NCBI GenBank assembly: GCA_035559995.1 | Contig: DATMAM010000017.1 | Span: 13,889 to 77,888, forward strand | DNA: 64,000 nucleotides | Reading direction: 5' to 3' | Source of the DNA: Candidatus Acidiferrales bacterium | Lineage (GTDB): Bacteria; Desulfobacterota; Binatia; UBA9968 | Shown: positions 1 to 64,000 of the stretch, one piece after another | How the letters are laid out: every line of letters starts with the position of its first letter | How positions within the stretch are numbered: the first letter of the stretch is position 1 | The notes under the pieces: generated by a model | Databases searched by the model: none | What the model was told of the DNA's origin: nothing | What the model saw: only the letters and a program-made list of their open reading frames with translations | Position numbers and translations under genes: made by a program

Positions 1-813
1 GGCGGCGACCTCGGCCACGCTCTTTTTTCCCGGCGTCGGCACCTTGCGCGGCGGCGGCAGCTTTTCTTCCAGGCCGCGCCCGAGCGGCCGCTCGGGTTTG
101 ACCTCCGCCTTTTCGAGATTGGCCGCGTATTCGCACCGGTTGCAGCTGACGATCGCGTCTTCGCCGGAGTCCGCAAGGACCTGGAACTCGTGTGACAGGG
201 TTCCGCCGATCGCGCCCGTGTCGGCTTCCACCGGCCGAAACTTGAGCCCGCAGCGCGTAAAGATTCTCTTGTAAGCCGCGAACATATTTTCGTATTCGCG
301 CCGGCAATCCTCGACGTTGGCGTGAAAGCTGTAGGCGTCCTTCATGATAAACTCGCGCCCGCGCATCAGGCCAAACCGCGGGCGCGGCTCGTCGCGGAAC
401 TTGATCTGGATTTGATAAAGGTTAAACGGCAGCTCGCGGTACGAGCGCACGGTCCGCCGGACCAGGTCGGTGACGATCTCCTCGTGCGTGGGGCCGAGGC
501 AAAAGTCCCTCTCGTTTCGGTCCTTAAACCGGAGCAGCTCCTTGCCGTAGAGGTCCCAGCGGCCGCTTTCCTGCCACAGCTCCGCCGGCGAGGTAATCGG
601 CAGGAGCAGCTCTTGCGCCCCGGCGCGGTCCATCTCCTCTCTTACGATTCGCTCGATTTTGCGCAGCACGCGCAGCGCGAGCGGCAGGTAATCGTAGATG
701 CCGCGGCTCACCTGGCGGATCATGCCGGCGCGCACCAGCAGTTTGTGGCTGACGACCTCGGCCTCGGCGGGGTCTTCCTTGAGGGTCGGGATGAGAGCGT
801 TGCTCCAGCGCAC
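1..813 (-). CDS. proS: Prolyl-tRNA synthetase, N-terminal part (gene continues beyond window start)
   Basis: Reverse-strand translation from GTG at 813 gives [51 protein letters not shown], the conserved ProS N-terminus. No stop before coordinate 1. Not listed in the ORF track because it has no in-window stop. Confidence 0.85.
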
Positions 814-846
814 CTTGATCTCGGGCGGGAAAGCGCTTCGGGCTTG

Positions 847-1977
847 TCAGTCGGGCGCGATCGTCGCTTGCTCGGCTTGCCGGTCGCGAATGAACCTTTC
901 CACTTCTTCCATCAAGGCGTCGACGATCTGCGCTTCGGGCACTTTTCGGATGACCGCGCCTTTTCTGAAAATCAGGCCAATGCCCTTGCCGCCGGCCACG
1001 CCGAGATCCGCGGCGCGCGCCTCGCCTGGGCCGTTGACCTCGCAGCCCATCACGGCGACGTGGATGTCCTGGTCGCTGTAGGGGACCATGCGCCGCTCGA
1101 CCTCTTTGGCGAGCGCCACCAGATCGACATCGGCCCGCCCGCACGACGGGCAGGCGACGAACGTAAGTCCCTGCCGCCTGAGGCCCAGCGCCTTCAAGAT
1201 TTCAATCCCGACGCGCACCTCTTCGACGGGATCCGCGGCGAGCGATACCCGTATGGTGTCGCCGATACCCTCGGCGAGCAGCGTGCCAATTCCGACGCAA
1301 GACTTGATCGTCCCCACCGTCGGCGTTCCCGCTTCCGTCACTCCCAGATGAAACGGGTATTCGACCTTGTCGGCCAGCATGCGGTAGGCTTCGATCATCA
1401 TCAACGGGTCGGAGGCTTTCAGCGACACCTTGATCTCGTAATAGCCGAGATCCTCGAGAATCCTGATGTGGCGGAGCGCGCTTTCCACCATGCCCGCCGG
1501 CGTCGGACCGTTGAATTTGGTGAGAAGGTCCTTTTCGAGCGAGCCGGCGTTCACGCCGATCCGAATCGGGATCTTTCTGCTCGAGGCCGCCTTGACGACT
1601 TCCTCGATGCACCAGCGCGGCCCGATATTGCCGGGGTTCAAACGCAGCCCGTCGACGCCCTGCTCCAGGGCGATGAGCGCAAGCTTATAGTTGAAGTGGA
1701 TGTCGGCGATCAGCGGAATGCGAATTTTTCTTTTGATCGCGCCCAGCTGCTCGGCGGCTTCGCGAACCGGCACGGCCACCCGGACCAGGTCGCAGCCTGC
1801 CGCCTCGAGCGCCCAGATCTGATCGACCGTCGCCCGAACGTCCCTGGTATCGGTCTTCGTCATCGATTGCACGGTAATTGGCGCGTCGCCGCCGACTTTG
1901 ACCGCGCCGATTTGCACCGGCCTGGTTTTTCTCCGCTGCATGCTTTCACTATACCTGGCGCCCGTCGAAACGGTCAA
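847..1977 (-). CDS. ispG: 4-hydroxy-3-methylbut-2-enyl diphosphate synthase (MEP pathway, IspG/GcpE)
   Basis: 376-aa ORF with TTG start. Has the GcpE TIM-barrel motifs and a C-terminal CPSCGR Fe-S cysteine motif (FVACPSCGRADVDL). Confidence 0.95.
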   Translation of the reverse strand: MTVSTGARYSESMQRRKTRPVQIGAVKVGGDAPITVQSMTKTDTRDVRATVDQIWALEAAGCDLVRVAVPVREAAEQLGAIKRKIRIPLIADIHFNYKLALIALEQGVDGLRLNPGNIGPRWCIEEVVKAASSRKIPIRIGVNAGSLEKDLLTKFNGPTPAGMVESALRHIRILEDLGYYEIKVSLKASDPLMMIEAYRMLADKVEYPFHLGVTEAGTPTVGTIKSCVGIGTLLAEGIGDTIRVSLAADPVEEVRVGIEILKALGLRRQGLTFVACPSCGRADVDLVALAKEVERRMVPYSDQDIHVAVMGCEVNGPGEARAADLGVAGGKGIGLIFRKGAVIRKVPEAQIVDALMEEVERFIRDRQAEQATIAPD

Positions 1978-2004
1978 CCGACAATGGCAACCGGGCCGCG
2001 CGCC

Positions 2005-2772
2005 TTATTTTTCCGGTTTTGCGACCGTCGGTCCGGGGGCGGCGTTTTCCTCTTCCTTTTTTCTCCGGTCGCCTTGCGGGATGATGAGCAGCCTGCGGTA
2101 CGGACCCTGTCCCTGGCTGCGCGTGGTAAGCCAGGGGTCGTCTTCCAGAGTGAGGTGAATGATGCGCCGGTCGCGCGCGCTTAAATTGTCCAAGGCGATC
2201 GTCCTCCGCTCCCTTTTTGCGGTCTCGCCGAGCCTGAGCGCCGTATCCTCGAGCTTTTTGCGGTGGCGCTCCCGGTATTGCTCCGTGTCGACGACGAAGC
2301 GGATGCCTGCGCCCTTTTCCTGTTTTGCCACAATTCGCCCGACCACGTACTGAAGGGCCTGCAGCGTCTGCCCTCGGCGCCCGATGAGAAGCCCGCCGTA
2401 CGGGCCGCGCACGTTAAGCACGATTTCATCCGCCGCCTCGCCTTTTTGCGTTTCGACGGTGGCCTCCAGCCCCATGAGACGGAGGATCTCTGCCAAGACG
2501 GCGCGCCCTTTTTCGCCAAGCGCGGCTTTCTGATCTTCCGACAAAGGCTCCTTGGCGGCGCCCTGCTCGTCCGCCTCCTCGCCTTCTTCCAACATCACCG
2601 CTTTTCGCAGAGAAGCGCGCACCCGGGCTTTCTTGCTCCCGATCCCGAGAAAACCCCTGCTCCCCTCTTCCAAGATATCGACCGTGACGCGCTCGCGCTC
2701 GACGCGCAGCACCTTGAGCGCGTTGTCGATGGCTTCATCAATCGTGTCGCCTTCTGCCTCGACGAAATCCAT
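2005..2772 (-). CDS. jag: Jag/KhpB-type RNA-binding protein (Jag_N, KH, R3H domains)
   Basis: C-terminal R3H-like motif (ARDRRIIHLTL..TRSQGQGPYRRLLIIP). Sits immediately downstream of yidC as in the conserved rnpA-yidC-jag cluster. Confidence 0.85.
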   Translation of the reverse strand: MDFVEAEGDTIDEAIDNALKVLRVERERVTVDILEEGSRGFLGIGSKKARVRASLRKAVMLEEGEEADEQGAAKEPLSEDQKAALGEKGRAVLAEILRLMGLEATVETQKGEAADEIVLNVRGPYGGLLIGRRGQTLQALQYVVGRIVAKQEKGAGIRFVVDTEQYRERHRKKLEDTALRLGETAKRERRTIALDNLSARDRRIIHLTLEDDPWLTTRSQGQGPYRRLLIIPQGDRRKKEEENAAPGPTVAKPEK

Positions 2773-2864
2773 AACGTAATACCTCCCAGTTTAGACAGAA
2801 ACTTGCGACAGAGACCGCGCCGCCCTCGCTGGCGCTGCCGCAAAGCTGCCTCCGTCGCGGTCGC

Positions 2865-4469
2865 TCATTTCCAACGATCCATCCGGTTCACCACGTATTG
2901 CTGCGCGATGCTCAAGATGTTGTTGACCAGCCAGTAGATCGTCAAGCCCGACGGAAAGTTGATGAACATCACGGTGAACAGGATCGGCATCATCAGCATC
3001 ATGCGCCGCTGGTTGGGATCGCCAGCGCTCGGCGTCATCCATTGCTGCAAGAACATGCTCGCGCCCATGAGAATCGTGAGCAGCGGCAGCCCGACCGACC
3101 AGCCGCCCAAGTGAAACGGCAGAGATTCCCAGTCGGGACGCGACAGATCCTTGATCCACAAAAATGGCGCGTGGCGCAGCTCGATCGGGGTCAGCAGAGC
3201 ATTGTAAAGGCCGATGAAGACGGGAATCTGCAGGATCATCGGCAGGCAGCCGCCGAGCGGATTGACCTTGTTGCGCCGGTAAAGCTCCATGATCTCGCGG
3301 TTGAGCTTTTCGCGATCGTCCTTGAATTTCTCCTTGAGCCGCTCCATCTGCGGCTGCAGCTTTTGCATTTGCTTCATGGAGACAAAGCTCTTGTGCGTAA
3401 GCGGCGCCGTCAGGAGTTTGATCAAAACCGTAATGAGAATAATGTCGATTCCGTAGCTGCCGGTAAATTGGTGCGAAAAATGCATCAACTGGAGCAGCGG
3501 AACGGAAAAGAAACGAAACAGTGCCCAACCAAAGTCAATCGAGCGCTCAAGTTCCCTCCCAAACGATGCGAGGACGTCGAACTCCTTGGGGCCAATGAAC
3601 AAAGTGTAGTGGTTTTTGAAAGTTGGCCGATCCGGGCTTTTGAGCGCAATCTCCATTGCGATTCGGGAATCGGTCTCCTTGACCGTGACCTTTTCCTCCT
3701 TGGTCGTTTCCGGCAGCACCGCAAAAAGAAAGTACGTGTAGCCGAACCCGGCCCAGGAAACGGTGCCGGTAAACTCTTGGCCCTTTTTTAGCTCTTCGTC
3801 GTGCTGGCGGATCAAATGGCGATCGACGAGCGCCAGGAATCCCTCGAACTTTGTGTCCGCCGCAGGGCCCTTGGTTGGCGCGGTGACCAAAAGCGCCGCA
3901 GCGCTCGGGCTACCGGTCACGGTCACGTCCATGCCGACGGCGTAACTCGAGCCGGTAAAGGTGAACTCCTTTCTGATCACCGCCCCTGCCGGCGTTCGCG
4001 CCTCGAACCCGAGGCTCCCTTTGGCGTCCCCGGTAAGCTTGAGATCGCCGCCTAAGACGGCGTAAGTCAGCTCTTCATCGTCGTACTGCGCCGCGCCGTT
4101 TAGGCGAATGCCGAGCGGGTAGCTGATCTCCGGCTGGTGTGAGATCATCTCGACGGGGGGACTGTGCTCCTCGATGGAGGTGCGGTAATCCCTGAGCAGG
4201 AAGCTCTTGAGCCGCCCGCCGCGGCTGGTAAAGACGGCGCTGTACTTGTCGGTTTCAACGCGCACCTCTTGCGCTTGCTCTTGCGCCAAGGCGGGCGCAG
4301 GCGGAAGCGCCGGCTTGATTTCGGGCACCGCCTGGGCCGGCTGTTTTTCTTGCGGTTTTTCGACTTTCGCCGGGGGCGGCTGGGGAGCGTAGTAGCGCGC
4401 CACCCATTCCTGGTAGGCGATGAGAACGATCAAAGAAAGGACGACGGCCAGAAAGGCGCGCTTTTCCAT
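2865..4469 (-). CDS. yidC: Membrane protein insertase YidC
   Basis: 534 aa with N-terminal TM, a large periplasmic domain and the C-terminal 5-TM core (GCLPMILQIPVFIGLYNALL..). Conserved position after yidD. Confidence 0.92.
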   Translation of the reverse strand: MEKRAFLAVVLSLIVLIAYQEWVARYYAPQPPPAKVEKPQEKQPAQAVPEIKPALPPAPALAQEQAQEVRVETDKYSAVFTSRGGRLKSFLLRDYRTSIEEHSPPVEMISHQPEISYPLGIRLNGAAQYDDEELTYAVLGGDLKLTGDAKGSLGFEARTPAGAVIRKEFTFTGSSYAVGMDVTVTGSPSAAALLVTAPTKGPAADTKFEGFLALVDRHLIRQHDEELKKGQEFTGTVSWAGFGYTYFLFAVLPETTKEEKVTVKETDSRIAMEIALKSPDRPTFKNHYTLFIGPKEFDVLASFGRELERSIDFGWALFRFFSVPLLQLMHFSHQFTGSYGIDIILITVLIKLLTAPLTHKSFVSMKQMQKLQPQMERLKEKFKDDREKLNREIMELYRRNKVNPLGGCLPMILQIPVFIGLYNALLTPIELRHAPFLWIKDLSRPDWESLPFHLGGWSVGLPLLTILMGASMFLQQWMTPSAGDPNQRRMMLMMPILFTVMFINFPSGLTIYWLVNNILSIAQQYVVNRMDRWK

Positions 4470-4475
4470 GAGAAC

Positions 4476-4694
4476 TTACGCGACGGGGTCTATGCCGCCG
4501 GGATGAAAGGGGTGACAGCGCAACAGGCGTCTTAGCGCAAGCCAGCAGCCGCGAGCCGAGCCGTATCGGCGGATCGCCTCGAGCGCGTAAGCGGAGCAGC
4601 TCGGAAAAAAACGGCAACTTGGCGCGAGCCAGGGAGAGACCCAGCGGCGGTACGAGAGCAGGAGCAGAATCAGTCCTTTTTGAAGGATGTTCAT
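4476..4694 (-). CDS. yidD: Membrane protein insertion efficiency factor YidD
   Basis: Internal ATG of the 109-aa track ORF gives a 72-aa product, [58 protein letters not shown], which is the YidD signature. Confidence 0.82.
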
Positions 4695-4801
4695 GAACCT
4701 TCGGTTCAACCTGGGCGCTGAAAGCTCTGCGGGCGCGGCGCAGAGGCCCGTCGGCTGCGGACGAAGCCGCGCTCGCGCGGCGCTTTTCAGAACAATGCCG
4801 T

Positions 4802-5155
4802 TCATCCAGACTTAGTCTTGCGCTGGCTCAAGGCTCCTTCCAGCTCGGCGCGCAGCTTCGGCCAAGAGATCTCTGCGGCGTTTTTCTTCGCCACGATGAC
4901 ATAGTCGCGGCCCGAAGAAAAAACGCGCCGATGCCGGCGAAAGAACTCTCTCAGCAGCCTCTTCAGCCGATTACGGGTGACCGCTTTACCGACCTTCGCG
5001 CTGACCGTAATCCCGAGCCTGCTCTCACCGCCGCCGTCCCCTCTGCTGAATAAAATGAAATGGGCCGTATGAACTCTTTTGCCCGTGCGGAAAAGTTCCT
5101 GGAATTCAGAGCGTTTTGTGAGACGGGCCGTCTTCGGAAAACGTTCTCCCTTCAG
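4802..5155 (-). CDS. rnpA: RNase P protein component
   Basis: Conserved RnpA core ([33 protein letters not shown]...NRLKRLLRE). Lies directly after rpmH. There is no ATG/GTG/TTG between the rpmH stop and the conserved core, so the start is probably CTG at 5155 or 5176. Start is uncertain. Confidence 0.72.
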
Positions 5156-5172
5156 AGCTAGCCGCCTCGCGC

Positions 5173-5334
5173 TCAGCTGCGGGCTCGCTTGGGGGGGACA
5201 ACCACGGTCAATCTCTTGCGGCCTTTGGCCCTTCTCCGTTTGAGAACTTTTCTCCCTCCGGGAGTGGCCATTCTCGCAAGAAAGCCGTGCGTTCGCTTGC
5301 GCCTCACGTTGCTCGGTTGATAGGTTCGCTTCAT
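5173..5334 (-). CDS. rpmH: 50S ribosomal protein L34
   Basis: My own translation (not in the ORF track) gives [56 protein letters not shown] at 5334, stop at 5173-5175. Confidence 0.9.
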
Positions 5335-5359
5335 CGTAGTCCTTCCTGCCCAATCGCCC

Positions 5360-5393
5360 TTATTTTTGAACCACAGCGCCCGGGCTTTGTCAA
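5360..5393 (-). promoter_or_regulatory. Candidate sigma70 promoter of rpmH-rnpA-yidD-yidC-jag
   Basis: Perfect TTGACA -35 (reverse complement of 5388-5393) about 17-19 nt upstream of an A/T-rich -10 region (TTCAAAAAT). Located 40-70 nt upstream of the rpmH ATG. The -10 is weak. Confidence 0.3.
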
Positions 5394-5414
5394 TTTCACG
5401 GCGAGCGGCGCGCG

Positions 5415-6422
5415 CTAACCGTGCTCCGCCTTGAGCGAGCGCTGCATCAGATCGGGCACGGCTTCGACGGGGCTTTTCCCTTCGTTCAGCACCAGCTGCA
5501 TCTGCTCAACGATCGGCATCTCCACGCCGAGCCGCTGCGCCAGCCTGTAAACCGCGCCGGTATTTTTGACTCCTTCGGCGACCATCCGCATCTCTCCGAC
5601 GATCTCCGCGACCTTGCGCCCGCGGCCGATCTCAATTCCGACGCGCCGGTTGCGGCTGAGATCGCCCGTACAGGTGAGAACCAGGTCCCCCAGTCCCGAA
5701 AGACCCGCGAGCGTCAGCGGCTCGGCGCCCATCCGCACGGCAAGGCGCGTCATCTCGGCAAGGCCCCGCGTGATGAGCGCCGCCCGGCTGTTTGCGCCGA
5801 GCTCAAGCCCGTCAGAGATTCCCGCCGCAAGCGCGATCACGTTCTTGATCGCGCCGCCCATCTGAACGCCGATAATGTCCCGGGAGGTGTAGGTCCGAAA
5901 GCTCTGCGTGCTGAGGCACGACTGCACTTCATGCGCCACTTCGTCGCTCGCGGCCGCGACCGTGGCGGCGGCCGGAAGCCCGCGCGCAACCTCCGAAGCG
6001 AAGGTGGGACCGGAAAGAAACGCAAGCCGGCCGGCGGCGTCTTGGCCCAGCTCCTCGGTCAACACCTCGCCCATCGTTTTGAGGCTGCCCTCTTCGATCC
6101 CCTTGGTCGCGCACACCACGAGCGCGCGCGGCCCAAGGAGGGGCCGCACGCGGCGCATGACGGCGCGCACGCCGTGCGACGGGACGGCGCAGATCAAGAT
6201 TTCTCTGCCGCGCAGCGCCTCCTCCAAAGAGCACGTGACGGCGAGCGTCGGCGGCACGGCAACTCCCGGAAGGTAAGCGGAGTTCTCGCGCTTTTCGACC
6301 AGGTTCCGATAGGTCTCTTCGCCGCGGCACCAGAGCGTCACCTCGATGTCCCGCTCGCACAGGAGTTTTGCAAGCGCGGTTCCCCAGCCCCCGGCCCCTA
6401 TGACCCCGACCGTTTTAGCCAT
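5415..6422 (-). CDS. gpsA: NAD(P)H-dependent glycerol-3-phosphate dehydrogenase
   Basis: 335 aa. N-terminal Rossmann motif [12 protein letters not shown] and GpsA-specific core motifs ([25 protein letters not shown]). Confidence 0.92.
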
Positions 6423-6481
6423 GCCCGGGAAAAGCCCGCCGGGGAGCGAGGCGCCGGCGGAAAACGACCCCTGTCGTCCCG

Positions 6482-8953
6482 TTAGCTGCCGTCGGTTTTT
6501 GCCATCGAATCGTCTTCATCGTCCTCCTTCTCCGCCAGCCGGGCGAGCGAGACGACCCGCTCTCCCTCTTCGAGATCGATCAGGCGGACTCCCTGCGTGT
6601 TGCGCCCGATGACCCGGATGTCCTTCACCCGCAGACGGATGATTTTGCCGCCGTTGGTGACCAGCATGAGCTCGTCGTCTTCCGCCACTTGCTCGACGCC
6701 GACGACCGGGCCGGTTTTATCCGTCACCTTCATCGTGATAATGCCCTTGCCGCCGCGCCCCTGGAGGCGGTACTCCTCGACCGGCGTGCGCTTGCCGTAG
6801 CCGTTTTCCGATACCGTGAGGACCTCGGCTCCCTGGTCGACAATCACCATGCTCACCACGGCATCGCCCTGGTCGAGACGCATACCCACCACCCCGTAGG
6901 TCCCGCGTCCCGTGGGCCGCACCTGCTCCTCCTTGAAGCGAATCGCCTGGCCTCCGCGAGTGGAAAGGACAATGTCGCGCTGGCCGTCGGTGAGCGCAAC
7001 CCCGATGACTTCGTCTCCCTCTTCCAGAGCGATCGCGCGGATGCCATGGGTGCGCGGGTTGGCATAGGCCATCAGCTCGGTCTTTTTGATCAGGCCTTTT
7101 TTGGTGGCAAAGACGACAAAGCGTCCGGCCTGAAACTCGCGCACCGGCAAAAACGCGGAGATCTTTTCCCCCGGCCCCAGCGGCAGCAGGTTCACGATCG
7201 GGCGGCCGCGCGCCGCGCGGTTCGCCTGCGGCAGCTCGTGCACTTTGATCCAGTAGACCTTGCCGATGGTGGTAAAGAACAAAATCGAGGAGTGCGCCGA
7301 AGCGATGAACAGGTCCGCGACGAAGTCCTCGTCGCGCGTCGTCGCGCCGATCTTGCCTTTGCCGCCGCGGCGCTGGGCGCGGTAAGCCGCGGCCGGGTTG
7401 CGCTTGATGTAGCCTTCGTGCGAGATCGTCACGACCATGTCCTCGTCGACGATCAGATCCTCGATCGAGATCTCCTCGGACTCGGCCACGATCTGAGTCC
7501 GCCGCTCGTCGCTGTACTTCTGCTTGATCGCCCGCAATTCCTCGACGATGATCTGGTAAATCTCCTTCTCGCTTCCCAGAATCCCCCGCAATTTGGCGAT
7601 GAGCTCGAGGGTTTGCGTGCGCTCTTCGAGGACCTTGTCGCGCTCGAGCCCGGTCAGCGCCTGCAGGCGCATCTCGAGAATCGCGCGCGCCTGGGCCTCC
7701 GAGAGGCCGAAATTTTCCATCAGGCCCTCGCGCGCGGCTCTCGGGTCTTTCGCGCCGCGGATGAGCGCAATCACCGCGTCGAGATGGTCGAGCGCGATTT
7801 TGAGGCCTTCCAGAATATGCAGCCGCTCTTCGGCCTTGCGCAGATCGTAGGCCGTGCGGCGGATCACGACCTCTCTGCGGTGATCGAGAAACGCTCTGAG
7901 GACCTCTTTGAGGTTAAGAAGCTTCGGCCTGCCGTCGACGATCGCGAGCATGTTGACGCCGAACGATTCCTGGAGCGCGGTGTGCTTGTAAAGCTGATTG
8001 ATGATCACGTCGGGAAACGCGTCGCGCTTGAGCTCGAGCACGATGCGCATGCCTTCGCGGTCCGATTCGTCGCGCAGATCGGCCACGCCCTCGAGCTTTT
8101 TCTCGTTGACGAGCGCGGCGATCTGTTCGATGAGCCGCTTTTTGATCACCAGATACGGGATCTCGCTGATGACGATCTGCTCTCGACCCGTGCGCGGCAC
8201 CGTCTCGGTAAACACCTTGCCGCGCATCTGGATGATCCCTTTGCCCTCGCGGTAGGCCTGCAGGATCGCCTCCCGGCCGTAGATAAAGCCGCCCGTGGGA
8301 AAATCCGGCCCCGGGATGTAGCTCATAAGCTCGTCGACCGTGATCTCGGGATTCTCGACCAGAGCGATCAGCCCGTCGATGACCTCGCCGAGATTGTGCG
8401 GCGGGATGTTGGTCGCCATTCCGACCGCGATCCCGGCGGCGCCGTTGATCAGCAGATTGGGAATGCGCGACGGCAGCACGGTCGGCTCTCGGAGCGTGTC
8501 GTCGTAGTTGGCCGTGAAATCGACCGTGTCTTTTTCGATGTCGGCAAGGATTTCCTCGGCGATCTCGGCCATGCGCACTTCGGTGTAGCGCATCGCCGCC
8601 GGCGGGTCGTCGTCGATGCTGCCCCAGTTGCCCTGTCCGTCCAGCAGCGGGTAGCGCATCGAAAAGTCCTGCACCAGCCGCACGATCGTGTCATAGATCG
8701 CGGCGTCCCCGTGCGGGTGGTAGTTCTTCATGACCTCGCCGACGATCCCGGCGCTCTTGCGGTAGCGCTTGTCGTGCGTGAGGCCCATCTCGTACATCGC
8801 GTACAGCACGCGGCGGTGAACCGGCTTAAGCCCGTCGCGCACGTCGGGCAGGGCGCGGCTGATGATGACGCTCATGGCGTAATCCATGAACGACTGCCGC
8901 ATCTCGTCTTCGATGTAGACGGGAACTTTCTGCTGTTTGGGAGTCGCTTCCAT
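6482..8953 (-). CDS. gyrA: DNA gyrase subunit A
   Basis: 823 aa. Active-site region [24 protein letters not shown]-like region and C-terminal beta-pinwheel repeats. Confidence 0.97.
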
Positions 8954-9056
8954 GCCTAGGGTCGGGGGCTCAAAGAATCAACCATTCAAAAGGTTCAGGC
9001 CGTTGCGGCCACTTGAACTATTTGAACGGTTTTAAGCCTTTCGAACAGCTTTTGGC

Positions 9057-11730
<2,674 letters not shown>

Positions 11731-12720
11731 TTAGGCGGCCGGTTTTTTTCCCGCTGGCGCGCCGTCAGACCTGCGGCCGGCGGCCAGAAAATAGACCGCC
11801 CAAGCGGCCACGCTGGCGCCGAGAATCGCAAGGCGCGTGTTGTAATCGATGCTGCTTGGCGAGACAAATCCCTCAATCAGCCCCGCAACGACGAGCATCG
11901 CCATGGAGCCGATCTCGATCACGAGCGCATCCCGGCCGGCGCGCTTTAACGCCGTGCTGCGCCGGACCTCTCCCGGCGCGAGGATCGCTCCCGCGAGCAA
12001 GTAACCCGCCGCGCCTGCAAGGCAGATCGCCAGCAACTCCGTCGCCCCGTGCGGCATGATCCAACCCCAGAGCGCCCGCTCATTGCCTGCGAGCGTCATC
12101 CAGCCCGCCACCGCGCCCAGGTGAACGCCGTTGAAGATCAGGAGCAAGGTTGTGCCGATGCCGGCGGTGAGCCCGAAGCCGAACGCGAGCAGCGTGACCT
12201 GAACATTGTTGGTGATGATCGCGGAGGAAACGACCGGACGGGCGAGGCCGGGAATGCTGTGAAGATTTTCTTCGTGCGCGGGATCGAAGTCGAGAAATCC
12301 TTCGCTCACGAGGTCGTAGCCGAGAAGCGGATGGAGCTTTACCGCGACATAGCTGCCCGCCGCCGGGAGAAAGAACACCGCCGCCGCCAGAGCGACGGCC
12401 CAGAGATTTCTTCGAACCGCGGCCGCGAAGCCGCCGAACCACCCGGCTCCCGGCGCCGCTCGCTCGCGCATCTGGCCGTAGAGGAGGTTGTGGCCCGTAA
12501 CCGCGATCCGGTTCAGCTGATCGATTGTGGATCTGGGCGCGCCGAGCGAGCGGGCGCGGGCGAGATCGGCGATCAGCGTCTGGTATTCATCGATCAGGCT
12601 TGAAAGCTCATCCGGGCTCAACTGGCGCAGCGAGGAGCGGCCGCGGCGAAGAAGCCCTTGCGCCCGCTCATAAAATCCGCGCCATCTCGCCTGCTTGTCT
12701 TCTGCGCTTGGGCTTGCCAT
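11731..12720 (-). CDS. DUF95 / stage-II-sporulation-protein-M-like polytopic membrane protein (last gene of the MoxR operon)
   Basis: 329 aa. Cytoplasmic N-terminal region followed by 5-6 TM helices, with the SpoIIM/DUF95 signatures ...IITNNVQVTLLAFGFG... and IFNGVHLGAV. Start is 3 nt after the RDD gene stop. Confidence 0.72.
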   Translation of the reverse strand: MASPSAEDKQARWRGFYERAQGLLRRGRSSLRQLSPDELSSLIDEYQTLIADLARARSLGAPRSTIDQLNRIAVTGHNLLYGQMRERAAPGAGWFGGFAAAVRRNLWAVALAAAVFFLPAAGSYVAVKLHPLLGYDLVSEGFLDFDPAHEENLHSIPGLARPVVSSAIITNNVQVTLLAFGFGLTAGIGTTLLLIFNGVHLGAVAGWMTLAGNERALWGWIMPHGATELLAICLAGAAGYLLAGAILAPGEVRRSTALKRAGRDALVIEIGSMAMLVVAGLIEGFVSPSSIDYNTRLAILGASVAAWAVYFLAAGRRSDGAPAGKKPAA

Positions 12721-12723
12721 CGC

Positions 12724-13590
12724 TCAAAAAAGCGCCGGCTGCCGCGAGCTCGCCGCTCCGGGCTTCTGTTTCGCCGGCGCGCCCCTGGCCAGCGCCAAAA
12801 TCTCCAGGAGCATCCGTTCAGCGAGGGCTTCCCGATCGGCACTGTTTTCGAGCGCGCTTTTGTCCTCGCCGAAAAGCGGCAGCAGCGGCTCGACGATCTG
12901 CCACGCCAGAGCCGCGCGCCGCTCCGCAGGCAAGCTCTGGCGCCGGGCGATAAACTGCTCGACGAGCGCGATCTGACTTGCCGAAAGCGTCCCCTGCGGA
13001 AGGGTCACCGCTTGGCGCGAGCGCCCTTGCTCGACGCGCGCCGCCCAGGCGGCTCCCGAAGCGTCCGCCGCGCCGACGTCGAACCTCTCGACCACCACCA
13101 GCGTGCCGGCAACCATATCGCCCAAACGCCGCCCATAGCGATCGAACTGCGCGACCACCCCTCCCAGCAGATAGCAGGGCGGCGGCAGCATGTCCGCCGC
13201 GCGCACCAGGTTTCGCAGCGCGGCTTCGCGAAGGCCGATCGGGAGCCCGTCCTCCCGAATGACGCGGATGCCCATTTTTTTCTTTCCCGGCGTTGCGCCC
13301 CGTTGCAGCCCTTCAAAAAAAACGTAGTAGCCCCAGTAGGCGGCGAACGCCAGAAAAAGAACCAGCGCGATATTCCAGGAGGTCACCCAGGCGGAAGCTT
13401 CCCGCAGAGCGTCCTTGAGAAGCCCGGCGGGTGCGCCGCCGGCGAAGAGCAGGGCCAAGCCGAGCGCGATGATCATCGCGCTTATGATCAGGCTGTCGAT
13501 CAGGTAAGCGCAGAAGCGCGAGCCGAGGCCCGCGAGCTCGAACTCGAGGCTCACGTTATCGGGCGTGGGGATCGAAACGCTTTCGTCCAT
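12724..13590 (-). CDS. RDD-family membrane protein
   Basis: 288 aa. N-terminal RDD domain (RFCAYLIDSLIISAMIIAL...) with conserved R-D-D spacing and TM helices, then a soluble C-terminal region. Confidence 0.8.
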   Translation of the reverse strand: MDESVSIPTPDNVSLEFELAGLGSRFCAYLIDSLIISAMIIALGLALLFAGGAPAGLLKDALREASAWVTSWNIALVLFLAFAAYWGYYVFFEGLQRGATPGKKKMGIRVIREDGLPIGLREAALRNLVRAADMLPPPCYLLGGVVAQFDRYGRRLGDMVAGTLVVVERFDVGAADASGAAWAARVEQGRSRQAVTLPQGTLSASQIALVEQFIARRQSLPAERRAALAWQIVEPLLPLFGEDKSALENSADREALAERMLLEILALARGAPAKQKPGAASSRQPALF

Positions 13591-13593
13591 CTT

Positions 13594-14904
13594 TTACTGC
13601 AGATCGGCTTGCCTGATCTCCAGATAGCGCCGCACCAGATGGACCGAAAGATGCTCCGGGTCCGTTTCCAGAATGAGAATCCCGCGCGCGCGCATACGCT
13701 CCAGCGCGAGACGCCGGCGGCGGAGCAAATCGGCAGCCGCGGCTTTGCGGTAAGCGTCGCCGACGCTCTCCGGAATGGAGTCCGCGATCGCACGAACCCG
13801 GGGCTCGACGAGAACCACGCACAAGACCAGATGCTTGGCCGCGGCGCGCGCAAGATTGTTGATCAATCCGGCGCTGCCCGAAGCGTCCAGGACGTCGGTC
13901 AGCAAAATCACCAGGCTCCGGCGCCTGAGCATCGACATCACCTGAGCGATCCCCTGCCAGTAATCGGATTCGACCGGCTGCGCCTGCACGGCGTAAATCG
14001 TCTCCAGGACGCGCGGCACCAGCGCGGGACCGCGCACCGGCGGGAGAAACGCCTCGACTCGATTCGAGAAGCAGCCGACGGCGAGCGCGTCGCCGCGCTT
14101 GTGCGCGACAAAGCTCAGCATGACCGTCGCGCTGAGCGCATGCTCGAGCCTGGAGTAGCGCCCGATCGTCGCACCCATCAGGCGTCCCGTGTCGACCAGG
14201 ATCGCCAGCTGCTGCCCTTTCTCGACCTGGCGGTTGCGGCTGATCAAGGCGCCGCGCCTTGCGGTCGCCTTCCAGTCGATATTTTTCAGGTCTTCGCCGC
14301 GAACATACGGGCGCAAGCTCTCGAAATCGGTGCCGGGCGCTTTGGTCCGGCGGGGGCGGCGCGCCGCCTCCTCGCGCTGGTCGATCTTCGCCAGGAGCTG
14401 ATAATGGTCAACGCCGCGGAAGTTCGGGTACACCTTTACCGTGTCCGAAAGCCCAAGCCGGATTTGCCGCTCGACGAGACCGAGGGGGCCGCGCGCGCGC
14501 AGAACGACATCGCCCAAACGATGCGCGCCGCGCCTGAGCGGCCGCACGCGGTAACTCAGGCGCGCCTCGCCGGTTGCGGGGATCTCGCCTTGAGGGATGG
14601 CGCTCGTGAGTTCGAACCGCTCGTTTAGCTCGTCCCGCACCCGCGCGTGGATCGGGTAACGAGAGCGGTTCGCGATGACGAGCCGAAGCGGGTGCTCCTG
14701 ATCCAGAGAAAACCGCGGCGGCATCTCGCGGCGCGCGCTGAGCTCCCGCGCCGGCGGGATCCCGCGCAAGTCGCGCGCGCACAAAACCGCGATGAGCGCC
14801 AGGTACAGCGCCCCGGGGAGCCAGCCGCCCGGCACCAAGAGGCCGAGCAGCCACAGCGGCGCTCCCAGCGCAAGCAGCCGAATCAGTCGGAGCGTCGGTA
14901 CCAC
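13594..14904 (-). CDS. DUF58-domain protein (VWA-like partner of MoxR ATPases)
   Basis: Conserved DUF58 core (RPYVRGEDLKNIDWKATARRGALISR, LAILVDTGRLMG, SLVILLTDVLD). The 516-aa track ORF is trimmed to GTG at 14904, which has GGAGG 6 nt upstream and sits 16 nt after the moxR stop. Two TM helices follow the start. Confidence 0.8.
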   Translation of the reverse strand: MVPTLRLIRLLALGAPLWLLGLLVPGGWLPGALYLALIAVLCARDLRGIPPARELSARREMPPRFSLDQEHPLRLVIANRSRYPIHARVRDELNERFELTSAIPQGEIPATGEARLSYRVRPLRRGAHRLGDVVLRARGPLGLVERQIRLGLSDTVKVYPNFRGVDHYQLLAKIDQREEAARRPRRTKAPGTDFESLRPYVRGEDLKNIDWKATARRGALISRNRQVEKGQQLAILVDTGRLMGATIGRYSRLEHALSATVMLSFVAHKRGDALAVGCFSNRVEAFLPPVRGPALVPRVLETIYAVQAQPVESDYWQGIAQVMSMLRRRSLVILLTDVLDASGSAGLINNLARAAAKHLVLCVVLVEPRVRAIADSIPESVGDAYRKAAAADLLRRRRLALERMRARGILILETDPEHLSVHLVRRYLEIRQADLQ

Positions 14905-14920
14905 AGAGGCCTCCGCCCCG

Positions 14921-15883
14921 CTAGCGCGGGATCTCCACTTGCGCGACGAGAGATTGAATGCAGGCGTCCGGCGTGAGCCCCTCGATTTCGGCCTCCGGGG
15001 TGAGCTGCACCCGATGGCGCAGCACCGGGAAGACCATCGCCTGGATCTCGTCCGGCGTGACGTAATCGTTGCCGCGGAGCAGCGCGAGCGCTTTGCTCGC
15101 CTGCACCAGCATGATCGCCGCGCGCGGGCTTGCGCCGAGCGCAAGGCTCGGCAGGGACCGCGACTGGCGGATGAGCTTGAGCGCGTAGTCCAGCACCGTG
15201 GCGTCGACCCGGACGGCGTGCACCTGCTTTCGCAGCTCGGCGAGCTCGTCCGGGCCGGCGACGGCTCGGATCAGGCCGAAGGGTTTCGACGCCTGCGCGC
15301 CCAGCGCCTGCATCGCGTGCAGCATCGCGCGCTCTTCTTCTTCGCTCGGATAATCCATTCTGACCTTCATCAGAAACCGGTCGAGCTCGGCCTCCGGCAG
15401 CGGGTAGGTCCCTTCGTATTCGATCGGATTTTGCGTCGCGATAACCGTGAAGCAGCGCGGCAGCTCGCGCGTCTGGCCGTCGATGCTCACCTGGCGCTCC
15501 TGCATCGCCTCGAGCAGCGCCGCTTGCGTCTTCGCCGGCGCCCGATTGATCTCGTCGGCGAGCACGATGTCGGCGAAGAGCGGCCCCGGGCGGAAGCGGA
15601 ATTCTCCCGTGCCGGGCTCAAACACGTTTACGCCGGTGATATCCGAGGGCATCAGGTCGGGCGTGAACTGGATGCGTGAGAAACTGCACCTGAGCGCCGC
15701 GGCCAGACAGCGGGCGAGCAAGGTCTTGGCCACGCCCGGCACCCCTTCGAGGAGCACGTGACCGCCGGCCGCGAGCGCGACGAGCACGCTCTGGATCGCC
15801 GTCGCCTGGCCCTGAATCACACGCTCCAGCTCGGCTTGAACTGAGCGGCCAAAACGCAAAAGTTCAGCGGGAATTTCGCTCAT
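14921..15883 (-). CDS. moxR: MoxR-family AAA+ ATPase
   Basis: Walker A (GVPGVAKT), Walker B (LADEINRAPAKTQAALLEAMQE), sensor region and the MoxR C-terminal lid. Start taken at MSEIPAELLRF (ATG 15883), which overlaps the DUF4350 gene end by 20 nt. The longer track ORF has an Arg-rich spurious N-terminus. Confidence 0.9.
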   Translation of the reverse strand: MSEIPAELLRFGRSVQAELERVIQGQATAIQSVLVALAAGGHVLLEGVPGVAKTLLARCLAAALRCSFSRIQFTPDLMPSDITGVNVFEPGTGEFRFRPGPLFADIVLADEINRAPAKTQAALLEAMQERQVSIDGQTRELPRCFTVIATQNPIEYEGTYPLPEAELDRFLMKVRMDYPSEEEERAMLHAMQALGAQASKPFGLIRAVAGPDELAELRKQVHAVRVDATVLDYALKLIRQSRSLPSLALGASPRAAIMLVQASKALALLRGNDYVTPDEIQAMVFPVLRHRVQLTPEAEIEGLTPDACIQSLVAQVEIPR

Positions 15884-17111
15884 GAAAGATGTCCTTGCGG
15901 ATCTGTCCGGCGAGCCGCCCGAGCGCGACAAACTCGCCATCCGTGAGCTTTTCGCCGCGCGCGCGTTTCGCCAAAAGCTCTTGGAGCGACGCCAGTAACC
16001 GGCCGGTCCGGTCCAGCCCCGCCAAGTTTCGGCCAAAATTTAGCAGATCGACCGGCCTTCCATACGCCGCCGCAAGATCGCGCGTAAGCCCCTGCACGAT
16101 CAGGTCGGCCGCCAATCCTTGCGCTTCGGCGGCCTCAAAAAGGCGCGCGCGCGCTTCCAGTAGCTCGAGCGGGCTCGCCCGCGCCGGCGGCGGCGGCTCG
16201 GACACACGGCCGAAGCGCCGCCGGTAGCCGAACACATAGAACAAGCCCGCGGCGATAACTTGCGCCGCGCACCACCCCCAGGGCGTCTGAAGAAACGCCC
16301 AGGTCAACTCGGTTGCGCTGCGGTGCTTGCCAAACCAGTGATGAAATTCATCGAACAGAACTTTGCCGTTTCCCCAGCCGCCCGCAAGCGTCACGAGCCA
16401 CACGGCGTTGTCCGCTCCCCGAAGCGCGCGGTTGCTCACGACCCATGGGTCGGCGATAGCGACGATCCGCCCCTCGCCCAGCGCGATCTCGAGCGCCAGC
16501 GCCACGGCCCCGGCGGCAGCGATCACCCGATGGCCAGACGCGGAAGAAAATCCCTGCCGCCACTGGATCTCAAGGGGGCCGCCGGGAAGCGAAGCGCCCG
16601 CAACACGGCTTTTCGTGATCCCCCCGGGCTTGGACCACTCAAGATCCGGCGCATGGCGCGCAAGGAAAGTCTTTGCTTGCGCGGCGGCTTGATCGCCTTT
16701 TCCGCGGCCGTTGGCTTTTCCGCTGCCGGCGGGCTCCCGTCGCGCAAGCGGCCAGCCGTCGCTGCTCGCCAGAATCAGTTGCCCGCCGCGATCGAGCCAC
16801 CGTTCGAGATGCTCTGCTTCGCGCTCCGAGATCGGCCTTCCCGGTCCCGCGACGATGATGGTCTGCGGGAAGTCACGGTCGCTCGGAACGAGATCGAGCG
16901 GCCGGCGCCATTGTTCGGCCGCGGGCAAGAGCCGGCGCATCACGAGGAAAAGTGCGCGCGCGCCGTTTTCGTCCGTAAAAAAGGTCGACGGGCGTTTAAG
17001 GGCCGGATCGGGGCTGCGGGGCGCGGAAAGCGCGCCGAGCATGAGTGCGAGCACCACCAGGAGGCCAGCCGCGACCGTGGCGGAAATCCAGTTGCGCGCC
17101 GCCTCGCTCAT
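15864..17111 (-). CDS. DUF4350-domain protein with N-terminal TM anchor
   Basis: Start taken at MSEAARNWISATVAAGLLVVLALML (ATG 17111, ATGA overlap with the upstream stop). DUF4350-like core with a conserved FDEFHHWFG motif near the C-terminus. Upstream Arg-rich extension rejected. Confidence 0.68.
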   Translation of the reverse strand: MSEAARNWISATVAAGLLVVLALMLGALSAPRSPDPALKRPSTFFTDENGARALFLVMRRLLPAAEQWRRPLDLVPSDRDFPQTIIVAGPGRPISEREAEHLERWLDRGGQLILASSDGWPLARREPAGSGKANGRGKGDQAAAQAKTFLARHAPDLEWSKPGGITKSRVAGASLPGGPLEIQWRQGFSSASGHRVIAAAGAVALALEIALGEGRIVAIADPWVVSNRALRGADNAVWLVTLAGGWGNGKVLFDEFHHWFGKHRSATELTWAFLQTPWGWCAAQVIAAGLFYVFGYRRRFGRVSEPPPPARASPLELLEARARLFEAAEAQGLAADLIVQGLTRDLAAAYGRPVDLLNFGRNLAGLDRTGRLLASLQELLAKRARGEKLTDGEFVALGRLAGQIRKDIFHERNSR

Positions 17112-17791
17112 TTTGTTCGCTCGCGAGAAAGCCGCTCGACGGTGGCGACGAGCGACTCCACCGCCGCCGGTTGCGCCCCGCGGTCCGCGTAAATCAGCCG
17201 CTCGTAAAGCTCGGTCAGCTGGGCAAAAGTCCGCCGCCACGGGTGGCTGGCGGAGCACTCGCGCAGGTACTGGGAGTTGGTCTTCCATCCCGCGAAGCGA
17301 ACCGCGCCCTCCTCGTCGAGCAGGCCCAGCATGACGCGATGCGCGATCCAGACGGCGCGCCTGAGATTTCCCTCCCGGGCGAGCTGCCGCGCGATCGCTA
17401 TCGCCTCCTGCCAATTGCGCGCGGCCCCTGCGAGAATCTCCCACCGCGACGGGCGCGCCGGCCCGGGGAGTTGGCGCCGCCCGAAAGGCAAAAGATCGCC
17501 GAGCGCAAGATAGAAAAGATGCCCGAGCACGATGAGCGAGGTCAGCACCAAAGCGAGAGCAACGAGCTTTGCCAGACCGGGATTTTCCGCCGACCAGGAA
17601 GCCAGGCCCTTCATCCACTCTTGAAGGCGCTGGAGAAGATAGACCAAGAACTCGTCCCAAGTCGACGGCGGGGCGAACTCGGGCCGAGCGAGCACCTCGC
17701 GCGTGACTTCGCGAATCGCGTCGGCTGAAGGGAGCGGGTTAGGCTGAGCGGCGGCGGACATGGAAAGAAAAAAATCAGGCGTTTTTGGCAT
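17108..17791 (-). CDS. DUF4129-domain protein with TM anchor
   Basis: 227 aa. One TM (LAKLVALALVLTSLIVLGHLF), then the DUF4129-like C-terminal region (...WKTNSQYLRECSASHPW...FAQLTELYERLIYADRG). An alternative start at MSAAAQ (17761) would avoid overlap with the upstream gene. Confidence 0.62.
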   Translation of the reverse strand: MPKTPDFFLSMSAAAQPNPLPSADAIREVTREVLARPEFAPPSTWDEFLVYLLQRLQEWMKGLASWSAENPGLAKLVALALVLTSLIVLGHLFYLALGDLLPFGRRQLPGPARPSRWEILAGAARNWQEAIAIARQLAREGNLRRAVWIAHRVMLGLLDEEGAVRFAGWKTNSQYLRECSASHPWRRTFAQLTELYERLIYADRGAQPAAVESLVATVERLSRERTK

Positions 17792-18569
17792 TCGCGAGCG
17801 CGCGGCTCAGCATTTCGAGATCGAAGCCTTCTTTGCGGATGCGAAAGTCGTAGTAAAGAAGAATATCCGCGACGATCGCTAGCGGCGTCAGGAAAACGAC
17901 CACGGCGTCGCTCACGGCCGTGTAGAGCAGTTTCCCGGTCATCGACTCGAGGTCCACCGCCAGCCCCGAAACGCTACGCACGCCGAAAGTCGAAAGCCAC
18001 TGGAGCGCGTTGACCACGACGAGCACGACGAACACCTTGCCGCGGTTGCCCTTCACGAGCTCCCAGCTGCGCCGCAGGCTCGGAGCGGCTTTTCGGCCCT
18101 CGATCAAGACAACCGGAACGACCAGAGCGTAAGAAAGCCACCAGAGAATGCCGGGGATCAAAAGCAGCAGGAAGCCGATGACGACTCTTACCATAACCGC
18201 AATCTGCGCCCCCGTCAGCGTCCACAGGCGCCTGCAAGCCCGCCCGAGCGCCTGGCCCACCGTCACCTCGCGGCCGAGGTAGCGTTCGCTGATCGCGTAG
18301 GTCGCCGCCCCGGTGGCAACCGGGAGCGCAAGGCTCATCCACAGGATCATAAACAGAAGTTGGGAGAAGATGATCGTGAGGTTATGCCGCGCGGCGCCGC
18401 TCTCGCCGATCCCGGCTTCCATGACGAGCTGGATCGCGTAGAGCGGCACATAGGCCGCCGCCGTGATGCCGAGCATCAGCGGACAATTTTCCATGTAAAG
18501 CCGAAAAGCGCGATCGAGAAGCCCGCCCATCGTCATGGGCTCAAGTCTGGGGGTCTCTCCAGCCTTCAT
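17775..18569 (-). CDS. Polytopic membrane protein, first gene of the MoxR operon. C-terminal LLYYDFRIRKEGFDLE motif
   Basis: Start taken at MKAGETPRLEP (ATG 18569) with AGGAGA Shine-Dalgarno 6 nt upstream. Six predicted TM segments. The longer track ORF has an Arg-rich N-terminus and is rejected. Confidence 0.6.
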   Translation of the reverse strand: MKAGETPRLEPMTMGGLLDRAFRLYMENCPLMLGITAAAYVPLYAIQLVMEAGIGESGAARHNLTIIFSQLLFMILWMSLALPVATGAATYAISERYLGREVTVGQALGRACRRLWTLTGAQIAVMVRVVIGFLLLLIPGILWWLSYALVVPVVLIEGRKAAPSLRRSWELVKGNRGKVFVVLVVVNALQWLSTFGVRSVSGLAVDLESMTGKLLYTAVSDAVVVFLTPLAIVADILLYYDFRIRKEGFDLEMLSRALANAKNA

Positions 18570-18694
18570 GCCTTCTCCTAAAGACCGCGAATCCCTCGAC
18601 AAGGCCCGGCCGGCCTGCCCGTCAAGCAGTCGAAGTCCGCCGTCGGTGGCGCCCGGATTCTTCATCGCGGCCGGCCATCGGCGCCGAGCCGAAG

Positions 18695-18724
18695 AATATA
18701 CTCCAGTTGCGCCTTTCGCGCCAA
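18695..18724 (-). promoter_or_regulatory. Candidate sigma70 promoter of the seven-gene MoxR operon
   Basis: On the minus strand: TTGGCG (-35, 18719-18724), 18-nt spacer, TATATT (-10, 18695-18700). About 120 nt upstream of the first-gene ATG. Confidence 0.3.
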
Positions 18725-18854
18725 GCGCGGCGCAGCTCTTCCGATCGCGCTGTGTCGCGCGGATGCGCTCGCCGCGGTCATGCCGCGCCGCTCGGCAAGG
18801 GCCTCGGGATGAAACGAGCCATCGCATCTTGGAAGCATGCCGGCGAGATTTCAG

Positions 18855-18883
18855 GGAACTTTGCCGGGCGGAAAAAGGTTCTG
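18855..18883 (+). promoter_or_regulatory. Candidate ECF-type autoregulated promoter upstream of the sigma factor gene
   Basis: GGAACTT at 18855-18861, the classic ECF -35. About 16-17 nt later comes GGTTCTG as a possible -10. About 45 nt upstream of the GTG start. Confidence 0.25.
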
Positions 18884-18924
18884 CCAAATAGACACGGGGT
18901 GCCCGTTTTGACTAGAATTGCCGG

Positions 18925-19479
18925 GTGGCCAGTGAACCCAAGGGCGCAGACGAAGCGAGGGAGAGGTTTGCCCGCGAGGTGATGGCTCAACTCGATCACC
19001 TCTACCGCACCGCGCTTCACCTGGTGAAAAACTCCGGGCAGGCCGAAGATCTGGTCCAGGAAACCTGCGTGCGCGCGCTCCAGTCAAGGCTGCAATTTGC
19101 CGCCGGAACGAACCTGAAAGCCTGGTTGACCAAGATCCTTTACAATTTTTTCTGTGACCAGTACCAGGAAGCCAAGCGCTGGCTCTCGAGCGACGCCGCC
19201 CCGAGCGCGGAGGGCGACATCGAGGAGCTTCCCTCTTCCGACCCGGGACCGGAGCATGCGGTCCTGGAAAAAGAACTCAGGGCGAAGATCGCCGAGGCGC
19301 TCGATCGAGTGCCGGAAGAGTACCGGCTTCCTCTGCTTCTGGTTGACATGGGGGAGCTTTCCTACGCCGAGGCGGCCGAAGTTCTCTCGTGCCCCATCGG
19401 GACCGTGCGGTCGCGCCTTTCCCGGGGCAGGAAACTGATGCACAAGCATCTCAAGGGCTACCTGAGAACGCCGCGATGA
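18925..19479 (+). CDS. ECF (group IV) RNA polymerase sigma factor
   Basis: 184 aa. Region 2 (LDHLYRTALHLVKNSGQAEDLVQETCVRAL) and region 4 HTH (LPLLLVDMGELSYAEAAEVLSCPIGTVRSRLSRGRKLM). GTG start. An internal ATG 19 codons in is also possible. Confidence 0.85.
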   Translation: MASEPKGADEARERFAREVMAQLDHLYRTALHLVKNSGQAEDLVQETCVRALQSRLQFAAGTNLKAWLTKILYNFFCDQYQEAKRWLSSDAAPSAEGDIEELPSSDPGPEHAVLEKELRAKIAEALDRVPEEYRLPLLLVDMGELSYAEAAEVLSCPIGTVRSRLSRGRKLMHKHLKGYLRTPR

Positions 19480-19491
19480 GCGACGCAAGCG

Positions 19492-20304
19492 ATGCAGTGT
19501 AACCAAGCGCAAGAGCTGATCACGGCGCTGGTCGACGAGGAGATTTCGCCTGCTGACCGCGCGTCGCTCCGCCAGCACCTGGAGGCCTGCACGGCTTGCC
19601 AGCTCAGCTACCAGCAGGAGCAGGAACTCCAGCGGGAGCTACGGCGCGTGGCGCGCCGCGTGCGCGCGCCCCTCTCGCTTCACGAGCGAGTCGGGCGCGC
19701 GTTGCAGCCCGGCCCCGCTTCGCAACCGCCGCAGAGCTTTCGGCACTATGTCTTTTCTTCCCTCGCCGTGCTCTTCCGGCCGGCCTTCGCGCTCGCGCTC
19801 TTAACGCTTCTAGTCCTGCCGGCGATCTACTTTGCCGGCCTAACGGCGCGGCCCATGGCGCTTGTGCTCGTCGAAACTTACGGCAGAATCCAACGCGGCG
19901 AGACGCTCTCGGCGGGCCCGTCCGATCCCGGGCGACTCAAAGCCGAGCTGGTTCAGGCCGTGGGCGGCGCCTTCGCCCCGATGGGCTACGATTTTTCTGC
20001 GATGAAGATCAAGCCGACGCGCGCGACGGTGCGCGATATTGGCGGGCGCAAGGCGATTGCCGTCGTCTACGAGGGCCAGGGACCGACGTTGATTTGCTTC
20101 ACGTTCCTGGGAACGGAAAAAGACGCGCCGCCGTCGGCGCAGGTTTTCTTTGACGACGAGAAAAAGATGACTTTTTACTCGTTCCGGGTCGGAGCCGTCG
20201 CTGCCGTGCTCCATCGCGAAGGCGACACCATCTGCATCCTCGCATCGACGATGCCGGCCGAGGATCTATTGGCCTTGGCGCGCGCCAAGGCGCGCGCGGC
20301 CTAA
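19492..20304 (+). CDS. Membrane-spanning zinc-binding (ZAS-type) anti-sigma factor
   Basis: Starts 12 nt after the sigma gene. N-terminal HxxxCxxC motif (HLEACTAC), one TM (LAVLFRPAFALALLTLLVLPAIYFAG), and an extracytoplasmic domain of about 150 aa. Confidence 0.75.
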   Translation: MQCNQAQELITALVDEEISPADRASLRQHLEACTACQLSYQQEQELQRELRRVARRVRAPLSLHERVGRALQPGPASQPPQSFRHYVFSSLAVLFRPAFALALLTLLVLPAIYFAGLTARPMALVLVETYGRIQRGETLSAGPSDPGRLKAELVQAVGGAFAPMGYDFSAMKIKPTRATVRDIGGRKAIAVVYEGQGPTLICFTFLGTEKDAPPSAQVFFDDEKKMTFYSFRVGAVAAVLHREGDTICILASTMPAEDLLALARAKARAA

Positions 20305-20382
20305 GCCGAAGCCCGCCGCGAAAGAAAGCACCCCGAAGGCCCCGAAAGAAACGTTTGACAAAAGGCCGGCCATCTTGTACCC

Positions 20383-20577
20383 ATGGCGTTTGCAGCTCGC
20401 TCGCCGGCGAGCGACGACGCTCTCATGCTCGACAATCCGGGCATCGTTATCACCATCGTTCTCATCGCGGTTGCGGCGATCGTTCCGGGATGGTTGCTCC
20501 GCATCTGGATCTATCGCATTGAGCTCAGGCGCGTGATAGAAAAGATGGCGGCCCGGGCAAACGAAGAGAAGAAGTAA
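20383..20577 (+). CDS. Possible small single-TM protein (64 aa). Speculative
   Basis: ORF with one strongly hydrophobic helix (IVITIVLIAVAAIVPGWLLRIWIY). TTGACA-N17-TACCCA promoter-like element ends just before the ATG, so the mRNA may be leaderless. No Shine-Dalgarno. Confidence 0.2.
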   Translation: MAFAARSPASDDALMLDNPGIVITIVLIAVAAIVPGWLLRIWIYRIELRRVIEKMAARANEEKK

Positions 20578-20595
20578 GCCCGGCCGCGCGCTCGC

Positions 20596-21282
20596 TTGCG
20601 TATCGCAGAGATCTTCTACTCCATCCAGGGCGAGGGGCTTCTCGCCGGCGTCCCCTCGGTATTCGTCCGGACATCGGGATGCAATCTGCGCTGCCGCTGG
20701 TGCGACACCCCCTACACCTCCTGGCAACCCGAAGGCGAAGAGCAAAGCCTCCCGCAGATACTCAGCCAAGTGGAACGATACCCTGCGAGTCACGTCGTGA
20801 TTACCGGCGGCGAGCCCTTGCTCGCCCAAGAAATCGAACAGCTCTCGGCCCGGCTCGTCGACTCCGGCCGCCACGTCACGATCGAAACCGCCGCGACCCT
20901 CTACAAGCCGCTCCGCTGTAGCCTCGTATCCCTGAGCCCCAAGCTCGCCAACTCAACGCCGTGGGAGCGCGAAAAGGGAAGGTTCGCCGCCATGCACGAA
21001 GAGCGGCGGCTAAACCTCGCCGTCATCCAATCGTATGTGGCGAACCATCCGTACCAGCTAAAATTTGTCGTCGAGCGCGACGGCGATTTCGACGAGATCG
21101 AGGAGGTCTTGCGCAAGGTTGAAGGCGTCGAGCGAACGCGTGTGCTTGTTATGGCCGAGGGGACGGCGCCCGAGGTTTTACGGGCGCGCGCCGCGTGGAT
21201 CGTCGAGCGCTGCAAGGCTCACGGCTTTCGCTACACGCCGCGCCTGCACATCGAGCTTTACGGAAACAAGCGCGGCGCTTAG
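20596..21282 (+). CDS. queE: 7-carboxy-7-deazaguanine synthase (radical SAM, queuosine pathway)
   Basis: 228 aa with TTG start. IFYSIQGEG motif, CNLRCRWCDT radical-SAM cysteine triad, and VVITGGEPL. Confidence 0.9.
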   Translation: MRIAEIFYSIQGEGLLAGVPSVFVRTSGCNLRCRWCDTPYTSWQPEGEEQSLPQILSQVERYPASHVVITGGEPLLAQEIEQLSARLVDSGRHVTIETAATLYKPLRCSLVSLSPKLANSTPWEREKGRFAAMHEERRLNLAVIQSYVANHPYQLKFVVERDGDFDEIEEVLRKVEGVERTRVLVMAEGTAPEVLRARAAWIVERCKAHGFRYTPRLHIELYGNKRGA

Positions 21283-21318
21283 AGACGGTGGGAGCCCTGG
21301 AGCGCTCACTTTAACGGT

Positions 21319-21618
21319 CTAGGCAATTCCCAGTTTATGCTTGGCTTCCTCGCTGATAAGACCCGGATGCCACGGCGGATCCCAGACGAGCTCCACGTTG
21401 GCGTCGACGACGCCGGGTAGCTCCAGGATCTTCTGTCTCGCTTCGTTTGCGATGATTGCGCCCATACCGCAACCCGGCGCGGTGAGCGTCATCTTGACGT
21501 TTACGGTCTCGTCCTTCACCTCCACGTCGTACACCAGACCGAGATCGACGATGTTCACGGGGATCTCCGGGTCGTAACAGGTCTGCAAGACCTCGTAGAC
21601 TTCTTCCTTGGTTGCCAT
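21319..21618 (-). CDS. DUF59 / MIP18-family Fe-S cluster assembly protein (SufT-like)
   Basis: MATKEEVYEVLQTCYDPEIPVNIVDLGLVYDV... Start ATG at 21618 has GGAGG 7 nt upstream. That Shine-Dalgarno lies inside the preceding gene's last codons, and there is an ATGA overlap option at 21624. Confidence 0.85.
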   Translation of the reverse strand: MATKEEVYEVLQTCYDPEIPVNIVDLGLVYDVEVKDETVNVKMTLTAPGCGMGAIIANEARQKILELPGVVDANVELVWDPPWHPGLISEEAKHKLGIA

Positions 21619-21620
21619 GG

Positions 21621-21956
21621 TCATGCCTCCTTCCCTTGCGCCGCCTGCCTTGTAGCTCGACACTCGGGGCACGGGCAGAGCGCGCGCAGGTAATCAAACG
21701 TGTAGATTCCCGTGCTGTGGCCGTCGCTCCACGTAAACTGAATCGCGTAGTTGCCGACCGCGCTGATCTCTTGTAGACCGCACTCGGCTCCCTCGACAAA
21801 GCGAATCTTGCCGCCGTGTCCCTGGCAGAGCGCGCACGGGCAGTAGCCGCGCAGGTACTCGCGCGCGTACTCGCCCACGTGGCCGTCGTCCCACGTGATG
21901 CGCACCAGCCCCTTGTCCTTTAGGTGATGGATCTCGACGGGAACCGCTCCATCCAT
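21621..21956 (-). CDS. DUF971-family protein (Cys-rich, CPCALC and CPCPEC motifs)
   Basis: Only the C-terminal 111 aa of the 429-aa track ORF are real (MDGAVPVEIHHLKDKGLVRITWDDGH...). The upstream part is an Arg-rich artefact overlapping mrp in another frame. ATG lies 5 nt after the mrp stop. Confidence 0.8.
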   Translation of the reverse strand: MDGAVPVEIHHLKDKGLVRITWDDGHVGEYAREYLRGYCPCALCQGHGGKIRFVEGAECGLQEISAVGNYAIQFTWSDGHSTGIYTFDYLRALCPCPECRATRQAAQGKEA

Positions 21957-21961
21957 AGCTG

Positions 21962-23059
21962 CTAGCTCGTAATGATCTTGAGAGACTGCGCCCGGCGCGC
22001 GCGCTCGGAGGCGATCGAGAGCTGGCCGGCAAGATTTCGCGCGATCTCCAGAAAGGTCTTGCTCACCGGCGACTGCGGGTCGCGCACCAGCACCGGCATG
22101 CCTTCGTCGCCCCACTGGCGCACCGCGGGAACCAAGGGGACCTCGCCGAGAAAAGGAATTTTGAAGCGCTCCGCCGCCTTGCGCGCGCCGCCGCGCGAGA
22201 ATATCTCGTGGCTTTTGTTGCAGCCGTCGCAGATGAAGTAGCTCATGTTTTCGATGATGCCGACGATCGGGATCATCACCTTGTCGAACATCGACTTCGC
22301 CCGAATGACATCGGCCAGCGCGACTTCCTGGGGCGTCGCCACCAAAACCGCGCCGCTCACCTTGAGCTGTTGCGAAAAAGTAATCTGCACGTCGCCGGTT
22401 CCCGGCGGCATATCGACGACCAGATAATCGAGATCGCCCCAGTGGACATCCGCCATCAACTGATGCAGCGCCTTTCCCAGCATCGGACCGCGCCAGATCA
22501 CCGCCTGGTCGGGCTCCAGGAAAAACCCGATCGACATGACCGGGACGCCGTGCGCGACCGGAGGCCTGAGCTTGAAACCGCCGTCCACCTCCACCTTTTG
22601 CGGTTCTTCCCTCACGCCCATCAAAATAGGAATCGAGGGCCCGTAGATATCGGCGTCGAGCAGCCCGGTTGCCGCCCCGTGCATCTTGAGCGCCACCGCG
22701 AGATTGGCGGCCACGGTGGATTTCCCGACGCCACCCTTTCCCGCCGCCACAAGCACGACGTTCTTCACGTTCGGCAATAGATCGGTCTGCCCCTGTCCGA
22801 CCTTGCTGCCGCGAACCTGAGCGCCGAACGAGATCTCGACTTCCTTTATGCCCTCGACTCCCGCGAGCGCCTGGCGGCAGTCGTCCTGGATTCGCTCCCG
22901 CAGCGGGCACGCCGGCGTTGTCAGCTCCACCGTAAACGACACCTTGCCGTTGCGGACCTCGAGGTTCTTGACCATCCCAAGGCTCACGATGTCCCGGTGT
23001 AGCTCGGGATCTTGAACTTTTTTGAGCGCTCCTAAAACTGCCTCTGCGTTTGCTGCCAT
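21962..23059 (-). CDS. apbC: Mrp/ApbC/NBP35-family Fe-S cluster carrier ATPase
   Basis: 365 aa. N-terminal DUF59-like domain, deviant Walker A (GKGGVGKST) and the CxxC motif (FICDGCNKSH). Confidence 0.92.
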   Translation of the reverse strand: MAANAEAVLGALKKVQDPELHRDIVSLGMVKNLEVRNGKVSFTVELTTPACPLRERIQDDCRQALAGVEGIKEVEISFGAQVRGSKVGQGQTDLLPNVKNVVLVAAGKGGVGKSTVAANLAVALKMHGAATGLLDADIYGPSIPILMGVREEPQKVEVDGGFKLRPPVAHGVPVMSIGFFLEPDQAVIWRGPMLGKALHQLMADVHWGDLDYLVVDMPPGTGDVQITFSQQLKVSGAVLVATPQEVALADVIRAKSMFDKVMIPIVGIIENMSYFICDGCNKSHEIFSRGGARKAAERFKIPFLGEVPLVPAVRQWGDEGMPVLVRDPQSPVSKTFLEIARNLAGQLSIASERARRAQSLKIITS

Positions 23060-23190
23060 ACGATCCTTCTGGGGAGAGAAAACGACTTCCCGCCGAGTCT
23101 CGTCAGAACTGCGGCTGGAAAAGCGCCACCACTCGATTGTTCGCGGGAGAAGCCTTGGGAGTCAACGCTTCAAAAAATATAGGCTGCCGC

Positions 23191-23886
23191 ATGGGAGAAT
23201 GCAACAGCCTGGCGCTTCTGTTGACGCCGGGAGCGAAACATCCTAGCTTTTGCCGCGTGACTTTTGCGGGCGCGTTTGTGCTGGGATTTTCCGTCGCTTC
23301 CATTCCGGGCCCGACGATCGTGCTCATCACAACGGAAACGCTGACCAAAGGCGCGCGCGCCGGCATCGCGGCCATGGCCGCGCCCCTTCTGCTCGACGCT
23401 TTTCTGATGCTCCCTTTGGGCCTTGCGCTTCAGGGTCTGTTGGTTTCGCCCGCGGCGGCCACAGGCCTGGGCCTGATCGGCGGCTGCTTTTTGGGATGGC
23501 TCGGGCTAAACTCGATTCGCTCAGCCAGGCCCGCGCTCGCCGGCCATGCGCGGCAGGAAAATAGCCCGTTACCGGACCGCGACATGCCGTCTTTTTTAAA
23601 AGGCATGCTAACTCACCTGAGCAGCCCTTACCCGTACCTGTATTGGGCAACCGTGGGCGCGCCACTCGTTCGCCAGGGCTTTGCGCGCGCCGGCGTTCCC
23701 GGCGCGGTGTTCTTCCCGCTGGGCTTTTGGCTAGGCGCCAGCGCATTTACGCTGTTGACGATCTTTGTGGCGGCGCAGGGAAAACGCCTGTTGCCGGCGC
23801 GCTTCGAGCCCTGGCTTCACATCGCTTCCGGCTTACTCCTCATCGGATGCGGCATCGCTCTTGCCGCGAGAACCTGGACGCAGTGA
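23191..23886 (+). CDS. LysE/RhtB-family amino-acid exporter
   Basis: Six predicted TM helices with the LysE N-terminal PGP motif (GFSVASIPGPTIV). Start is uncertain: ATG at 23191, or GTG at 23257 (MTFAGAFVLGF...). The first 47 codons of the track ORF overlap mrp and are rejected. Confidence 0.72.
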   Translation: MGECNSLALLLTPGAKHPSFCRVTFAGAFVLGFSVASIPGPTIVLITTETLTKGARAGIAAMAAPLLLDAFLMLPLGLALQGLLVSPAAATGLGLIGGCFLGWLGLNSIRSARPALAGHARQENSPLPDRDMPSFLKGMLTHLSSPYPYLYWATVGAPLVRQGFARAGVPGAVFFPLGFWLGASAFTLLTIFVAAQGKRLLPARFEPWLHIASGLLLIGCGIALAARTWTQ

Positions 23887-24101
23887 GCGCGGCGAAAGAG
23901 CATGCTCTTTTGCAATCCTCGTTAGCGGGCGGGCCTTATCCCTAACGGCATCCGGCAGGCAAAGCCCATAGCTTAAGACCGGCAAAACGATCTGGCGCAA
24001 CCGCGATCAGCTGCCTTGCGCGTGGCGTATTCTCCGGGCGATGGCGTGTTTGATGGCTGCGCGCTCGGCACTGCCGGTCTTCACGATTCTACAAGGAGAC
24101 T

Positions 24102-24250
24102 TTGGAACGACAGCCTTGGAGTCTTCTGGAGAGAAAGTCGGGGGCGGCGCGCGCCGATATGGAGCGCTTCGCTGGGCTCTGCGGCGGCGCGAAGACCGCA
24201 GTTTTTGTCTGGAGCATGGGCGTAACCCAGCACGTCTTTGGCGTGGAAAA
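24102..24250 (+). pseudogene. Probable relic of a molybdopterin oxidoreductase (formate-dehydrogenase-like) gene
   Basis: Translation ...AKTAVFVWSMGVTQHVFGVENVKAI... matches the conserved (W)xMG(I/V)TQHxxGxxNVxAI stretch of molybdopterin oxidoreductase catalytic subunits. Only about 40 aa are recognisable and the flanks are unrelated. Confidence 0.3.
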
Positions 24251-24252
24251 CG

Positions 24253-24429
24253 TCAAAGCAATCCCTGTCGCGAAGCAATACGTTCTAACGTGGCGAGCGT
24301 TATGCGCTCGACGCGCGAAAGCGCTTCGTTGCCCTTGCGCACCTCCTGCAGAACCGCGTAGAGGATAATACCTTCCGCCACGACGGCACATATAATAACC
24401 AAAGTGTTAATCCAGATTATTACGTCCAT
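24253..24429 (-). CDS. Possible small single-TM protein (58 aa)
   Basis: MDVIIWINTLVIICAVVAEGIILYAVLQEV... with GGGGAAGG Shine-Dalgarno just upstream. Directly downstream of the VOC gene in the same operon. Confidence 0.35.
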   Translation of the reverse strand: MDVIIWINTLVIICAVVAEGIILYAVLQEVRKGNEALSRVERITLATLERIASRQGLL

Positions 24430-24468
24430 GCCTTCCCCGATTGTTTCTGAGTCGAAGTTGGCCCGCAA

Positions 24469-24825
24469 CTAGTCGCAGTAAAACTCCACCCAGTATCGGT
24501 TGGGGTCGCGGAAGTAGATGCTGCTTCGCCCTCGGCGCCCTTCAATTTTCACCCGGTTTTCCTTGAGCCTTCTTTCGACCCGCTTGAGATCCGCTCGTGA
24601 CACGCTGATGCCAAAGTGGTCCAGGCCCCCCGTCGGGTGGATCTTTCCTTTCGAGGCGACGAAGTCCAACAGATCGTCTTGCCCGGGCCAGCGGAGAAAT
24701 ACCCTTTTCGGCCGAACGCGAAACGCCACTTCCAGCCCCAGGACGTCGGTATAGAAGCGCACGGTCTTCTCGAGCGCGTTGGTCTTCAAGCTCAGATGGC
24801 GAAGGCCGGCGCTTGCCCGCCTCAT
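24469..24825 (-). CDS. VOC/glyoxalase-family protein
   Basis: Start taken at MRRASAGLRHLSLKTNALEKTVRFYTDVLGLEV (ATG 24825, GGAG 7 nt upstream, ATGA overlap with the flavin reductase stop). Glyoxalase/bleomycin-resistance fold motifs (HLSL..., LDHFGI). Confidence 0.75.
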   Translation of the reverse strand: MRRASAGLRHLSLKTNALEKTVRFYTDVLGLEVAFRVRPKRVFLRWPGQDDLLDFVASKGKIHPTGGLDHFGISVSRADLKRVERRLKENRVKIEGRRGRSSIYFRDPNRYWVEFYCD

Positions 24826-25304
24826 AGCGCGCTCCCGAGGCGGTGATACTTGCTGCGGAAAAAAAGCAGCGGCGCGCCGTCTCGCGCTTCGCCAGAGATC
24901 ACTTCGGCGAGATAGATCGTATGGTCGCCGCCTTCGTAGCGCTCCACGATGCGGCACTCGACGTGCCCGACCGCTCCATCGATGAGCGGGACGCCGCTTG
25001 CGCCCGCCCGCCAGGACAGCCCTTCAAACTTGTCGATCCCCTTGGTCGCGAAACGCCGGGAAATGTCCTGCTGCCGTTCGCTCAGGATGTTGACGGCAAA
25101 CGTTTTTGTTTCTTCGAAGCACGAGTAACATTGAGCGCTTTTGTCGATGCACACCAGCACCAGCGGCGGATCCAAGGAAACCGAAGTAAACGCATTGGCG
25201 GTGATGCCGAAATTCTGCCCCTCCTCGTCCCTCGCCGTCACGACCGTGACGCCGGTCGCGAAATGGCTCATCAGTTGGCGCAGCTCCTTCGGGTCCACAG
25301 CCAT
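24822..25304 (-). CDS. Flavin reductase (NAD(P)H:FMN oxidoreductase, Flavin_Reduct domain)
   Basis: 160 aa. FATGVTVVTA...GITANAFTSVSLDPPLVLVCI... matches the flavin reductase-like domain. Confidence 0.85.
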   Translation of the reverse strand: MAVDPKELRQLMSHFATGVTVVTARDEEGQNFGITANAFTSVSLDPPLVLVCIDKSAQCYSCFEETKTFAVNILSERQQDISRRFATKGIDKFEGLSWRAGASGVPLIDGAVGHVECRIVERYEGGDHTIYLAEVISGEARDGAPLLFFRSKYHRLGSAL

Positions 25305-25313
25305 AATCGACGG

Positions 25314-25871
25314 TCACAATGAAACGGCTGCACTGGCTTTGGATTCGCCGAGCGCTACCGCATCGCCGACGCGAATCGTGCCTTCAGTGACAATAGCCGC
25401 CTTGAGGCCGCTCCGGTGGAGCAAAGCGCGGCACACGCCGGGGACCCCGACGAGCCTCTCCATGTGCATGCACGGCTCAAAAAGCCTGAGGCCGCGCAGG
25501 ACGACCTCGCCCACGCTGAACTCCCGGCCGAGAAGCTCGATCAGGGGCACGCCTCGCGTGACGACGTTGCGCCGGATATCGCCCGGCGAAAGCTTGACGT
25601 CAAGCTCTCCCTCGGCCGCTTCGATCGTTTCGATCTCGATCAAGGTGATCGCCTTGTCCGGGCGCCCGAGCGCCGCCCAGGAGGCGCGAAAGAAGCGGTC
25701 GCCTTCGAGCCCGCGGTCGGGAACCGCGCGGACCTCGGGCACGGCGATCATGCCGTCACCGGCCGCGCGCGCAACGTGGAGAGAGACAACCTGGCCGCTG
25801 CGGAAAGGTTCCGCGCTTTTCCAGCCGCGCCATAGTTCCGGCGGCGTTTCCCAAATGTTGCTTTTTGCCAC
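25314..25871 (-). CDS. MOSC-domain protein (YiiM-like)
   Basis: GQVVSL...GLEGDRF... N-terminal beta-barrel and MOSC core with conserved Cys (LFEPCMHMERL). Start taken at GTG 25871 with AAGGAG 9 nt upstream. The TTG at 25898 is an alternative. Confidence 0.75.
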   Translation of the reverse strand: MAKSNIWETPPELWRGWKSAEPFRSGQVVSLHVARAAGDGMIAVPEVRAVPDRGLEGDRFFRASWAALGRPDKAITLIEIETIEAAEGELDVKLSPGDIRRNVVTRGVPLIELLGREFSVGEVVLRGLRLFEPCMHMERLVGVPGVCRALLHRSGLKAAIVTEGTIRVGDAVALGESKASAAVSL

Positions 25872-26176
25872 GCTCCAATCTCCTTTTATCGAGGGCAACG
25901 CGCTTAACCGGCAGCGATAAAATCGACGTCGTCCGCGGGGCCTCGAGCTTTGAGACTTTCTCTATCGTAACCGGCCGCCAAAGTCCAACTATCAAGATAG
26001 TCATTCGGCGCTTGGCGCGAGCGAGACTTGCGCGCAATGCCTACAAGCTCATCATAAGTGGCCGATCGGGCGCGCGCACCGTTTGACTCGGAGGAACCAC
26101 CGGCGCTAGGAAAGACATTGGTCGAGCGCAAGTGCGCACGTTGACGATAAACCCAGAGAGGAGAGCCGCGTTGCCG

Positions 26177-27625
26177 ATGGAGACTCACGAGCACGACCAC
26201 GATCACGAGCACGGGTCGGGAATGGTTCACACGCACCTTACAAGCGTCGGCATCGACATCGGCTCGTCGACGTCGCATCTGATGTTCTCGCAACTGACCG
26301 TCGGCTACCGCGCTGCGCATCGCCGCCGGCCTGAAGTCCTCGAGCGCAGGGTGATCGCCCGCTCGCCGATTCGGCTCACCCCTTTCGGTGCCGACTGGAA
26401 TTTGCAGGAGCAACCGCTCAACGAACTGATCGAGACCACCTTCCGCGACGCGGGACTCGAGCGCGCCGATATCGACACCGGCGCCGTCATCGTGACCGGC
26501 GAGGCGGCGCGGCGGGACAACGCCGCCAAGATCGCCGCGCTCTTCGCCCAAGAAGCGGGGCGCTTCGTGTGCGCGACCGCGGGGCCTCGGCTCGAGGCGA
26601 TTCTCGCCGCGCACGGCTCGGGAGCGGTCGCGCGGAGCCGCGAGCAAGGTTCGGTGATCGTCAACGTCGATGTCGGCGGCGGAACCACAAAGATCAGCGT
26701 CATCCGAAGCGGCGCCATCGAAGCGACCACGGCGCTCAACATCGGCGCGCGATTGATCGCATGGGACGAGCGCGGCAGCGTCGTTCGGCTGGAGAAGGGC
26801 GGCAGGCGATTTTTGTCCGATTTCCGGTTGCCCATCGAAGTCGGGAGCAAGATTGACGAGACCGTTCTCAAGCCGCTCGCTCGGCGCATGACAGAGGTGC
26901 TGTTCGGTACTCTCGACGGCGAGCCGCCCGGATTAGATGAGCTTTTTATTACGCCGCCGATTCAAAATGTGCCTCGCATCGATGAGATTGTCTTCTCGGG
27001 CGGAGTCTCCGAATACGTTTACGGCCGCGAGGCGAACGCGTTCGGCGATCTGGGTCCGCTTCTGGGAAACGAGCTGCGCGCTCACGCGGCCAGGAGAGGG
27101 TACGCCGTCGCGGATTCCACCGAAGGCATTCGCGCCACGGTGATCGGCGCATCGCAGTATACGATTCAGCTCAGCGGGGAAACGATTTTTATTCCCGAGC
27201 CGAGCGCGCTTCCGATCCGCAACTTGAGGGTGTTCGTCGTGCGCGCCACTTGGGAGCCGCCGATTGCGGAAAATTCGGCGCGGCTGATCCAAGCGGCGCT
27301 CGGCGACCGGGATCCGGAAGTGCGCGACTCCCCATTTGCGCTCTACGTCGCCACGCCGCCTTTTCTGGGTTATGGGGCGGCTCACGAGCTTGCCCAAGGC
27401 ATCCGCGCGGCCCTCCTCTCAGCATCTGCCGAGGATCGTCCCAAGCTGCTCGTCTTCGAGCAGAACGTCGGCCACATCATCGGCCAGGCTCTCCCACCCG
27501 AGCTCGCGATCCCCTGCATCGACGAGATCGCGCTCTCCGAGCTTGACTTTATCGACGTGGGGGAATTCGTTGCCGGCGAGAGCTATGTGCCGGTGGTCAT
27601 CAAAAGCCTCGCCTTCGGCGTGTGA
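26177..27625 (+). CDS. eutA: EutA-family ASKHA ATPase (ethanolamine ammonia-lyase reactivase homologue) with His-rich N-terminus
   Basis: LTSVGIDIGSSTSHLMFSQL, GAVIVTGEAARRDNA, ATAGPRLEAILAAHGSGA and NVDVGGGTTK match EutA block for block. N-terminus is METHEHDHDHEHGSGMVHTHL. AGGAGA lies upstream. Alternative starts are GTG 26132 or TTG 26171. Confidence 0.8.
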   Translation: METHEHDHDHEHGSGMVHTHLTSVGIDIGSSTSHLMFSQLTVGYRAAHRRRPEVLERRVIARSPIRLTPFGADWNLQEQPLNELIETTFRDAGLERADIDTGAVIVTGEAARRDNAAKIAALFAQEAGRFVCATAGPRLEAILAAHGSGAVARSREQGSVIVNVDVGGGTTKISVIRSGAIEATTALNIGARLIAWDERGSVVRLEKGGRRFLSDFRLPIEVGSKIDETVLKPLARRMTEVLFGTLDGEPPGLDELFITPPIQNVPRIDEIVFSGGVSEYVYGREANAFGDLGPLLGNELRAHAARRGYAVADSTEGIRATVIGASQYTIQLSGETIFIPEPSALPIRNLRVFVVRATWEPPIAENSARLIQAALGDRDPEVRDSPFALYVATPPFLGYGAAHELAQGIRAALLSASAEDRPKLLVFEQNVGHIIGQALPPELAIPCIDEIALSELDFIDVGEFVAGESYVPVVIKSLAFGV

Positions 27626-27639
27626 CGAGGTTGGGTTGG

Positions 27640-27861
27640 TTACGGTACTGCGGCGGCGCGAGTTGTCGGTTTTGGCTCTTGGCCATGGGCGCCCGCGCGC
27701 CTATTTCCGAGGACGATAAGAGCCAGGACCATCAGCGGCACCAGAAAAAAGATTGAATTGAATCCCGTCAAATATTCGCCGACTTGGGAAAGACAAACCA
27801 GGTACAGAACGTAAAGCGCCGACATCCTGCCCGTAAGTTCGCTCTGCGTATTTTTTTCCAC
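27640..27861 (-). CDS. Possible small 2-TM membrane protein (73 aa) in the low-GC islet
   Basis: GTG start with GGAGG 6 nt upstream. Two hydrophobic helices (LYVLYLVCLSQVGEYLTGF and IFFLVPLMVLALIVLG). Local GC is only about 50%. Confidence 0.4.
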   Translation of the reverse strand: MEKNTQSELTGRMSALYVLYLVCLSQVGEYLTGFNSIFFLVPLMVLALIVLGNRRAGAHGQEPKPTTRAAAVP

Positions 27862-27884
27862 TTTGAGCCTCCGAAGTTGCTTTT

Positions 27885-28082
27885 TTACTCGCGCCGTGGA
27901 GAAAGCTCCTGCGATCCGAAATTGGCGACCTCTTTTTCTTCTTGCAAAACTTTAAGCGGCGGCGGTTCCTCGAGACACGAAATGCAAATCCACGAATCCC
28001 GATAACGATCCAGCTTCCTCCCGCAACGGCATCGTGGGTGCTCGACGTCTTTCGTGTCCTCTCCTCTTACTTTTGTTCTCAT
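27885..28082 (-). CDS. Possible small zinc-ribbon protein (65 aa, CxC-N12-CxxC)
   Basis: MRTKVRGEDTKDVEHPRCRCGRKLDRYRDSWICISC... from ATG at 28082, which has a weak Shine-Dalgarno. The longer TTG-initiated 112-aa ORF is also possible. Overlapping alternative frames exist, so this is tentative. Confidence 0.22.
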   Translation of the reverse strand: MRTKVRGEDTKDVEHPRCRCGRKLDRYRDSWICISCLEEPPPLKVLQEEKEVANFGSQELSPRRE

Positions 28083-28426
28083 TGCCAACCTGCTCGCCTT
28101 TCTACATTGGGACACCCATGCAGGAGTCGTACCAAGAGACTTGCTCGTCGATTGTCGTTGTCTGTTAGCTTTTTTCTGGGCTTGAGTTCTCGGACTGTGA
28201 CACGAAACCAACGACCGTGACAAAGAGGCCCGTCCTTCATGTCATGAATTCCCAGGAGCGCGGTTGACGGATCCTGTTTCGCTCGCGAGCGCGCGCTCCG
28301 ACCGGAAGCAAGCCACCACAGGAGAGACACTGAGTGGTTGGCTGGGAGCTTGGCTCCCCACGAGAGCCCGCCTGCGCCCGTGGGCGTCCATGGGATTCAA
28401 GCGGGCTTTACGCGTGAGAAAAGAGA

Positions 28427-28503
28427 TGGTCGGGGCGAGTGGATTTGAACCACCGACCTCACGGTCCCGAACCGTGCGCTCTACCAAGCTGAGCCACGCC
28501 CCG
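28427..28503 (-). tRNA. tRNA-Pro (anticodon CGG), CCA encoded
   Basis: Reverse complement folds as a cloverleaf. Acceptor CGGGGCG/CGCCCCG, D-arm GCTC..GAGC, anticodon stem CACGG/CCGTG with loop TTCGGGA, T-arm GGTGG-TTCAAAT-CCACT, discriminator A, then CCA. Confidence 0.9.
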
Positions 28504-28596
28504 ACAAGTTCGATCTTACATTGGCTGGAAACGTATTGAAAGGCAAACAAGTTCCCGGAGCCGCAAAGCGGTCGCTCGGTTCTTCATCCGGCCTTT

Positions 28597-29283
28597 TTAT
28601 CTCATCGACTCCGCCCGGGCCATGGGTTTTACGTTTTCTGCCGCCTTGCGCATCCGCCGGATCGTCTCTCCATAGTCCGGCGTCTTGAAAATCCCCGAGC
28701 CCGACACGATCACTTCCGCGCCCGCCGCCACCACGCGCGCGATGTTGTCCGCCTTGATTCCCCCGTCCGCCTCGATCAGCACGGGAAGCTTTCGGCCTTC
28801 GACCAGCGCTCTGAGCTTTGCGATATTGGGAAGCACTTCCTCGATGAACTCCTGGCCGGCAAAGCCCGGAAACACCGTCATCATGAGAACCATGTCGGCG
28901 TGCGCGAGCAGCGGCTCGATTTTCTCGAGCGGCACATCCGGGTTTACCGCAACCGAAGCTTTCGCGCCCAGCGAGCGAATCTTTTCCAGGCTCGCGACCG
29001 GATCGCCGCAGGTATCGGGATGCACCGATACCCAATCCGCGCCGGCCTTGATGAACTCCGGAGCGTACCTGTCGGGATCGGTGATCATGAGGTGCACGTC
29101 CATCGGCAAGCGCGTCACCTTGCGGATCGATTCCAGCACGACCGGGCCGATCGTCAGGTTGGGAACGAAATGCCCGTCCATCACGTCCACATGAATCCAG
29201 TCGGCGCCGGCGCGCTCGACCGCGCGAATTTCTTCCCCCAGGCGGCTAAAGTCCGCCGATAAAATCGATGGCGCGAGCTTCAT
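28597..29283 (-). CDS. rpe: Ribulose-phosphate 3-epimerase
   Basis: Start taken at MKLAPSILSADFSRLGEEI (ATG 29283, overlapping the rsmB TAA as TAATG). HVDVMDGHFVPN and GADGGI motifs. The 343-aa track ORF has a spurious N-terminal extension. Confidence 0.9.
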   Translation of the reverse strand: MKLAPSILSADFSRLGEEIRAVERAGADWIHVDVMDGHFVPNLTIGPVVLESIRKVTRLPMDVHLMITDPDRYAPEFIKAGADWVSVHPDTCGDPVASLEKIRSLGAKASVAVNPDVPLEKIEPLLAHADMVLMMTVFPGFAGQEFIEEVLPNIAKLRALVEGRKLPVLIEADGGIKADNIARVVAAGAEVIVSGSGIFKTPDYGETIRRMRKAAENVKPMARAESMR

Positions 29284-30668
29284 TAAAGCTTTCTCATCCG
29301 CGCGGCAAAAAAGCCGTCGGTGTCGTGCCGGTGCGGCAGCGCGAAAAAATACTTTCCTCGGGTCATCGCCGTCGCCGCCTCCGGCAGCACCGAAGCAGAA
29401 TCCTCCAAGACCATGCCTTTGTCGCTTTGCAGAAAGCCCTCGACGACCCCCTCGTTTTCCTCCGGAGTGAGCGTGCAGGTGGCATAGACGAGAACGCCGC
29501 CGGGTTTGAGATACCGGACGACGCTTTTCAGGATCGTTCGTTGCAATTCGGCCAGGCGTCGAATGTCCCCGGCGGCCCGATGCCACTTCGCCTCGGGGTG
29601 GGAGCGCAACGTGCCGAGCCCGGTACACGGGGCGTCGACCAGGATGCGCTCGTACGCGCGGGGACAGCCTTTTGGCAGCTCGCGCGTTGCGTCGGCGCGA
29701 AATATTTTCACCGACGCGAGCTTTAACCTTTGCACATTTTCCTTGAGCTTCTCAAGCCCGCGCGAAGATAAGTCCAGGGCGACGATCTCGCCCTGATCGC
29801 GCATGAGCTCGGCGAGATGCGTCGTTTTCCCGCCCGGAGCCGCGCATGCGTCCAGGACGCGCTCGCCCGGCTGCGGATCGAGCAAATAGCCCACGAGCTG
29901 CGACGGCTCCCCCTGAACTTGAAAATCGCCCTCCGGAAAACCCGCCAGACGATCGACCGCTCCCGCCGCGGTTAGCCGCAGGCCCACCGGCGACCAGCGC
30001 GAAAGCGCGGCGCGAACCCCATGAGCGCGCAAACGCTCGAGCAAGGCGGCCCTGGTGGTGGTGAGCGAGTTCACCCGTAGCGAGACCGGAGCCTCGCGGT
30101 TGTTGGCCTCGAGCAGCGCCGCAATATCCTCGCCGGGCAAATAGTCCATCCAGAGGCGAACGAGCCACTCCGGGTGCGACCACGCGACGGCGAGATGGCG
30201 CACCGGGTCTTCTTCCTGCGAGGGCAGGCGGATCGCTCCCTTTTCCCGGACCACCCGCCGGGCGACGGCGTTGATCAGAGCGGCTTGCTTCGTGCCGCCA
30301 AAGCGCTTGGCGAGTTCCACCCCCTCGCTCACGGCGGCATACGCGGGGATCTTGCTGAGGAACATCACCTGGTAGAGCGTCAGGCGGAGAATGGTCCTGA
30401 GCGCGGCCTTCATCTCGGCCAACGGCGCGGGGAGGAACTGCTGTGCGGCCCAATCGATCCGCCCGCGCCAGCGCAAGGTGCCGTAGACAAGCTCCGTGAC
30501 GAGCGCGCGCTCGCGCCGGTCGAGCGGCGTCTTCTCCAGAGCGGCTTCGAGGAGCCGATCGGCGTAAGCCCGCTGGCGCTCGACGCCAAGCAAGACATCG
30601 AGCGCCAGCGCGCGAGCGCTCTTTCGGTTTAAAGACTTAGAGGCGTTGGCCTCTGTCGATGCGCGCAC
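29283..30668 (-). CDS. rsmB: 16S rRNA (cytosine967-C5)-methyltransferase RsmB/Sun
   Basis: 461 aa. NusB-like N-terminal domain and SAM-dependent methyltransferase core (DACAAPGGKT, catalytic ATCT). GTG start overlaps the fmt end, so the start is uncertain. Confidence 0.9.
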   Translation of the reverse strand: MRASTEANASKSLNRKSARALALDVLLGVERQRAYADRLLEAALEKTPLDRRERALVTELVYGTLRWRGRIDWAAQQFLPAPLAEMKAALRTILRLTLYQVMFLSKIPAYAAVSEGVELAKRFGGTKQAALINAVARRVVREKGAIRLPSQEEDPVRHLAVAWSHPEWLVRLWMDYLPGEDIAALLEANNREAPVSLRVNSLTTTRAALLERLRAHGVRAALSRWSPVGLRLTAAGAVDRLAGFPEGDFQVQGEPSQLVGYLLDPQPGERVLDACAAPGGKTTHLAELMRDQGEIVALDLSSRGLEKLKENVQRLKLASVKIFRADATRELPKGCPRAYERILVDAPCTGLGTLRSHPEAKWHRAAGDIRRLAELQRTILKSVVRYLKPGGVLVYATCTLTPEENEGVVEGFLQSDKGMVLEDSASVLPEAATAMTRGKYFFALPHRHDTDGFFAARMRKL

Positions 30669-31575
30669 CTTTGAGAAACTCCGCCGCCAAAAGACGGTCG
30701 CGGTTTTCCAACTGCACCTCGTCGAGGCTCAAAACCCCTTCGCCGGTCGCGACCCAGAGGCCGCCGCGATCGGCCCGGACGATCTCTCCGGGAGCGCCGC
30801 GGCGCTCCGTGCTCACGACCGAGGCCTTGTGGATCTTCAGCAGCTTGCCGTTCCAGCGCGTGTAGCAAGACGGCCAAGGCGAAAACGCGCGCACGCGCCG
30901 CTCGATCACGCTTGCCGGCTCCTGCCAGTTCACCCTGCCGTCTTCTTTCTTGATCAGCGGCGCGTAGCTCGCTTGATCCTCGTCTTGCGCGCGCGGCGAA
31001 ATCTCTCCCGCCTTGAGCCCGGCGATCGTCTTGAGCAAAAGGCGCGCGCCCACAGGAACGAGTTTTTGCGTCAGCGAAGCCGCCGTTTCATCCTTGGCGA
31101 GCGCCACTTCTTCCTGGAGGTAGATCGGGCCGGCGTCCATCTTTTCGACCAGGCGCATCGTCGTCACGCCGCTCACTTCCTCGCCGTTGATGATCGCCCA
31201 CGGAATCGGCGCCGCGCCGCGATACTTCGGCAAGAGCGAATAATGGACATTGATGCACCCCTGCGGGGCGAGCTCCAAGATCGAGCGCGGCAAGATGCGC
31301 CCGTACGCGACAACGACGATGGCATCGGGAGCCCAGCTTGTAAGCGCCTGCAAAAAAGCCGGATCGCGCGTTTTCTCGGGCGCGAGCACGGCGATGCCGT
31401 TTGCCTCGGCGACTCGCCGGACCGGTGATTTGACCGTCTGCTGGCCCCGGCCGGCCGGCCGGTCCGGCTGCGTGACGACTCCGACGACGCGGTCCGGACC
31501 TTCTAACAGCGCCTCAAGCGTGGCCGCCGCGGGTGCGGGGGTTCCCATGAAGACAATGCGCCACGGGTCTGACAT
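30637..31575 (-). CDS. fmt: Methionyl-tRNA formyltransferase
   Basis: 312 aa. RIVFMGTP N-terminus, NVHYSLLPKYRGAAPI formyltransferase motif, C-terminal domain. Confidence 0.93.
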   Translation of the reverse strand: MSDPWRIVFMGTPAPAAATLEALLEGPDRVVGVVTQPDRPAGRGQQTVKSPVRRVAEANGIAVLAPEKTRDPAFLQALTSWAPDAIVVVAYGRILPRSILELAPQGCINVHYSLLPKYRGAAPIPWAIINGEEVSGVTTMRLVEKMDAGPIYLQEEVALAKDETAASLTQKLVPVGARLLLKTIAGLKAGEISPRAQDEDQASYAPLIKKEDGRVNWQEPASVIERRVRAFSPWPSCYTRWNGKLLKIHKASVVSTERRGAPGEIVRADRGGLWVATGEGVLSLDEVQLENRDRLLAAEFLKGARIDRGQRL

Positions 31576-31615
31576 AGGTAAGGCAAACCGGACGGGGCGG
31601 CCTAAGAAAGCCCGG

Positions 31616-32155
31616 TCAGATCATGACTTGCGGGCGCTCGGGTTCGGTCCGCCCGCTGCGCAGGCGCTTTTTGAGCCGCCGCTTATAGAGATCGCGTTTG
31701 AGGCGGCTGATGCGGTCTATGAAAAGGATGCCGTCGAGGTGATCGATCTCGTGCTGCAAGGCCACCGCCAACAAGCCTTCGCCTTCGATCTTGAACTGCT
31801 CGCCGTGCTCGTTGAGCCCGACGACCTCCACCCAGGCGGCGCGTTTCACTTCCGCGGTAAAATCGACGATGCTCAAGCAACCTTCTTCCCAAACGACTTC
31901 GCCGCGGCTTCGCCGGAGCTCCGGATTGATCAGTTTGATCAGCTGCCGCCCCGGGTTTTCATGATCGGGGTCGAGAACGACGATGCGCTTGGACACCCCG
32001 ACCTGCGGCGCCGCCAGCCCCACTCCCGGCGCCGCGTACATGGTCTCGACCATATCGTCGAGCAAGCGGCGCGTCTCATCGGTAATCTTTTCCACCGGCG
32101 ATGCCGGCCGCTGCAGCACCGGCTCGGGAAATTTCAGGATTGGGAGAATCGCCAT
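31616..32155 (-). CDS. def: Peptide deformylase
   Basis: 179 aa. GVGLAAPQVG, EGCLS and QHEIDHLDG metal-binding motifs. Confidence 0.93.
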   Translation of the reverse strand: MAILPILKFPEPVLQRPASPVEKITDETRRLLDDMVETMYAAPGVGLAAPQVGVSKRIVVLDPDHENPGRQLIKLINPELRRSRGEVVWEEGCLSIVDFTAEVKRAAWVEVVGLNEHGEQFKIEGEGLLAVALQHEIDHLDGILFIDRISRLKRDLYKRRLKKRLRSGRTEPERPQVMI

Positions 32156-32168
32156 AAGTGACGATTTT

Positions 32169-34412
32169 TCATAGCATATTCTGCGGATCTACATCAATGC
32201 GAAGGCGCACGCTGCGCGCTTCGGAAAAAAGATCCTGCGCCCGGCGCGCGCTCTCAAGAAGCTCAGCGGGCTGCTTGCCTTTGAGCAAGATCTGAAAGCG
32301 ATAGCGCCCGCGGAGCCTCTCGATGGGCGCGGAAGCGGGCCCCAACACCTCCACCGCGGATTTCCCGCGCTCGCGCAGCGTGGCGCGCAGTCGTGAAGCG
32401 AGGAGGTTTGCCGTGCGCGCAACTTCGGCTGGTTTTGCTCCCTCGAAGCGAAGCAAAACCAGCCGCCCGAACGGCGGATAGCCGAGCGCCTTTCGAAAAT
32501 CGATTTCCGCTTCATAAAATCCGCGGTAATCATGCGCGCTCACGCACCGGAGCGCGTAGTGATCGGGCGCGTAGGTCTGGATCATAACCTCTCCGCGCTC
32601 GACCCCTCGCCCCGCCCGGCCCGCGACCTGCGTGAGCAGCTGAAAGGTCCTCTCCGCGGCCCTGAAGTCGGGAAGATGGAGCGACAAGTCCGCGAGCACA
32701 ACCGCGACCAATGTCACGCCCGCGATATCGTGACCCTTCGCGATCATTTGCGTCCCGACCAAGATATCGAACGCGCCCTGTTCCCAGTCTCTGAGCAACC
32801 TTTCGTGCGCGCCGCGCGGGCGCGTGGTGTCGCGATCCATGCGGGCGATGCGCGCCTCCGGCACGAGCTTGACGAGCTGCTGCTCCACCTGTTCCGTGCC
32901 AACCCCCGACGGCGCCAGAGCCGGATTGCCGCACGCTGGGCAGAGATCTTCGCTCGGCTTTTGATAGCCGCAATGATGGCACTTGACCCGCCGCTGCCGG
33001 AGATGGAAGGTGAGCGTCACGCTACAGTGCGGGCAGCGAATCACAAAACCGCAGAGCCGGCACTGGAGAAAGTTCGCGAACCCACGCCGGTTGAGAAAGA
33101 CGAGCGTCTGCCGCCCGCGCCGCCAATTTTCGCAAATGGCTTCTTTTAGCGCAGGCGAGAATATCGGCGTGTCGGCTCCGCCTCCCGGCTGCCAGAGCTC
33201 GCGCGCCAGCGGCCTGAGATCAAGCGCGCGCACCTCGGGGAGCGCCCGCTCCGCGACCCGCCGCCTGAGCTCCAGGAGCCGGTAGCGCCCCTCGAGCGCG
33301 TTGTGGAAGCTTTCGAGCGACGGTGTCGCCGAGCCCAGCACGACAGGGCAGGCGGCGATCTGCGCCCGCACGATGGCGAGGTCGCGCGCGTGATAGCGAA
33401 AGCCCTCCTCCTGCTTGTACGAGGAATCGTGCTCTTCGTCGACAATGATCAGTCCCAGCTCCGGGAGCGGCGCGAAAACAGCCGAGCGCGCGCCAACCGC
33501 GATCCCGACCTCGCCGCGCGTCATGCGATGCCATTGGGCACGCCGCTCCGCCGGGCTGAGCGCGCTGTGGAGAACTCCCAGCTGGCCCGGGAAGCGAGCG
33601 CGGATGCGCGCGAGGAGCTGCGGCGTGAGAGAAATCTCCGGCACCAACACAAGACTCTGTTTCCCTCGCCTTTGCGCGAGCTCCAAAGCGCGGAGGTAAA
33701 TCTCCGTTTTGCCGCTCCCGGTTATGCCAAAAAGAAGTAGAGTCTCAAATCCGCCCCCGTGAAGCGCCGCTTCGATCGCATCCAGCGCTCGAGCCTGTTC
33801 GTCGGTTAGCTCCAACGCCTGCGACGCCGAAACCGTCTTCTCCCCTTCAGGCTCGGGCTTTTCCGGCCGCGGGCGTCGCCCCCTCCACGCCTCGCGGATT
33901 TGAATGGCGCCGCGCCTTTGAAGATCATCCAGCACTCGATAGCCCCCGGAGCCTGCCTTGCGCAGCAAAGTCTTAAGCGGCGCGCGGCCGCGGCGCTCGA
34001 GCTCCGCCACGATCCGCCGCGCCGCTCCCTCAGGTACGGCGGCGCCGCGATCGGCGAGCACCGCAACCCGCCGGTCCTCGACTCGGGTGCCGGCGGGAAG
34101 CGCGGCGGCGAATACTTCTCCGAGAGGAGCAAGGTAGTACCTCGCGGCCCACCGGCAGAGCTTGAGCAATCCCGCATTGAGGATCGGGCGCTCGTCGAGC
34201 GCTTCGAGGATTTCACGCACGTCTTTTTCCCGCGGCGCGCGCGCGCAAAACCCGACGACAACGCCGGTCACCCGCCGCTTTCCGAGCGGCACGAGCACGC
34301 GCACGCCCGCTTGAAGCTTCGGCGCCAGGGACTCGGGGATGGCATAGGTAAGCGGCTCTTTCAAAGGGGAGGGAATAACAACCTCAGCAAAGCTCTTTGC
34401 CCGCTCGTTCAC
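32169..34412 (-). CDS. priA: Primosomal protein N' (replication restart helicase PriA)
   Basis: 747 aa. N-terminal 3'BD/winged helix, DEAH helicase core (GITGSGKT, VDEEHD), Cys-rich zinc-binding insert (CRLCGFVIRCPHCSVTLTFH...CHHCGY...CPACG). Confidence 0.93.
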   Translation of the reverse strand: MNERAKSFAEVVIPSPLKEPLTYAIPESLAPKLQAGVRVLVPLGKRRVTGVVVGFCARAPREKDVREILEALDERPILNAGLLKLCRWAARYYLAPLGEVFAAALPAGTRVEDRRVAVLADRGAAVPEGAARRIVAELERRGRAPLKTLLRKAGSGGYRVLDDLQRRGAIQIREAWRGRRPRPEKPEPEGEKTVSASQALELTDEQARALDAIEAALHGGGFETLLLFGITGSGKTEIYLRALELAQRRGKQSLVLVPEISLTPQLLARIRARFPGQLGVLHSALSPAERRAQWHRMTRGEVGIAVGARSAVFAPLPELGLIIVDEEHDSSYKQEEGFRYHARDLAIVRAQIAACPVVLGSATPSLESFHNALEGRYRLLELRRRVAERALPEVRALDLRPLARELWQPGGGADTPIFSPALKEAICENWRRGRQTLVFLNRRGFANFLQCRLCGFVIRCPHCSVTLTFHLRQRRVKCHHCGYQKPSEDLCPACGNPALAPSGVGTEQVEQQLVKLVPEARIARMDRDTTRPRGAHERLLRDWEQGAFDILVGTQMIAKGHDIAGVTLVAVVLADLSLHLPDFRAAERTFQLLTQVAGRAGRGVERGEVMIQTYAPDHYALRCVSAHDYRGFYEAEIDFRKALGYPPFGRLVLLRFEGAKPAEVARTANLLASRLRATLRERGKSAVEVLGPASAPIERLRGRYRFQILLKGKQPAELLESARRAQDLFSEARSVRLRIDVDPQNML

Positions 34413-34639
34413 GCCGTCTACTTATCGGCTCCGGCGCGGAAAAGCAATTTTGCGCTTGTGCAGATTTGGCGACCGCAGCGCCAATTTTGGCCAATCTCGC
34501 GCTTGCGGGATTCACAAACGGGGCTTTCGGCCAGCGAAATGCGGCGAAGGCGGCGCGCCAACGGCCGAATTCGCGTGTGCATGCTTTTTGCTACTCCCTG
34601 CGCGCCAGCAAATTATGCTTAATTTGCAATAATTTTTAA

Positions 34640-34688
34640 TTGACAAGGCGCGTGGACTAGCCCAAAATCGCGCCGTTTCGATGGGCGC
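34640..34688 (+). promoter_or_regulatory. Candidate sigma70 promoter plus palindromic operator upstream of the XRE regulator and pil genes
   Basis: TTGACA (34640-34645), 17-nt spacer, CAAAAT (34663-34668). Perfect inverted repeat GCGCC-N9-GGCGC (34670-34688) over the predicted +1 region. The start codon is at 34710. Confidence 0.3.
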
Positions 34689-34709
34689 TCTACCAGCCGG
34701 AACCAGAAC

Positions 34710-34910
34710 ATGAGACACCAGAACAACTTGAAAAAAATTCGCGAGGCCAAGCTCTTGAGCAAGCTCGAGCTCGCCCGGCTCGCCGGCGTCTCGCCGCTAA
34801 CCATCGATCGCGTGGAGCGCGGCATGCAGTGCCGTTTCGCCACCATGCGCAAGATTCTTTCCGCGCTCGGGCTCAAAGTGAGCCAGAAGCACCGGGTGTT
34901 CAAGAAATAG
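34710..34910 (+). CDS. XRE-family helix-turn-helix transcriptional regulator (66 aa)
   Basis: LSKLELARLAGVSPLTIDRVERG is a canonical HTH_XRE motif. Lies immediately upstream of pilM. Confidence 0.6.
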   Translation: MRHQNNLKKIREAKLLSKLELARLAGVSPLTIDRVERGMQCRFATMRKILSALGLKVSQKHRVFKK

Positions 34911-34914
34911 AGCC

Positions 34915-36006
34915 ATGGATTTTTCGTTCTTGCAGAAGTTCGGCCTGGGCCGGCTAAGTTGGTTTGGCAGCGAAGATCAGTATGTCGCGCTCGATATCGG
35001 CTCGAGCTCGGTCAAGCTGGTCGAAGCCGCCAAAGACCGGGCCGGCTATCGTCTGATGAACGTCGGCATTGCGCCGCTCCCGCCCACCGCCGTCCAGAAC
35101 AACATGGTGGTCGAGAAAGCGCCGATTGCAAGCGCGATCCGAAGCGTGGTGCGCGAGCACAAAATCACGGCGAAAAAAGTGATCTCGGTCGTTCCGGGAA
35201 GGGCGGCCATCATCAAAAAGCTGCAGCTCCCGGTTCAAAGAGAAGAAGAGCTTGACGCAAACGTTGAATTCGAGGCCGCCAACGTGATCCCGGAGAGCCT
35301 GGAAAACGTGAACCTGGACTACCAGGTGCTCAACTTTCTCGAAGAGGGCACCAAGATGGAAATCCTGGTCGTCGCCGTCAAGAAGGAAATCATCAACGGT
35401 TACGCGCTGGCGATCGAGGAGGCGGGCCTGATGCCGGTCATCATGGATGTCGATTACTTCGCGATGGAAAACATGTACGAGACCAACTACGAGGCCAGCG
35501 ACGAGCTGGTGGCTCTCGTCCATGTCGGCGCTCGCTATACCAGCATCAACATGCTCAAGGGAGGGATTTCCGCCTTTACCGGCGACCTCCCGCTCGGGGG
35601 CGAGGCCTTCACGGAAAGCCTGATGGAGCAGCTCAACATCGGCTACGATCAGGCGGAGAGCTTAAAGATCACGGGCGTGCTGGATGGGGAAAAAAACCTC
35701 AAGGTGGAAGAGCTCTTGGACCCGCTCTGTCACTCGCTTGTCGAAGACATTAGCCGCACCTTGACGCTGTACGGGACCATGGCGGCGGGCGAGCCCGCGC
35801 ATAGGGTTTATCTGAGCGGCGGCGGCTCCAAGTTTAAACCGCTGGCGCCGCTCCTGGAGAAAAAACTCAACGTGCCCGTGCATCTGGCCGAGCCGTTCCG
35901 CGCCTTCACGCTGGCGCGCAACGTCAACAGGGACGCCGTTGCGGACGCAGCGCTCAGCCTTGCGGTGGGAGCAGGCCTCGCGACCCGCCGACCGGGGGAC
36001 AAGTGA
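34915..36006 (+). CDS. pilM: Type IV pilus assembly ATPase-fold protein PilM
   Basis: 363 aa. Actin-like ATPase fold, VALDIGSSSVKLVE N-terminus. pilN follows with a 4-nt overlap. Confidence 0.9.
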   Translation: MDFSFLQKFGLGRLSWFGSEDQYVALDIGSSSVKLVEAAKDRAGYRLMNVGIAPLPPTAVQNNMVVEKAPIASAIRSVVREHKITAKKVISVVPGRAAIIKKLQLPVQREEELDANVEFEAANVIPESLENVNLDYQVLNFLEEGTKMEILVVAVKKEIINGYALAIEEAGLMPVIMDVDYFAMENMYETNYEASDELVALVHVGARYTSINMLKGGISAFTGDLPLGGEAFTESLMEQLNIGYDQAESLKITGVLDGEKNLKVEELLDPLCHSLVEDISRTLTLYGTMAAGEPAHRVYLSGGGSKFKPLAPLLEKKLNVPVHLAEPFRAFTLARNVNRDAVADAALSLAVGAGLATRRPGDK

Positions 36007-36587
36007 TCCGCATCAACCTTCTTCCCGTAAGAGAGATCGAGGCGAAAGTCGGGAGAAAGCAGGAAGCGCTCATCGGCGCGGCATGCCTTGTCCTTATCGT
36101 CCTGGCGGCCGGAAGTCTCTACGCGTACCAGGCGTGGCAGGTTTCGGCCCTGGAGGCCGAACTGGCCGAGCTGCAGCAGCAGAGCGTTCAGCTCAACAGC
36201 AAGGTGCGCGAGGTGGCGGAACTGCAAAAAAAAGTCGCCGAGCTGAGAGAGAAAAACAAAATTATCGAAGAGCTCGAAAAGAGGCGCGCCGGACCCGCGA
36301 AGGTGATGGAAGGGCTGGCGTCGGTCACTCCGGCGCGGCTCTGGCTGACGGAGTTCAAGGAAACCGGCGGCAACGCCACGCTCAGCGGCTTTGCCACGGA
36401 TAACCAGACGATCGCGGACTTTCTCAAGGGGCTCACGCAGCTTTCGCATTTCAACAACGTGGAGCTGGTCGAAAGCTTGCAGAACGAGCAAGAGAGCGCC
36501 GGCATGAAGAAATTCACGATTCGCTCCACCGTGACCTATCAAGCAGCCGGGAAAGCCGACGGCGTGCCGAAATCGGCCAAGCCATAG
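36003..36587 (+). CDS. pilN: Type IV pilus inner-membrane component PilN
   Basis: MIRINLLP start, single TM, coiled coil. Position is between pilM and pilO. Confidence 0.85.
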   Translation: MIRINLLPVREIEAKVGRKQEALIGAACLVLIVLAAGSLYAYQAWQVSALEAELAELQQQSVQLNSKVREVAELQKKVAELREKNKIIEELEKRRAGPAKVMEGLASVTPARLWLTEFKETGGNATLSGFATDNQTIADFLKGLTQLSHFNNVELVESLQNEQESAGMKKFTIRSTVTYQAAGKADGVPKSAKP

Positions 36588-36595
36588 GAGAGGAC

Positions 36596-37222
36596 GTGAA
36601 CGAACTGTGGCGACAAATCGGCGAGCTTTCCAAAGCGAAGAAGATCGCCCTGTTGGCGCTTTTGATCGTCCTTGTGCTCGCTCTCGACTATAGCTTTCTC
36701 TATTCGCCCCAGGCGAGCCGCATCAGCGACTTAAACGAGCAGATCGCGAACCTCCAGCGCGATCTCGACAAGAAAAAAAGAATCGCGGCGAACCGGCCCA
36801 AGCTTTTGCAGCAGCGGGCGGAGGCCGAAGCTCGCTACAAGGAAGCCACGGCGCGCCTGCCCGCGCAAAAAGAGATTCCGGAGCTGCTGCGCAATATCTC
36901 CACGCGCGCGCGCGAAGCCGGCCTCGAGATCATCCTTTTCAGGCCGCTGGGCGAAAATTACCAGGACTTTTACGCCGAGATTCCGATTGTGCTCGCCGCG
37001 CGCGGCGACTTTCACAGCGTCACCGCGTTTTTCGACGAACTCGGCCGAATGGACCGCATCGTGAACGTTCATAACGTCGAACTCAAAGCAACCAAGACCA
37101 AAGAAGAGCGCCAAACGCTCGAGGTCCAGACGCAAGCGCTGACGTTCCGCTTTCTCGATCAAGCCGAGCGGGAAAGGATCGCGGCGGAAAAGGCGGCCAA
37201 GGAAAAGGCGGCGAAAAAGTGA
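36596..37222 (+). CDS. pilO: Type IV pilus inner-membrane component PilO
   Basis: 208 aa. TM, coiled coil and PilO fold. Position is conserved. Confidence 0.82.
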   Translation: MNELWRQIGELSKAKKIALLALLIVLVLALDYSFLYSPQASRISDLNEQIANLQRDLDKKKRIAANRPKLLQQRAEAEARYKEATARLPAQKEIPELLRNISTRAREAGLEIILFRPLGENYQDFYAEIPIVLAARGDFHSVTAFFDELGRMDRIVNVHNVELKATKTKEERQTLEVQTQALTFRFLDQAERERIAAEKAAKEKAAKK

Positions 37223-37833
37223 TCAGGCGTAGCGGCTGCCACAGTTTGATTTGGGTCGTGCTGTCGTTGTCGGTCGCGGTGCAAGCGATCGCGCAAGAAG
37301 AGGAAAAGACGCCGGCGCACAAGACCAAAGAAGCGCTGGAGAAGTTTTCCAAATTCCCGAGCGCCGTCGGCGAGCGCCTCAAGTCGGCGCGCGACAAGGT
37401 GAAAAACGTCCTGCAGGACGCCCTCGGAGCGCCCCCAGCCAAAAAGGCGGAACCCGACGGCTTGGATGTCCCCAAAAGGCCGGAGAAGACCGAATCCCCG
37501 CAGTACTCCCCGCTCGGCAAGCGCGATCCTTTTGCCCCTGCTCCCAGCCGCAGGGAGGTGCGCCAAGTCAAACGGGGCCTTACGCCCCTCGAGCAATTCG
37601 AGATCGGCCAGCTCAAGCTCGTCGGGATCGTTTGGGATTCCAAAGAGCCGCGGGCCATCGTCGAGGACGCAAGCGGCCTCGGCTACATTATCAAAGTGGG
37701 CACGCCAATTGGGCCGAACGGAGGAAAAGTCAAAGCCATCGCGCCCGATGAGGTGGTCATCCAGGAGTACTACGTCGATTTTTACGGCGCGCGCAAAAGC
37801 CGCGACTTCAGCATGAAATTGCCCTCGGAGTAG
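37219..37833 (+). CDS. pilP: Type IV pilus lipoprotein PilP
   Basis: 204 aa. Signal peptide, Pro/Lys-rich linker and C-terminal beta domain. Located between pilO and pilQ. Confidence 0.75.
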   Translation: MIRRSGCHSLIWVVLSLSVAVQAIAQEEEKTPAHKTKEALEKFSKFPSAVGERLKSARDKVKNVLQDALGAPPAKKAEPDGLDVPKRPEKTESPQYSPLGKRDPFAPAPSRREVRQVKRGLTPLEQFEIGQLKLVGIVWDSKEPRAIVEDASGLGYIIKVGTPIGPNGGKVKAIAPDEVVIQEYYVDFYGARKSRDFSMKLPSE

Positions 37834-37860
37834 TTTTTGCTCTCATACGGAGGAGTCTTG

Positions 37861-39879
37861 ATGCTCGGTCTTGCAGGTTCGGCTCGTTCCCGGCTCCGCC
37901 TCCGGCACCCCCGGTGGCTGGGCGCGTCCCTGGGCTCGGTGGCTGTCGCTGTGGCGATCACGGCCTGCGCCGCCGGTCCCAAAGACGCGCCGCTCGAAAA
38001 GCCGCCTCACAAGGAGGCCGTCCCGGCCGGGCCGCAAACCCAGCCGCCCGCTCCGTCGGTCAAAGAGCAAGCGCTCCCGGGCCGCCCATTGGCGGCGCAA
38101 GAGCTTTCCGTGCGCGAGCAGAACCAGCAAACGGTGATTCGGGTGATTTTCTCGCAGCCGGCCACGCAGTATCGCCACTTCACCCTCGCTCAGCCCGCGC
38201 GCATCGTTCTCGACGTATTCGGCGACGTCGAGCGCGTTCCCAGAGGGGAGACTTTTCGGGTCGAGACCCACTGGGTCGGCAATCTGCGGCTCACGTCGGG
38301 CGAAGGTTATGTTCGCTTGACGGTCGAAATTGCTGCGGCAACCGTGCCGGCGTACGAGATCGAGCCGGAAAACTCGGGCTTAAGGCTCGTGATCGGAGAG
38401 GCCAAACCCGATGTGGCCGCGCGCCGCGAGATCACCCTGATGCGCGGCGGCAAGCGCGCCGATGTGCGCGCGCCCGAGGCCAGGGCCGCGGCTGCCGAAG
38501 GGGCTGCCCCCGCGCCTGCTTCGACCGAAACGGCCGCGGAAAAGAAATATACCGGCCAGAGGATTTCCCTTGATTTTAAGGACGCCGACATCAAAAACGT
38601 CTTCCGGCTGCTCGGGGAGATCGGCGGCCTGAACATCGTTGTCACCCAAGACGTGCAGCGCCGGGTCACCCTGCGCCTGGTCGACGTGCCGTGGGACCAG
38701 GCCCTCGACCTTTTGATCGAGACGCACGGCCTCGGCAAGGAACAGATCGGCAACGTCGTGCGCATCTCGACCGCGGCGCAGCTCAAAGCCGAAAAGGACG
38801 CGCTCGCCGAAGCCAAAAAGTCGCGTGAAAATTTGGAAGAGCTGCAGACGATCTACCTCAGCGTGAACTACGCCAAGGTGAAAGACCTCGAGCCCAAGAT
38901 CAAGCCGCTTCTCACGCCGCGAGGGCAGGTCGTTTTCGACGAGCGGAGCAACACGATTTTCGTCCGCGATATTCGAAGGGCGATCGACGACGTCACGACC
39001 TTGGTTTCCAAAGTCGACACGCGCACCCCGCAGGTCCTGATCGAGTCCAATCTCGTCGAGACCACGCCCTCCTTTGCGCGCGCTCTGGGAATACAGCTGC
39101 AGTTCGACCTCGGGGGCAGCAACGCGACCTTTGACCCCGTCACCGGAGCGGTAACCGGCACGACGCGCCGTATCATCGTTGATCAGCCTGCCGGAACGCC
39201 GTTTGCCGGCGACCCGTTCTTTTCGTTGCTCCAGGGAAAGTTTGGGCCCTTTCGCAACCTGGCGGCCTTTCTGAGCGCGGCCGAAAGCGAGGGCAACATT
39301 CGCATTATCTCGCGCCCTTCCGTGATGACTCTGAACAATGTGGCGTCGACGATCCAGAGCCTGCGGGTGTTGAGAATCTCGCTTCCCAGCTCGACCAATA
39401 TCGCAAGCGGCACCGGCGCCGCTGCCGGGGCGGCCGTGGCGACGGAGAAAGTCCCCGTTGGGATCATTTTGACCGTGGTGCCGCAGGTGTCGGCCGACGG
39501 TTTTATCCTGATGAACATCAGCGTCAAGTCGAGCTCGATCGCCGACTCGCCGACGGTCTCGGGAGGCGGCACGCCCGTGATCCCGTTCGATGAGCTATCG
39601 CGCGAGGCGATTGCCAACGTGCTTGTCCGCGACGGCGAGACGATCGTGATCGGCGGCATCATGAAAGATACAAAGTCGACCTCCGAATCCGGCATTCCCT
39701 ATCTCAAAGACATTCCCATATTGGGCTGGCTCTTCAAGAACATCCGGTGGCAAAAGGATTTTGAAGAGCTGATGGTCTTTATCACGCCGCGCATCATTTC
39801 GGCGGGCTCCGAGAACCTGCCCAGCGCCGAGCAGCTCTGGCGCGAACAGATGCGCAAGACCGAAGGCAGCCAGAGCTAG
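37861..39879 (+). CDS. pilQ: Type IV pilus secretin PilQ
   Basis: ATG at 37861 with GGAGGAG 5 nt upstream. Signal peptide, AMIN-like and N-domains, C-terminal secretin domain (VPYLKDIPILGWLFK...). Confidence 0.9.
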   Translation: MLGLAGSARSRLRLRHPRWLGASLGSVAVAVAITACAAGPKDAPLEKPPHKEAVPAGPQTQPPAPSVKEQALPGRPLAAQELSVREQNQQTVIRVIFSQPATQYRHFTLAQPARIVLDVFGDVERVPRGETFRVETHWVGNLRLTSGEGYVRLTVEIAAATVPAYEIEPENSGLRLVIGEAKPDVAARREITLMRGGKRADVRAPEARAAAAEGAAPAPASTETAAEKKYTGQRISLDFKDADIKNVFRLLGEIGGLNIVVTQDVQRRVTLRLVDVPWDQALDLLIETHGLGKEQIGNVVRISTAAQLKAEKDALAEAKKSRENLEELQTIYLSVNYAKVKDLEPKIKPLLTPRGQVVFDERSNTIFVRDIRRAIDDVTTLVSKVDTRTPQVLIESNLVETTPSFARALGIQLQFDLGGSNATFDPVTGAVTGTTRRIIVDQPAGTPFAGDPFFSLLQGKFGPFRNLAAFLSAAESEGNIRIISRPSVMTLNNVASTIQSLRVLRISLPSSTNIASGTGAAAGAAVATEKVPVGIILTVVPQVSADGFILMNISVKSSSIADSPTVSGGGTPVIPFDELSREAIANVLVRDGETIVIGGIMKDTKSTSESGIPYLKDIPILGWLFKNIRWQKDFEELMVFITPRIISAGSENLPSAEQLWREQMRKTEGSQS

Positions 39880-39918
39880 GCGCGCGGCCGCTCTGGCCTG
39901 GCGCGCTCCTTTCGAGTA
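39880..39918 (+). terminator. GC-rich hairpin between pilQ and aroC (attenuator or partial terminator)
   Basis: GCGCGCGGCC-gctct-GGCCtgGCGCGC, then UCCUUUCG. Stem of about 10 bp that is strong but with a poor U-tract, so read-through into aroC is likely. Confidence 0.3.
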
Positions 39919-39928
39919 AGATACAGCC

Positions 39929-41125
39929 ATGTTGCGTTACTTTACCGCCGGGGAGTCGCACGGCCCGTGCCTGACCGTGATCATTGACGGCGTCCCGGCC
40001 GGCTTTCCCATCGATATCGAGAAGATCAATCACGATCTCTGGCGCCGCCAGCAAGGCTACGGCCGGGGCGGGCGCATGCTCATCGAGAAAGACGAGGTCC
40101 AGGTCCGCTCCGGGATACGCTGGGGAGAGACGCTCGGCTCGCCGGTCGCTTTCGGAATCGAGAACAGGGACTGGAAGAACTGGACGAAGAAAATGTCGCC
40201 GTTCCCGGAAGACCGGGACGAAAGCATCGCGGTAACCAAGCCGCGGCCCGGCCACGCCGATTTGGCCGGCGTGTTCAAGTATCACCATTCCGACATCCGC
40301 AACGTCCTCGAGCGCGCGAGCGCGCGCGATACGGTGTCGCGCACGGCCGTGGGCTCCTTTTGCAAGCAGCTCCTTTCTCCGTTCGGCATCAGGGTGCTCG
40401 GCTACATCCGCTCGATCGGAGGGATCGAGGCCGCGATGGACGGCCTGTCCTACGAGGAGATTTTCGCACGCGCCGACCAGTCGCCGGTCAGGGTTGCCGA
40501 CCCAGAGGCGCAAGAAAAGATCATCGCCCAAATTGAGGACTGTAAAAAGAAGGGCGATACTTTGGGCGGCATCTTCGAGATCGTGGCGCTCGGCTTGCCA
40601 CCCGGACTCGGCAGCCACACGCAGTGGGACCGCAAGCTCGATGGCAGGCTTGCGCAGGCGCTCATGAGCGTCCAGGCCATCAAGGGGGTGGAAATTGGCC
40701 TGGGGTTTGAAATGGCGCGCCGGCGCGGGTCGGAAGTGCACGACGAGATATTTTTCGACCCGCAGAAGATGATTGCGGGACGAACGCCGCGGGTCGTCCC
40801 GACGGGGTTTTATCGCGGGAGCAACAACTCCGGGGGTACGGAAGGCGGGATGTCGAACGGCTCGCCTCTGGTTGTGCGCGTGGCGATGAAGCCGATCTCG
40901 ACCCTCATGAGCCCGCTCCAGTCGGTCGACATGCGCTCGAAGCAGGCCGCTGACGCTTCGGTCGAACGCTCCGACGTCTGTTCGGCGCCGGCCGCAGCCG
41001 TCGTCGGTGAGGCGGTCGTCGCTTTCGAGCTGGCTCGCGCCTTTCTCGAAAAATTCGGCGGCGACTCGCTCACCGAGATCCGGCGCAACTACGAGGGCTA
41101 TCTCGAGCAGATCAAAAACTTTTAG
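39929..41125 (+). CDS. aroC: Chorismate synthase
   Basis: 398 aa. MLRYFTAGESHGP N-terminus and other conserved chorismate synthase motifs. Confidence 0.95.
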   Translation: MLRYFTAGESHGPCLTVIIDGVPAGFPIDIEKINHDLWRRQQGYGRGGRMLIEKDEVQVRSGIRWGETLGSPVAFGIENRDWKNWTKKMSPFPEDRDESIAVTKPRPGHADLAGVFKYHHSDIRNVLERASARDTVSRTAVGSFCKQLLSPFGIRVLGYIRSIGGIEAAMDGLSYEEIFARADQSPVRVADPEAQEKIIAQIEDCKKKGDTLGGIFEIVALGLPPGLGSHTQWDRKLDGRLAQALMSVQAIKGVEIGLGFEMARRRGSEVHDEIFFDPQKMIAGRTPRVVPTGFYRGSNNSGGTEGGMSNGSPLVVRVAMKPISTLMSPLQSVDMRSKQAADASVERSDVCSAPAAAVVGEAVVAFELARAFLEKFGGDSLTEIRRNYEGYLEQIKNF

Positions 41126-41130
41126 CGACG

Positions 41131-41661
41131 TTGCGCTGGCGCCCCGACAGAAATATCGTTCTCACCGGTTTTATGGCCGTGGGCAAAAGCGCGGTCGGGA
41201 AACGACTCGCCGAGAAACTTAACCGCCCTTTCGTCGACCTGGATCTGGCGATCGAGCGGCGCGAACAAATGACCGTGCAGGAGATTTTTGCGACCAAGGG
41301 CGAGCCGCACTTCCGCAAGCTGGAAAAAGAGCTGTTGCGCGAGGCGCTCGCCGAGCACGGGCGCGTCGTCGCCACCGGCGGCGGGGCGGTTGCGGACGAA
41401 GAAAACCTGCTTCTGATAAAAAGGGATAGCCTCCTCGTTTGTCTCACGGCCGCGCCCGAAACGATCCTCGCCCGCGCGGAAGCCGAGGGTAACAAGCGGC
41501 CGCTGCTTGCCGGGACAGACAAGCTTCAAGCGATCAGGACAATGCTCTCGGCGCGGGAGGCCGCTTACCGGCAGGCGGATTTGACCGTGGACAGCGACCG
41601 GCGCTCGGTGGACGAGGTGGTGGAGGAAATCGTTCGAAGGATCGAAAAGATTGCATCCTAG
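41131..41661 (+). CDS. aroK: Shikimate kinase
   Basis: 176 aa with TTG start. Walker A GFMAVGKSAVGK and shikimate-binding region. Confidence 0.9.
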   Translation: MRWRPDRNIVLTGFMAVGKSAVGKRLAEKLNRPFVDLDLAIERREQMTVQEIFATKGEPHFRKLEKELLREALAEHGRVVATGGGAVADEENLLLIKRDSLLVCLTAAPETILARAEAEGNKRPLLAGTDKLQAIRTMLSAREAAYRQADLTVDSDRRSVDEVVEEIVRRIEKIAS

Positions 41662-41695
41662 CCGGCCACGCAGGCGGGATTTTGGGCGCAGCGCG

Positions 41696-42784
41696 ATGCG
41701 CACCCTGACGGTCAATCTTGATGCTCGCTCGTATCCGATCTCGATCGGCGCGGGGATGCTTTCTCGCGCCGGCGAGCTTCTCGCGCCGCTTGTGGCGGGA
41801 AAGAAGACAGCCGTCATTACGAATCCCACGGTGAGCAGGCTCTATCTCAAGCCGCTGCGGGATTCGCTGGCGGGCGCCGGCGCAAACGTCAGCGAAATCT
41901 CCATCCCGGACGGCGAGGAGCACAAAAACCTTGCCACGCTCGGGCGCGTTTACGATCAGCTTATCGAGAAAAGATTCGAGCGAGCTTGTGTCCTCGTGGC
42001 GCTCGGCGGCGGGGTCGTCGGAGACCTGGCGGGATTTGCGGCGGCAACCTTCCTGAGGGGCGTGCCGTATGTCCAGATCCCCACGACGCTCCTGGCTCAG
42101 GTAGACTCGAGCGTGGGCGGGAAAACGGGCATCAATCACCGGGAGGGTAAGAACCTAATCGGCGCCTTCTATCAACCGCGCGCCGTCCTCATCGATGTCG
42201 ACGTCCTGCGCACCTTGCCGCGGCGCGAGCTTGCCGCCGGCCTGGCGGAAGTGATGAAGTACGGGGTCATCATGGACCCGGCGCTCTTTGCGCTCCTCGA
42301 AGAGAAGCTCGAGCCAATCATGGCGCTGGATGAGGGGCTTCTCGTCGAGATGATCGGCGCGTCGTGCGCCGATAAGGCGCGGGTGGTGGAGAAAGACGAG
42401 ACGGAGGGCGATGAGCGCGCCGTGCTCAATTTCGGCCATACGGTCGGGCACGCGCTCGAGGCGGCGACGGATTACCGCCGGTTCTTGCACGGCGAGGCGG
42501 TGGCGATCGGCATGGTCCAGGCCGCGCGCATCTCGCGCCTTTTGGGTTTCTGCGACGACACCACGGTCGCTCGCGTGCGCCGGTTGATTCAGCGCGCGGG
42601 GCTACCCACGGAGCTCCCCCGCGAGCTTGATTTGAACCGGCTCGCGGAAAAGATCGAGCTCGACAAGAAATCGTCCGGCGCCCGGGTCAGGTTTGTCTGC
42701 TGCACCGGTATCGGCGCCACTCGTTTTCACAGCCTGGAGCCCAGCGAGATCGTGCGCCTGCTGTCGCGGCCTGAGACGGAGTGA
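41696..42784 (+). CDS. aroB: 3-dehydroquinate synthase
   Basis: Start taken at MRTLTVNLDARSYPISIG (ATG 41696). The track ORF begins 15 codons earlier and overlaps aroK. NAD-binding GGGVVGDLAGF and metal-binding His residues present. Confidence 0.92.
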   Translation: MRTLTVNLDARSYPISIGAGMLSRAGELLAPLVAGKKTAVITNPTVSRLYLKPLRDSLAGAGANVSEISIPDGEEHKNLATLGRVYDQLIEKRFERACVLVALGGGVVGDLAGFAAATFLRGVPYVQIPTTLLAQVDSSVGGKTGINHREGKNLIGAFYQPRAVLIDVDVLRTLPRRELAAGLAEVMKYGVIMDPALFALLEEKLEPIMALDEGLLVEMIGASCADKARVVEKDETEGDERAVLNFGHTVGHALEAATDYRRFLHGEAVAIGMVQAARISRLLGFCDDTTVARVRRLIQRAGLPTELPRELDLNRLAEKIELDKKSSGARVRFVCCTGIGATRFHSLEPSEIVRLLSRPETE

Positions 42785-42791
42785 CGCGGCG

Positions 42792-43250
42792 ATGGCCAAG
42801 CCCAACAAGCTTCTCGTCCTGCACGGCCCGAACCTGAACCTTTTGGGGAAGCGGCAGCCGGAGATTTACGGCCGCCTTACGCTCGAGGAGATCAATCGGG
42901 CGATCCGCGCGCTCGCCAAGGAGCTGCACATCGAGGTGGAGATTCGTCAATCCAACCACGAGGGAGAGCTGGTGACGTGGGTGCAGCAGGCGGCGGAAAG
43001 CTTTGGCGCGCTGGTCATCAACGCCGGCGCCTTCACTCACACGAGCATCGCTCTTCGAGACGCCCTGGTCGCGGCCGGCATTCCGGCGGTGGAAGTCCAC
43101 CTCTCGAACATCTATAAACGCGAAGACTTCCGCAGGCATTCGTTACTCGCCGAAGTCGTCGCCGGGCAAATTACCGGTTTCGGGGTAAACAGCTATCTCT
43201 TGGGAGTGCGCGCGGCCGCGGACTATCTTCTATCGGCCGCTAGTCGATAA
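42792..43250 (+). CDS. aroQ: Type II 3-dehydroquinate dehydratase
   Basis: Start taken at MAKPNKLLVLHGPNLNLLGKR (ATG 42792). This is the classic type II DHQase N-terminus. Confidence 0.9.
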   Translation: MAKPNKLLVLHGPNLNLLGKRQPEIYGRLTLEEINRAIRALAKELHIEVEIRQSNHEGELVTWVQQAAESFGALVINAGAFTHTSIALRDALVAAGIPAVEVHLSNIYKREDFRRHSLLAEVVAGQITGFGVNSYLLGVRAAADYLLSAASR

Positions 43251-44013
43251 AGAGCGCGCCCGTGTCGAAGTTTTTCTGCTTCATCTCCTGAATCAATTGA
43301 TCTCTCTCCCGCTCCAGACGCGCGATCCGACCGCGCAGCTCGCTGAGCTCTCTTTCCTGCTCCGAATAGGAAGGCGGCGGCGGATTGACGCTGGGCGGCG
43401 GCGCGCTCGGGTTGAGCTGGATTGTGTCCGGGCCCACGCCCGTGAACGGCGACGGGGTTTCAAGGCGCACGCCCCCGGCATCGGCGGGAACTCCGGACCG
43501 ATGCTGGACGTCGCGCAGGCGCGAAATGAGATCCTCCGTGCGCGCTTTCCTCGCCTCTTCGGTGTCGAGAATGGCGGGCTCCGCGCCCGGCCTGCCGCGG
43601 CTGAGGAGCAAGTAGCGATCGCGCGCCGCCCTGAGCTCGCGGGTGACTTGCTCCAACTTTTTCTGGTATTCCTTCTCCTCTTTGCCCTGCTCCTCTTTTA
43701 AAGAGGCCTGCTCCTTGCGCTCGCCTTCGGCTTTCTTGGTCTCGCGCAGCGGCTTTGTCTCGCCGGGCGAAGTCGAGGCCCCGTCCGCGACGCCTTCAGC
43801 GCTCCTCAGGATCGTTGCGATCTGGTCTCTCGGGATGGCGATCTCGCCCCCGAAGCTTAAAAATTTCACCATCCCGCCCTCCTCCCGGTAAGATTGGACC
43901 GTAAGGCGCCGGCCGTTTTTGAGGACGAGCGTATATTGAGCCCAAGAGAGATCAAACCAGGCGAGAAAGAAAACAAAGGCGCCAAGCGCGACGAGCTTAG
44001 CCGGTCTCGACAT
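43240..44013 (-). CDS. Membrane-anchored coiled-coil protein with poly-Pro tract. Function unknown
   Basis: Start taken at MSRPAKLVALGAFVFFLAWF (ATG 44013). Signal/TM helix, small beta domain, Lys/Glu-rich coiled coil, PPPSVNPPPPSY, and a C-terminal coiled coil. Overlaps the aroQ end convergently by 11 nt. Confidence 0.55.
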   Translation of the reverse strand: MSRPAKLVALGAFVFFLAWFDLSWAQYTLVLKNGRRLTVQSYREEGGMVKFLSFGGEIAIPRDQIATILRSAEGVADGASTSPGETKPLRETKKAEGERKEQASLKEEQGKEEKEYQKKLEQVTRELRAARDRYLLLSRGRPGAEPAILDTEEARKARTEDLISRLRDVQHRSGVPADAGGVRLETPSPFTGVGPDTIQLNPSAPPPSVNPPPPSYSEQERELSELRGRIARLERERDQLIQEMKQKNFDTGALFID

Positions 44014-44135
44014 CACAAGAACGCAGTATACATCGCCGCCGCCAAACGGGCAAAAGCGTGGAGCGGCAGGCAAACGCGGCCGGGCGCATTTACACCCATG
44101 GAGGTTCGTGTTAACGTTAGTTCGCTCGGAAGCTT

Positions 44136-45395
44136 ATGGCACGCGCGCTTCGCCAACTTACTTTGGTTCTTTCGCTCGTTTTATTTCCCGCGCTCGCCCG
44201 CGCACAGCCCAAACTCCAAATCACGTCGCCGAAAAGCGGCGCGCGCATTTCTCAGGAAAAACCCGTCGTGCTCGTAAGCGGCAAGGTCTCGACGCTCCCG
44301 GAGCGAAACCCCAACGTGGATATCCTCTTTGTTCTCGACACTTCCGCGAGCACGGCGCAGTACGCGGGCATCGACTTCAGCGACGCGTCCAGCCGGCTAC
44401 CGCCGGAACCGCGGCGATGGGCCAGGCCTCAGATCGGCATTTACGGCGGCGGCTTCGGCATCGGCGGCGGCCTGCCGCTCCACGATTTGCAGAGCTCGGT
44501 CCTCGCCGCGGAGGTCGCCGCCAGCCAGCGGCTTTTATCTCAGCTCAATTCTCAGACGACGCGTGTCGGGATCGTGACCTTCGCCGCGGACGCGCGCCTC
44601 GTCCAGCCGCTTACGCACGATTTTGACAGCGTCAAGCGCGCGCTCGACGACATTTTGGCGAACGGGCCGTACGGCGGCACCAACATGGCCGCAGCGGTGC
44701 GCCTCGGAGTGCGCGAGCTGGCCGGCCTCGGAGAGAGCCCGAAACGCGCCGACGCCGTCAAGGTACAGTTCTTTCTGACCGACGGTATTCCCACGTTGCC
44801 GATCGGGGGCTCCCGCAGGGCTGCGCCGGAGGACACCCAGCTCGCCGTCAACGCGGCGCGGATCGCGGGAAAGGCAGGCATTAAAATCTACGTGTTTGCT
44901 CTCGGCGACGAGGCGCTCTCCTACCCGGCGGCGGCCGTTGGCATCGCCCGGGAAAGCGGCGGGCTGTTTACTCCCGTCGTCCGACCGGCGGATATCCTCG
45001 CCGTTTTGGAAAAGATTTCCGTCGTCGGCATCGACCATGTTCAAATCATCAATGAAACGAACCGGCAAAAAGCTTCGCAGATGCGGCTTGCGGCCGATGG
45101 AAACTTCTCCGGCGCGGTCCCCGTCGTCGAAGGAAACAATCAAATCCAGGTGATCGCGCGCTCGAGCAGCGGGGCAGTCGTCCAGGATTCGATTGCGATC
45201 TACTACGAGCGGAGCCGCCAACAGTCGTTAGACCTGGAAGTGTTCTTGGAGCGCGAGAAGAGCCTGCAATTGCAGGTGGAGCGGTTGGGTAGGAGCCCGG
45301 AGGCTCTGCAAGGTGAAATCGAGCGCGCTCGCGACGAGAGCTTGCGCAAAGTTGAGCAGCCGCCGCCGCCCGCGCGCGAAGGGCCTCCCCGCTAA
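44136..45395 (+). CDS. Secreted von Willebrand factor A (VWA) domain protein
   Basis: Signal peptide (LVLSLVLFPALARA-QP). MIDAS motif DxSxS (ILFVLDTSAS) plus downstream T and D residues of the VWA fold. C-terminal coiled coil and PPPP tail. Confidence 0.8.
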   Translation: MARALRQLTLVLSLVLFPALARAQPKLQITSPKSGARISQEKPVVLVSGKVSTLPERNPNVDILFVLDTSASTAQYAGIDFSDASSRLPPEPRRWARPQIGIYGGGFGIGGGLPLHDLQSSVLAAEVAASQRLLSQLNSQTTRVGIVTFAADARLVQPLTHDFDSVKRALDDILANGPYGGTNMAAAVRLGVRELAGLGESPKRADAVKVQFFLTDGIPTLPIGGSRRAAPEDTQLAVNAARIAGKAGIKIYVFALGDEALSYPAAAVGIARESGGLFTPVVRPADILAVLEKISVVGIDHVQIINETNRQKASQMRLAADGNFSGAVPVVEGNNQIQVIARSSSGAVVQDSIAIYYERSRQQSLDLEVFLEREKSLQLQVERLGRSPEALQGEIERARDESLRKVEQPPPPAREGPPR

Positions 45396-45829
45396 CGCGA
45401 CGGCGCCGTTGCCCTTTTTTCCGCTTCTGCGGCGATCGCGATCTCGGAAGCCCCGGCCTGCTTGACGAGCGACAGCACCTTCACGACATCGCCGAGCGCA
45501 ACTTCCCGGTCGCCTCTCAGGATAACGATCTTTTCCGGCGCGCCGCCAAAGGCTTCGCTCAGCACGCGCGCCAGCTCGGGTTCGGCGACTCTCCTTTGGT
45601 TCACGAAAATTTCCCGCTTCGGCGTGAGCGTTACGACGACGCCTCTGGGTTCGGACTGCGTCTGCGCCGCTTTGGGGAGATTCACCTTGCCGCCGGACTC
45701 GACGATCGCCGAGCTTGTGATCATAAAAATAATGAGCAGCACGAGAAAGATATCCGTGAGCGGCGTGATGTTGATCTCGGCGACGATGTCGTCGCCGTTC
45801 TGGGAGCCGATTGGATTGAGCGCCATCAT
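45392..45829 (-). CDS. exbD: Biopolymer transport protein ExbD/TolR
   Basis: 145 aa. INITPLTDIFLVLLIIFMI TM and periplasmic ExbD fold. GAGGAG Shine-Dalgarno. Confidence 0.85.
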   Translation of the reverse strand: MMALNPIGSQNGDDIVAEINITPLTDIFLVLLIIFMITSSAIVESGGKVNLPKAAQTQSEPRGVVVTLTPKREIFVNQRRVAEPELARVLSEAFGGAPEKIVILRGDREVALGDVVKVLSLVKQAGASEIAIAAEAEKRATAPSR

Positions 45830-45920
45830 GAACTCCTCGCCCGCGTGCGCAGGCTTCAGCCCGACGAAACCCGAGTGGCGGAGGCTTTCTCCTCGACTTG
45901 CGCGGCTGAAGTCATGCCGG

Positions 45921-46544
45921 CTAGCCGCTTGCCAGCTTGAGGATTTTTCCCACCTGGATGCGGAAAAGCCCGTTCAAATGGTTGATCCGCGTCTGAAAGT
46001 AGTTGTAAAAAACAAGCGCGACGATCGCGACCCCCAGCCCCAGCGCCGTCGCGACCAGAGCCTCGGAAATTCCCGCCGCCACCACCGTAAATCCGCCGGT
46101 CCCGTGAACCGCCATGCTCTCAAAGGACTTGATGATGCCGACCACGGTCCCAAGCAAGCCGATAAACGGCGCGCTGCTTGCGACGGTTCCCAGCAGCCAA
46201 AGGTTTTTCTTGAGTTTCTGCGATTCTTCGAACATTGACTCGGCGGCGTAGAGGTTGAGCGCCTCCAAGTTATGGTTTCCGAGCTGCGCGATGACGCCCT
46301 GAAAGATTCTCGCCGCCGGGCATTCGGCGTTTTGCTTGCAGATCGCGATCGCCAGCTCTTTTTGCCCTTTGCGGATCGGATCTACGATGGCATCCGCGAG
46401 CCTTAAGGTCGCCGAGCCCACGTTTCTTAATACCCAAAGTCGTTCGATGACGACGGCCACACTGATCACCGACATGGCGATCAACGGATAGGTGGCGATC
46501 GCTCCTTTGTGAATGATGGTGATCAAGTCCAACCCTTGTTCCAT
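45921..46544 (-). CDS. exbB: MotA/TolQ/ExbB proton-channel protein
   Basis: Start taken at MEQGLDLITIIHKG (ATG 46544, GGAG 8 nt upstream). Three TM helices and a conserved C-terminal channel region. Confidence 0.85.
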   Translation of the reverse strand: MEQGLDLITIIHKGAIATYPLIAMSVISVAVVIERLWVLRNVGSATLRLADAIVDPIRKGQKELAIAICKQNAECPAARIFQGVIAQLGNHNLEALNLYAAESMFEESQKLKKNLWLLGTVASSAPFIGLLGTVVGIIKSFESMAVHGTGGFTVVAAGISEALVATALGLGVAIVALVFYNYFQTRINHLNGLFRIQVGKILKLASG

Positions 46545-46613
46545 GATGCTACTCCGCTTCCGTGCTGGCCACAGAGACACTAAGCTCGCTTGTGGGTGAT
46601 CTTGAGAAAAGAG

Positions 46614-47627
46614 CTACCCTCTCATTCGAACGGCGATCGTGAACCGAATGATGAGGGGCTCGCCCGCGAGATCCTTTAAGCTTTCCGGGATCGGCGGAAA
46701 AGGCGAGGCTTTTTTCATGGCTTCGAGCGCGCTCGCGTTGATCTTCGGATCGGTCGATTCCAACACCTCGGCTTGCGTCAACTTGCCGGCCCGATCGACG
46801 GTGAAGCGGACGCTCACTTTATGAACACCCGACGCGTCTTCTGGATATTTCCACACCGCGTAAACGCGTTTCTCTATCGTTTTGAGGTACGCGCCGTAAT
46901 CGGCGTTCGGCTTCCCCTTGATCCCGGAAGCGCTTCCCCCGCCGGCTCCCGTTCCCGTTCCCCCGCCTGCCGTTCCGGCTCCACCGCGAATCCCGCCCGC
47001 TACGCCGTAAGGACCGCTCCCGGAGCCGCTTCCCTTTAAGGCTCCCGGTATTTCGGCGCCCTCCTTGAGAGCATAAGCGCCGCCTCCGCCCGTGCTTTCC
47101 TTCGCCGCCACGCTGCCCGGCTGTTTCAATGCGCCGGCAACCGACGCCGGAAGGTGAGGCGCGGCGCTTTTTGTGGGAAGCTGTACCAGAGAATCGGCCG
47201 AGGCCTCGCTGGCGTCGATGCGCGGCGCGCGCGCCGGCGCATCGGCGATGGCCTTCGGCGCGGGCAGCGCCGGCTCGGGGGTCGGGCTCGAGCCGGCCAT
47301 TACCTCTTCGGGGGCGCTTTGCGCGGCTGGCGCCGTGGGCCTCGCTTGCGCCTGCCGCGGTGCCACGGGCGTACCCAGGCGAGGCAGCGTTCGCGGTCCT
47401 CCGGGGCCGCGTGCGGGACCGATACTTTTGTCGGAGGCGCCGGCGCCGAATTCGATCAGGCTGACCGGGATCGTGAGATCGGGCTTGCCAGCCTGAATCG
47501 ACCAGGCCAGGTGAGCGAGCGCGTAAAACACAACGGCGTGGAAGCCCAGCGAGACGAGCAGGAACGGACTGGCCAGGATCGATCCTAAGGCAAGATCACG
47601 CCGGCTATCGAACCTTTCCGCTGTCAT
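46614..47627 (-). CDS. tonB: TonB-family energy transducer (Pro-rich and Gly-rich linkers)
   Basis: N-terminal TM, Pro/Ala-rich region, long Gly-rich tract (GGGGAYALKEGAEIPGALKGSGSGSGPYGVAGGIRGGAGTAGGGTGTGAGGG) and C-terminal TonB_C domain (YPEDASGVHKVSVRFTVDRAGKL..). Confidence 0.75.
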   Translation of the reverse strand: MTAERFDSRRDLALGSILASPFLLVSLGFHAVVFYALAHLAWSIQAGKPDLTIPVSLIEFGAGASDKSIGPARGPGGPRTLPRLGTPVAPRQAQARPTAPAAQSAPEEVMAGSSPTPEPALPAPKAIADAPARAPRIDASEASADSLVQLPTKSAAPHLPASVAGALKQPGSVAAKESTGGGGAYALKEGAEIPGALKGSGSGSGPYGVAGGIRGGAGTAGGGTGTGAGGGSASGIKGKPNADYGAYLKTIEKRVYAVWKYPEDASGVHKVSVRFTVDRAGKLTQAEVLESTDPKINASALEAMKKASPFPPIPESLKDLAGEPLIIRFTIAVRMRG

Positions 47628-48759
47628 CTTTCACGAACTTACTATCCGGATTTCCCGGCGGAAAGGAAAGGCTTTGATCCTTCTGGGCGAGAAGCTCAAG
47701 CCCCGCCGCGCTTACATCGCGGCGCACGAGCTTTCCCGCATCGTAGTAAGACCACAAGTCGACCGCGCCGTCGCCGTTAAGGTCTTTCTCCTCTCGGACG
47801 AGGAGCTCGCCTGCGCCCGGATCGTAGTAGCTCCACGAGTCGAAGCGCCCGTCGCCATCGGTGTCGCGCTCCACCTTGGCCAGCTTGCCGTTTCGATACA
47901 GAACGCGGTAGCTTACCCTGCCGTCTCCACGCTCGTCGCGCTCTTCGCGCACCATCGCATCCCCGTCATAGACGTAGAACACATCGGGCATCGCATCGGC
48001 ATTGGTATCGACTTCGCGCCGCACGAGCTTCCCGTCTTTGAAACTCGACCACGTATCGACCCGACCGTCGCCGTCGGTATCTTCCTCCTGGCGGATCACC
48101 TCGCCGGGCTTTGCGGGATTATAGTAGACCCACAAATCCGGAATGCCGTCTTTGTTCATATCGCGCACTTCGACGTTTTTGAAACCAACCTGCTGGGGCA
48201 CGCTCGCGCGTTGCTGCTTCGGAAGCGAAGCTAAAGCCTCCTGGGCGCCCGGGGGATGTGCGTCGTTCTGTGAACTCCGGGGCGTTGCCTGAGGCGAGCC
48301 CGGATCCGACTTGAGCGCATCCCGCGGCGCTCCGGCGCTCGCCACCTGATTATCCAGTTGCCGCTGGTTTTCAAGTTCGCGCTCGATTTGCGCTTCGAGC
48401 TCCCGATCCTTTGCCTGTTCGGCTTGAACGCGCGCGTTCATCGCGGCCAAGTGCGAGTCCACCGTCAACAGGCCCGCGATAAGCCCGATCACGAGCCCCC
48501 CACCGGCGCCGTAGGGGCCGCCGATCGAGCCCCCCATGACGAAACCTTCCATCATTTTGTCCCACACGTACTGGCCGCGCTGGCCGCCGGTCGGCACAAC
48601 TGGCGGTGCCGCTGCCGCCGAGGGGCTTGCCGCCGGACCCGCCGCGCTGGAAGGAGAGGCTGGATTGGAGAGAGCGCCTCCTGGACCCGACGCCGAGAGG
48701 GGAGCACAGGCGGCGGCGAAGAGCATGCCTGCCGCCAGGGCGACTGGCACGGCTTTCAT
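47605..48759 (-). CDS. Exported (lipo)protein with coiled coil and about 7 tandem 24-aa DxDGDG/YY repeats (paralogue B)
   Basis: Start taken at MKAVPVALAAGMLFAAACAP (ATG 48759, GAGAGG Shine-Dalgarno, ATGA overlap with paralogue A). Gly-zipper hydrophobic segment, coiled coil, repeats (...YYDPGAGELLVREEKDLNGDGAVDLWS...). Stop overlaps the tonB start by 23 nt. Confidence 0.7.
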   Translation of the reverse strand: MKAVPVALAAGMLFAAACAPLSASGPGGALSNPASPSSAAGPAASPSAAAAPPVVPTGGQRGQYVWDKMMEGFVMGGSIGGPYGAGGGLVIGLIAGLLTVDSHLAAMNARVQAEQAKDRELEAQIERELENQRQLDNQVASAGAPRDALKSDPGSPQATPRSSQNDAHPPGAQEALASLPKQQRASVPQQVGFKNVEVRDMNKDGIPDLWVYYNPAKPGEVIRQEEDTDGDGRVDTWSSFKDGKLVRREVDTNADAMPDVFYVYDGDAMVREERDERGDGRVSYRVLYRNGKLAKVERDTDGDGRFDSWSYYDPGAGELLVREEKDLNGDGAVDLWSYYDAGKLVRRDVSAAGLELLAQKDQSLSFPPGNPDSKFVKDDSGKVR

Positions 48760-49988
48760 TTTAAGCCTCTCGCTTGCGCCACTCCCGACGGCTTGGCCGC
48801 AAGGCCTTTTTCGCCGCTGGCGGCCCGCAGCGCCTCGTCGACCGAAGCAAAGGGTAGCGGGTTTTGCTCGGGCTCGACCTCCGGCGGCGCTTCCTGGCGA
48901 ACGATCCGCCCGTCGGCAAAGTGATAGCGCGCGTCGAGTTTCCCGTTCGCGTTTCGATCTTCGTCCTGGCGGACTTTCTTGCCGTTCTCGTAGTACACCC
49001 AAACGTCAACCCGCCGGTCGTTGTTTGTGTCGGCCTCTTGCAGGACGACCTGTTCTCCCTGATACCACATGCGGAGATCCAGAAAGCCGTCGCCGGTAGA
49101 GTCCCGCTCCTCGTAAATGAGCTTGCCGTCCCGAAAGACAAAGACGGTGTCTATCCTCCCATTTCCCCCGGAGTCTTTCAAGCGGCGCACCAACTGCCCG
49201 CGAGCATAAAACTCGAAAAGGTCCATGCGCCCGCGCGCGCGCGTGTCCTCTTCCATCCGGACGAGCTGCTCGCCTTCAAAATAAAGCACGCGATCGACCT
49301 TGCCGTCGCCGTTTCGGTCTTCTTCCTGGCGGACGAGCCGGCCGCCCGCGTAATATCCCCACAGGTTGACCTTTCCCGACTTCTTCTGATCCACCTCCTT
49401 GCGCACCAGCTCGCCGCCTTGAAAATAAGAGTAGCTGTCCATCCGGCCGTCGCCGTCCGTGTCCTCGTCGATGCGGCCGATCTGCGCGTCGGCGAACCAC
49501 ACGACCCGATCCACCCGACCGTCGAAGTTGGCGTCCTCCTCGGCGCGCACCGGCTGGTTGTTTTCGTGAAAGACCCACGCATCGGGTTTGCCATCGCGAT
49601 TGTTGTCGATCTCCTTTCGCTCGAGCTCCCCGCGCGCATTGTAGAACTGAACGAGGTCCACGACGCCGTCGCGGCGCGAGGAAATTTCCTGTCGGCGAAG
49701 CTGGCCGTTTTCGTACACGCTCGTCACGTCGACCTTGCCATCGAAGTTTTCATCCTGCTCGATCTTTTGGATGTTTCCGCCCGGATCATAGAAAATGGTC
49801 CGGTCCATCTTGCCATCGCCGTTGGTGTCTCGCTCTTGGCGCACGACATTGCCGTTTTGGTCGTAAAAAAAGCGCGCCGCAACCTGCGCGCGCGCCCGGG
49901 GCTGAAGCAGAAGGAGGATGACGGTTCCGGCCAGGAAGAGCGTGAGGGTTTTTGCAAGAGATCCTGCGGGTCGCGCTCGGGGAGACAA
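48756..49988 (-). CDS. Secreted protein made almost entirely of about 14 tandem 24-aa repeats, consensus YYxNGxLVRxExDxNGDGKVDxxx (paralogue A)
   Basis: Signal peptide ...LAKTLTLFLAGTVILLLLQPRARAQ. Likely TTG start at 49988. The track ORF begins at GTG 50126. Repeats run to the C-terminus. Confidence 0.65.
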   Translation of the reverse strand: MSPRARPAGSLAKTLTLFLAGTVILLLLQPRARAQVAARFFYDQNGNVVRQERDTNGDGKMDRTIFYDPGGNIQKIEQDENFDGKVDVTSVYENGQLRRQEISSRRDGVVDLVQFYNARGELERKEIDNNRDGKPDAWVFHENNQPVRAEEDANFDGRVDRVVWFADAQIGRIDEDTDGDGRMDSYSYFQGGELVRKEVDQKKSGKVNLWGYYAGGRLVRQEEDRNGDGKVDRVLYFEGEQLVRMEEDTRARGRMDLFEFYARGQLVRRLKDSGGNGRIDTVFVFRDGKLIYEERDSTGDGFLDLRMWYQGEQVVLQEADTNNDRRVDVWVYYENGKKVRQDEDRNANGKLDARYHFADGRIVRQEAPPEVEPEQNPLPFASVDEALRAASGEKGLAAKPSGVAQARGLK

Positions 49989-50140
49989 GGCGCTTTGCGG
50001 GACGCTCGAACGTTCGGCGCCGCGGGCCGCTGACGCGGAAGAGAGCGGGCGAAAAGATCGACGAGGCCGCGTGCTGCACTCCTGCTCGGGCACGGTCAGT
50101 CCCCCACGAAGCGCTTCTCGCCGCACGCGGTGAAGATCGC

Positions 50141-50578
50141 TCAGGAAGATGCGGGCGACGCCTTTTCGTCGGCCTTGGGTGACGCTCTGCGGGCGCTTTT
50201 TGGAGTCGTTTCAGCTTCGCCGGCGCGGCCGATCAGCTCGACCACGCACAGCGGCGCGTGATCGCCGCGGCGCCAACCGACCTTGACCGTCCGCGTGTAG
50301 CCGCCAGCGCGCCCTTGGAACCGCGGCGCGATCGTTTCGAAGAGTTTTCGCACGACGGCTCGCTCGCGAATGATCCGCGCCGCGCGCCGGCGCGCGTTGA
50401 GGGTTCCTTCTTTGCCGAGCGAGATCACCTGATCGGCCCAGGCGCGCAGCAGCTTCGCCTTCGCGTCGGTCGTTTGAATGCGCTCGTTCTTGAGGAGCGC
50501 GGTCACCAGGTTGCGCATCAAGGCCGCTCGATGCGCACCGCTGCGGTTCAACTTCTTGCCTGCCTTTAAGTGGCGCAT
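50141..50578 (-). CDS. rplQ: 50S ribosomal protein L17
   Basis: [37 protein letters not shown] is the L17 signature. Last gene of the alpha operon. Confidence 0.95.
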
Positions 50579-50621
50579 GGTCCGCCTCAGCGCGGCGCGC
50601 GCGCGGAACTCGCCGCGCGCC

Positions 50622-51656
50622 TCATACCGTCTCCTTTTCTCGCGCCCGGCGGCGATTGTCGAGTTCTTCGCGCGACGGGAAATGGTCGATCTTCATGCCG
50701 AGCTCAAGCCCCATCTCGCGCAGAATTTCCTTGATCTCGTTCAGCGACTTGCGCCCGAAATTCTTCGTCCGCAGCATCTCCTGCTCGGTCTTCTGCACCA
50801 GCTCGCCGATGTACTTGATATCGGCGTTTTGCAGGCAGTTCTGCGAGCGCACGGAGAATTCCAGCTCATCGACGCTGCGGAACAGATTCTCGTTCAGCGG
50901 CGGCTTCGCGGCGTCTTGATCCGTATCGCTTTTCGGCGGCTCCTCGACGAAGTTGATGAAGATGCTCAGCTGGTCCTGCAGAATTTTGGCCGCGTACGCG
51001 ACGGCGTCGTCGGGCTTGACGCTGCCGTCGGTCCAGACCTCCAAAACCAGCCGATCGTAATCGGTGCGCTGCCCCACGCGCGCGTTGGTGACGGCGAAAT
51101 TCACCTTGCGCACGGGCGAAAACACCGCGTCGAGAAAGATCGTGTCGACCGGCTGCTCTTCTTGTTTGTTGCGCTCGGCGGGAACGTAGCCGCGGCCGAT
51201 CTTCGCCACCATCTCCGCCACCAATTCGCCCTCGCGCGCCAGCGTCGCGATGTGCTGCTCCGGGTTGAGAATCTCCACGTTGGCGCTCGCCAGGATGTCG
51301 CCCGCCTGGACGACCTTCGGGCCCTTGGCTTCGATCTTCAACGTCTCCTGTTCGACGCCGTGCAACCGCAGCCGGACCTCCTTGAGGTTGAGCAGGATGT
51401 CGGTCACGTCCTCGGTGATTCCGGGCAAGGTCGAGAACTCGTGCAGCACGCCCTTCAAGCGGACCGATACGATCGCCGCTCCCATCAGCGAGGAGAGCAA
51501 CGTGCGGCGCAACGAATTCCCGATCGTTTGGCCGAATCCTCGCTCCAGGGGCTCGCAGGAAAATTTCCCGTACTGGGCGGTCAGGCTCTTCTCGTCGACT
51601 TCGAGCCTTTTGGGCTTGATGAGGTCCGTCCAATTTTTTTGCGCGATATCTCCCAC
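50622..51656 (-). CDS. rpoA: DNA-directed RNA polymerase subunit alpha
   Basis: 344 aa. N-terminal dimerisation domain ([17 protein letters not shown]) and C-terminal alphaCTD. Confidence 0.97.
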
Positions 51657-51675
51657 AGGTCCTCTCCCGTAATGG

Positions 51676-52302
51676 TTACTTTGAGTACAGCTCCACGATC
51701 AGCTTCTCGTTAATGCTGGTCGTGATGTCGGCGCGGGTCGGCAGCGTCTTGATTTTGCCGCTGAAGTTTTCGCGATCGATCTCGACCCAATCCGGCATCC
51801 CGCGCCGCTGCGACTCCTCGAGAGCGGCCAGTACGCTCGCCAGCTGGCGGCTCTGCGGGCTGATCGAGACCGTGTCGCCCGCGCGCACCGTGTACGACGG
51901 AATCGTCACCCTGCGACCGTTGAGAAAAACGTGCCCTTGCGTGACCAGCATGCGCGCCTCCGCCCGCGAGCGCGCGAAGCCCAGGCGATAGCAGACGTTG
52001 TCGAGCCGCCGCTCGAGCAAGACCAGCAGCGCCTCGCCGGTAATCCCCTTGGCCTTTTCCGCCCGCGCGAAGGTTCGCCGGAACTGGTTTTCGAGCAGGC
52101 CGTACATGCGTTTGACCTTTTGCTTTTCGCGCAGTTGCACGCTGTATTCCGAGAACTTGGGCCGCGCTTGACCGTGCTGGCCCGGCGGATAGTTCCGCCG
52201 CTCGATCGCGCACTTGTCCGTGTAGCAGCGATCCCCCTTGAGAAAAAGCTTCATGTTCTCGCGCCGGCATAACCGACAGACCGGCCCCGTGTACCTAGCC
52301 AA
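51676..52302 (-). CDS. rpsD: 30S ribosomal protein S4
   Basis: [15 protein letters not shown]... contains the S4 zinc-ribbon-like N-terminus and S4 domain. Confidence 0.95.
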
Positions 52303-52312
52303 TGCTTCCTCC

Positions 52313-52747
52313 TTAGACCCGCCTTCGCTTCGGCGGCCGGCAGCCGTTGTGCGGGATGGGAGTCACGTCTTTGATCAGGCTGATGTGAAAGCCGGCCGCC
52401 TGCAGCGCTCTTAACGCCGATTCCCTTCCAGGCCCCGGCCCCTTGACAAAAACCTGAACCGAACGAACCCCGTGCTCCATCGCCTTGCGCGCGGCGCTTT
52501 CCGCCGCCTGCTGGCCCGCAAACGGCGTGCCTTTGCGCGAGCCTTTGAAGCCCATCGAGCCTGCGCTCGACCACGCGACCACGTTTCCCTGGTAGTCGGT
52601 GATCGTCACGATCGTATTGTTGAAGGTCGAGTGGATTCGCGCCACGCCCTCCGAGATGTTTTTCCGCCCTCGGCGCCGCCGCGTTGTCTTTTCCGCCGGC
52701 TTTTCTTCGGCCGCCTTGGGCGCCTGTTTCTGCTCATCTTTGGCCAT
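52313..52747 (-). CDS. rpsK: 30S ribosomal protein S11
   Basis: [18 protein letters not shown]...GSRKGTPFA is the S11 signature. Confidence 0.95.
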
Positions 52748-52809
52748 AAAAGCTCCGCAACGGTATTGCTAAAACCCCTGCCACGCCTTCTCGCGCAAAA
52801 AAACGTCGG

Positions 52810-53193
52810 CTATCCCTTGGACGGCGGCGGTTTCTTCCCCGCCACGGTTTTGCGCGGACCCTTGCGCGTGCGCGCGTTGGTGTGCGTCCGCTGGCCGCGC
52901 ACCGGGAGACCTTTGCGATGCCGCAGGCCTCGATAGGAGCCCATGTCGATGTGCCGCTTGATGTTCGCCGCGACTTCCCTCCTGAGATCGCCTTCCACCT
53001 TGTAGCCCTGTTCCAGGACCTGGCGGATGCGCACGACCTCGTCATCCGAGAGATCGTCGGTCTTGGTGTCGAACGACACCCCCGCGGACTGCAGGATTTT
53101 TTTCGCAGCCGTCCGGCCAATACCGTAGATGTAGGTCAACGCGACTTCCATCCGCTTGTTCTTGGGGAGATCGACTCCCGCGATCCGTGCCAT
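52810..53193 (-). CDS. rpsM: 30S ribosomal protein S13
   Basis: [26 protein letters not shown] is the S13 N-terminus. Confidence 0.95.
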
Positions 53194-53209
53194 CGTCGCT
53201 CCTTGCGGC

Positions 53210-53323
53210 TTACCCTTGGCGCTGCTTGTGGCGCCGATTGACGCACAACACGCGCACGACGCCTTTGCGCCGAATCACCTTACATTTGCTGCAAATTTTT
53301 TTGACCGATGCCCTGACTTTCAC
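53210..53323 (-). CDS. rpmJ: 50S ribosomal protein L36
   Basis: My own translation (below the track size cutoff) gives [37 protein letters not shown] from a GTG start. Lies between infA and rpsM as expected. Confidence 0.9.
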
Positions 53324-53335
53324 GCCCGCTCCTCG

Positions 53336-53554
53336 TCATTTCTCGCGGTAGATGATGCGCCCGCGCGCGAGATCGTACGGCGAAAGCTCCACGCGCACTT
53401 TGTCGCCGGGGAGGATCTTGATGTAATGCATGCGCATCTTTCCCGAGATATGCGCGAGAACGCGATGCCCGTTGTCCAGCTCGACCCGAAACATCGCGTT
53501 GGGCAACGTCTCCAACACCGTCCCGGTGACCTCGATGGCTCCTTCTTTCGGCAT
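53336..53554 (-). CDS. infA: Translation initiation factor IF-1
   Basis: 72 aa. [30 protein letters not shown] is the IF-1 S1-like fold. Confidence 0.95.
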
Positions 53555-53576
53555 GTTCGCTCCGCCGCGCTCGACG

Positions 53577-54335
53577 CTAGATCTTGCTCAAAATATAAGG
53601 CCCGTCCTTCGTGACCGCCACCGAATGCTCGAAGTGGGCCGCCAGGCTTTGATCGCGCGTCACGGCCGTCCAACCGTCCTCTTTGACCTCGACCTCGGGC
53701 CTCCCGGCCGTAACCATCGGCTCGATCGCCAGCACCATCCCCGCGCGCAAGCGCGGCCCGAGGTACGGCTCGCCGTAGTTGGGCACCGGCGGCTCCTCGT
53801 GCAGGTTCTTGCCGATGCCGTGGCCCACGAATTCGCGCACCACGGAAAAACCCGAGCCCTCGACGAACTTTTGGATCGCCGAGGAGACCTCGCCCAACCG
53901 CTTTCCGTCGCCTATCTGCTCGATCCCGCGGTAGAGCGATTGCTCGGTCACCTCCATCAACCGTTGGGCTTGCGGGCTAACCGGACCGACGGCGACCGTC
54001 AGCGCCGCATCGCCGTAAAACCCTTCATAGACCACGCCGAAGTCGATCCCGATGATGTCGCCCGGCTTGAGCGCACGTTCCGAAGGCATGCCGTGGACGA
54101 CTTCCTCGTTGACCGAGGTGCACAGGCTGTAGGGGTAAACCCGGCCCGCGACTACGTAGCCCTTGAACGCGGGGCGCGCCTTTTTGCGATGCGCGAGCTC
54201 CTCCGCGAGCGCATCGAGCTCGAGCGTGGTGACTCCGGGAGCGATTTTCTCTTTCAGTTCCGCCAGGATTTCCGCCACGATCATGTTCGCTCGGCGCATG
54301 ATCTCGATTTCGCGCTGCGATTTAAGAACGATCAT
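53577..54335 (-). CDS. map: Methionine aminopeptidase type I
   Basis: Start taken at [16 protein letters not shown] (ATG 54335, 14-nt overlap with the adk end). Metal ligands are in conserved context. The track ORF has a spurious 43-aa extension. Confidence 0.9.
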
Positions 54336-54981
54336 CGCCCAGTCCCAACGCGTCCACCACCCGCCCGCGCACCGCCTCCACGCTTCCCGCGCCATCCACT
54401 TCGGCGAGGAGGCCCTGCCTTCGGTAGCACTGAATGAGCGGCGCCGTTTCTCGCTCGTAAACATCCAGACGCGCGGCGATGGTCTCCTCGCGGTCGTCGT
54501 CGCGCTGATAAAGCTCCCCGCCGCAGCGGTCGCACACTCCGGCTGCCCGCGGTGGCCTGAATCTCACGTGGTAGAGGCTGCCGCAGCGACGGCATTGCCG
54601 CCGTCCCGACAACCTCTCGATGATCAACGATCGGGGAACCGAGATCAGCACGACCCGATCCAGCGGTTGCCCGAGCGCTTCGGTCAGCCGCCGCAGCCCC
54701 TCGGCCTGGACAGAGGTGCGCGGGAAGCCGTCGAGCACAAATCCCGCGCGGCAGTCCGCTTCGGTCAAACGCTCGCGGATCAGGTCCAGCATGACATCGT
54801 CGGGGACGAGCTTCCCCTTGGACATGTAGGCCGACGCCTTTTGCCCGAGCGGCGACTGCTCGCGCACTGCGGCGCGCAGAATGTCGCCGGTCGAGATCTG
54901 CGCAAAGCCATAGCGCTCCTGCAGATATTTCGCGTGCGTTCCTTTGCCAGCCCCGGGGGCCCCCAACAGTACGACGCGCAC
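54322..54981 (-). CDS. adk: Adenylate kinase (with zinc-binding lid CxxC...CxxC)
   Basis: Start taken at GTG 54981 with GGGGGA upstream (MRVVLLGAPGAGKGT). Lid CRRCGSLYHV...CDRCGGEL. Confidence 0.9.
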   Translation of the reverse strand: MRVVLLGAPGAGKGTHAKYLQERYGFAQISTGDILRAAVREQSPLGQKASAYMSKGKLVPDDVMLDLIRERLTEADCRAGFVLDGFPRTSVQAEGLRRLTEALGQPLDRVVLISVPRSLIIERLSGRRQCRRCGSLYHVRFRPPRAAGVCDRCGGELYQRDDDREETIAARLDVYERETAPLIQCYRRQGLLAEVDGAGSVEAVRGRVVDALGLGDDRS

Positions 54982-55001
54982 GGAATCCCCCGAGCGAAGC
55001 T

Positions 55002-56312
55002 TCAACCTCGCCTGCCACGCAGCCGGCCCCGCTTCATAAAGCCTTCATAGTTGCGCGTGATCATATGGGTTTCGATCTGCGCGATGGTGTCAAGGGCGAC
55101 GCCGACGACGATCAAAAGCGCCGTGCCGCCAAAAAAGAACGGCAGATTAAACTGGCTGATAAGAATCGTCGGCAAAAGCGCCACCACCGAGAGGTAGATC
55201 GCGCCTCCGAGCGTGATGCGTGCGAGAACTCGATCGATGAATTCCGCCGTCCTCTGTCCCGGCCGGATTCCGGGAATGTAACCGCCAAACTTTTTCATGT
55301 TTTCCGCCACGTCTACCGGATTGAACACAACTGCGGTATAAAAATAGCAGAAGAAGATGATCAACCCCACATAGACGACATCGTGCAGCCATTGCCCCGG
55401 AGCTAAATAGGCGGCCGCGCTCTGCACCCAGGGATACGGCAAAAATTGCGCCGCGGTGGCGGGGAAAATCAGCACCGAAGAGGCAAAGATGGGTGGGATC
55501 ACCCCGGAGGTGTTGATCTTCAGCGGCAGATGGCTGCTCTGGCCGCCGTAGAGCTTGCGCCCGACGACCCGCTTCGCGTACTGCACCGGGATGCGCCGCT
55601 GCCCTCGCTCCATGAAAATGATGGCTCCCACCGTCACCACGATCAACACGCTCACAAACAGGACCAACAAAATGCTCAGTTCACCCTCTTGCACAAAACG
55701 GTAGGTTTCCGTCACCGCCGAAGGTGCGCGCGCCACGATGCCGGCAAAAATAATAAGCGAGATGCCGTTGCCGATGCCGCGTTCGGTAATCTGCTCTCCC
55801 AGCCACATGATAAAGGCCGTCCCCGCCGTGAGCGTCAGCACCGTCATGATGCGGAATCTCCATCCCGGCTCCATCACCACGGAGTTACCCGTCGGATCGT
55901 ACGTGCGCTCCAGACCGTAAGCGATCATCAAGCCTTGAATGATCGAGAGCACAATGGTGCCGTAGCGCGTGTACTGCGTGATCTTTCGCCGCCCGACTTC
56001 GCCTTCCTTGGACAACCGTTCAAGATACGGGAAAACGACCGTCAGCAGCTGCAGAATGATCGAAGCGCTGATGTACGGCATGATCCCTAAAGAGAAAACC
56101 GAAAACTGCTCCAGCGCGCCGCCGGAAAACAGGTTGAACAAACCGAAGATCGTGTCTTTAACCCGATCAAAAAACTCCGCCAGCGCCTGGCGGTCGATGC
56201 CGGGCGTCGGGATGGCCACCCCGATGCGGTAAACGGCCAACATCGCGAAGGTAAAAAGCAGCCTTCGCCTGAGCTCGGGGATTCGCGTTGCGTTTTGAAA
56301 CCCTTCAAGCAC
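55002..56312 (-). CDS. secY: Protein translocase subunit SecY
   Basis: 436 aa and 10 TM helices. Conserved in the spc operon between rplO and adk. Confidence 0.95.
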
Positions 56313-56754
56313 GGGCGATGACCTCCGCCGTGCCGCCGAGCGATATGATCTTCTCGCGCGCCTTCGCCGAAAAAGCGTGCGCTTTCACGGTTAGCGGCTT
56401 CGTGAGCGTGCCGTCCGCCAAAACTTTGATCGGGCGATTTTTCTTTCTCACCAACCCGCGTTCGACCAAAAGCTCCGGCGTGACCTCGGTGCCCGGCGCA
56501 AAAATCTCAAGCTGCCCGAGGTTCACCCACGCGCGCGGTTGCGCGCAGGGATTGTGAAATCCGCGCTTCGGGAGCCGCCGCGCCAACGGCATCTGCCCGC
56601 CTTCGAACCCCGGCCGCGTGCCGCCCCCGGCGCGCGCGCCGCTCCCTTTGTGCCCCCGCCCCGAGGTCTTTCCGTGGCCGGAACCGTCGCCGCGGCCGAC
56701 GCGCTTTCTCTTCTTGCTCGCGCCCGGCGGCGCTTTTAGGTTGCTTAAGTCCAT
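56305..56754 (-). CDS. rplO: 50S ribosomal protein L15
   Basis: Gly/Arg-rich N-terminus ([20 protein letters not shown]) typical of L15. Confidence 0.93.
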
Positions 56755-56764
56755 CCGGCCTCCG

Positions 56765-57280
56765 TCAGCGGATCTCCGCCAGCGACTTGCCCCTGAGGCT
56801 GGCGATCTCTTCGGGCGCGCGCAATTTTTTTAGCGCGGCAAAACTTGCCTTGACCATATTGTGCGGGTTGTTGGAGCCGATGCACTTGGTCAGCACGTTC
56901 TGAATGCCCGAGGCTTCCACCACCGCGCGCACACCCGCGCCCGCGATGACGCCGGTCCCTTCCGAGGCCGGCTTCAAAATGACGTAACCGGCGCCGTAGC
57001 GCCCGTCGACCTCGTACGGGATCGTTCCCCCTTGCGTGGGGACGCGGATCAAATTTTTCTTTGCCTGCTCGACGCCTTTGCGAATCGCCTCCGGGACCTC
57101 GTTGGCCTTTCCGAGCCCGTAGCCGACGACGGACTTGGAATCGCCCACGACAACGAGCGCGTTGAAGCTGAAGCGCCGGCCGCCCTTCACCACCTTGGCG
57201 ACGCGGCTGATGTTGACCACCCTCTCTTTGAGCTCCAGACCTTGCGGATCGATTCTCTCCAAGACCGCTCCTCGCTTCAA
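56765..57280 (-). CDS. rpsE: 30S ribosomal protein S5
   Basis: [26 protein letters not shown]...[14 protein letters not shown] is the S5 signature. No rpmD (L30) gene lies between rpsE and rplO. Confidence 0.95.
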
Positions 57281-57636
57281 AAACTCAGACCGCCCTGGCG
57301 CGCCGCCTCGGCGAGCGCCTTGACCCTGCCGTGGTAGAGAAACCCGTTACGATCAAAGACGACCTGGGTGATATTTTTTTCCTTGCAGATCCGCGCCAGC
57401 AACGCTCCCACCGCCCTTGCGGTCTCGGTCTTTTTGGCCTTGACCGCTTTGATTTCCGGCGTCAGGCTGGACGCGGCCGCGAGCGTTATGCCGCGCTCGT
57501 CCGAGATGACCTGCGCGTAGATGTGCTTTAAGCTGCGAAACACGCACAGCCGCGGGCGCGCGTCGGTCCCCCACACCTTCTTGCGCACGCGCCTCTTGCG
57601 CCTCAGCCGACCTACCGCTCGCTGATTGCTCAACAT
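57277..57636 (-). CDS. rplR: 50S ribosomal protein L18
   Basis: 119 aa. [17 protein letters not shown]...[21 protein letters not shown]. Confidence 0.93.
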
Positions 57637-57638
57637 GC

Positions 57639-58190
57639 CTAGCGCCCTCCGGCACCGCCGACCGCCTTACCGGCTTTGCGCTGGATCACTTCTTCTTGGT
57701 ATTTGATCCCCTTTCCCTTGTAGGGCTCTGGCGGCCTAAGCGCGCGGATGCGCGCCGCGGTCTCGCCCAAAAGCTGCCGATCGGCGCCGCGCAGCGTGAT
57801 TATGGTTTGCCGCTCGACGGTCGCGGTGATCCCCGCCGGCAGCGGAAAAACGACGGGACGGGAATAGCCGAGCGCCAACTGGAGCGCGCCCTCTTTGACC
57901 TCGGCCCGATAGCCGACGCCGTTGATTTCGAGAACGCGCGCAAACCCCTGGCTCACGCCCTGAATCATGTTGGCGAGCAGCTTGCGCGTAAGGCCGTGAA
58001 GCGCGCGCGTCCGCCTCTCGTCGTTGGCGCGCGTGACCACGAGCCGCGAATCCTCCAATCTGACTTCGATGCCGTCCGGCACCGCCTCCGACAGCTTTCC
58101 CACCGACCCTTCCGCGCGCACGACGTTGTTCTCGCACGTGACCTTTACTCCTGGCGGAATCGGCACCGGCAATTTTCCAATACGCGACAT
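57639..58190 (-). CDS. rplF: 50S ribosomal protein L6
   Basis: [17 protein letters not shown]... with two L6 alpha-beta domains. Confidence 0.95.
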
Positions 58191-58201
58191 AGGAGATCTT
58201 C

Positions 58202-58603
58202 TTACCAGACCGAGCAGAGGAGCTCGCCGCCCACCTTCGCTCGGCGCGCCTCCCGATCCACGACCACGCCCTTCGGCGTGGAAAGAAGGCTGATCCCCAA
58301 GCCCCTGCGGATGAGCGGGATTTCCCGGTAGCCGACGTAAACCCTCAGTCCCGGCCGGCTCACCCGCCGCAACCCGGAGATCACGGAATTTTTTTCCCGG
58401 TCGTATTTGAGCTGGATCCGCAACAGGTCTTTTCCGCCTTTGCGGGCTTTCACCTTGCGCGCTTCCTTTAAATAGCCCTCCTCCACCAAAAGATGCGCGA
58501 TCCGCTCCTTCATCCGCGAAAAGGGCACGTCGACCGAATCGTGGCGCGCCTGCGCGGCGTTGCGAATGCGCGTCAGCATATCGGCGATCGGATCCGTCAT
58601 CAT
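58202..58603 (-). CDS. rpsH: 30S ribosomal protein S8
   Basis: MTDPIADMLTRIRNA is the S8 N-terminus. Confidence 0.95.
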   Translation of the reverse strand: MMTDPIADMLTRIRNAAQARHDSVDVPFSRMKERIAHLLVEEGYLKEARKVKARKGGKDLLRIQLKYDREKNSVISGLRRVSRPGLRVYVGYREIPLIRRGLGISLLSTPKGVVVDREARRAKVGGELLCSVW

Positions 58604-58616
58604 CTTCCGCCTCTCC

Positions 58617-58802
58617 TTACCAGCTCGCCTTGATCAGCCCCGGAATCTGCCCCTTGCGCGCCAGGTCCCTCAGGCAAATGCGACACATGCGAAAGCGGCG
58701 ATAAAAGGCGCGTGGCCGCCCGCACAGCGGGCAGCGATTGTACTGCCGGACCTTGAACTTCGCGGGTCGTTCCGCTTTGACTCTTAAACACTTCTTGGCC
58801 AC
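58617..58802 (-). CDS. rpsN: 30S ribosomal protein S14 type Z (zinc-binding)
   Basis: 61 aa. [20 protein letters not shown] is the Cx2C-N12-Cx2C zinc ribbon. Confidence 0.93.
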
Positions 58803-58814
58803 CCCGACCCCCTG

Positions 58815-59354
58815 TCAGCTCGCAAAAGGCATTCCGAGATACTTGAGCAACGCTTTTCCCTCCGCGTCGGTCTTCGCGGTCGTGACGATCGCGACGCTGA
58901 GACCGTGAATCTTTTCCACCTTGTCAGACCGAATCTCGGGAAAAATGATCTGCTCGCGAATCCCCAGCGAATAGTTTCCCCTGCCGTCGAAAGAGCGATC
59001 GGAAACCCCTTTGAAATCGCGCACGCGCGGCAGCGCGACGTGGATCAAGCGCTCCAGAAATTCGTACATGCGGTCGCGTCGGAGCGTCACCATGCAGCCG
59101 ATCGCCGCGCCCTCGCGCAGCTTAAAGTTCGCGATCGCTTTTTTGGCGCGCGTGATGACGGGCTTTTGCCCGGTGATGGCGGCCACCTCGGCCGCCGCGG
59201 CGTCCAGCGCCTTGACGTTCTGCAGCGCTTCGCCGAGGCCGACATTGAGCGTAATCTTCTCCAGCCGCGGCACCTGCATCGGGTTCTTGTAGCCGAACTC
59301 GCGCATCATCGCCGGCACGACCTCTTCGAGATACTTCTGCTTCAGTCGAACCAC
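58815..59354 (-). CDS. rplE: 50S ribosomal protein L5
   Basis: Start taken at GTG 59354 ([14 protein letters not shown]) with GGAGGA 3-4 nt upstream and just after the rplX stop. The track ORF carries a spurious 33-aa extension. Confidence 0.93.
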
Positions 59355-59362
59355 CCGTCCTC

Positions 59363-59680
59363 CTAGTCGAGAACCTCGCCGCACCGGCGGCAGACCCGCG
59401 CCTTGGAGCCGTCCTGGAGACGCCTGTGCCCGACCCGCACCGGCGCGTTGCACTTGTCACACATGAGCATGAGATTCGACACGTGAATCGGCGCCTCTTT
59501 TTCGAGAATGCCGCCGGGCTGCTGCGGCCCGCGCGGCCGGGCGTGGCGCTTGACGATATTGACGCGCTCGACCAGCACGCGCCGCTCTTCCGGCATCACC
59601 TTCAGGACCTTGCCCGTCTTGCCCCGCTCTCGGCCCGCGATGACCATCACGCTATCGTTCTTGCGCACATGGAGGGCCAT
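59363..59680 (-). CDS. rplX: 50S ribosomal protein L24
   Basis: KOW motif ([24 protein letters not shown]) and an unusual C-terminal Cys cluster (CDKCN...CRRCG). Confidence 0.93.
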
Positions 59681-59682
59681 GG

Positions 59683-60051
59683 TCAGAGCACCTCCGGAGC
59701 GAGCGAGATAATCTTCATGAATTTTTTACCGCGCAGCTCGCGCGCCACCGGCCCGAAGATCCGCGTCCCGATCGGCTCGCCCTGGTTGTCGATCAAAACC
59801 GCCGAATTGCTATCGAAGCGGATATAGCTGCCGTCGATCCGACCGATCTCTTTCGCCGTGCGCACCACCACCGCCTTGGTCACCTCGCCTTTTTTCACCT
59901 TCGCGTTCGGGATCGCCTCCTTGACGGAAACCACGATCACATCCCCGATCGAGGCGTACTTTCGCTTGCTGCCGCCCAGCACCTTGATGCACTGAACCTT
60001 GCGCGCGCCGGAGTTGTCGGCGACATCCAGAACCGTGCGCATCTGAATCAT
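59683..60051 (-). CDS. rplN: 50S ribosomal protein L14
   Basis: [37 protein letters not shown] is near-consensus L14. Confidence 0.95.
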
Positions 60052-60347
60052 GGCTGGGCACCCGGTTCCATTTCCGGCAGCGCCTCGACGCGCGCGGCGC
60101 GCTCGACAATCTTGTACACGCGCCAGCGCTTGTCCCGGCTGAGCGGCCGGCTTTCGATGATGAGCACGCGGTCGCCCGGCTGGCAGGCGTTTCTTTCGTC
60201 GTGCGCCTTGACCCGCGTTCGCCGCCTCATGTAGCGCTTGTATTTCGGGTCCATCACGGTCCTTTCGACCGACACCACCACGGTCTTCTGCATCCGGTTG
60301 CTCATCACGATCCCCTCGCGGACCTTCCTCTGCCCTCGCTCTTTCAT
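60048..60347 (-). CDS. rpsQ: 30S ribosomal protein S17
   Basis: 99 aa. [28 protein letters not shown] is the S17 OB fold. Confidence 0.9.
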
Positions 60348-60353
60348 GGACCG

Positions 60354-60548
60354 TTACGCCTGCCTCTCGCGCTCGCGCAAGACCGTCTCAACCCGCGCCA
60401 GGTCGCGCTTGGCCTGGCGCAGCCTCATCGGATTTTCCAACTGCCCCGTGCCGCGCTTGAGCCTGAGATGGAAAATGTCGTCGATCAGCTCGCGCCGCTT
60501 TTGCGCAAGCTCGGCGTCGCTCAGAGCGCGTAGCTCGCTAGCCTGCAT
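60354..60548 (-). CDS. rpmC: 50S ribosomal protein L29
   Basis: Start taken at [31 protein letters not shown] (ATG 60548). 64 aa, typical L29. Confidence 0.9.
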
Positions 60549-60963
60549 GCGCCCGTGCCCCCCGCTCGACAAACACCGTCGGCACCGAAAGCTTGTGCGC
60601 CGCTAGGCGAAACGCCTCGCGCGCCAGCTCGTGCTCGACCCCTTCCATCTCAAACAAAATCCGGCCCGGCTTTACGACCGCGACCCACTCGCTCGGCGTC
60701 CCCTTGCCTTTGCCCATGCGGGTTTCCGCCGGTTTTTTCGAGATCGGCTTGTCGGGAAAAATGCGAATCCAGACCTTGCCGCCGCGCTTGAGGGAGCGCG
60801 TGAGCGCCACGCGCGCGGCTTCGATCTCGCGCGCGCCAAGCCAGCCGCGGCCGAGCGCCTTGAGCCCATAGTCGCCGAACGCCAAGGACGACCCTCTCAG
60901 CGCCATCCCGCCGCGGCGGCCCTTCTGTTGTTTGCGGTACTTGACTCGTTTTGGCTCGAGCAT
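60538..60963 (-). CDS. rplP: 50S ribosomal protein L16
   Basis: [19 protein letters not shown]... is the L16 signature. Confidence 0.93.
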
Positions 60964-60991
60964 GTTTCCGAGCTTGACGGGCGCCCCGCGG

Positions 60992-61660
60992 CTAAACCCC
61001 GAGCGCCGCCTTCTGCTGCTCCTCTTCTTTGGTTAAAACCTCGCCGCGGAAAATCCACACCTTGACGCCGATCACCCCATAGGTGGTCTTCGCCTCCGCG
61101 AAGCCGTAGCTGATGTCGGCCCTAAGCGTGTGCAGCGGCACGCGTCCCTCGCGGTACCACTCCGTGCGCGCGATCTCGGCGCCGCCGAGCCGGCCGGCGC
61201 ATTGGATGCGCACGCCCTGGGCTCCCATGCGGATGGCGCGCGACACGCTTTCCTTCATCGCGCGCCGAAAAGAGACGCGGCGCTCGAGCTGCAACGCGAC
61301 GTTCTCGGCGACGAGCTGAGCGTCGAGGTCGGGCCGGCGCACCTCGTGAATATTGATGTAGACCTCGCGCCGCGTGAGCCGGCCCAGCTCCTGCTTGAGC
61401 TTATCGATCTCGGCGCCCTTCTTGCCGATCACGATGCCCGGGCGCGCCGTGTGGATGTTGATCTTCGCCTTGTTCGCCGCCCGCTCGATTTCGATCCGCG
61501 AAATTCCCGCGTGGTACAGGCGCTGCTTTAAAAACTTCTTGACGCGAAAGTCTTCATGCAAAAGCTCCGCGTAGTCGCGCCCGGCGAACCAGCGCGAATC
61601 CCAGGACTCGTTGATCCCGACGCGAAAGATCTTGGGATGCGTTTTCTGCCCCATGCTCAA
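60992..61660 (-). CDS. rpsC: 30S ribosomal protein S3
   Basis: [24 protein letters not shown]... with KH and S3-C domains. Confidence 0.95.
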
Positions 61661-61992
61661 CCCTTCTCATCGACGATGACGGTGATGTGGCTGAGCCGCT
61701 TGCGCACGCGCGTCGCGCGCCCCAGCGCGCGCGGCATAAAGCGCTTCCACATCCCGGCCTCGTCGACCTTCACCTGCTTTACGTAGAGCCGGTCGACGTC
61801 CACGCTCTGCGTGTTCTCGGCGTTGGCGATGGCGGCTCGCAAGGTCTTCGCGACGATTCCCGCCGAGCGCTTCGGCGTAAACCGCAAGATGTTGAGCGCG
61901 TCCTCGACCCGCCGCCCGCGAATGAGATCGATCACGAGCCGAACCTTGCGCGGCGCGACGCGGACCCGTCTGGCAACGGCTCTCGCTTCCAT
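61657..61992 (-). CDS. rplV: 50S ribosomal protein L22
   Basis: [26 protein letters not shown]... is the L22 signature. Confidence 0.93.
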
Positions 61993-61999
61993 AAACGAC

Positions 62000-62332
62000 C
62001 TACGGTTTTGGCGCCCCCGCCGGCGCCCCCGGCCCCACCCCCGCCCCGGCCGTTTCCTTGGCTTCGCCTTTGCGGTCGCCGGCGTGCGCGAAAAACGTTC
62101 GCGTCGGGGCGAATTCGCCGAGCTTGTGGCCCACCATATTTTCCGTCACGTACACGGGAATGAACTTTCTCCCGTTGTGCACGGCGATCGTGTGACCGAC
62201 CATCTCCGGAATCACCGTCGAGCGCCGCGACCAGGTTTTGACCACTCGCTTTTCGCGCGCCGCATTGAGGGCGTCGATTTTCTTGCGCAGGTGTTCGTCC
62301 ACAAAGGGACCTTTTTTGATCGAGCGCGCCAT
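62000..62332 (-). CDS. rpsS: 30S ribosomal protein S19 (with Gly/Ala/Pro-rich C-terminal tail)
   Basis: Start taken at [23 protein letters not shown] (ATG 62332). Core S19 ([19 protein letters not shown]) followed by an about 20-aa tail (...[18 protein letters not shown]). The track N-terminal extension is rejected. Confidence 0.9.
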
Positions 62333-62337
62333 CGATG

Positions 62338-63162
62338 CTACCCGTTTCTCCGCTTGACGATATATTGATCCGAAGGCTTGCGCTTTCTCGTCTTGTACCC
62401 CTTGGTCGGCTTTCCCCAGGGCGTCTGCGGGTGGTTTCCTTTCGAGCGCCCTTCGCCGCCGCCGTGCGGATGATCGACCGGGTTTTTCGCGATGCCGCGC
62501 GTCGCCGGCCGCTGGCCGAGCCAAACCACCCGTCCCGCCTTGCCGTAAGAGACGTTTTCGTGATCGAGGTTGCCCACCTGGCCGATGGTGGCGCGGCAGT
62601 CGACGAGCACTTTTCGGATCTCGCCCGACGGCAGCTTGAGCAACGCGTGCGCGCCTTCCTTGGCCATGAGCTGCGCGCCCGCGCCGGCGCTGCGCGCGAG
62701 CTGTCCCCCCTTGCCGAGCTTAAGCTCCACGTTGTGCACGACCGTCCCGATGGGAATATACCTGAGCGGGAGCGAGTTCCCGGCTTTGATATCCACGGGC
62801 TCGTCGCTGGCGATGACCGCGTCGCCGACGTTGAGTCGATCGGGAGCGAGGATGTAGCGCCGCTCGCCGTCCGCGTAGCACAAAAGCGCGATGTTGGCCG
62901 AGCGGTTGGGATCGTACTCGATCGACTCGACGCGCGCCGGCACATCCTTTTTGTCGCGCTTAAAGTCGATCACCCGGTAGCGCCGCTTGTGCCCGCCGCC
63001 CAGATGATCGCTCGTGATCCGCCCGGTGTTGTTTCGGCCCCCGGTGCGCTTGAGCGGGCGCAACAGACTCTTTTGCGGTTCGACCTTGGAGAGCTCCTCG
63101 AACGTAAGGCCCGTGCGAAACCGCATTCCCGGGGACGTGGGCGCAAAACTCTTAATGGGCAT
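62338..63162 (-). CDS. rplB: 50S ribosomal protein L2
   Basis: 274 aa. ...[26 protein letters not shown]... is the L2 signature. Confidence 0.95.
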
Positions 63163-63189
63163 CGGCGTGGCCTTCCTCTCTAGTTTGTG

Positions 63190-63480
63190 TTACACGCCGC
63201 CAAAGAAATCAATCTTGTGTCCTTCCGCCAGCGTCACGTAGGCCTTCTTCCATTGCGGCAGACGCCCCACGTTTCGCCCGACACGGCGCACCTTGCCGAG
63301 ATACCGCACGGTGTGGACCCGGACGACCTTGACTTTGAACAGCGCCTCGACGGCGTTTTTAATTTCAATTTTGTTGGCACCGGGGCGGACGCGAAACACG
63401 ACCTGCCGCGCGCTCTCCTGGAGCGCCGAACCCTTCTCCGTAATGAGCGGCGCCTGAATAATATTTTGCGGATCTCTCAT
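63190..63480 (-). CDS. rplW: 50S ribosomal protein L23
   Basis: 96 aa. IIQAPLITEKGSALQES...VFRVRPGANKIEIKNAVEALFKVKVVRV. Confidence 0.93.
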   Translation of the reverse strand: MRDPQNIIQAPLITEKGSALQESARQVVFRVRPGANKIEIKNAVEALFKVKVVRVHTVRYLGKVRRVGRNVGRLPQWKKAYVTLAEGHKIDFFGGV

Positions 63481-64000
63481 GCCGCCAGTCTCGCTTCGAT
63501 CGCGCGCAGCGAGCGCTCCGTCAAGATCAGGTGCTCGTAGCGGAGAAGATCGTAAACGTTGAGCCCCGCCACCTCCAGCACCTTGGCATTGGGCAAGTTG
63601 CGCGTCGCCAGCTCGACTTCGCGGGGGGTCTCGTCGAGCACGATCAACGCGCTTGCCACCTTAAGCTCGCCGAGGAGCTGATTCATGAGCCGGGTTTTGG
63701 GCTCCGCAAGCGCAAGACTTTCAAGGACGATGATCTTCCCGTCGCGCCGCTTGAGGCTCAGCGCCGAAATCAGCGCCGCCCGGCGCGCCTTCTTGGGCAA
63801 ACGGTACGCGTAGCTCCTGGGCTGCGGCCCGAAAACCGTGCCCCCTCCGACCCAGAGCGGCGAGCGAATGCTTCCGGCGCGCGCGCGTCCGGTGCCTTTC
63901 TGCCGCCACGGTTTTTTTCCTCCGCCACGGACCAGGCCTTTCGTCTTTGTCGCCGCCGTTCCGGCGCGGCGCGAAGCCAGCTGCATGCGCACGACTTGCT
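63477..64000 (-). CDS. rplD: 50S ribosomal protein L4 (C-terminal part; gene continues beyond window end)
   Basis: KGTGRARAGSIRSPLWVGGGTVFGPQPRSY is the L4 core. No start codon in the window, so the gene runs off the right edge. Confidence 0.9.
   Translation of the reverse strand, partial: QVVRMQLASRRAGTAATKTKGLVRGGGKKPWRQKGTGRARAGSIRSPLWVGGGTVFGPQPRSYAYRLPKKARRAALISALSLKRRDGKIIVLESLALAEPKTRLMNQLLGELKVASALIVLDETPREVELATRNLPNAKVLEVAGLNVYDLLRYEHLILTERSLRAIEARLAA

Follow-up and report, generated by a model that had tools for sequence, protein, structure and literature searches.

Two hairpin-repeat proteins encoded with a TonB-ExbB-ExbD motor in Binatia: probable, hitherto overlooked components of a cell-envelope machine

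Positions 47605–49988 of a 64,000-nucleotide stretch of a Candidatus Acidiferrales genome (class Binatia; the whole stretch is called the window here) carry two tandem open reading frames, which a first-pass annotation described as coding for exported repeat proteins that it could not place with confidence in a named family. What are these two proteins, here A and B, and which system do they serve? Both reading frames were found at these coordinates on the minus strand, as are all features below unless stated otherwise. Orthologues of A align without gaps across 377 aa (51% and 66% identity) and B has more than 120 orthologues (48–64% identity), so that, judged by sequence conservation, A and B are coding beyond doubt, as the annotation had argued.

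Gene A (48756..49988) encodes an exported all-repeat protein of 410 aa. Its reading frame, from stop to stop, reaches position 50126; among the start candidates, the TTG at 49988 yields a credible signal peptide, MSPRARPAGSLAKTLTLFLAGTVILLLLQPRARA, followed by QV. This signal peptide (residues 1–34; 49887..49988) was read from the sequence, with a putative cleavage site between ARA and QV. The AlphaFold2 model of A, which has a pLDDT of 88.6, contains a helix at residues 13–27 of the signal region with low pLDDT. A repeat HMM, seeded with four units and then iterated, recovered 14 units in A, the number first estimated, with independent E-values from 4e-9 to 2e-14 and a final unit of half length. 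By the HMM, the unit listing and DSSP, this array of 24–25-aa units spans residues 37–367 (48888..49880). When the same HMM was run against all six frames of the window, it matched nothing beyond A and B. The repeat unit is 24 aa long (a few are 25–27 aa) with a mean pairwise identity of 34%, and no DNA-level tandem repeat was found in the repeat arrays, which together indicate from sequence that the array is ancient and not the product of a recent expansion. The C-terminal tail of A (residues 368–410; 48759..48887) has a short helix at residues 383–395 in the model and is weakly conserved except for a P...F motif.

Gene B (47605..48759; 384 aa) encodes a lipoprotein with a repeat domain. The TGA stop of A lies at 48756–48758 and the ATG of B at 48759, which gives the ATGA overlap noted earlier. 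The lipoprotein signal, Pro/Ala linker, glycine zipper and helix read from the single sequence were all present and conserved in orthologues. The signal peptide and lipobox (residues 1–18; 48706..48759) were defined by orthologue alignment, in which 90% or more of the 59 orthologues keep Cys18 and the consensus is L-A-G-C; on this alignment B is identified as a bacterial lipoprotein. Many B orthologues carry an Asp directly after the lipidated Cys, a residue that acts as an inner-membrane retention signal at this position in E. coli. The Pro/Ala-rich linker (residues 19–57; 48589..48705), with pLDDT below 50 at residues 19–50, is followed by a single modelled helix at residues 58–142 (pLDDT about 90). 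This helix includes the glycine zipper (residues 72–99, GFVMGGSIGGPYGAGGGLVIGLIAGLLT; 48463..48546), whose residues G72, G81, G84, G88, G92 and T99 are invariant in 59 orthologues, and a charged part (residues 101–142; 48334..48459) with invariant E114, L121, E122, E128 and Q132, which is probably a coiled coil. A disordered linker (residues 143–191; 48187..48333; pLDDT below 50), variable in length and sequence among orthologues, leads to the repeat domain (residues 192–353; 47701..48186). The about seven repeats first counted in B correspond to a leading loop and six hairpin units by the repeat HMM, the unit listing and the model. Homology between A and B is confined to this domain, where 149 aligned residues are 43% identical (E 1e-29), and by sequence the two proteins are paralogous only there.

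The repeat is a hybrid, as the annotation had seen, of a YYxxGxL hairpin and a DxDGDGxxD loop. DSSP of the A model gives each unit as a strand, a two-residue turn, a strand and a nine-residue loop, and the repeat regions of both proteins contain strands only and no helix. The AlphaFold models of A and B are open β-hairpin ribbons in which two-residue turns alternate with nine-residue D-x-[DN]-x-[DN]-G-x-x-D loops; the choice between solenoid and propeller posed at the outset is answered by these models with neither. The closest folds were the MORN domain of SET7/9, which the B model matched in Foldseek, the YD sheets of Rhs proteins and teneurins, and an engineered single-layer OspA. The top Foldseek matches were Rhs shells (probability 1.0, E 1e-9), with global TM-scores of only about 0.15.

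Among the 13 loops of A, seven match the motif, three nearly match it and three are basic or degenerate, a state that is kept in the orthologues. Four of the six B loops are canonical, one is near-canonical and one degenerate, and the final loop, DLNGDGxxD, is invariant across 59 orthologues. From the motif, the loops of A and B probably bind Ca2+. The likeness to EF-hand and dockerin loops proposed earlier stands for the DxDGDGxxD motif. The loop is placed between two β strands, and its best analogue is thus the β-hairpin Ca2+ site of the integrin/FG-GAP type and not a helix-loop-helix. EF-hand and dockerin folds were rejected on the strand-only DSSP assignment and an EF-hand_1 score of 13.7 bits, well short of the 25.4 required; Dockerin_1 gave weak matches in 3/62 and 1/59 relatives. 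The thrombospondin type 3 repeat was likewise rejected (no TSP_3 match at E ≤ 1 and no cysteine in the repeats).

Profile searches of Pfam and NCBIfam found no characterised family that claims A or B, so the repeats match no family of known function, and the annotation's failure to name one holds. By sequence, A and B belong to a large uncharacterised family that no curated family claims. Pfam splits the repeat, its hairpin half resembling MORN_2 and its loop half alone FG-GAP_3, EF-hand and Dockerin. MORN_2 (PF07661) scored 29.9 bits on A, marginally above its cutoff of 29.6 although none of the individual stretches reached it, had no match in B and matched 6/62 relatives (E ≤ 0.01). MORN_2/COG2849 "YwqK" and canonical MORN units share with A and B a β-hairpin of about 22–24 residues with aromatics, a glycine turn and a hydrophobic residue (YYxxGxL), and likewise pile into an elongated antiparallel sheet, as hairpin units do in the AlphaFold2 models of A and B; unlike them, A and B have the nine-residue D-x-[DN]-x-[DN]-G-x-x-D loop as the second loop. 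Integrin alpha/FG-GAP (VCBS) proteins share a DxDxDGxxD loop between two strands, and FG-GAP_3 matched 53/59 B orthologues. FG-GAP on B, however, stayed at 21.4 bits, below its cutoff of 26.9, with a match to no more than profile positions 36–61 of 61, the loop end, and a propeller was rejected in view of the 24-residue period, the lack of a blade of about 60 residues and the open-ribbon models.

Structurally, A and B are matched best by the YD/RHS repeats found in Rhs toxins, Tc toxins and teneurins, which follow the same strand-turn-strand-loop logic; A and B differ in having a longer unit with a Ca2+-type loop, and they form no closed shell and carry no plug, no protease and no toxin domain. 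RHS_repeat (PF05593) had no match in A or B and matched 2/62 relatives (E ≤ 0.01); two large relatives carry both A/B-type repeats and true RHS repeats. Two catalogued families are of the same repeat kind, and A and B fall below the cutoffs of both. DUF6802 (PF20615), for which we found no function and no literature, scored 17 bits on A against a cutoff of 27 and matched 39/62 relatives at E ≤ 0.01 (best 2e-11), so by sequence DUF6802 and A/B belong to one repeat superfamily, but the DUF6802 profile does not capture A and B themselves. The other is Lsa25.6 (NF050087; Leptospira LIC13059), whose model scored 75.5 bits on A (E 4e-21) and 53.5 bits on B (E 2e-14) against an equivalog cutoff of 150. 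Lsa25.6 differs from A and B in being a small protein of Leptospira, and all that is known of it is in-vitro binding of host ligands; the recombinant protein binds laminin, plasminogen and fibrinogen (PMC7662565, PMC8657130).

The neighbouring genes point to the system that A and B may serve. B overlaps by 23 nt with a TonB-family gene (46614..47627; 337 aa), followed by an exbB/tolQ-like motor gene (45921..46580; PF01618, 107 bits) and an exbD/tolR-like motor gene (45392..45829; PF02472, 98 bits). A, B, the TonB-family gene, exbB and exbD form one operon, which faces a convergent gene for a secreted VWA protein (44136..45395, plus strand; PF00092, PF13519). Its profile scores (PF13103, 39.7 bits, cutoff 22; TIGR01352, 42.4 bits, cutoff 27.1) and its closest PDB sequences, which are TonB (6sly, 5lw8), mark the TonB-like protein as a genuine member of the TonB family. 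Its N-terminal transmembrane helix carries S-x3-H-x6-L and is joined by a Pro/Ala/Gly linker to the TonB domain at the C terminus. The genes of a Ton system are thus all present (TonB C-terminal domain, ExbB, ExbD). The VWA protein has a signal peptide, a DTSAS MIDAS motif, an Ig-like domain and a C-terminal charged helix. Beyond it lies a gene for an exported protein (43240..44073; ORF of 277 aa, likely start ATG 44013) with low-complexity and charged-helix regions, which matched no Pfam or NCBIfam family and occupies the same position in most Binatia loci at 32–51% identity.

The survey of TonB/ExbBD co-occurrence that the annotation had proposed was strongly positive. B-TonB-ExbB-ExbD was present in 42/70 Binatia genome loci, with A visible upstream in 38 of these 42 canonical loci and the convergent VWA gene in 41. 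Six further loci of the 70 were truncated with TonB visible, and five were rearranged: in these TonB lies upstream, and VWA shares an operon with a second motor pair. The cluster was also found in Methylomirabilales-like and unclassified MAGs. Outside Binatia, locus L164 reads lipoprotein-TonB-A-B-VWA-ExbB-ExbD on one strand, and L008 has TonB, a 1132-aa A-type and a B-type protein facing GlyZipper-OmpA-VWA-ExbB-ExbD; the B-type and VWA genes overlap by 4 nt in L164 and in L163, also outside Binatia. A second, all-repeat subfamily (P0006-type; about 31% identity to A) has exbB-exbD(-tonB) immediately downstream in 60/61 metagenome loci with enough sequence. Its loci lack VWA and the B-type module and have a TonB-dependent transporter gene near the operon, and the motor proteins of the two subfamilies' loci are only about 33% identical. 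Relatives at L009, L081 and L077 have no Ton genes nearby, and Binatia genomes contain a second B paralogue without motor genes. The motor-linked A/B cluster is conserved in several bacterial lineages.

No TonB-dependent transporter was found in the cluster in the window, the Binatia loci, L164 or L008, and the cluster recalls Tol-Pal (TolQ-TolR-TolA-TolB-Pal-CpoB). Both combine a proton-driven 5:2-type motor and a TonB/TolA-family transducer with a soluble periplasmic β-rich protein and a lipoprotein, and have no outer-membrane transporter, in our case as predicted from the genes. The window motor proteins score best to TolQ and TolR among NCBIfam models, and the L008 cluster includes a Pal-like OmpA lipoprotein. 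The A/B cluster differs in its reversed gene order, its extra VWA protein and a transducer C-terminal domain closest to TonB, and in the window it lacks a TolB propeller and an OmpA/Pal domain. Membership in Tol-Pal was rejected, since Pfam and NCBIfam gave no TolB (PD40) or OmpA match in A, B or the neighbouring genes and the TolQ and TolR scores (111 and 90 bits) were below their cutoffs (221 and 127). Williams-Jones et al. (2025, PMC12204202) proposed that vWA proteins adjoining tolQ/tolR-like motors are a new kind of force transducer; in the classes they published, a helix with an SHLS motif or a pore-helix Asp tethers the protein to the membrane, and the vWA protein replaces TonB/TolA. 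Hairpin-repeat partners are not mentioned in that paper. The tight linkage of VWA to a TolQR/ExbBD-like motor is shared, and VWA stands within the motor operon in the variant Binatia loci, L008 and L164. The window VWA, in contrast, accompanies a separate TonB-family protein, and its N-terminus, MARALRQLTLVLSLVLFPALARA followed by QP, has a cleavable-looking signal peptide with a signal-peptidase-like site and no His or Asp, as in the L164 orthologue; assignment to a published force-transducer class was therefore rejected.

Their operon with a TonB-ExbB-ExbD motor, conserved across lineages, makes A and B probable components of a cell-envelope machine that have so far gone unrecognised. In view of the co-translation and the VWA association, we read them as Ca2+-stabilised, periplasmic or outer-membrane-side partners of a TonB-type force-transduction system, a mechanism to which we give a little better than an even chance. 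The acidic nine-residue loops line one edge of the predicted ribbon and the tight turns the other, and Ca2+ bound by the loops would stiffen the ribbon after export. A would be soluble in the periplasm. B would be lipid-anchored, its glycine zipper associated with the membrane and its long helix probably the site of oligomerisation, and would present its shorter ribbon on a flexible linker. Both are co-translated with the TonB-family protein and the proton-driven ExbB-ExbD motor, in what would be a force system with no TonB-dependent transporter of its own. The motor may pull the assembly of A and B (and VWA) via the TonB-like protein, with contacts, force direction and purpose all conjectural, in a logic nearer to Tol-Pal, where TolA acts on TolB and Pal, than to nutrient import. 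Against this reading stand the three of 13 A loops that are basic rather than acidic and conserved so, the Asp after the lipidated Cys in many B orthologues, and the motor-free surroundings of some relatives and of the second Binatia B paralogue. The position of the P0006-type proteins in ordinary transporter loci suits an accessory of Ton systems in general better than a part like those of Tol-Pal.

The transporter loci also invite an explanation in which A and B bind or buffer di- or trivalent cations in the periplasm for TonB-dependent import, their acidic loops (up to 13 per protein) catching the metal or complex as it leaves the transporter. P0006-type relatives do have a TonB-dependent receptor on one side and exbB on the other; at L080 their neighbours include a periplasmic binding protein, FecCD and an ABC ATPase, and at L007 CobN/CbiK/CbiZ and a receptor. 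This is nevertheless unlikely for A and B, as the Binatia, Methylomirabilales-like and L008 clusters have no receptor or ABC importer, all-oxygen D/N loops with this geometry typically serve as structural Ca2+ sites, a basic, non-binding form is kept in several of the loops, and a chaperone would not need the lipoprotein, zipper and helix architecture of B. Surface or secreted adhesins like Lsa25.6, with VWA as a co-adhesin and the motor genes aiding export or exposure or merely adjacent, are likewise unlikely. The NCBIfam model matches both proteins, VWA domains are classical adhesion modules and, as cited in PMC12204202, a TolQR-like motor acts together with CglB, a VWA adhesin of Myxococcus; yet the Lsa25.6 scores are at best half of the cutoff, the binding data come from refolded protein in vitro, B is near single-copy and strongly conserved among housekeeping genes (a ribosomal operon and aro genes), and the cluster encodes neither a secretion system nor an outer-membrane barrel.

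It is also unlikely that the two proteins are passive periplasmic spacers or tethers, independent of the motor and adjacent to it only by inheritance in related lineages. The modelled ribbon and helix would be of periplasmic scale, and the relatives without nearby Ton genes and the second B paralogue would fit, but overlapping stop and start codons tie B to its neighbours on both sides, A and the TonB-family gene, and the exbB-exbD-tonB link recurs in two subfamilies with different gene orders and diverged motor proteins and persists through rearrangement. Many relatives are named "antitoxin component YwqK" by JGI on account of a weak MORN_2 match, and, with the Rhs shells among the Foldseek matches and the two relatives with true RHS repeats, YwqK-type antitoxins or Rhs-type toxin-packaging proteins come to mind. 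Architecture effectively refutes both: A and B each carry export signals, and no toxin domain, YwqJ-like neighbour, Rhs core or cleavage motif is present. A closed toxin shell was rejected, being impossible with only 14 hairpin units and no further Pfam or NCBIfam domain, at a TM-score of 0.15.

We found no paper on the proposed mechanism. The co-occurrence of A and B with TonB/ExbBD makes what was a repeat curiosity a conserved multi-gene system.

Genes A and B, two adjacent genes on the minus strand encoding proteins with a 24-aa hairpin repeat, lay downstream of rpoA (50622-51656) and rplQ (50141-50578). Gene A (48756-49988) and gene B (47605-48759, ATG start) were joined as the first-pass annotation had proposed: read from its TTG start, A had a normal signal peptide ending at ARA before QV, and the ATG of B overlapped the TGA stop of A in an ATGA joint. 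An HMM of the repeat, expanded from four starting units, found 14 units in A (independent E-values of 4e-9 to 2e-14, the last being a half unit), the number of copies claimed earlier. In B, the presence of the repeat was borne out, but the claimed count of about seven became six units and a leading loop. Scanned in all six frames with this HMM, the 64-kb window gave no further matches beyond A and B, whose kinship was confined to the repeat domain (43% over 149 aa). Pairwise identity among the repeat units averaged 34% and Tandem Repeats Finder detected no 72-bp DNA repeat in the array, so the array is ancient. A aligned with its orthologues without gaps over 377 residues (51% and 66% identity), so conservation extends even to how many units there are and in which order. 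The first hairpin of A (ARFFYD..G..RQ..D.NGDG.MDR) was highly conserved. With these orthologues of A and more than 120 of B at 48–64% identity, a non-coding artefact was ruled out. An exact-sequence look-up in a public collection found no protein identical to B, and the loci closest to the proteins of the window shared 60–66% identity with them. Two plus-strand open reading frames, at 47674-48234 (186 aa, opposite B) and 48864-50033 (389 aa, opposite A), were rejected as genes and are most simply explained as shadows of the GC-rich repeat-coding sequence.

The TonB-family gene (46614-47627) overlapped B by 23 nt and was followed by an exbB/tolQ-like gene (45921-46580) and an exbD/tolR-like gene (45392-45829). 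In the TonB-family protein, a long Pro/Ala/Gly linker joined a transmembrane helix bearing S-x3-H-x6-L to a C-terminal TonB domain, which scored above the Pfam and NCBIfam cutoffs; the solved sequences nearest to the protein were TonB. The motor genes scored best to the TolQ/TolR models. A convergent plus-strand gene (44136-45395) encoded a secreted VWA protein that carried a DTSAS MIDAS motif and an Ig-like domain and had a charged helix at its C terminus. A minus-strand gene (43240-44073) encoded an exported low-complexity protein without family. Both genes were conserved beside the A-B-TonB-ExbB-ExbD operon in most Binatia loci. Scans for promoters and terminators gave no signal exceeding that of shuffles, either in the stretch separating rplQ from A or within the operon.

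On the plus strand at 34915-42784, pilM (34915-36006) and a pilQ-type secretin gene (37837-39879; AMIN, STN) flanked three unannotated open reading frames in a pilMNOPQ-like layout, followed by aroC (39929-41125) and open reading frames of aroK and aroB size. The same pil-aro arrangement was found in another Binatia locus (L004) and represents ordinary synteny; it lies about 0.5 kb away from where the cluster ends. Elsewhere in the window, yidC, gyrA and gyrB lay together on the minus strand (2865-11486) and the cumulative GC skew fell steadily across the window; this region may be near the replication origin. A 656-aa open reading frame (12658-14628, plus strand) without a Pfam family had a third-position GC of 0.70, lower than its neighbours, and may be a lineage-specific gene or spurious.

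The first-pass annotation could not confidently place the repeat in a named family, and our Pfam profile searches likewise returned only fragments. MORN_2 scored 29.9 bits against A (cutoff 29.6) with no significant stretch and matched 6 of 62 relatives. DUF6802 stayed below its cutoff against A (17 bits) and matched 39 of the 62, and FG-GAP_3 covered the loop part only, matching 53 of 59 B orthologues. EF-hand, Dockerin and RHS_repeat left only traces in Pfam. A dockerin or EF-hand domain was rejected on these traces and on an all-strand repeat region, and a thrombospondin-3 repeat was also rejected as a reading of A and B. A sequence search found no usable PDB chain similar to either protein. 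An exhaustive HMMER search retrieved 3,604 cluster representatives at E ≤ 1e-3 (1,104 at E ≤ 1e-10). The repeat is thus common in metagenomes yet uncharacterised, and its only existing labels are a DUF (DUF6802) or misleading automatic names (YwqK antitoxin, VCBS). Giant relatives carried domain fusions with HEAT, RHS, cadherin and PepSY, which gave no functional lead.

The AlphaFold2 model of A, built with the 62-sequence alignment, had a mean pLDDT of 88.6 and consisted only of strands from residue 37 to 366. Strands of 6–7 residues came in pairs, and their connections alternated between 2-residue turns (the G of YYxxGxL) and 9-residue loops. Seven of the 13 loops read D-x-[DN]-x-[DN]-G-x-x-D and three others were off at one position; the remaining three were basic (SSRRDGVVD, DQKKSGKVN, DTRARGRMD) and degenerate in orthologues as well. 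The best local Foldseek matches of A in the PDB were the YD-repeat sheets of Rhs/Tc/teneurin (E 1e-9, with a TM-score of only about 0.15), and the best global matches were engineered single-layer OspA sheets (TM-score 0.36). The ribbon of B matched the hairpin sheet domains of TarM/SdgB/GtfA, the MORN domain of SET7/9, YD repeats and OspA. These matches indicate that the module is an open hairpin ribbon, probably of a single layer; on the question of solenoid or propeller raised earlier, the predicted structure was neither. The module is similar to MORN/YD hairpin sheets, yet it falls short of or only grazes the membership tests of each family, and its sheet carries loops of a kind similar to integrin-type Ca2+ loops. 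Judging from the strand order in the model, the acidic loops would all lie along one edge of the ribbon. Having Ca2+-type sites lined up on one edge of a single-layer sheet is an unusual protein design.

In B, the lipobox Cys was kept in at least 90% of orthologues and was followed by a Pro/Ala stretch, disordered in the model. A strictly conserved QRxQYxWDKxMEG-glycine zipper (invariant G72, G81, G84, G88 and G92) came next, within a single long helix at residues 58–142 (pLDDT about 90) whose second half was charged. A variable, disordered linker connected the helix to the six-unit ribbon, in which the last loop, DLNGDGxxD, was invariant. In the alignment of B orthologues, the residue after Cys18 was Asp in many sequences (consensus L-A-G-C-D-P-V-P) and Ala in the window copy. 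In E. coli, Asp after the lipidated Cys holds a lipoprotein in the inner membrane; were Binatia to follow this rule, the residue would bear on the membrane location of B.

The survey of TonB/ExbBD co-occurrence proposed in the first-pass annotation was positive in two subfamilies. Scanning species-representative genomes with the B alignment yielded 70 loci, almost all of them from Candidatus Binatia or MAGs with the older name 'Deltaproteobacteria'. B-TonB-ExbB-ExbD occurred in the order of the window at 42 loci, with A visible upstream in 38 and the convergent VWA gene in 41. At six loci the sequence ended after TonB, and five were rearranged: in these, TonB lay upstream of A, and VWA shared an operon with a divergent motor pair. 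Three loci contained only B and VWA, and six contained B alone, several of these being second B copies from genomes represented among the other loci too. The last eight comprised four that were too short downstream and four distant, non-Binatia-like matches. Outside this group, a locus close to proteins named Methylomirabilales (L164) encoded a glycine-zipper lipoprotein, TonB, an A orthologue, a B-type protein, VWA, ExbB and ExbD on one strand. The B-type and VWA genes overlapped by 4 nt both at L164 and in Ca. Methylomirabilis (L163). In an unclassified MAG (L008), the genes for TonB, an A-type protein of 1132 residues and a B-type protein faced those for a GlyZipper-OmpA lipoprotein, VWA, ExbB and ExbD.

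Binatia genomes also contained a second paralogue of B that lay apart from any motor genes and in some cases adjoined a second VWA gene (L024, L035, L037, L041; L002, L003, L021, L044, L054, L055, L068, L071). A PMT/ArnT-like (PMT, PMT_2) glycosyltransferase gene adjoined the cluster in L004 (4487-6313) and in L163 (3366-5096), which could be a coincidence or a link to envelope glycosylation.

The second subfamily consisted of all-repeat proteins of about 500–630 residues and about 22 units, about 30% identical to A (P0004-P0021). A metagenome scan with the alignment of this P0006-type subfamily recovered 80 loci (L083-L162), and exbB-exbD, usually followed by tonB, lay directly 3' of the repeat gene at 60 of the 61 loci with at least 1.5 kb downstream, the repeat gene being the first of these operons. 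A TonB-dependent receptor was often nearby. The all-repeat gene lay between such a receptor and exbB at L080, with FecCD/ABC genes in the vicinity, and adjoined CobN/CbiK and a receptor at L007. In P0006-type operons the ribbon protein seems to serve ordinary transporter loci. These loci had neither the VWA gene nor the zipper/helix module of B, indicating that a ribbon protein and a Ton-type motor are the element common to both systems. Three family members (L009, L081, L077) were without Ton-motor neighbours.

A, B and the TonB-family gene are translationally coupled, and the gene set was kept across lineages and through rearrangements. We consider it somewhat likely that A and B act in the envelope as accessory partners of a TonB-type motor, and we hold any specific contact of either protein with far less confidence. 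A would be periplasmic, whereas B may be anchored in a membrane, probably the outer one, by its lipid and glycine zipper, and may oligomerise through its helix. The loops could bind Ca2+ and stiffen the ribbon once outside the cytoplasm. Strand addition is how TonB and TolA engage their partners; similarly, the TonB-like protein, driven by ExbB-ExbD, might grip an exposed edge strand of a ribbon, and the VWA protein might join via its MIDAS site or terminal helix.

The cluster has a genuine TonB-ExbB-ExbD core, but it is without the transporter that defines Ton, and without TolB and Pal, the defining partners of Tol-Pal. Because it contains no transporter and its motor genes fit the TolQ/TolR models best, its logic seems to have less in common with nutrient import than with Tol-Pal or the VWA-motor systems that Williams-Jones et al. 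2025 (PMC12204202) put forward. In the published VWA-transducer classes the VWA protein is helix-tethered (PMC12204202), whereas that of the cluster is secreted and accompanied by a TonB-family protein, which sets the cluster apart from these classes. A search of a literature library found no paper linking the repeat (MORN, YwqK, DUF6802, FG-GAP) to TonB/ExbB, or Binatota to TonB. We tentatively raise the possibility that the TonB-family, ExbB, ExbD, VWA/MIDAS, B and A proteins constitute a distinct, undescribed class of proton-driven envelope force transduction in Binatia, Methylomirabilales-like and other uncultured lineages. Ca2+-loaded ribbons would take the place of TolB/Pal or of the Myxococcus Glt outer-membrane platform/CglB adhesin. 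More generally, members of the repeat family would serve TonB-type motors as dedicated docking partners.

Other roles for A and B appear less plausible than partnership with a motor. A role in TonB-dependent import, as a periplasmic cation binder or chaperone, would suit the transporter loci of the P0006-type but not the Binatia-type clusters, and is an unlikely explanation. We give a slightly smaller chance to a surface adhesin like Lsa25.6, a protein known solely from in-vitro binding of host ligands (PMC7662565, PMC8657130). The NCBIfam model of this Leptospira adhesin matched with an E-value of 4e-21, at half its cutoff, so the homology is weak; moreover, A and B sit in a housekeeping gene context and the cluster includes no export machinery. 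Still more doubtful is a passive spacer unconnected with the motor, which is contradicted by the translational coupling and by two independent associations with motor genes. Automatic names and fold matches might point to a YwqK antitoxin or Rhs shell, and this is very improbable given the export signals, the protein size and the absence of a toxin.

To our knowledge, TonB and Tol are the sole routes by which inner-membrane energy reaches the diderm outer membrane, and the accessory parts of these systems define how that energy is used. Here, two deep subfamilies of a repeat family with about 3,600 clusters prove to be genetically locked to motors of the TonB-ExbB-ExbD kind; one of the two has a seven-gene set that includes a VWA protein but lacks a transporter. 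If the proposed role is true, the family would be a new class of partner for TonB-type motors and would extend the recently proposed cooperation of VWA proteins with TolQR-like motors. It would also provide a testable handle on the envelope biology of Binatia and Methylomirabilales, phyla with no or few cultured members.
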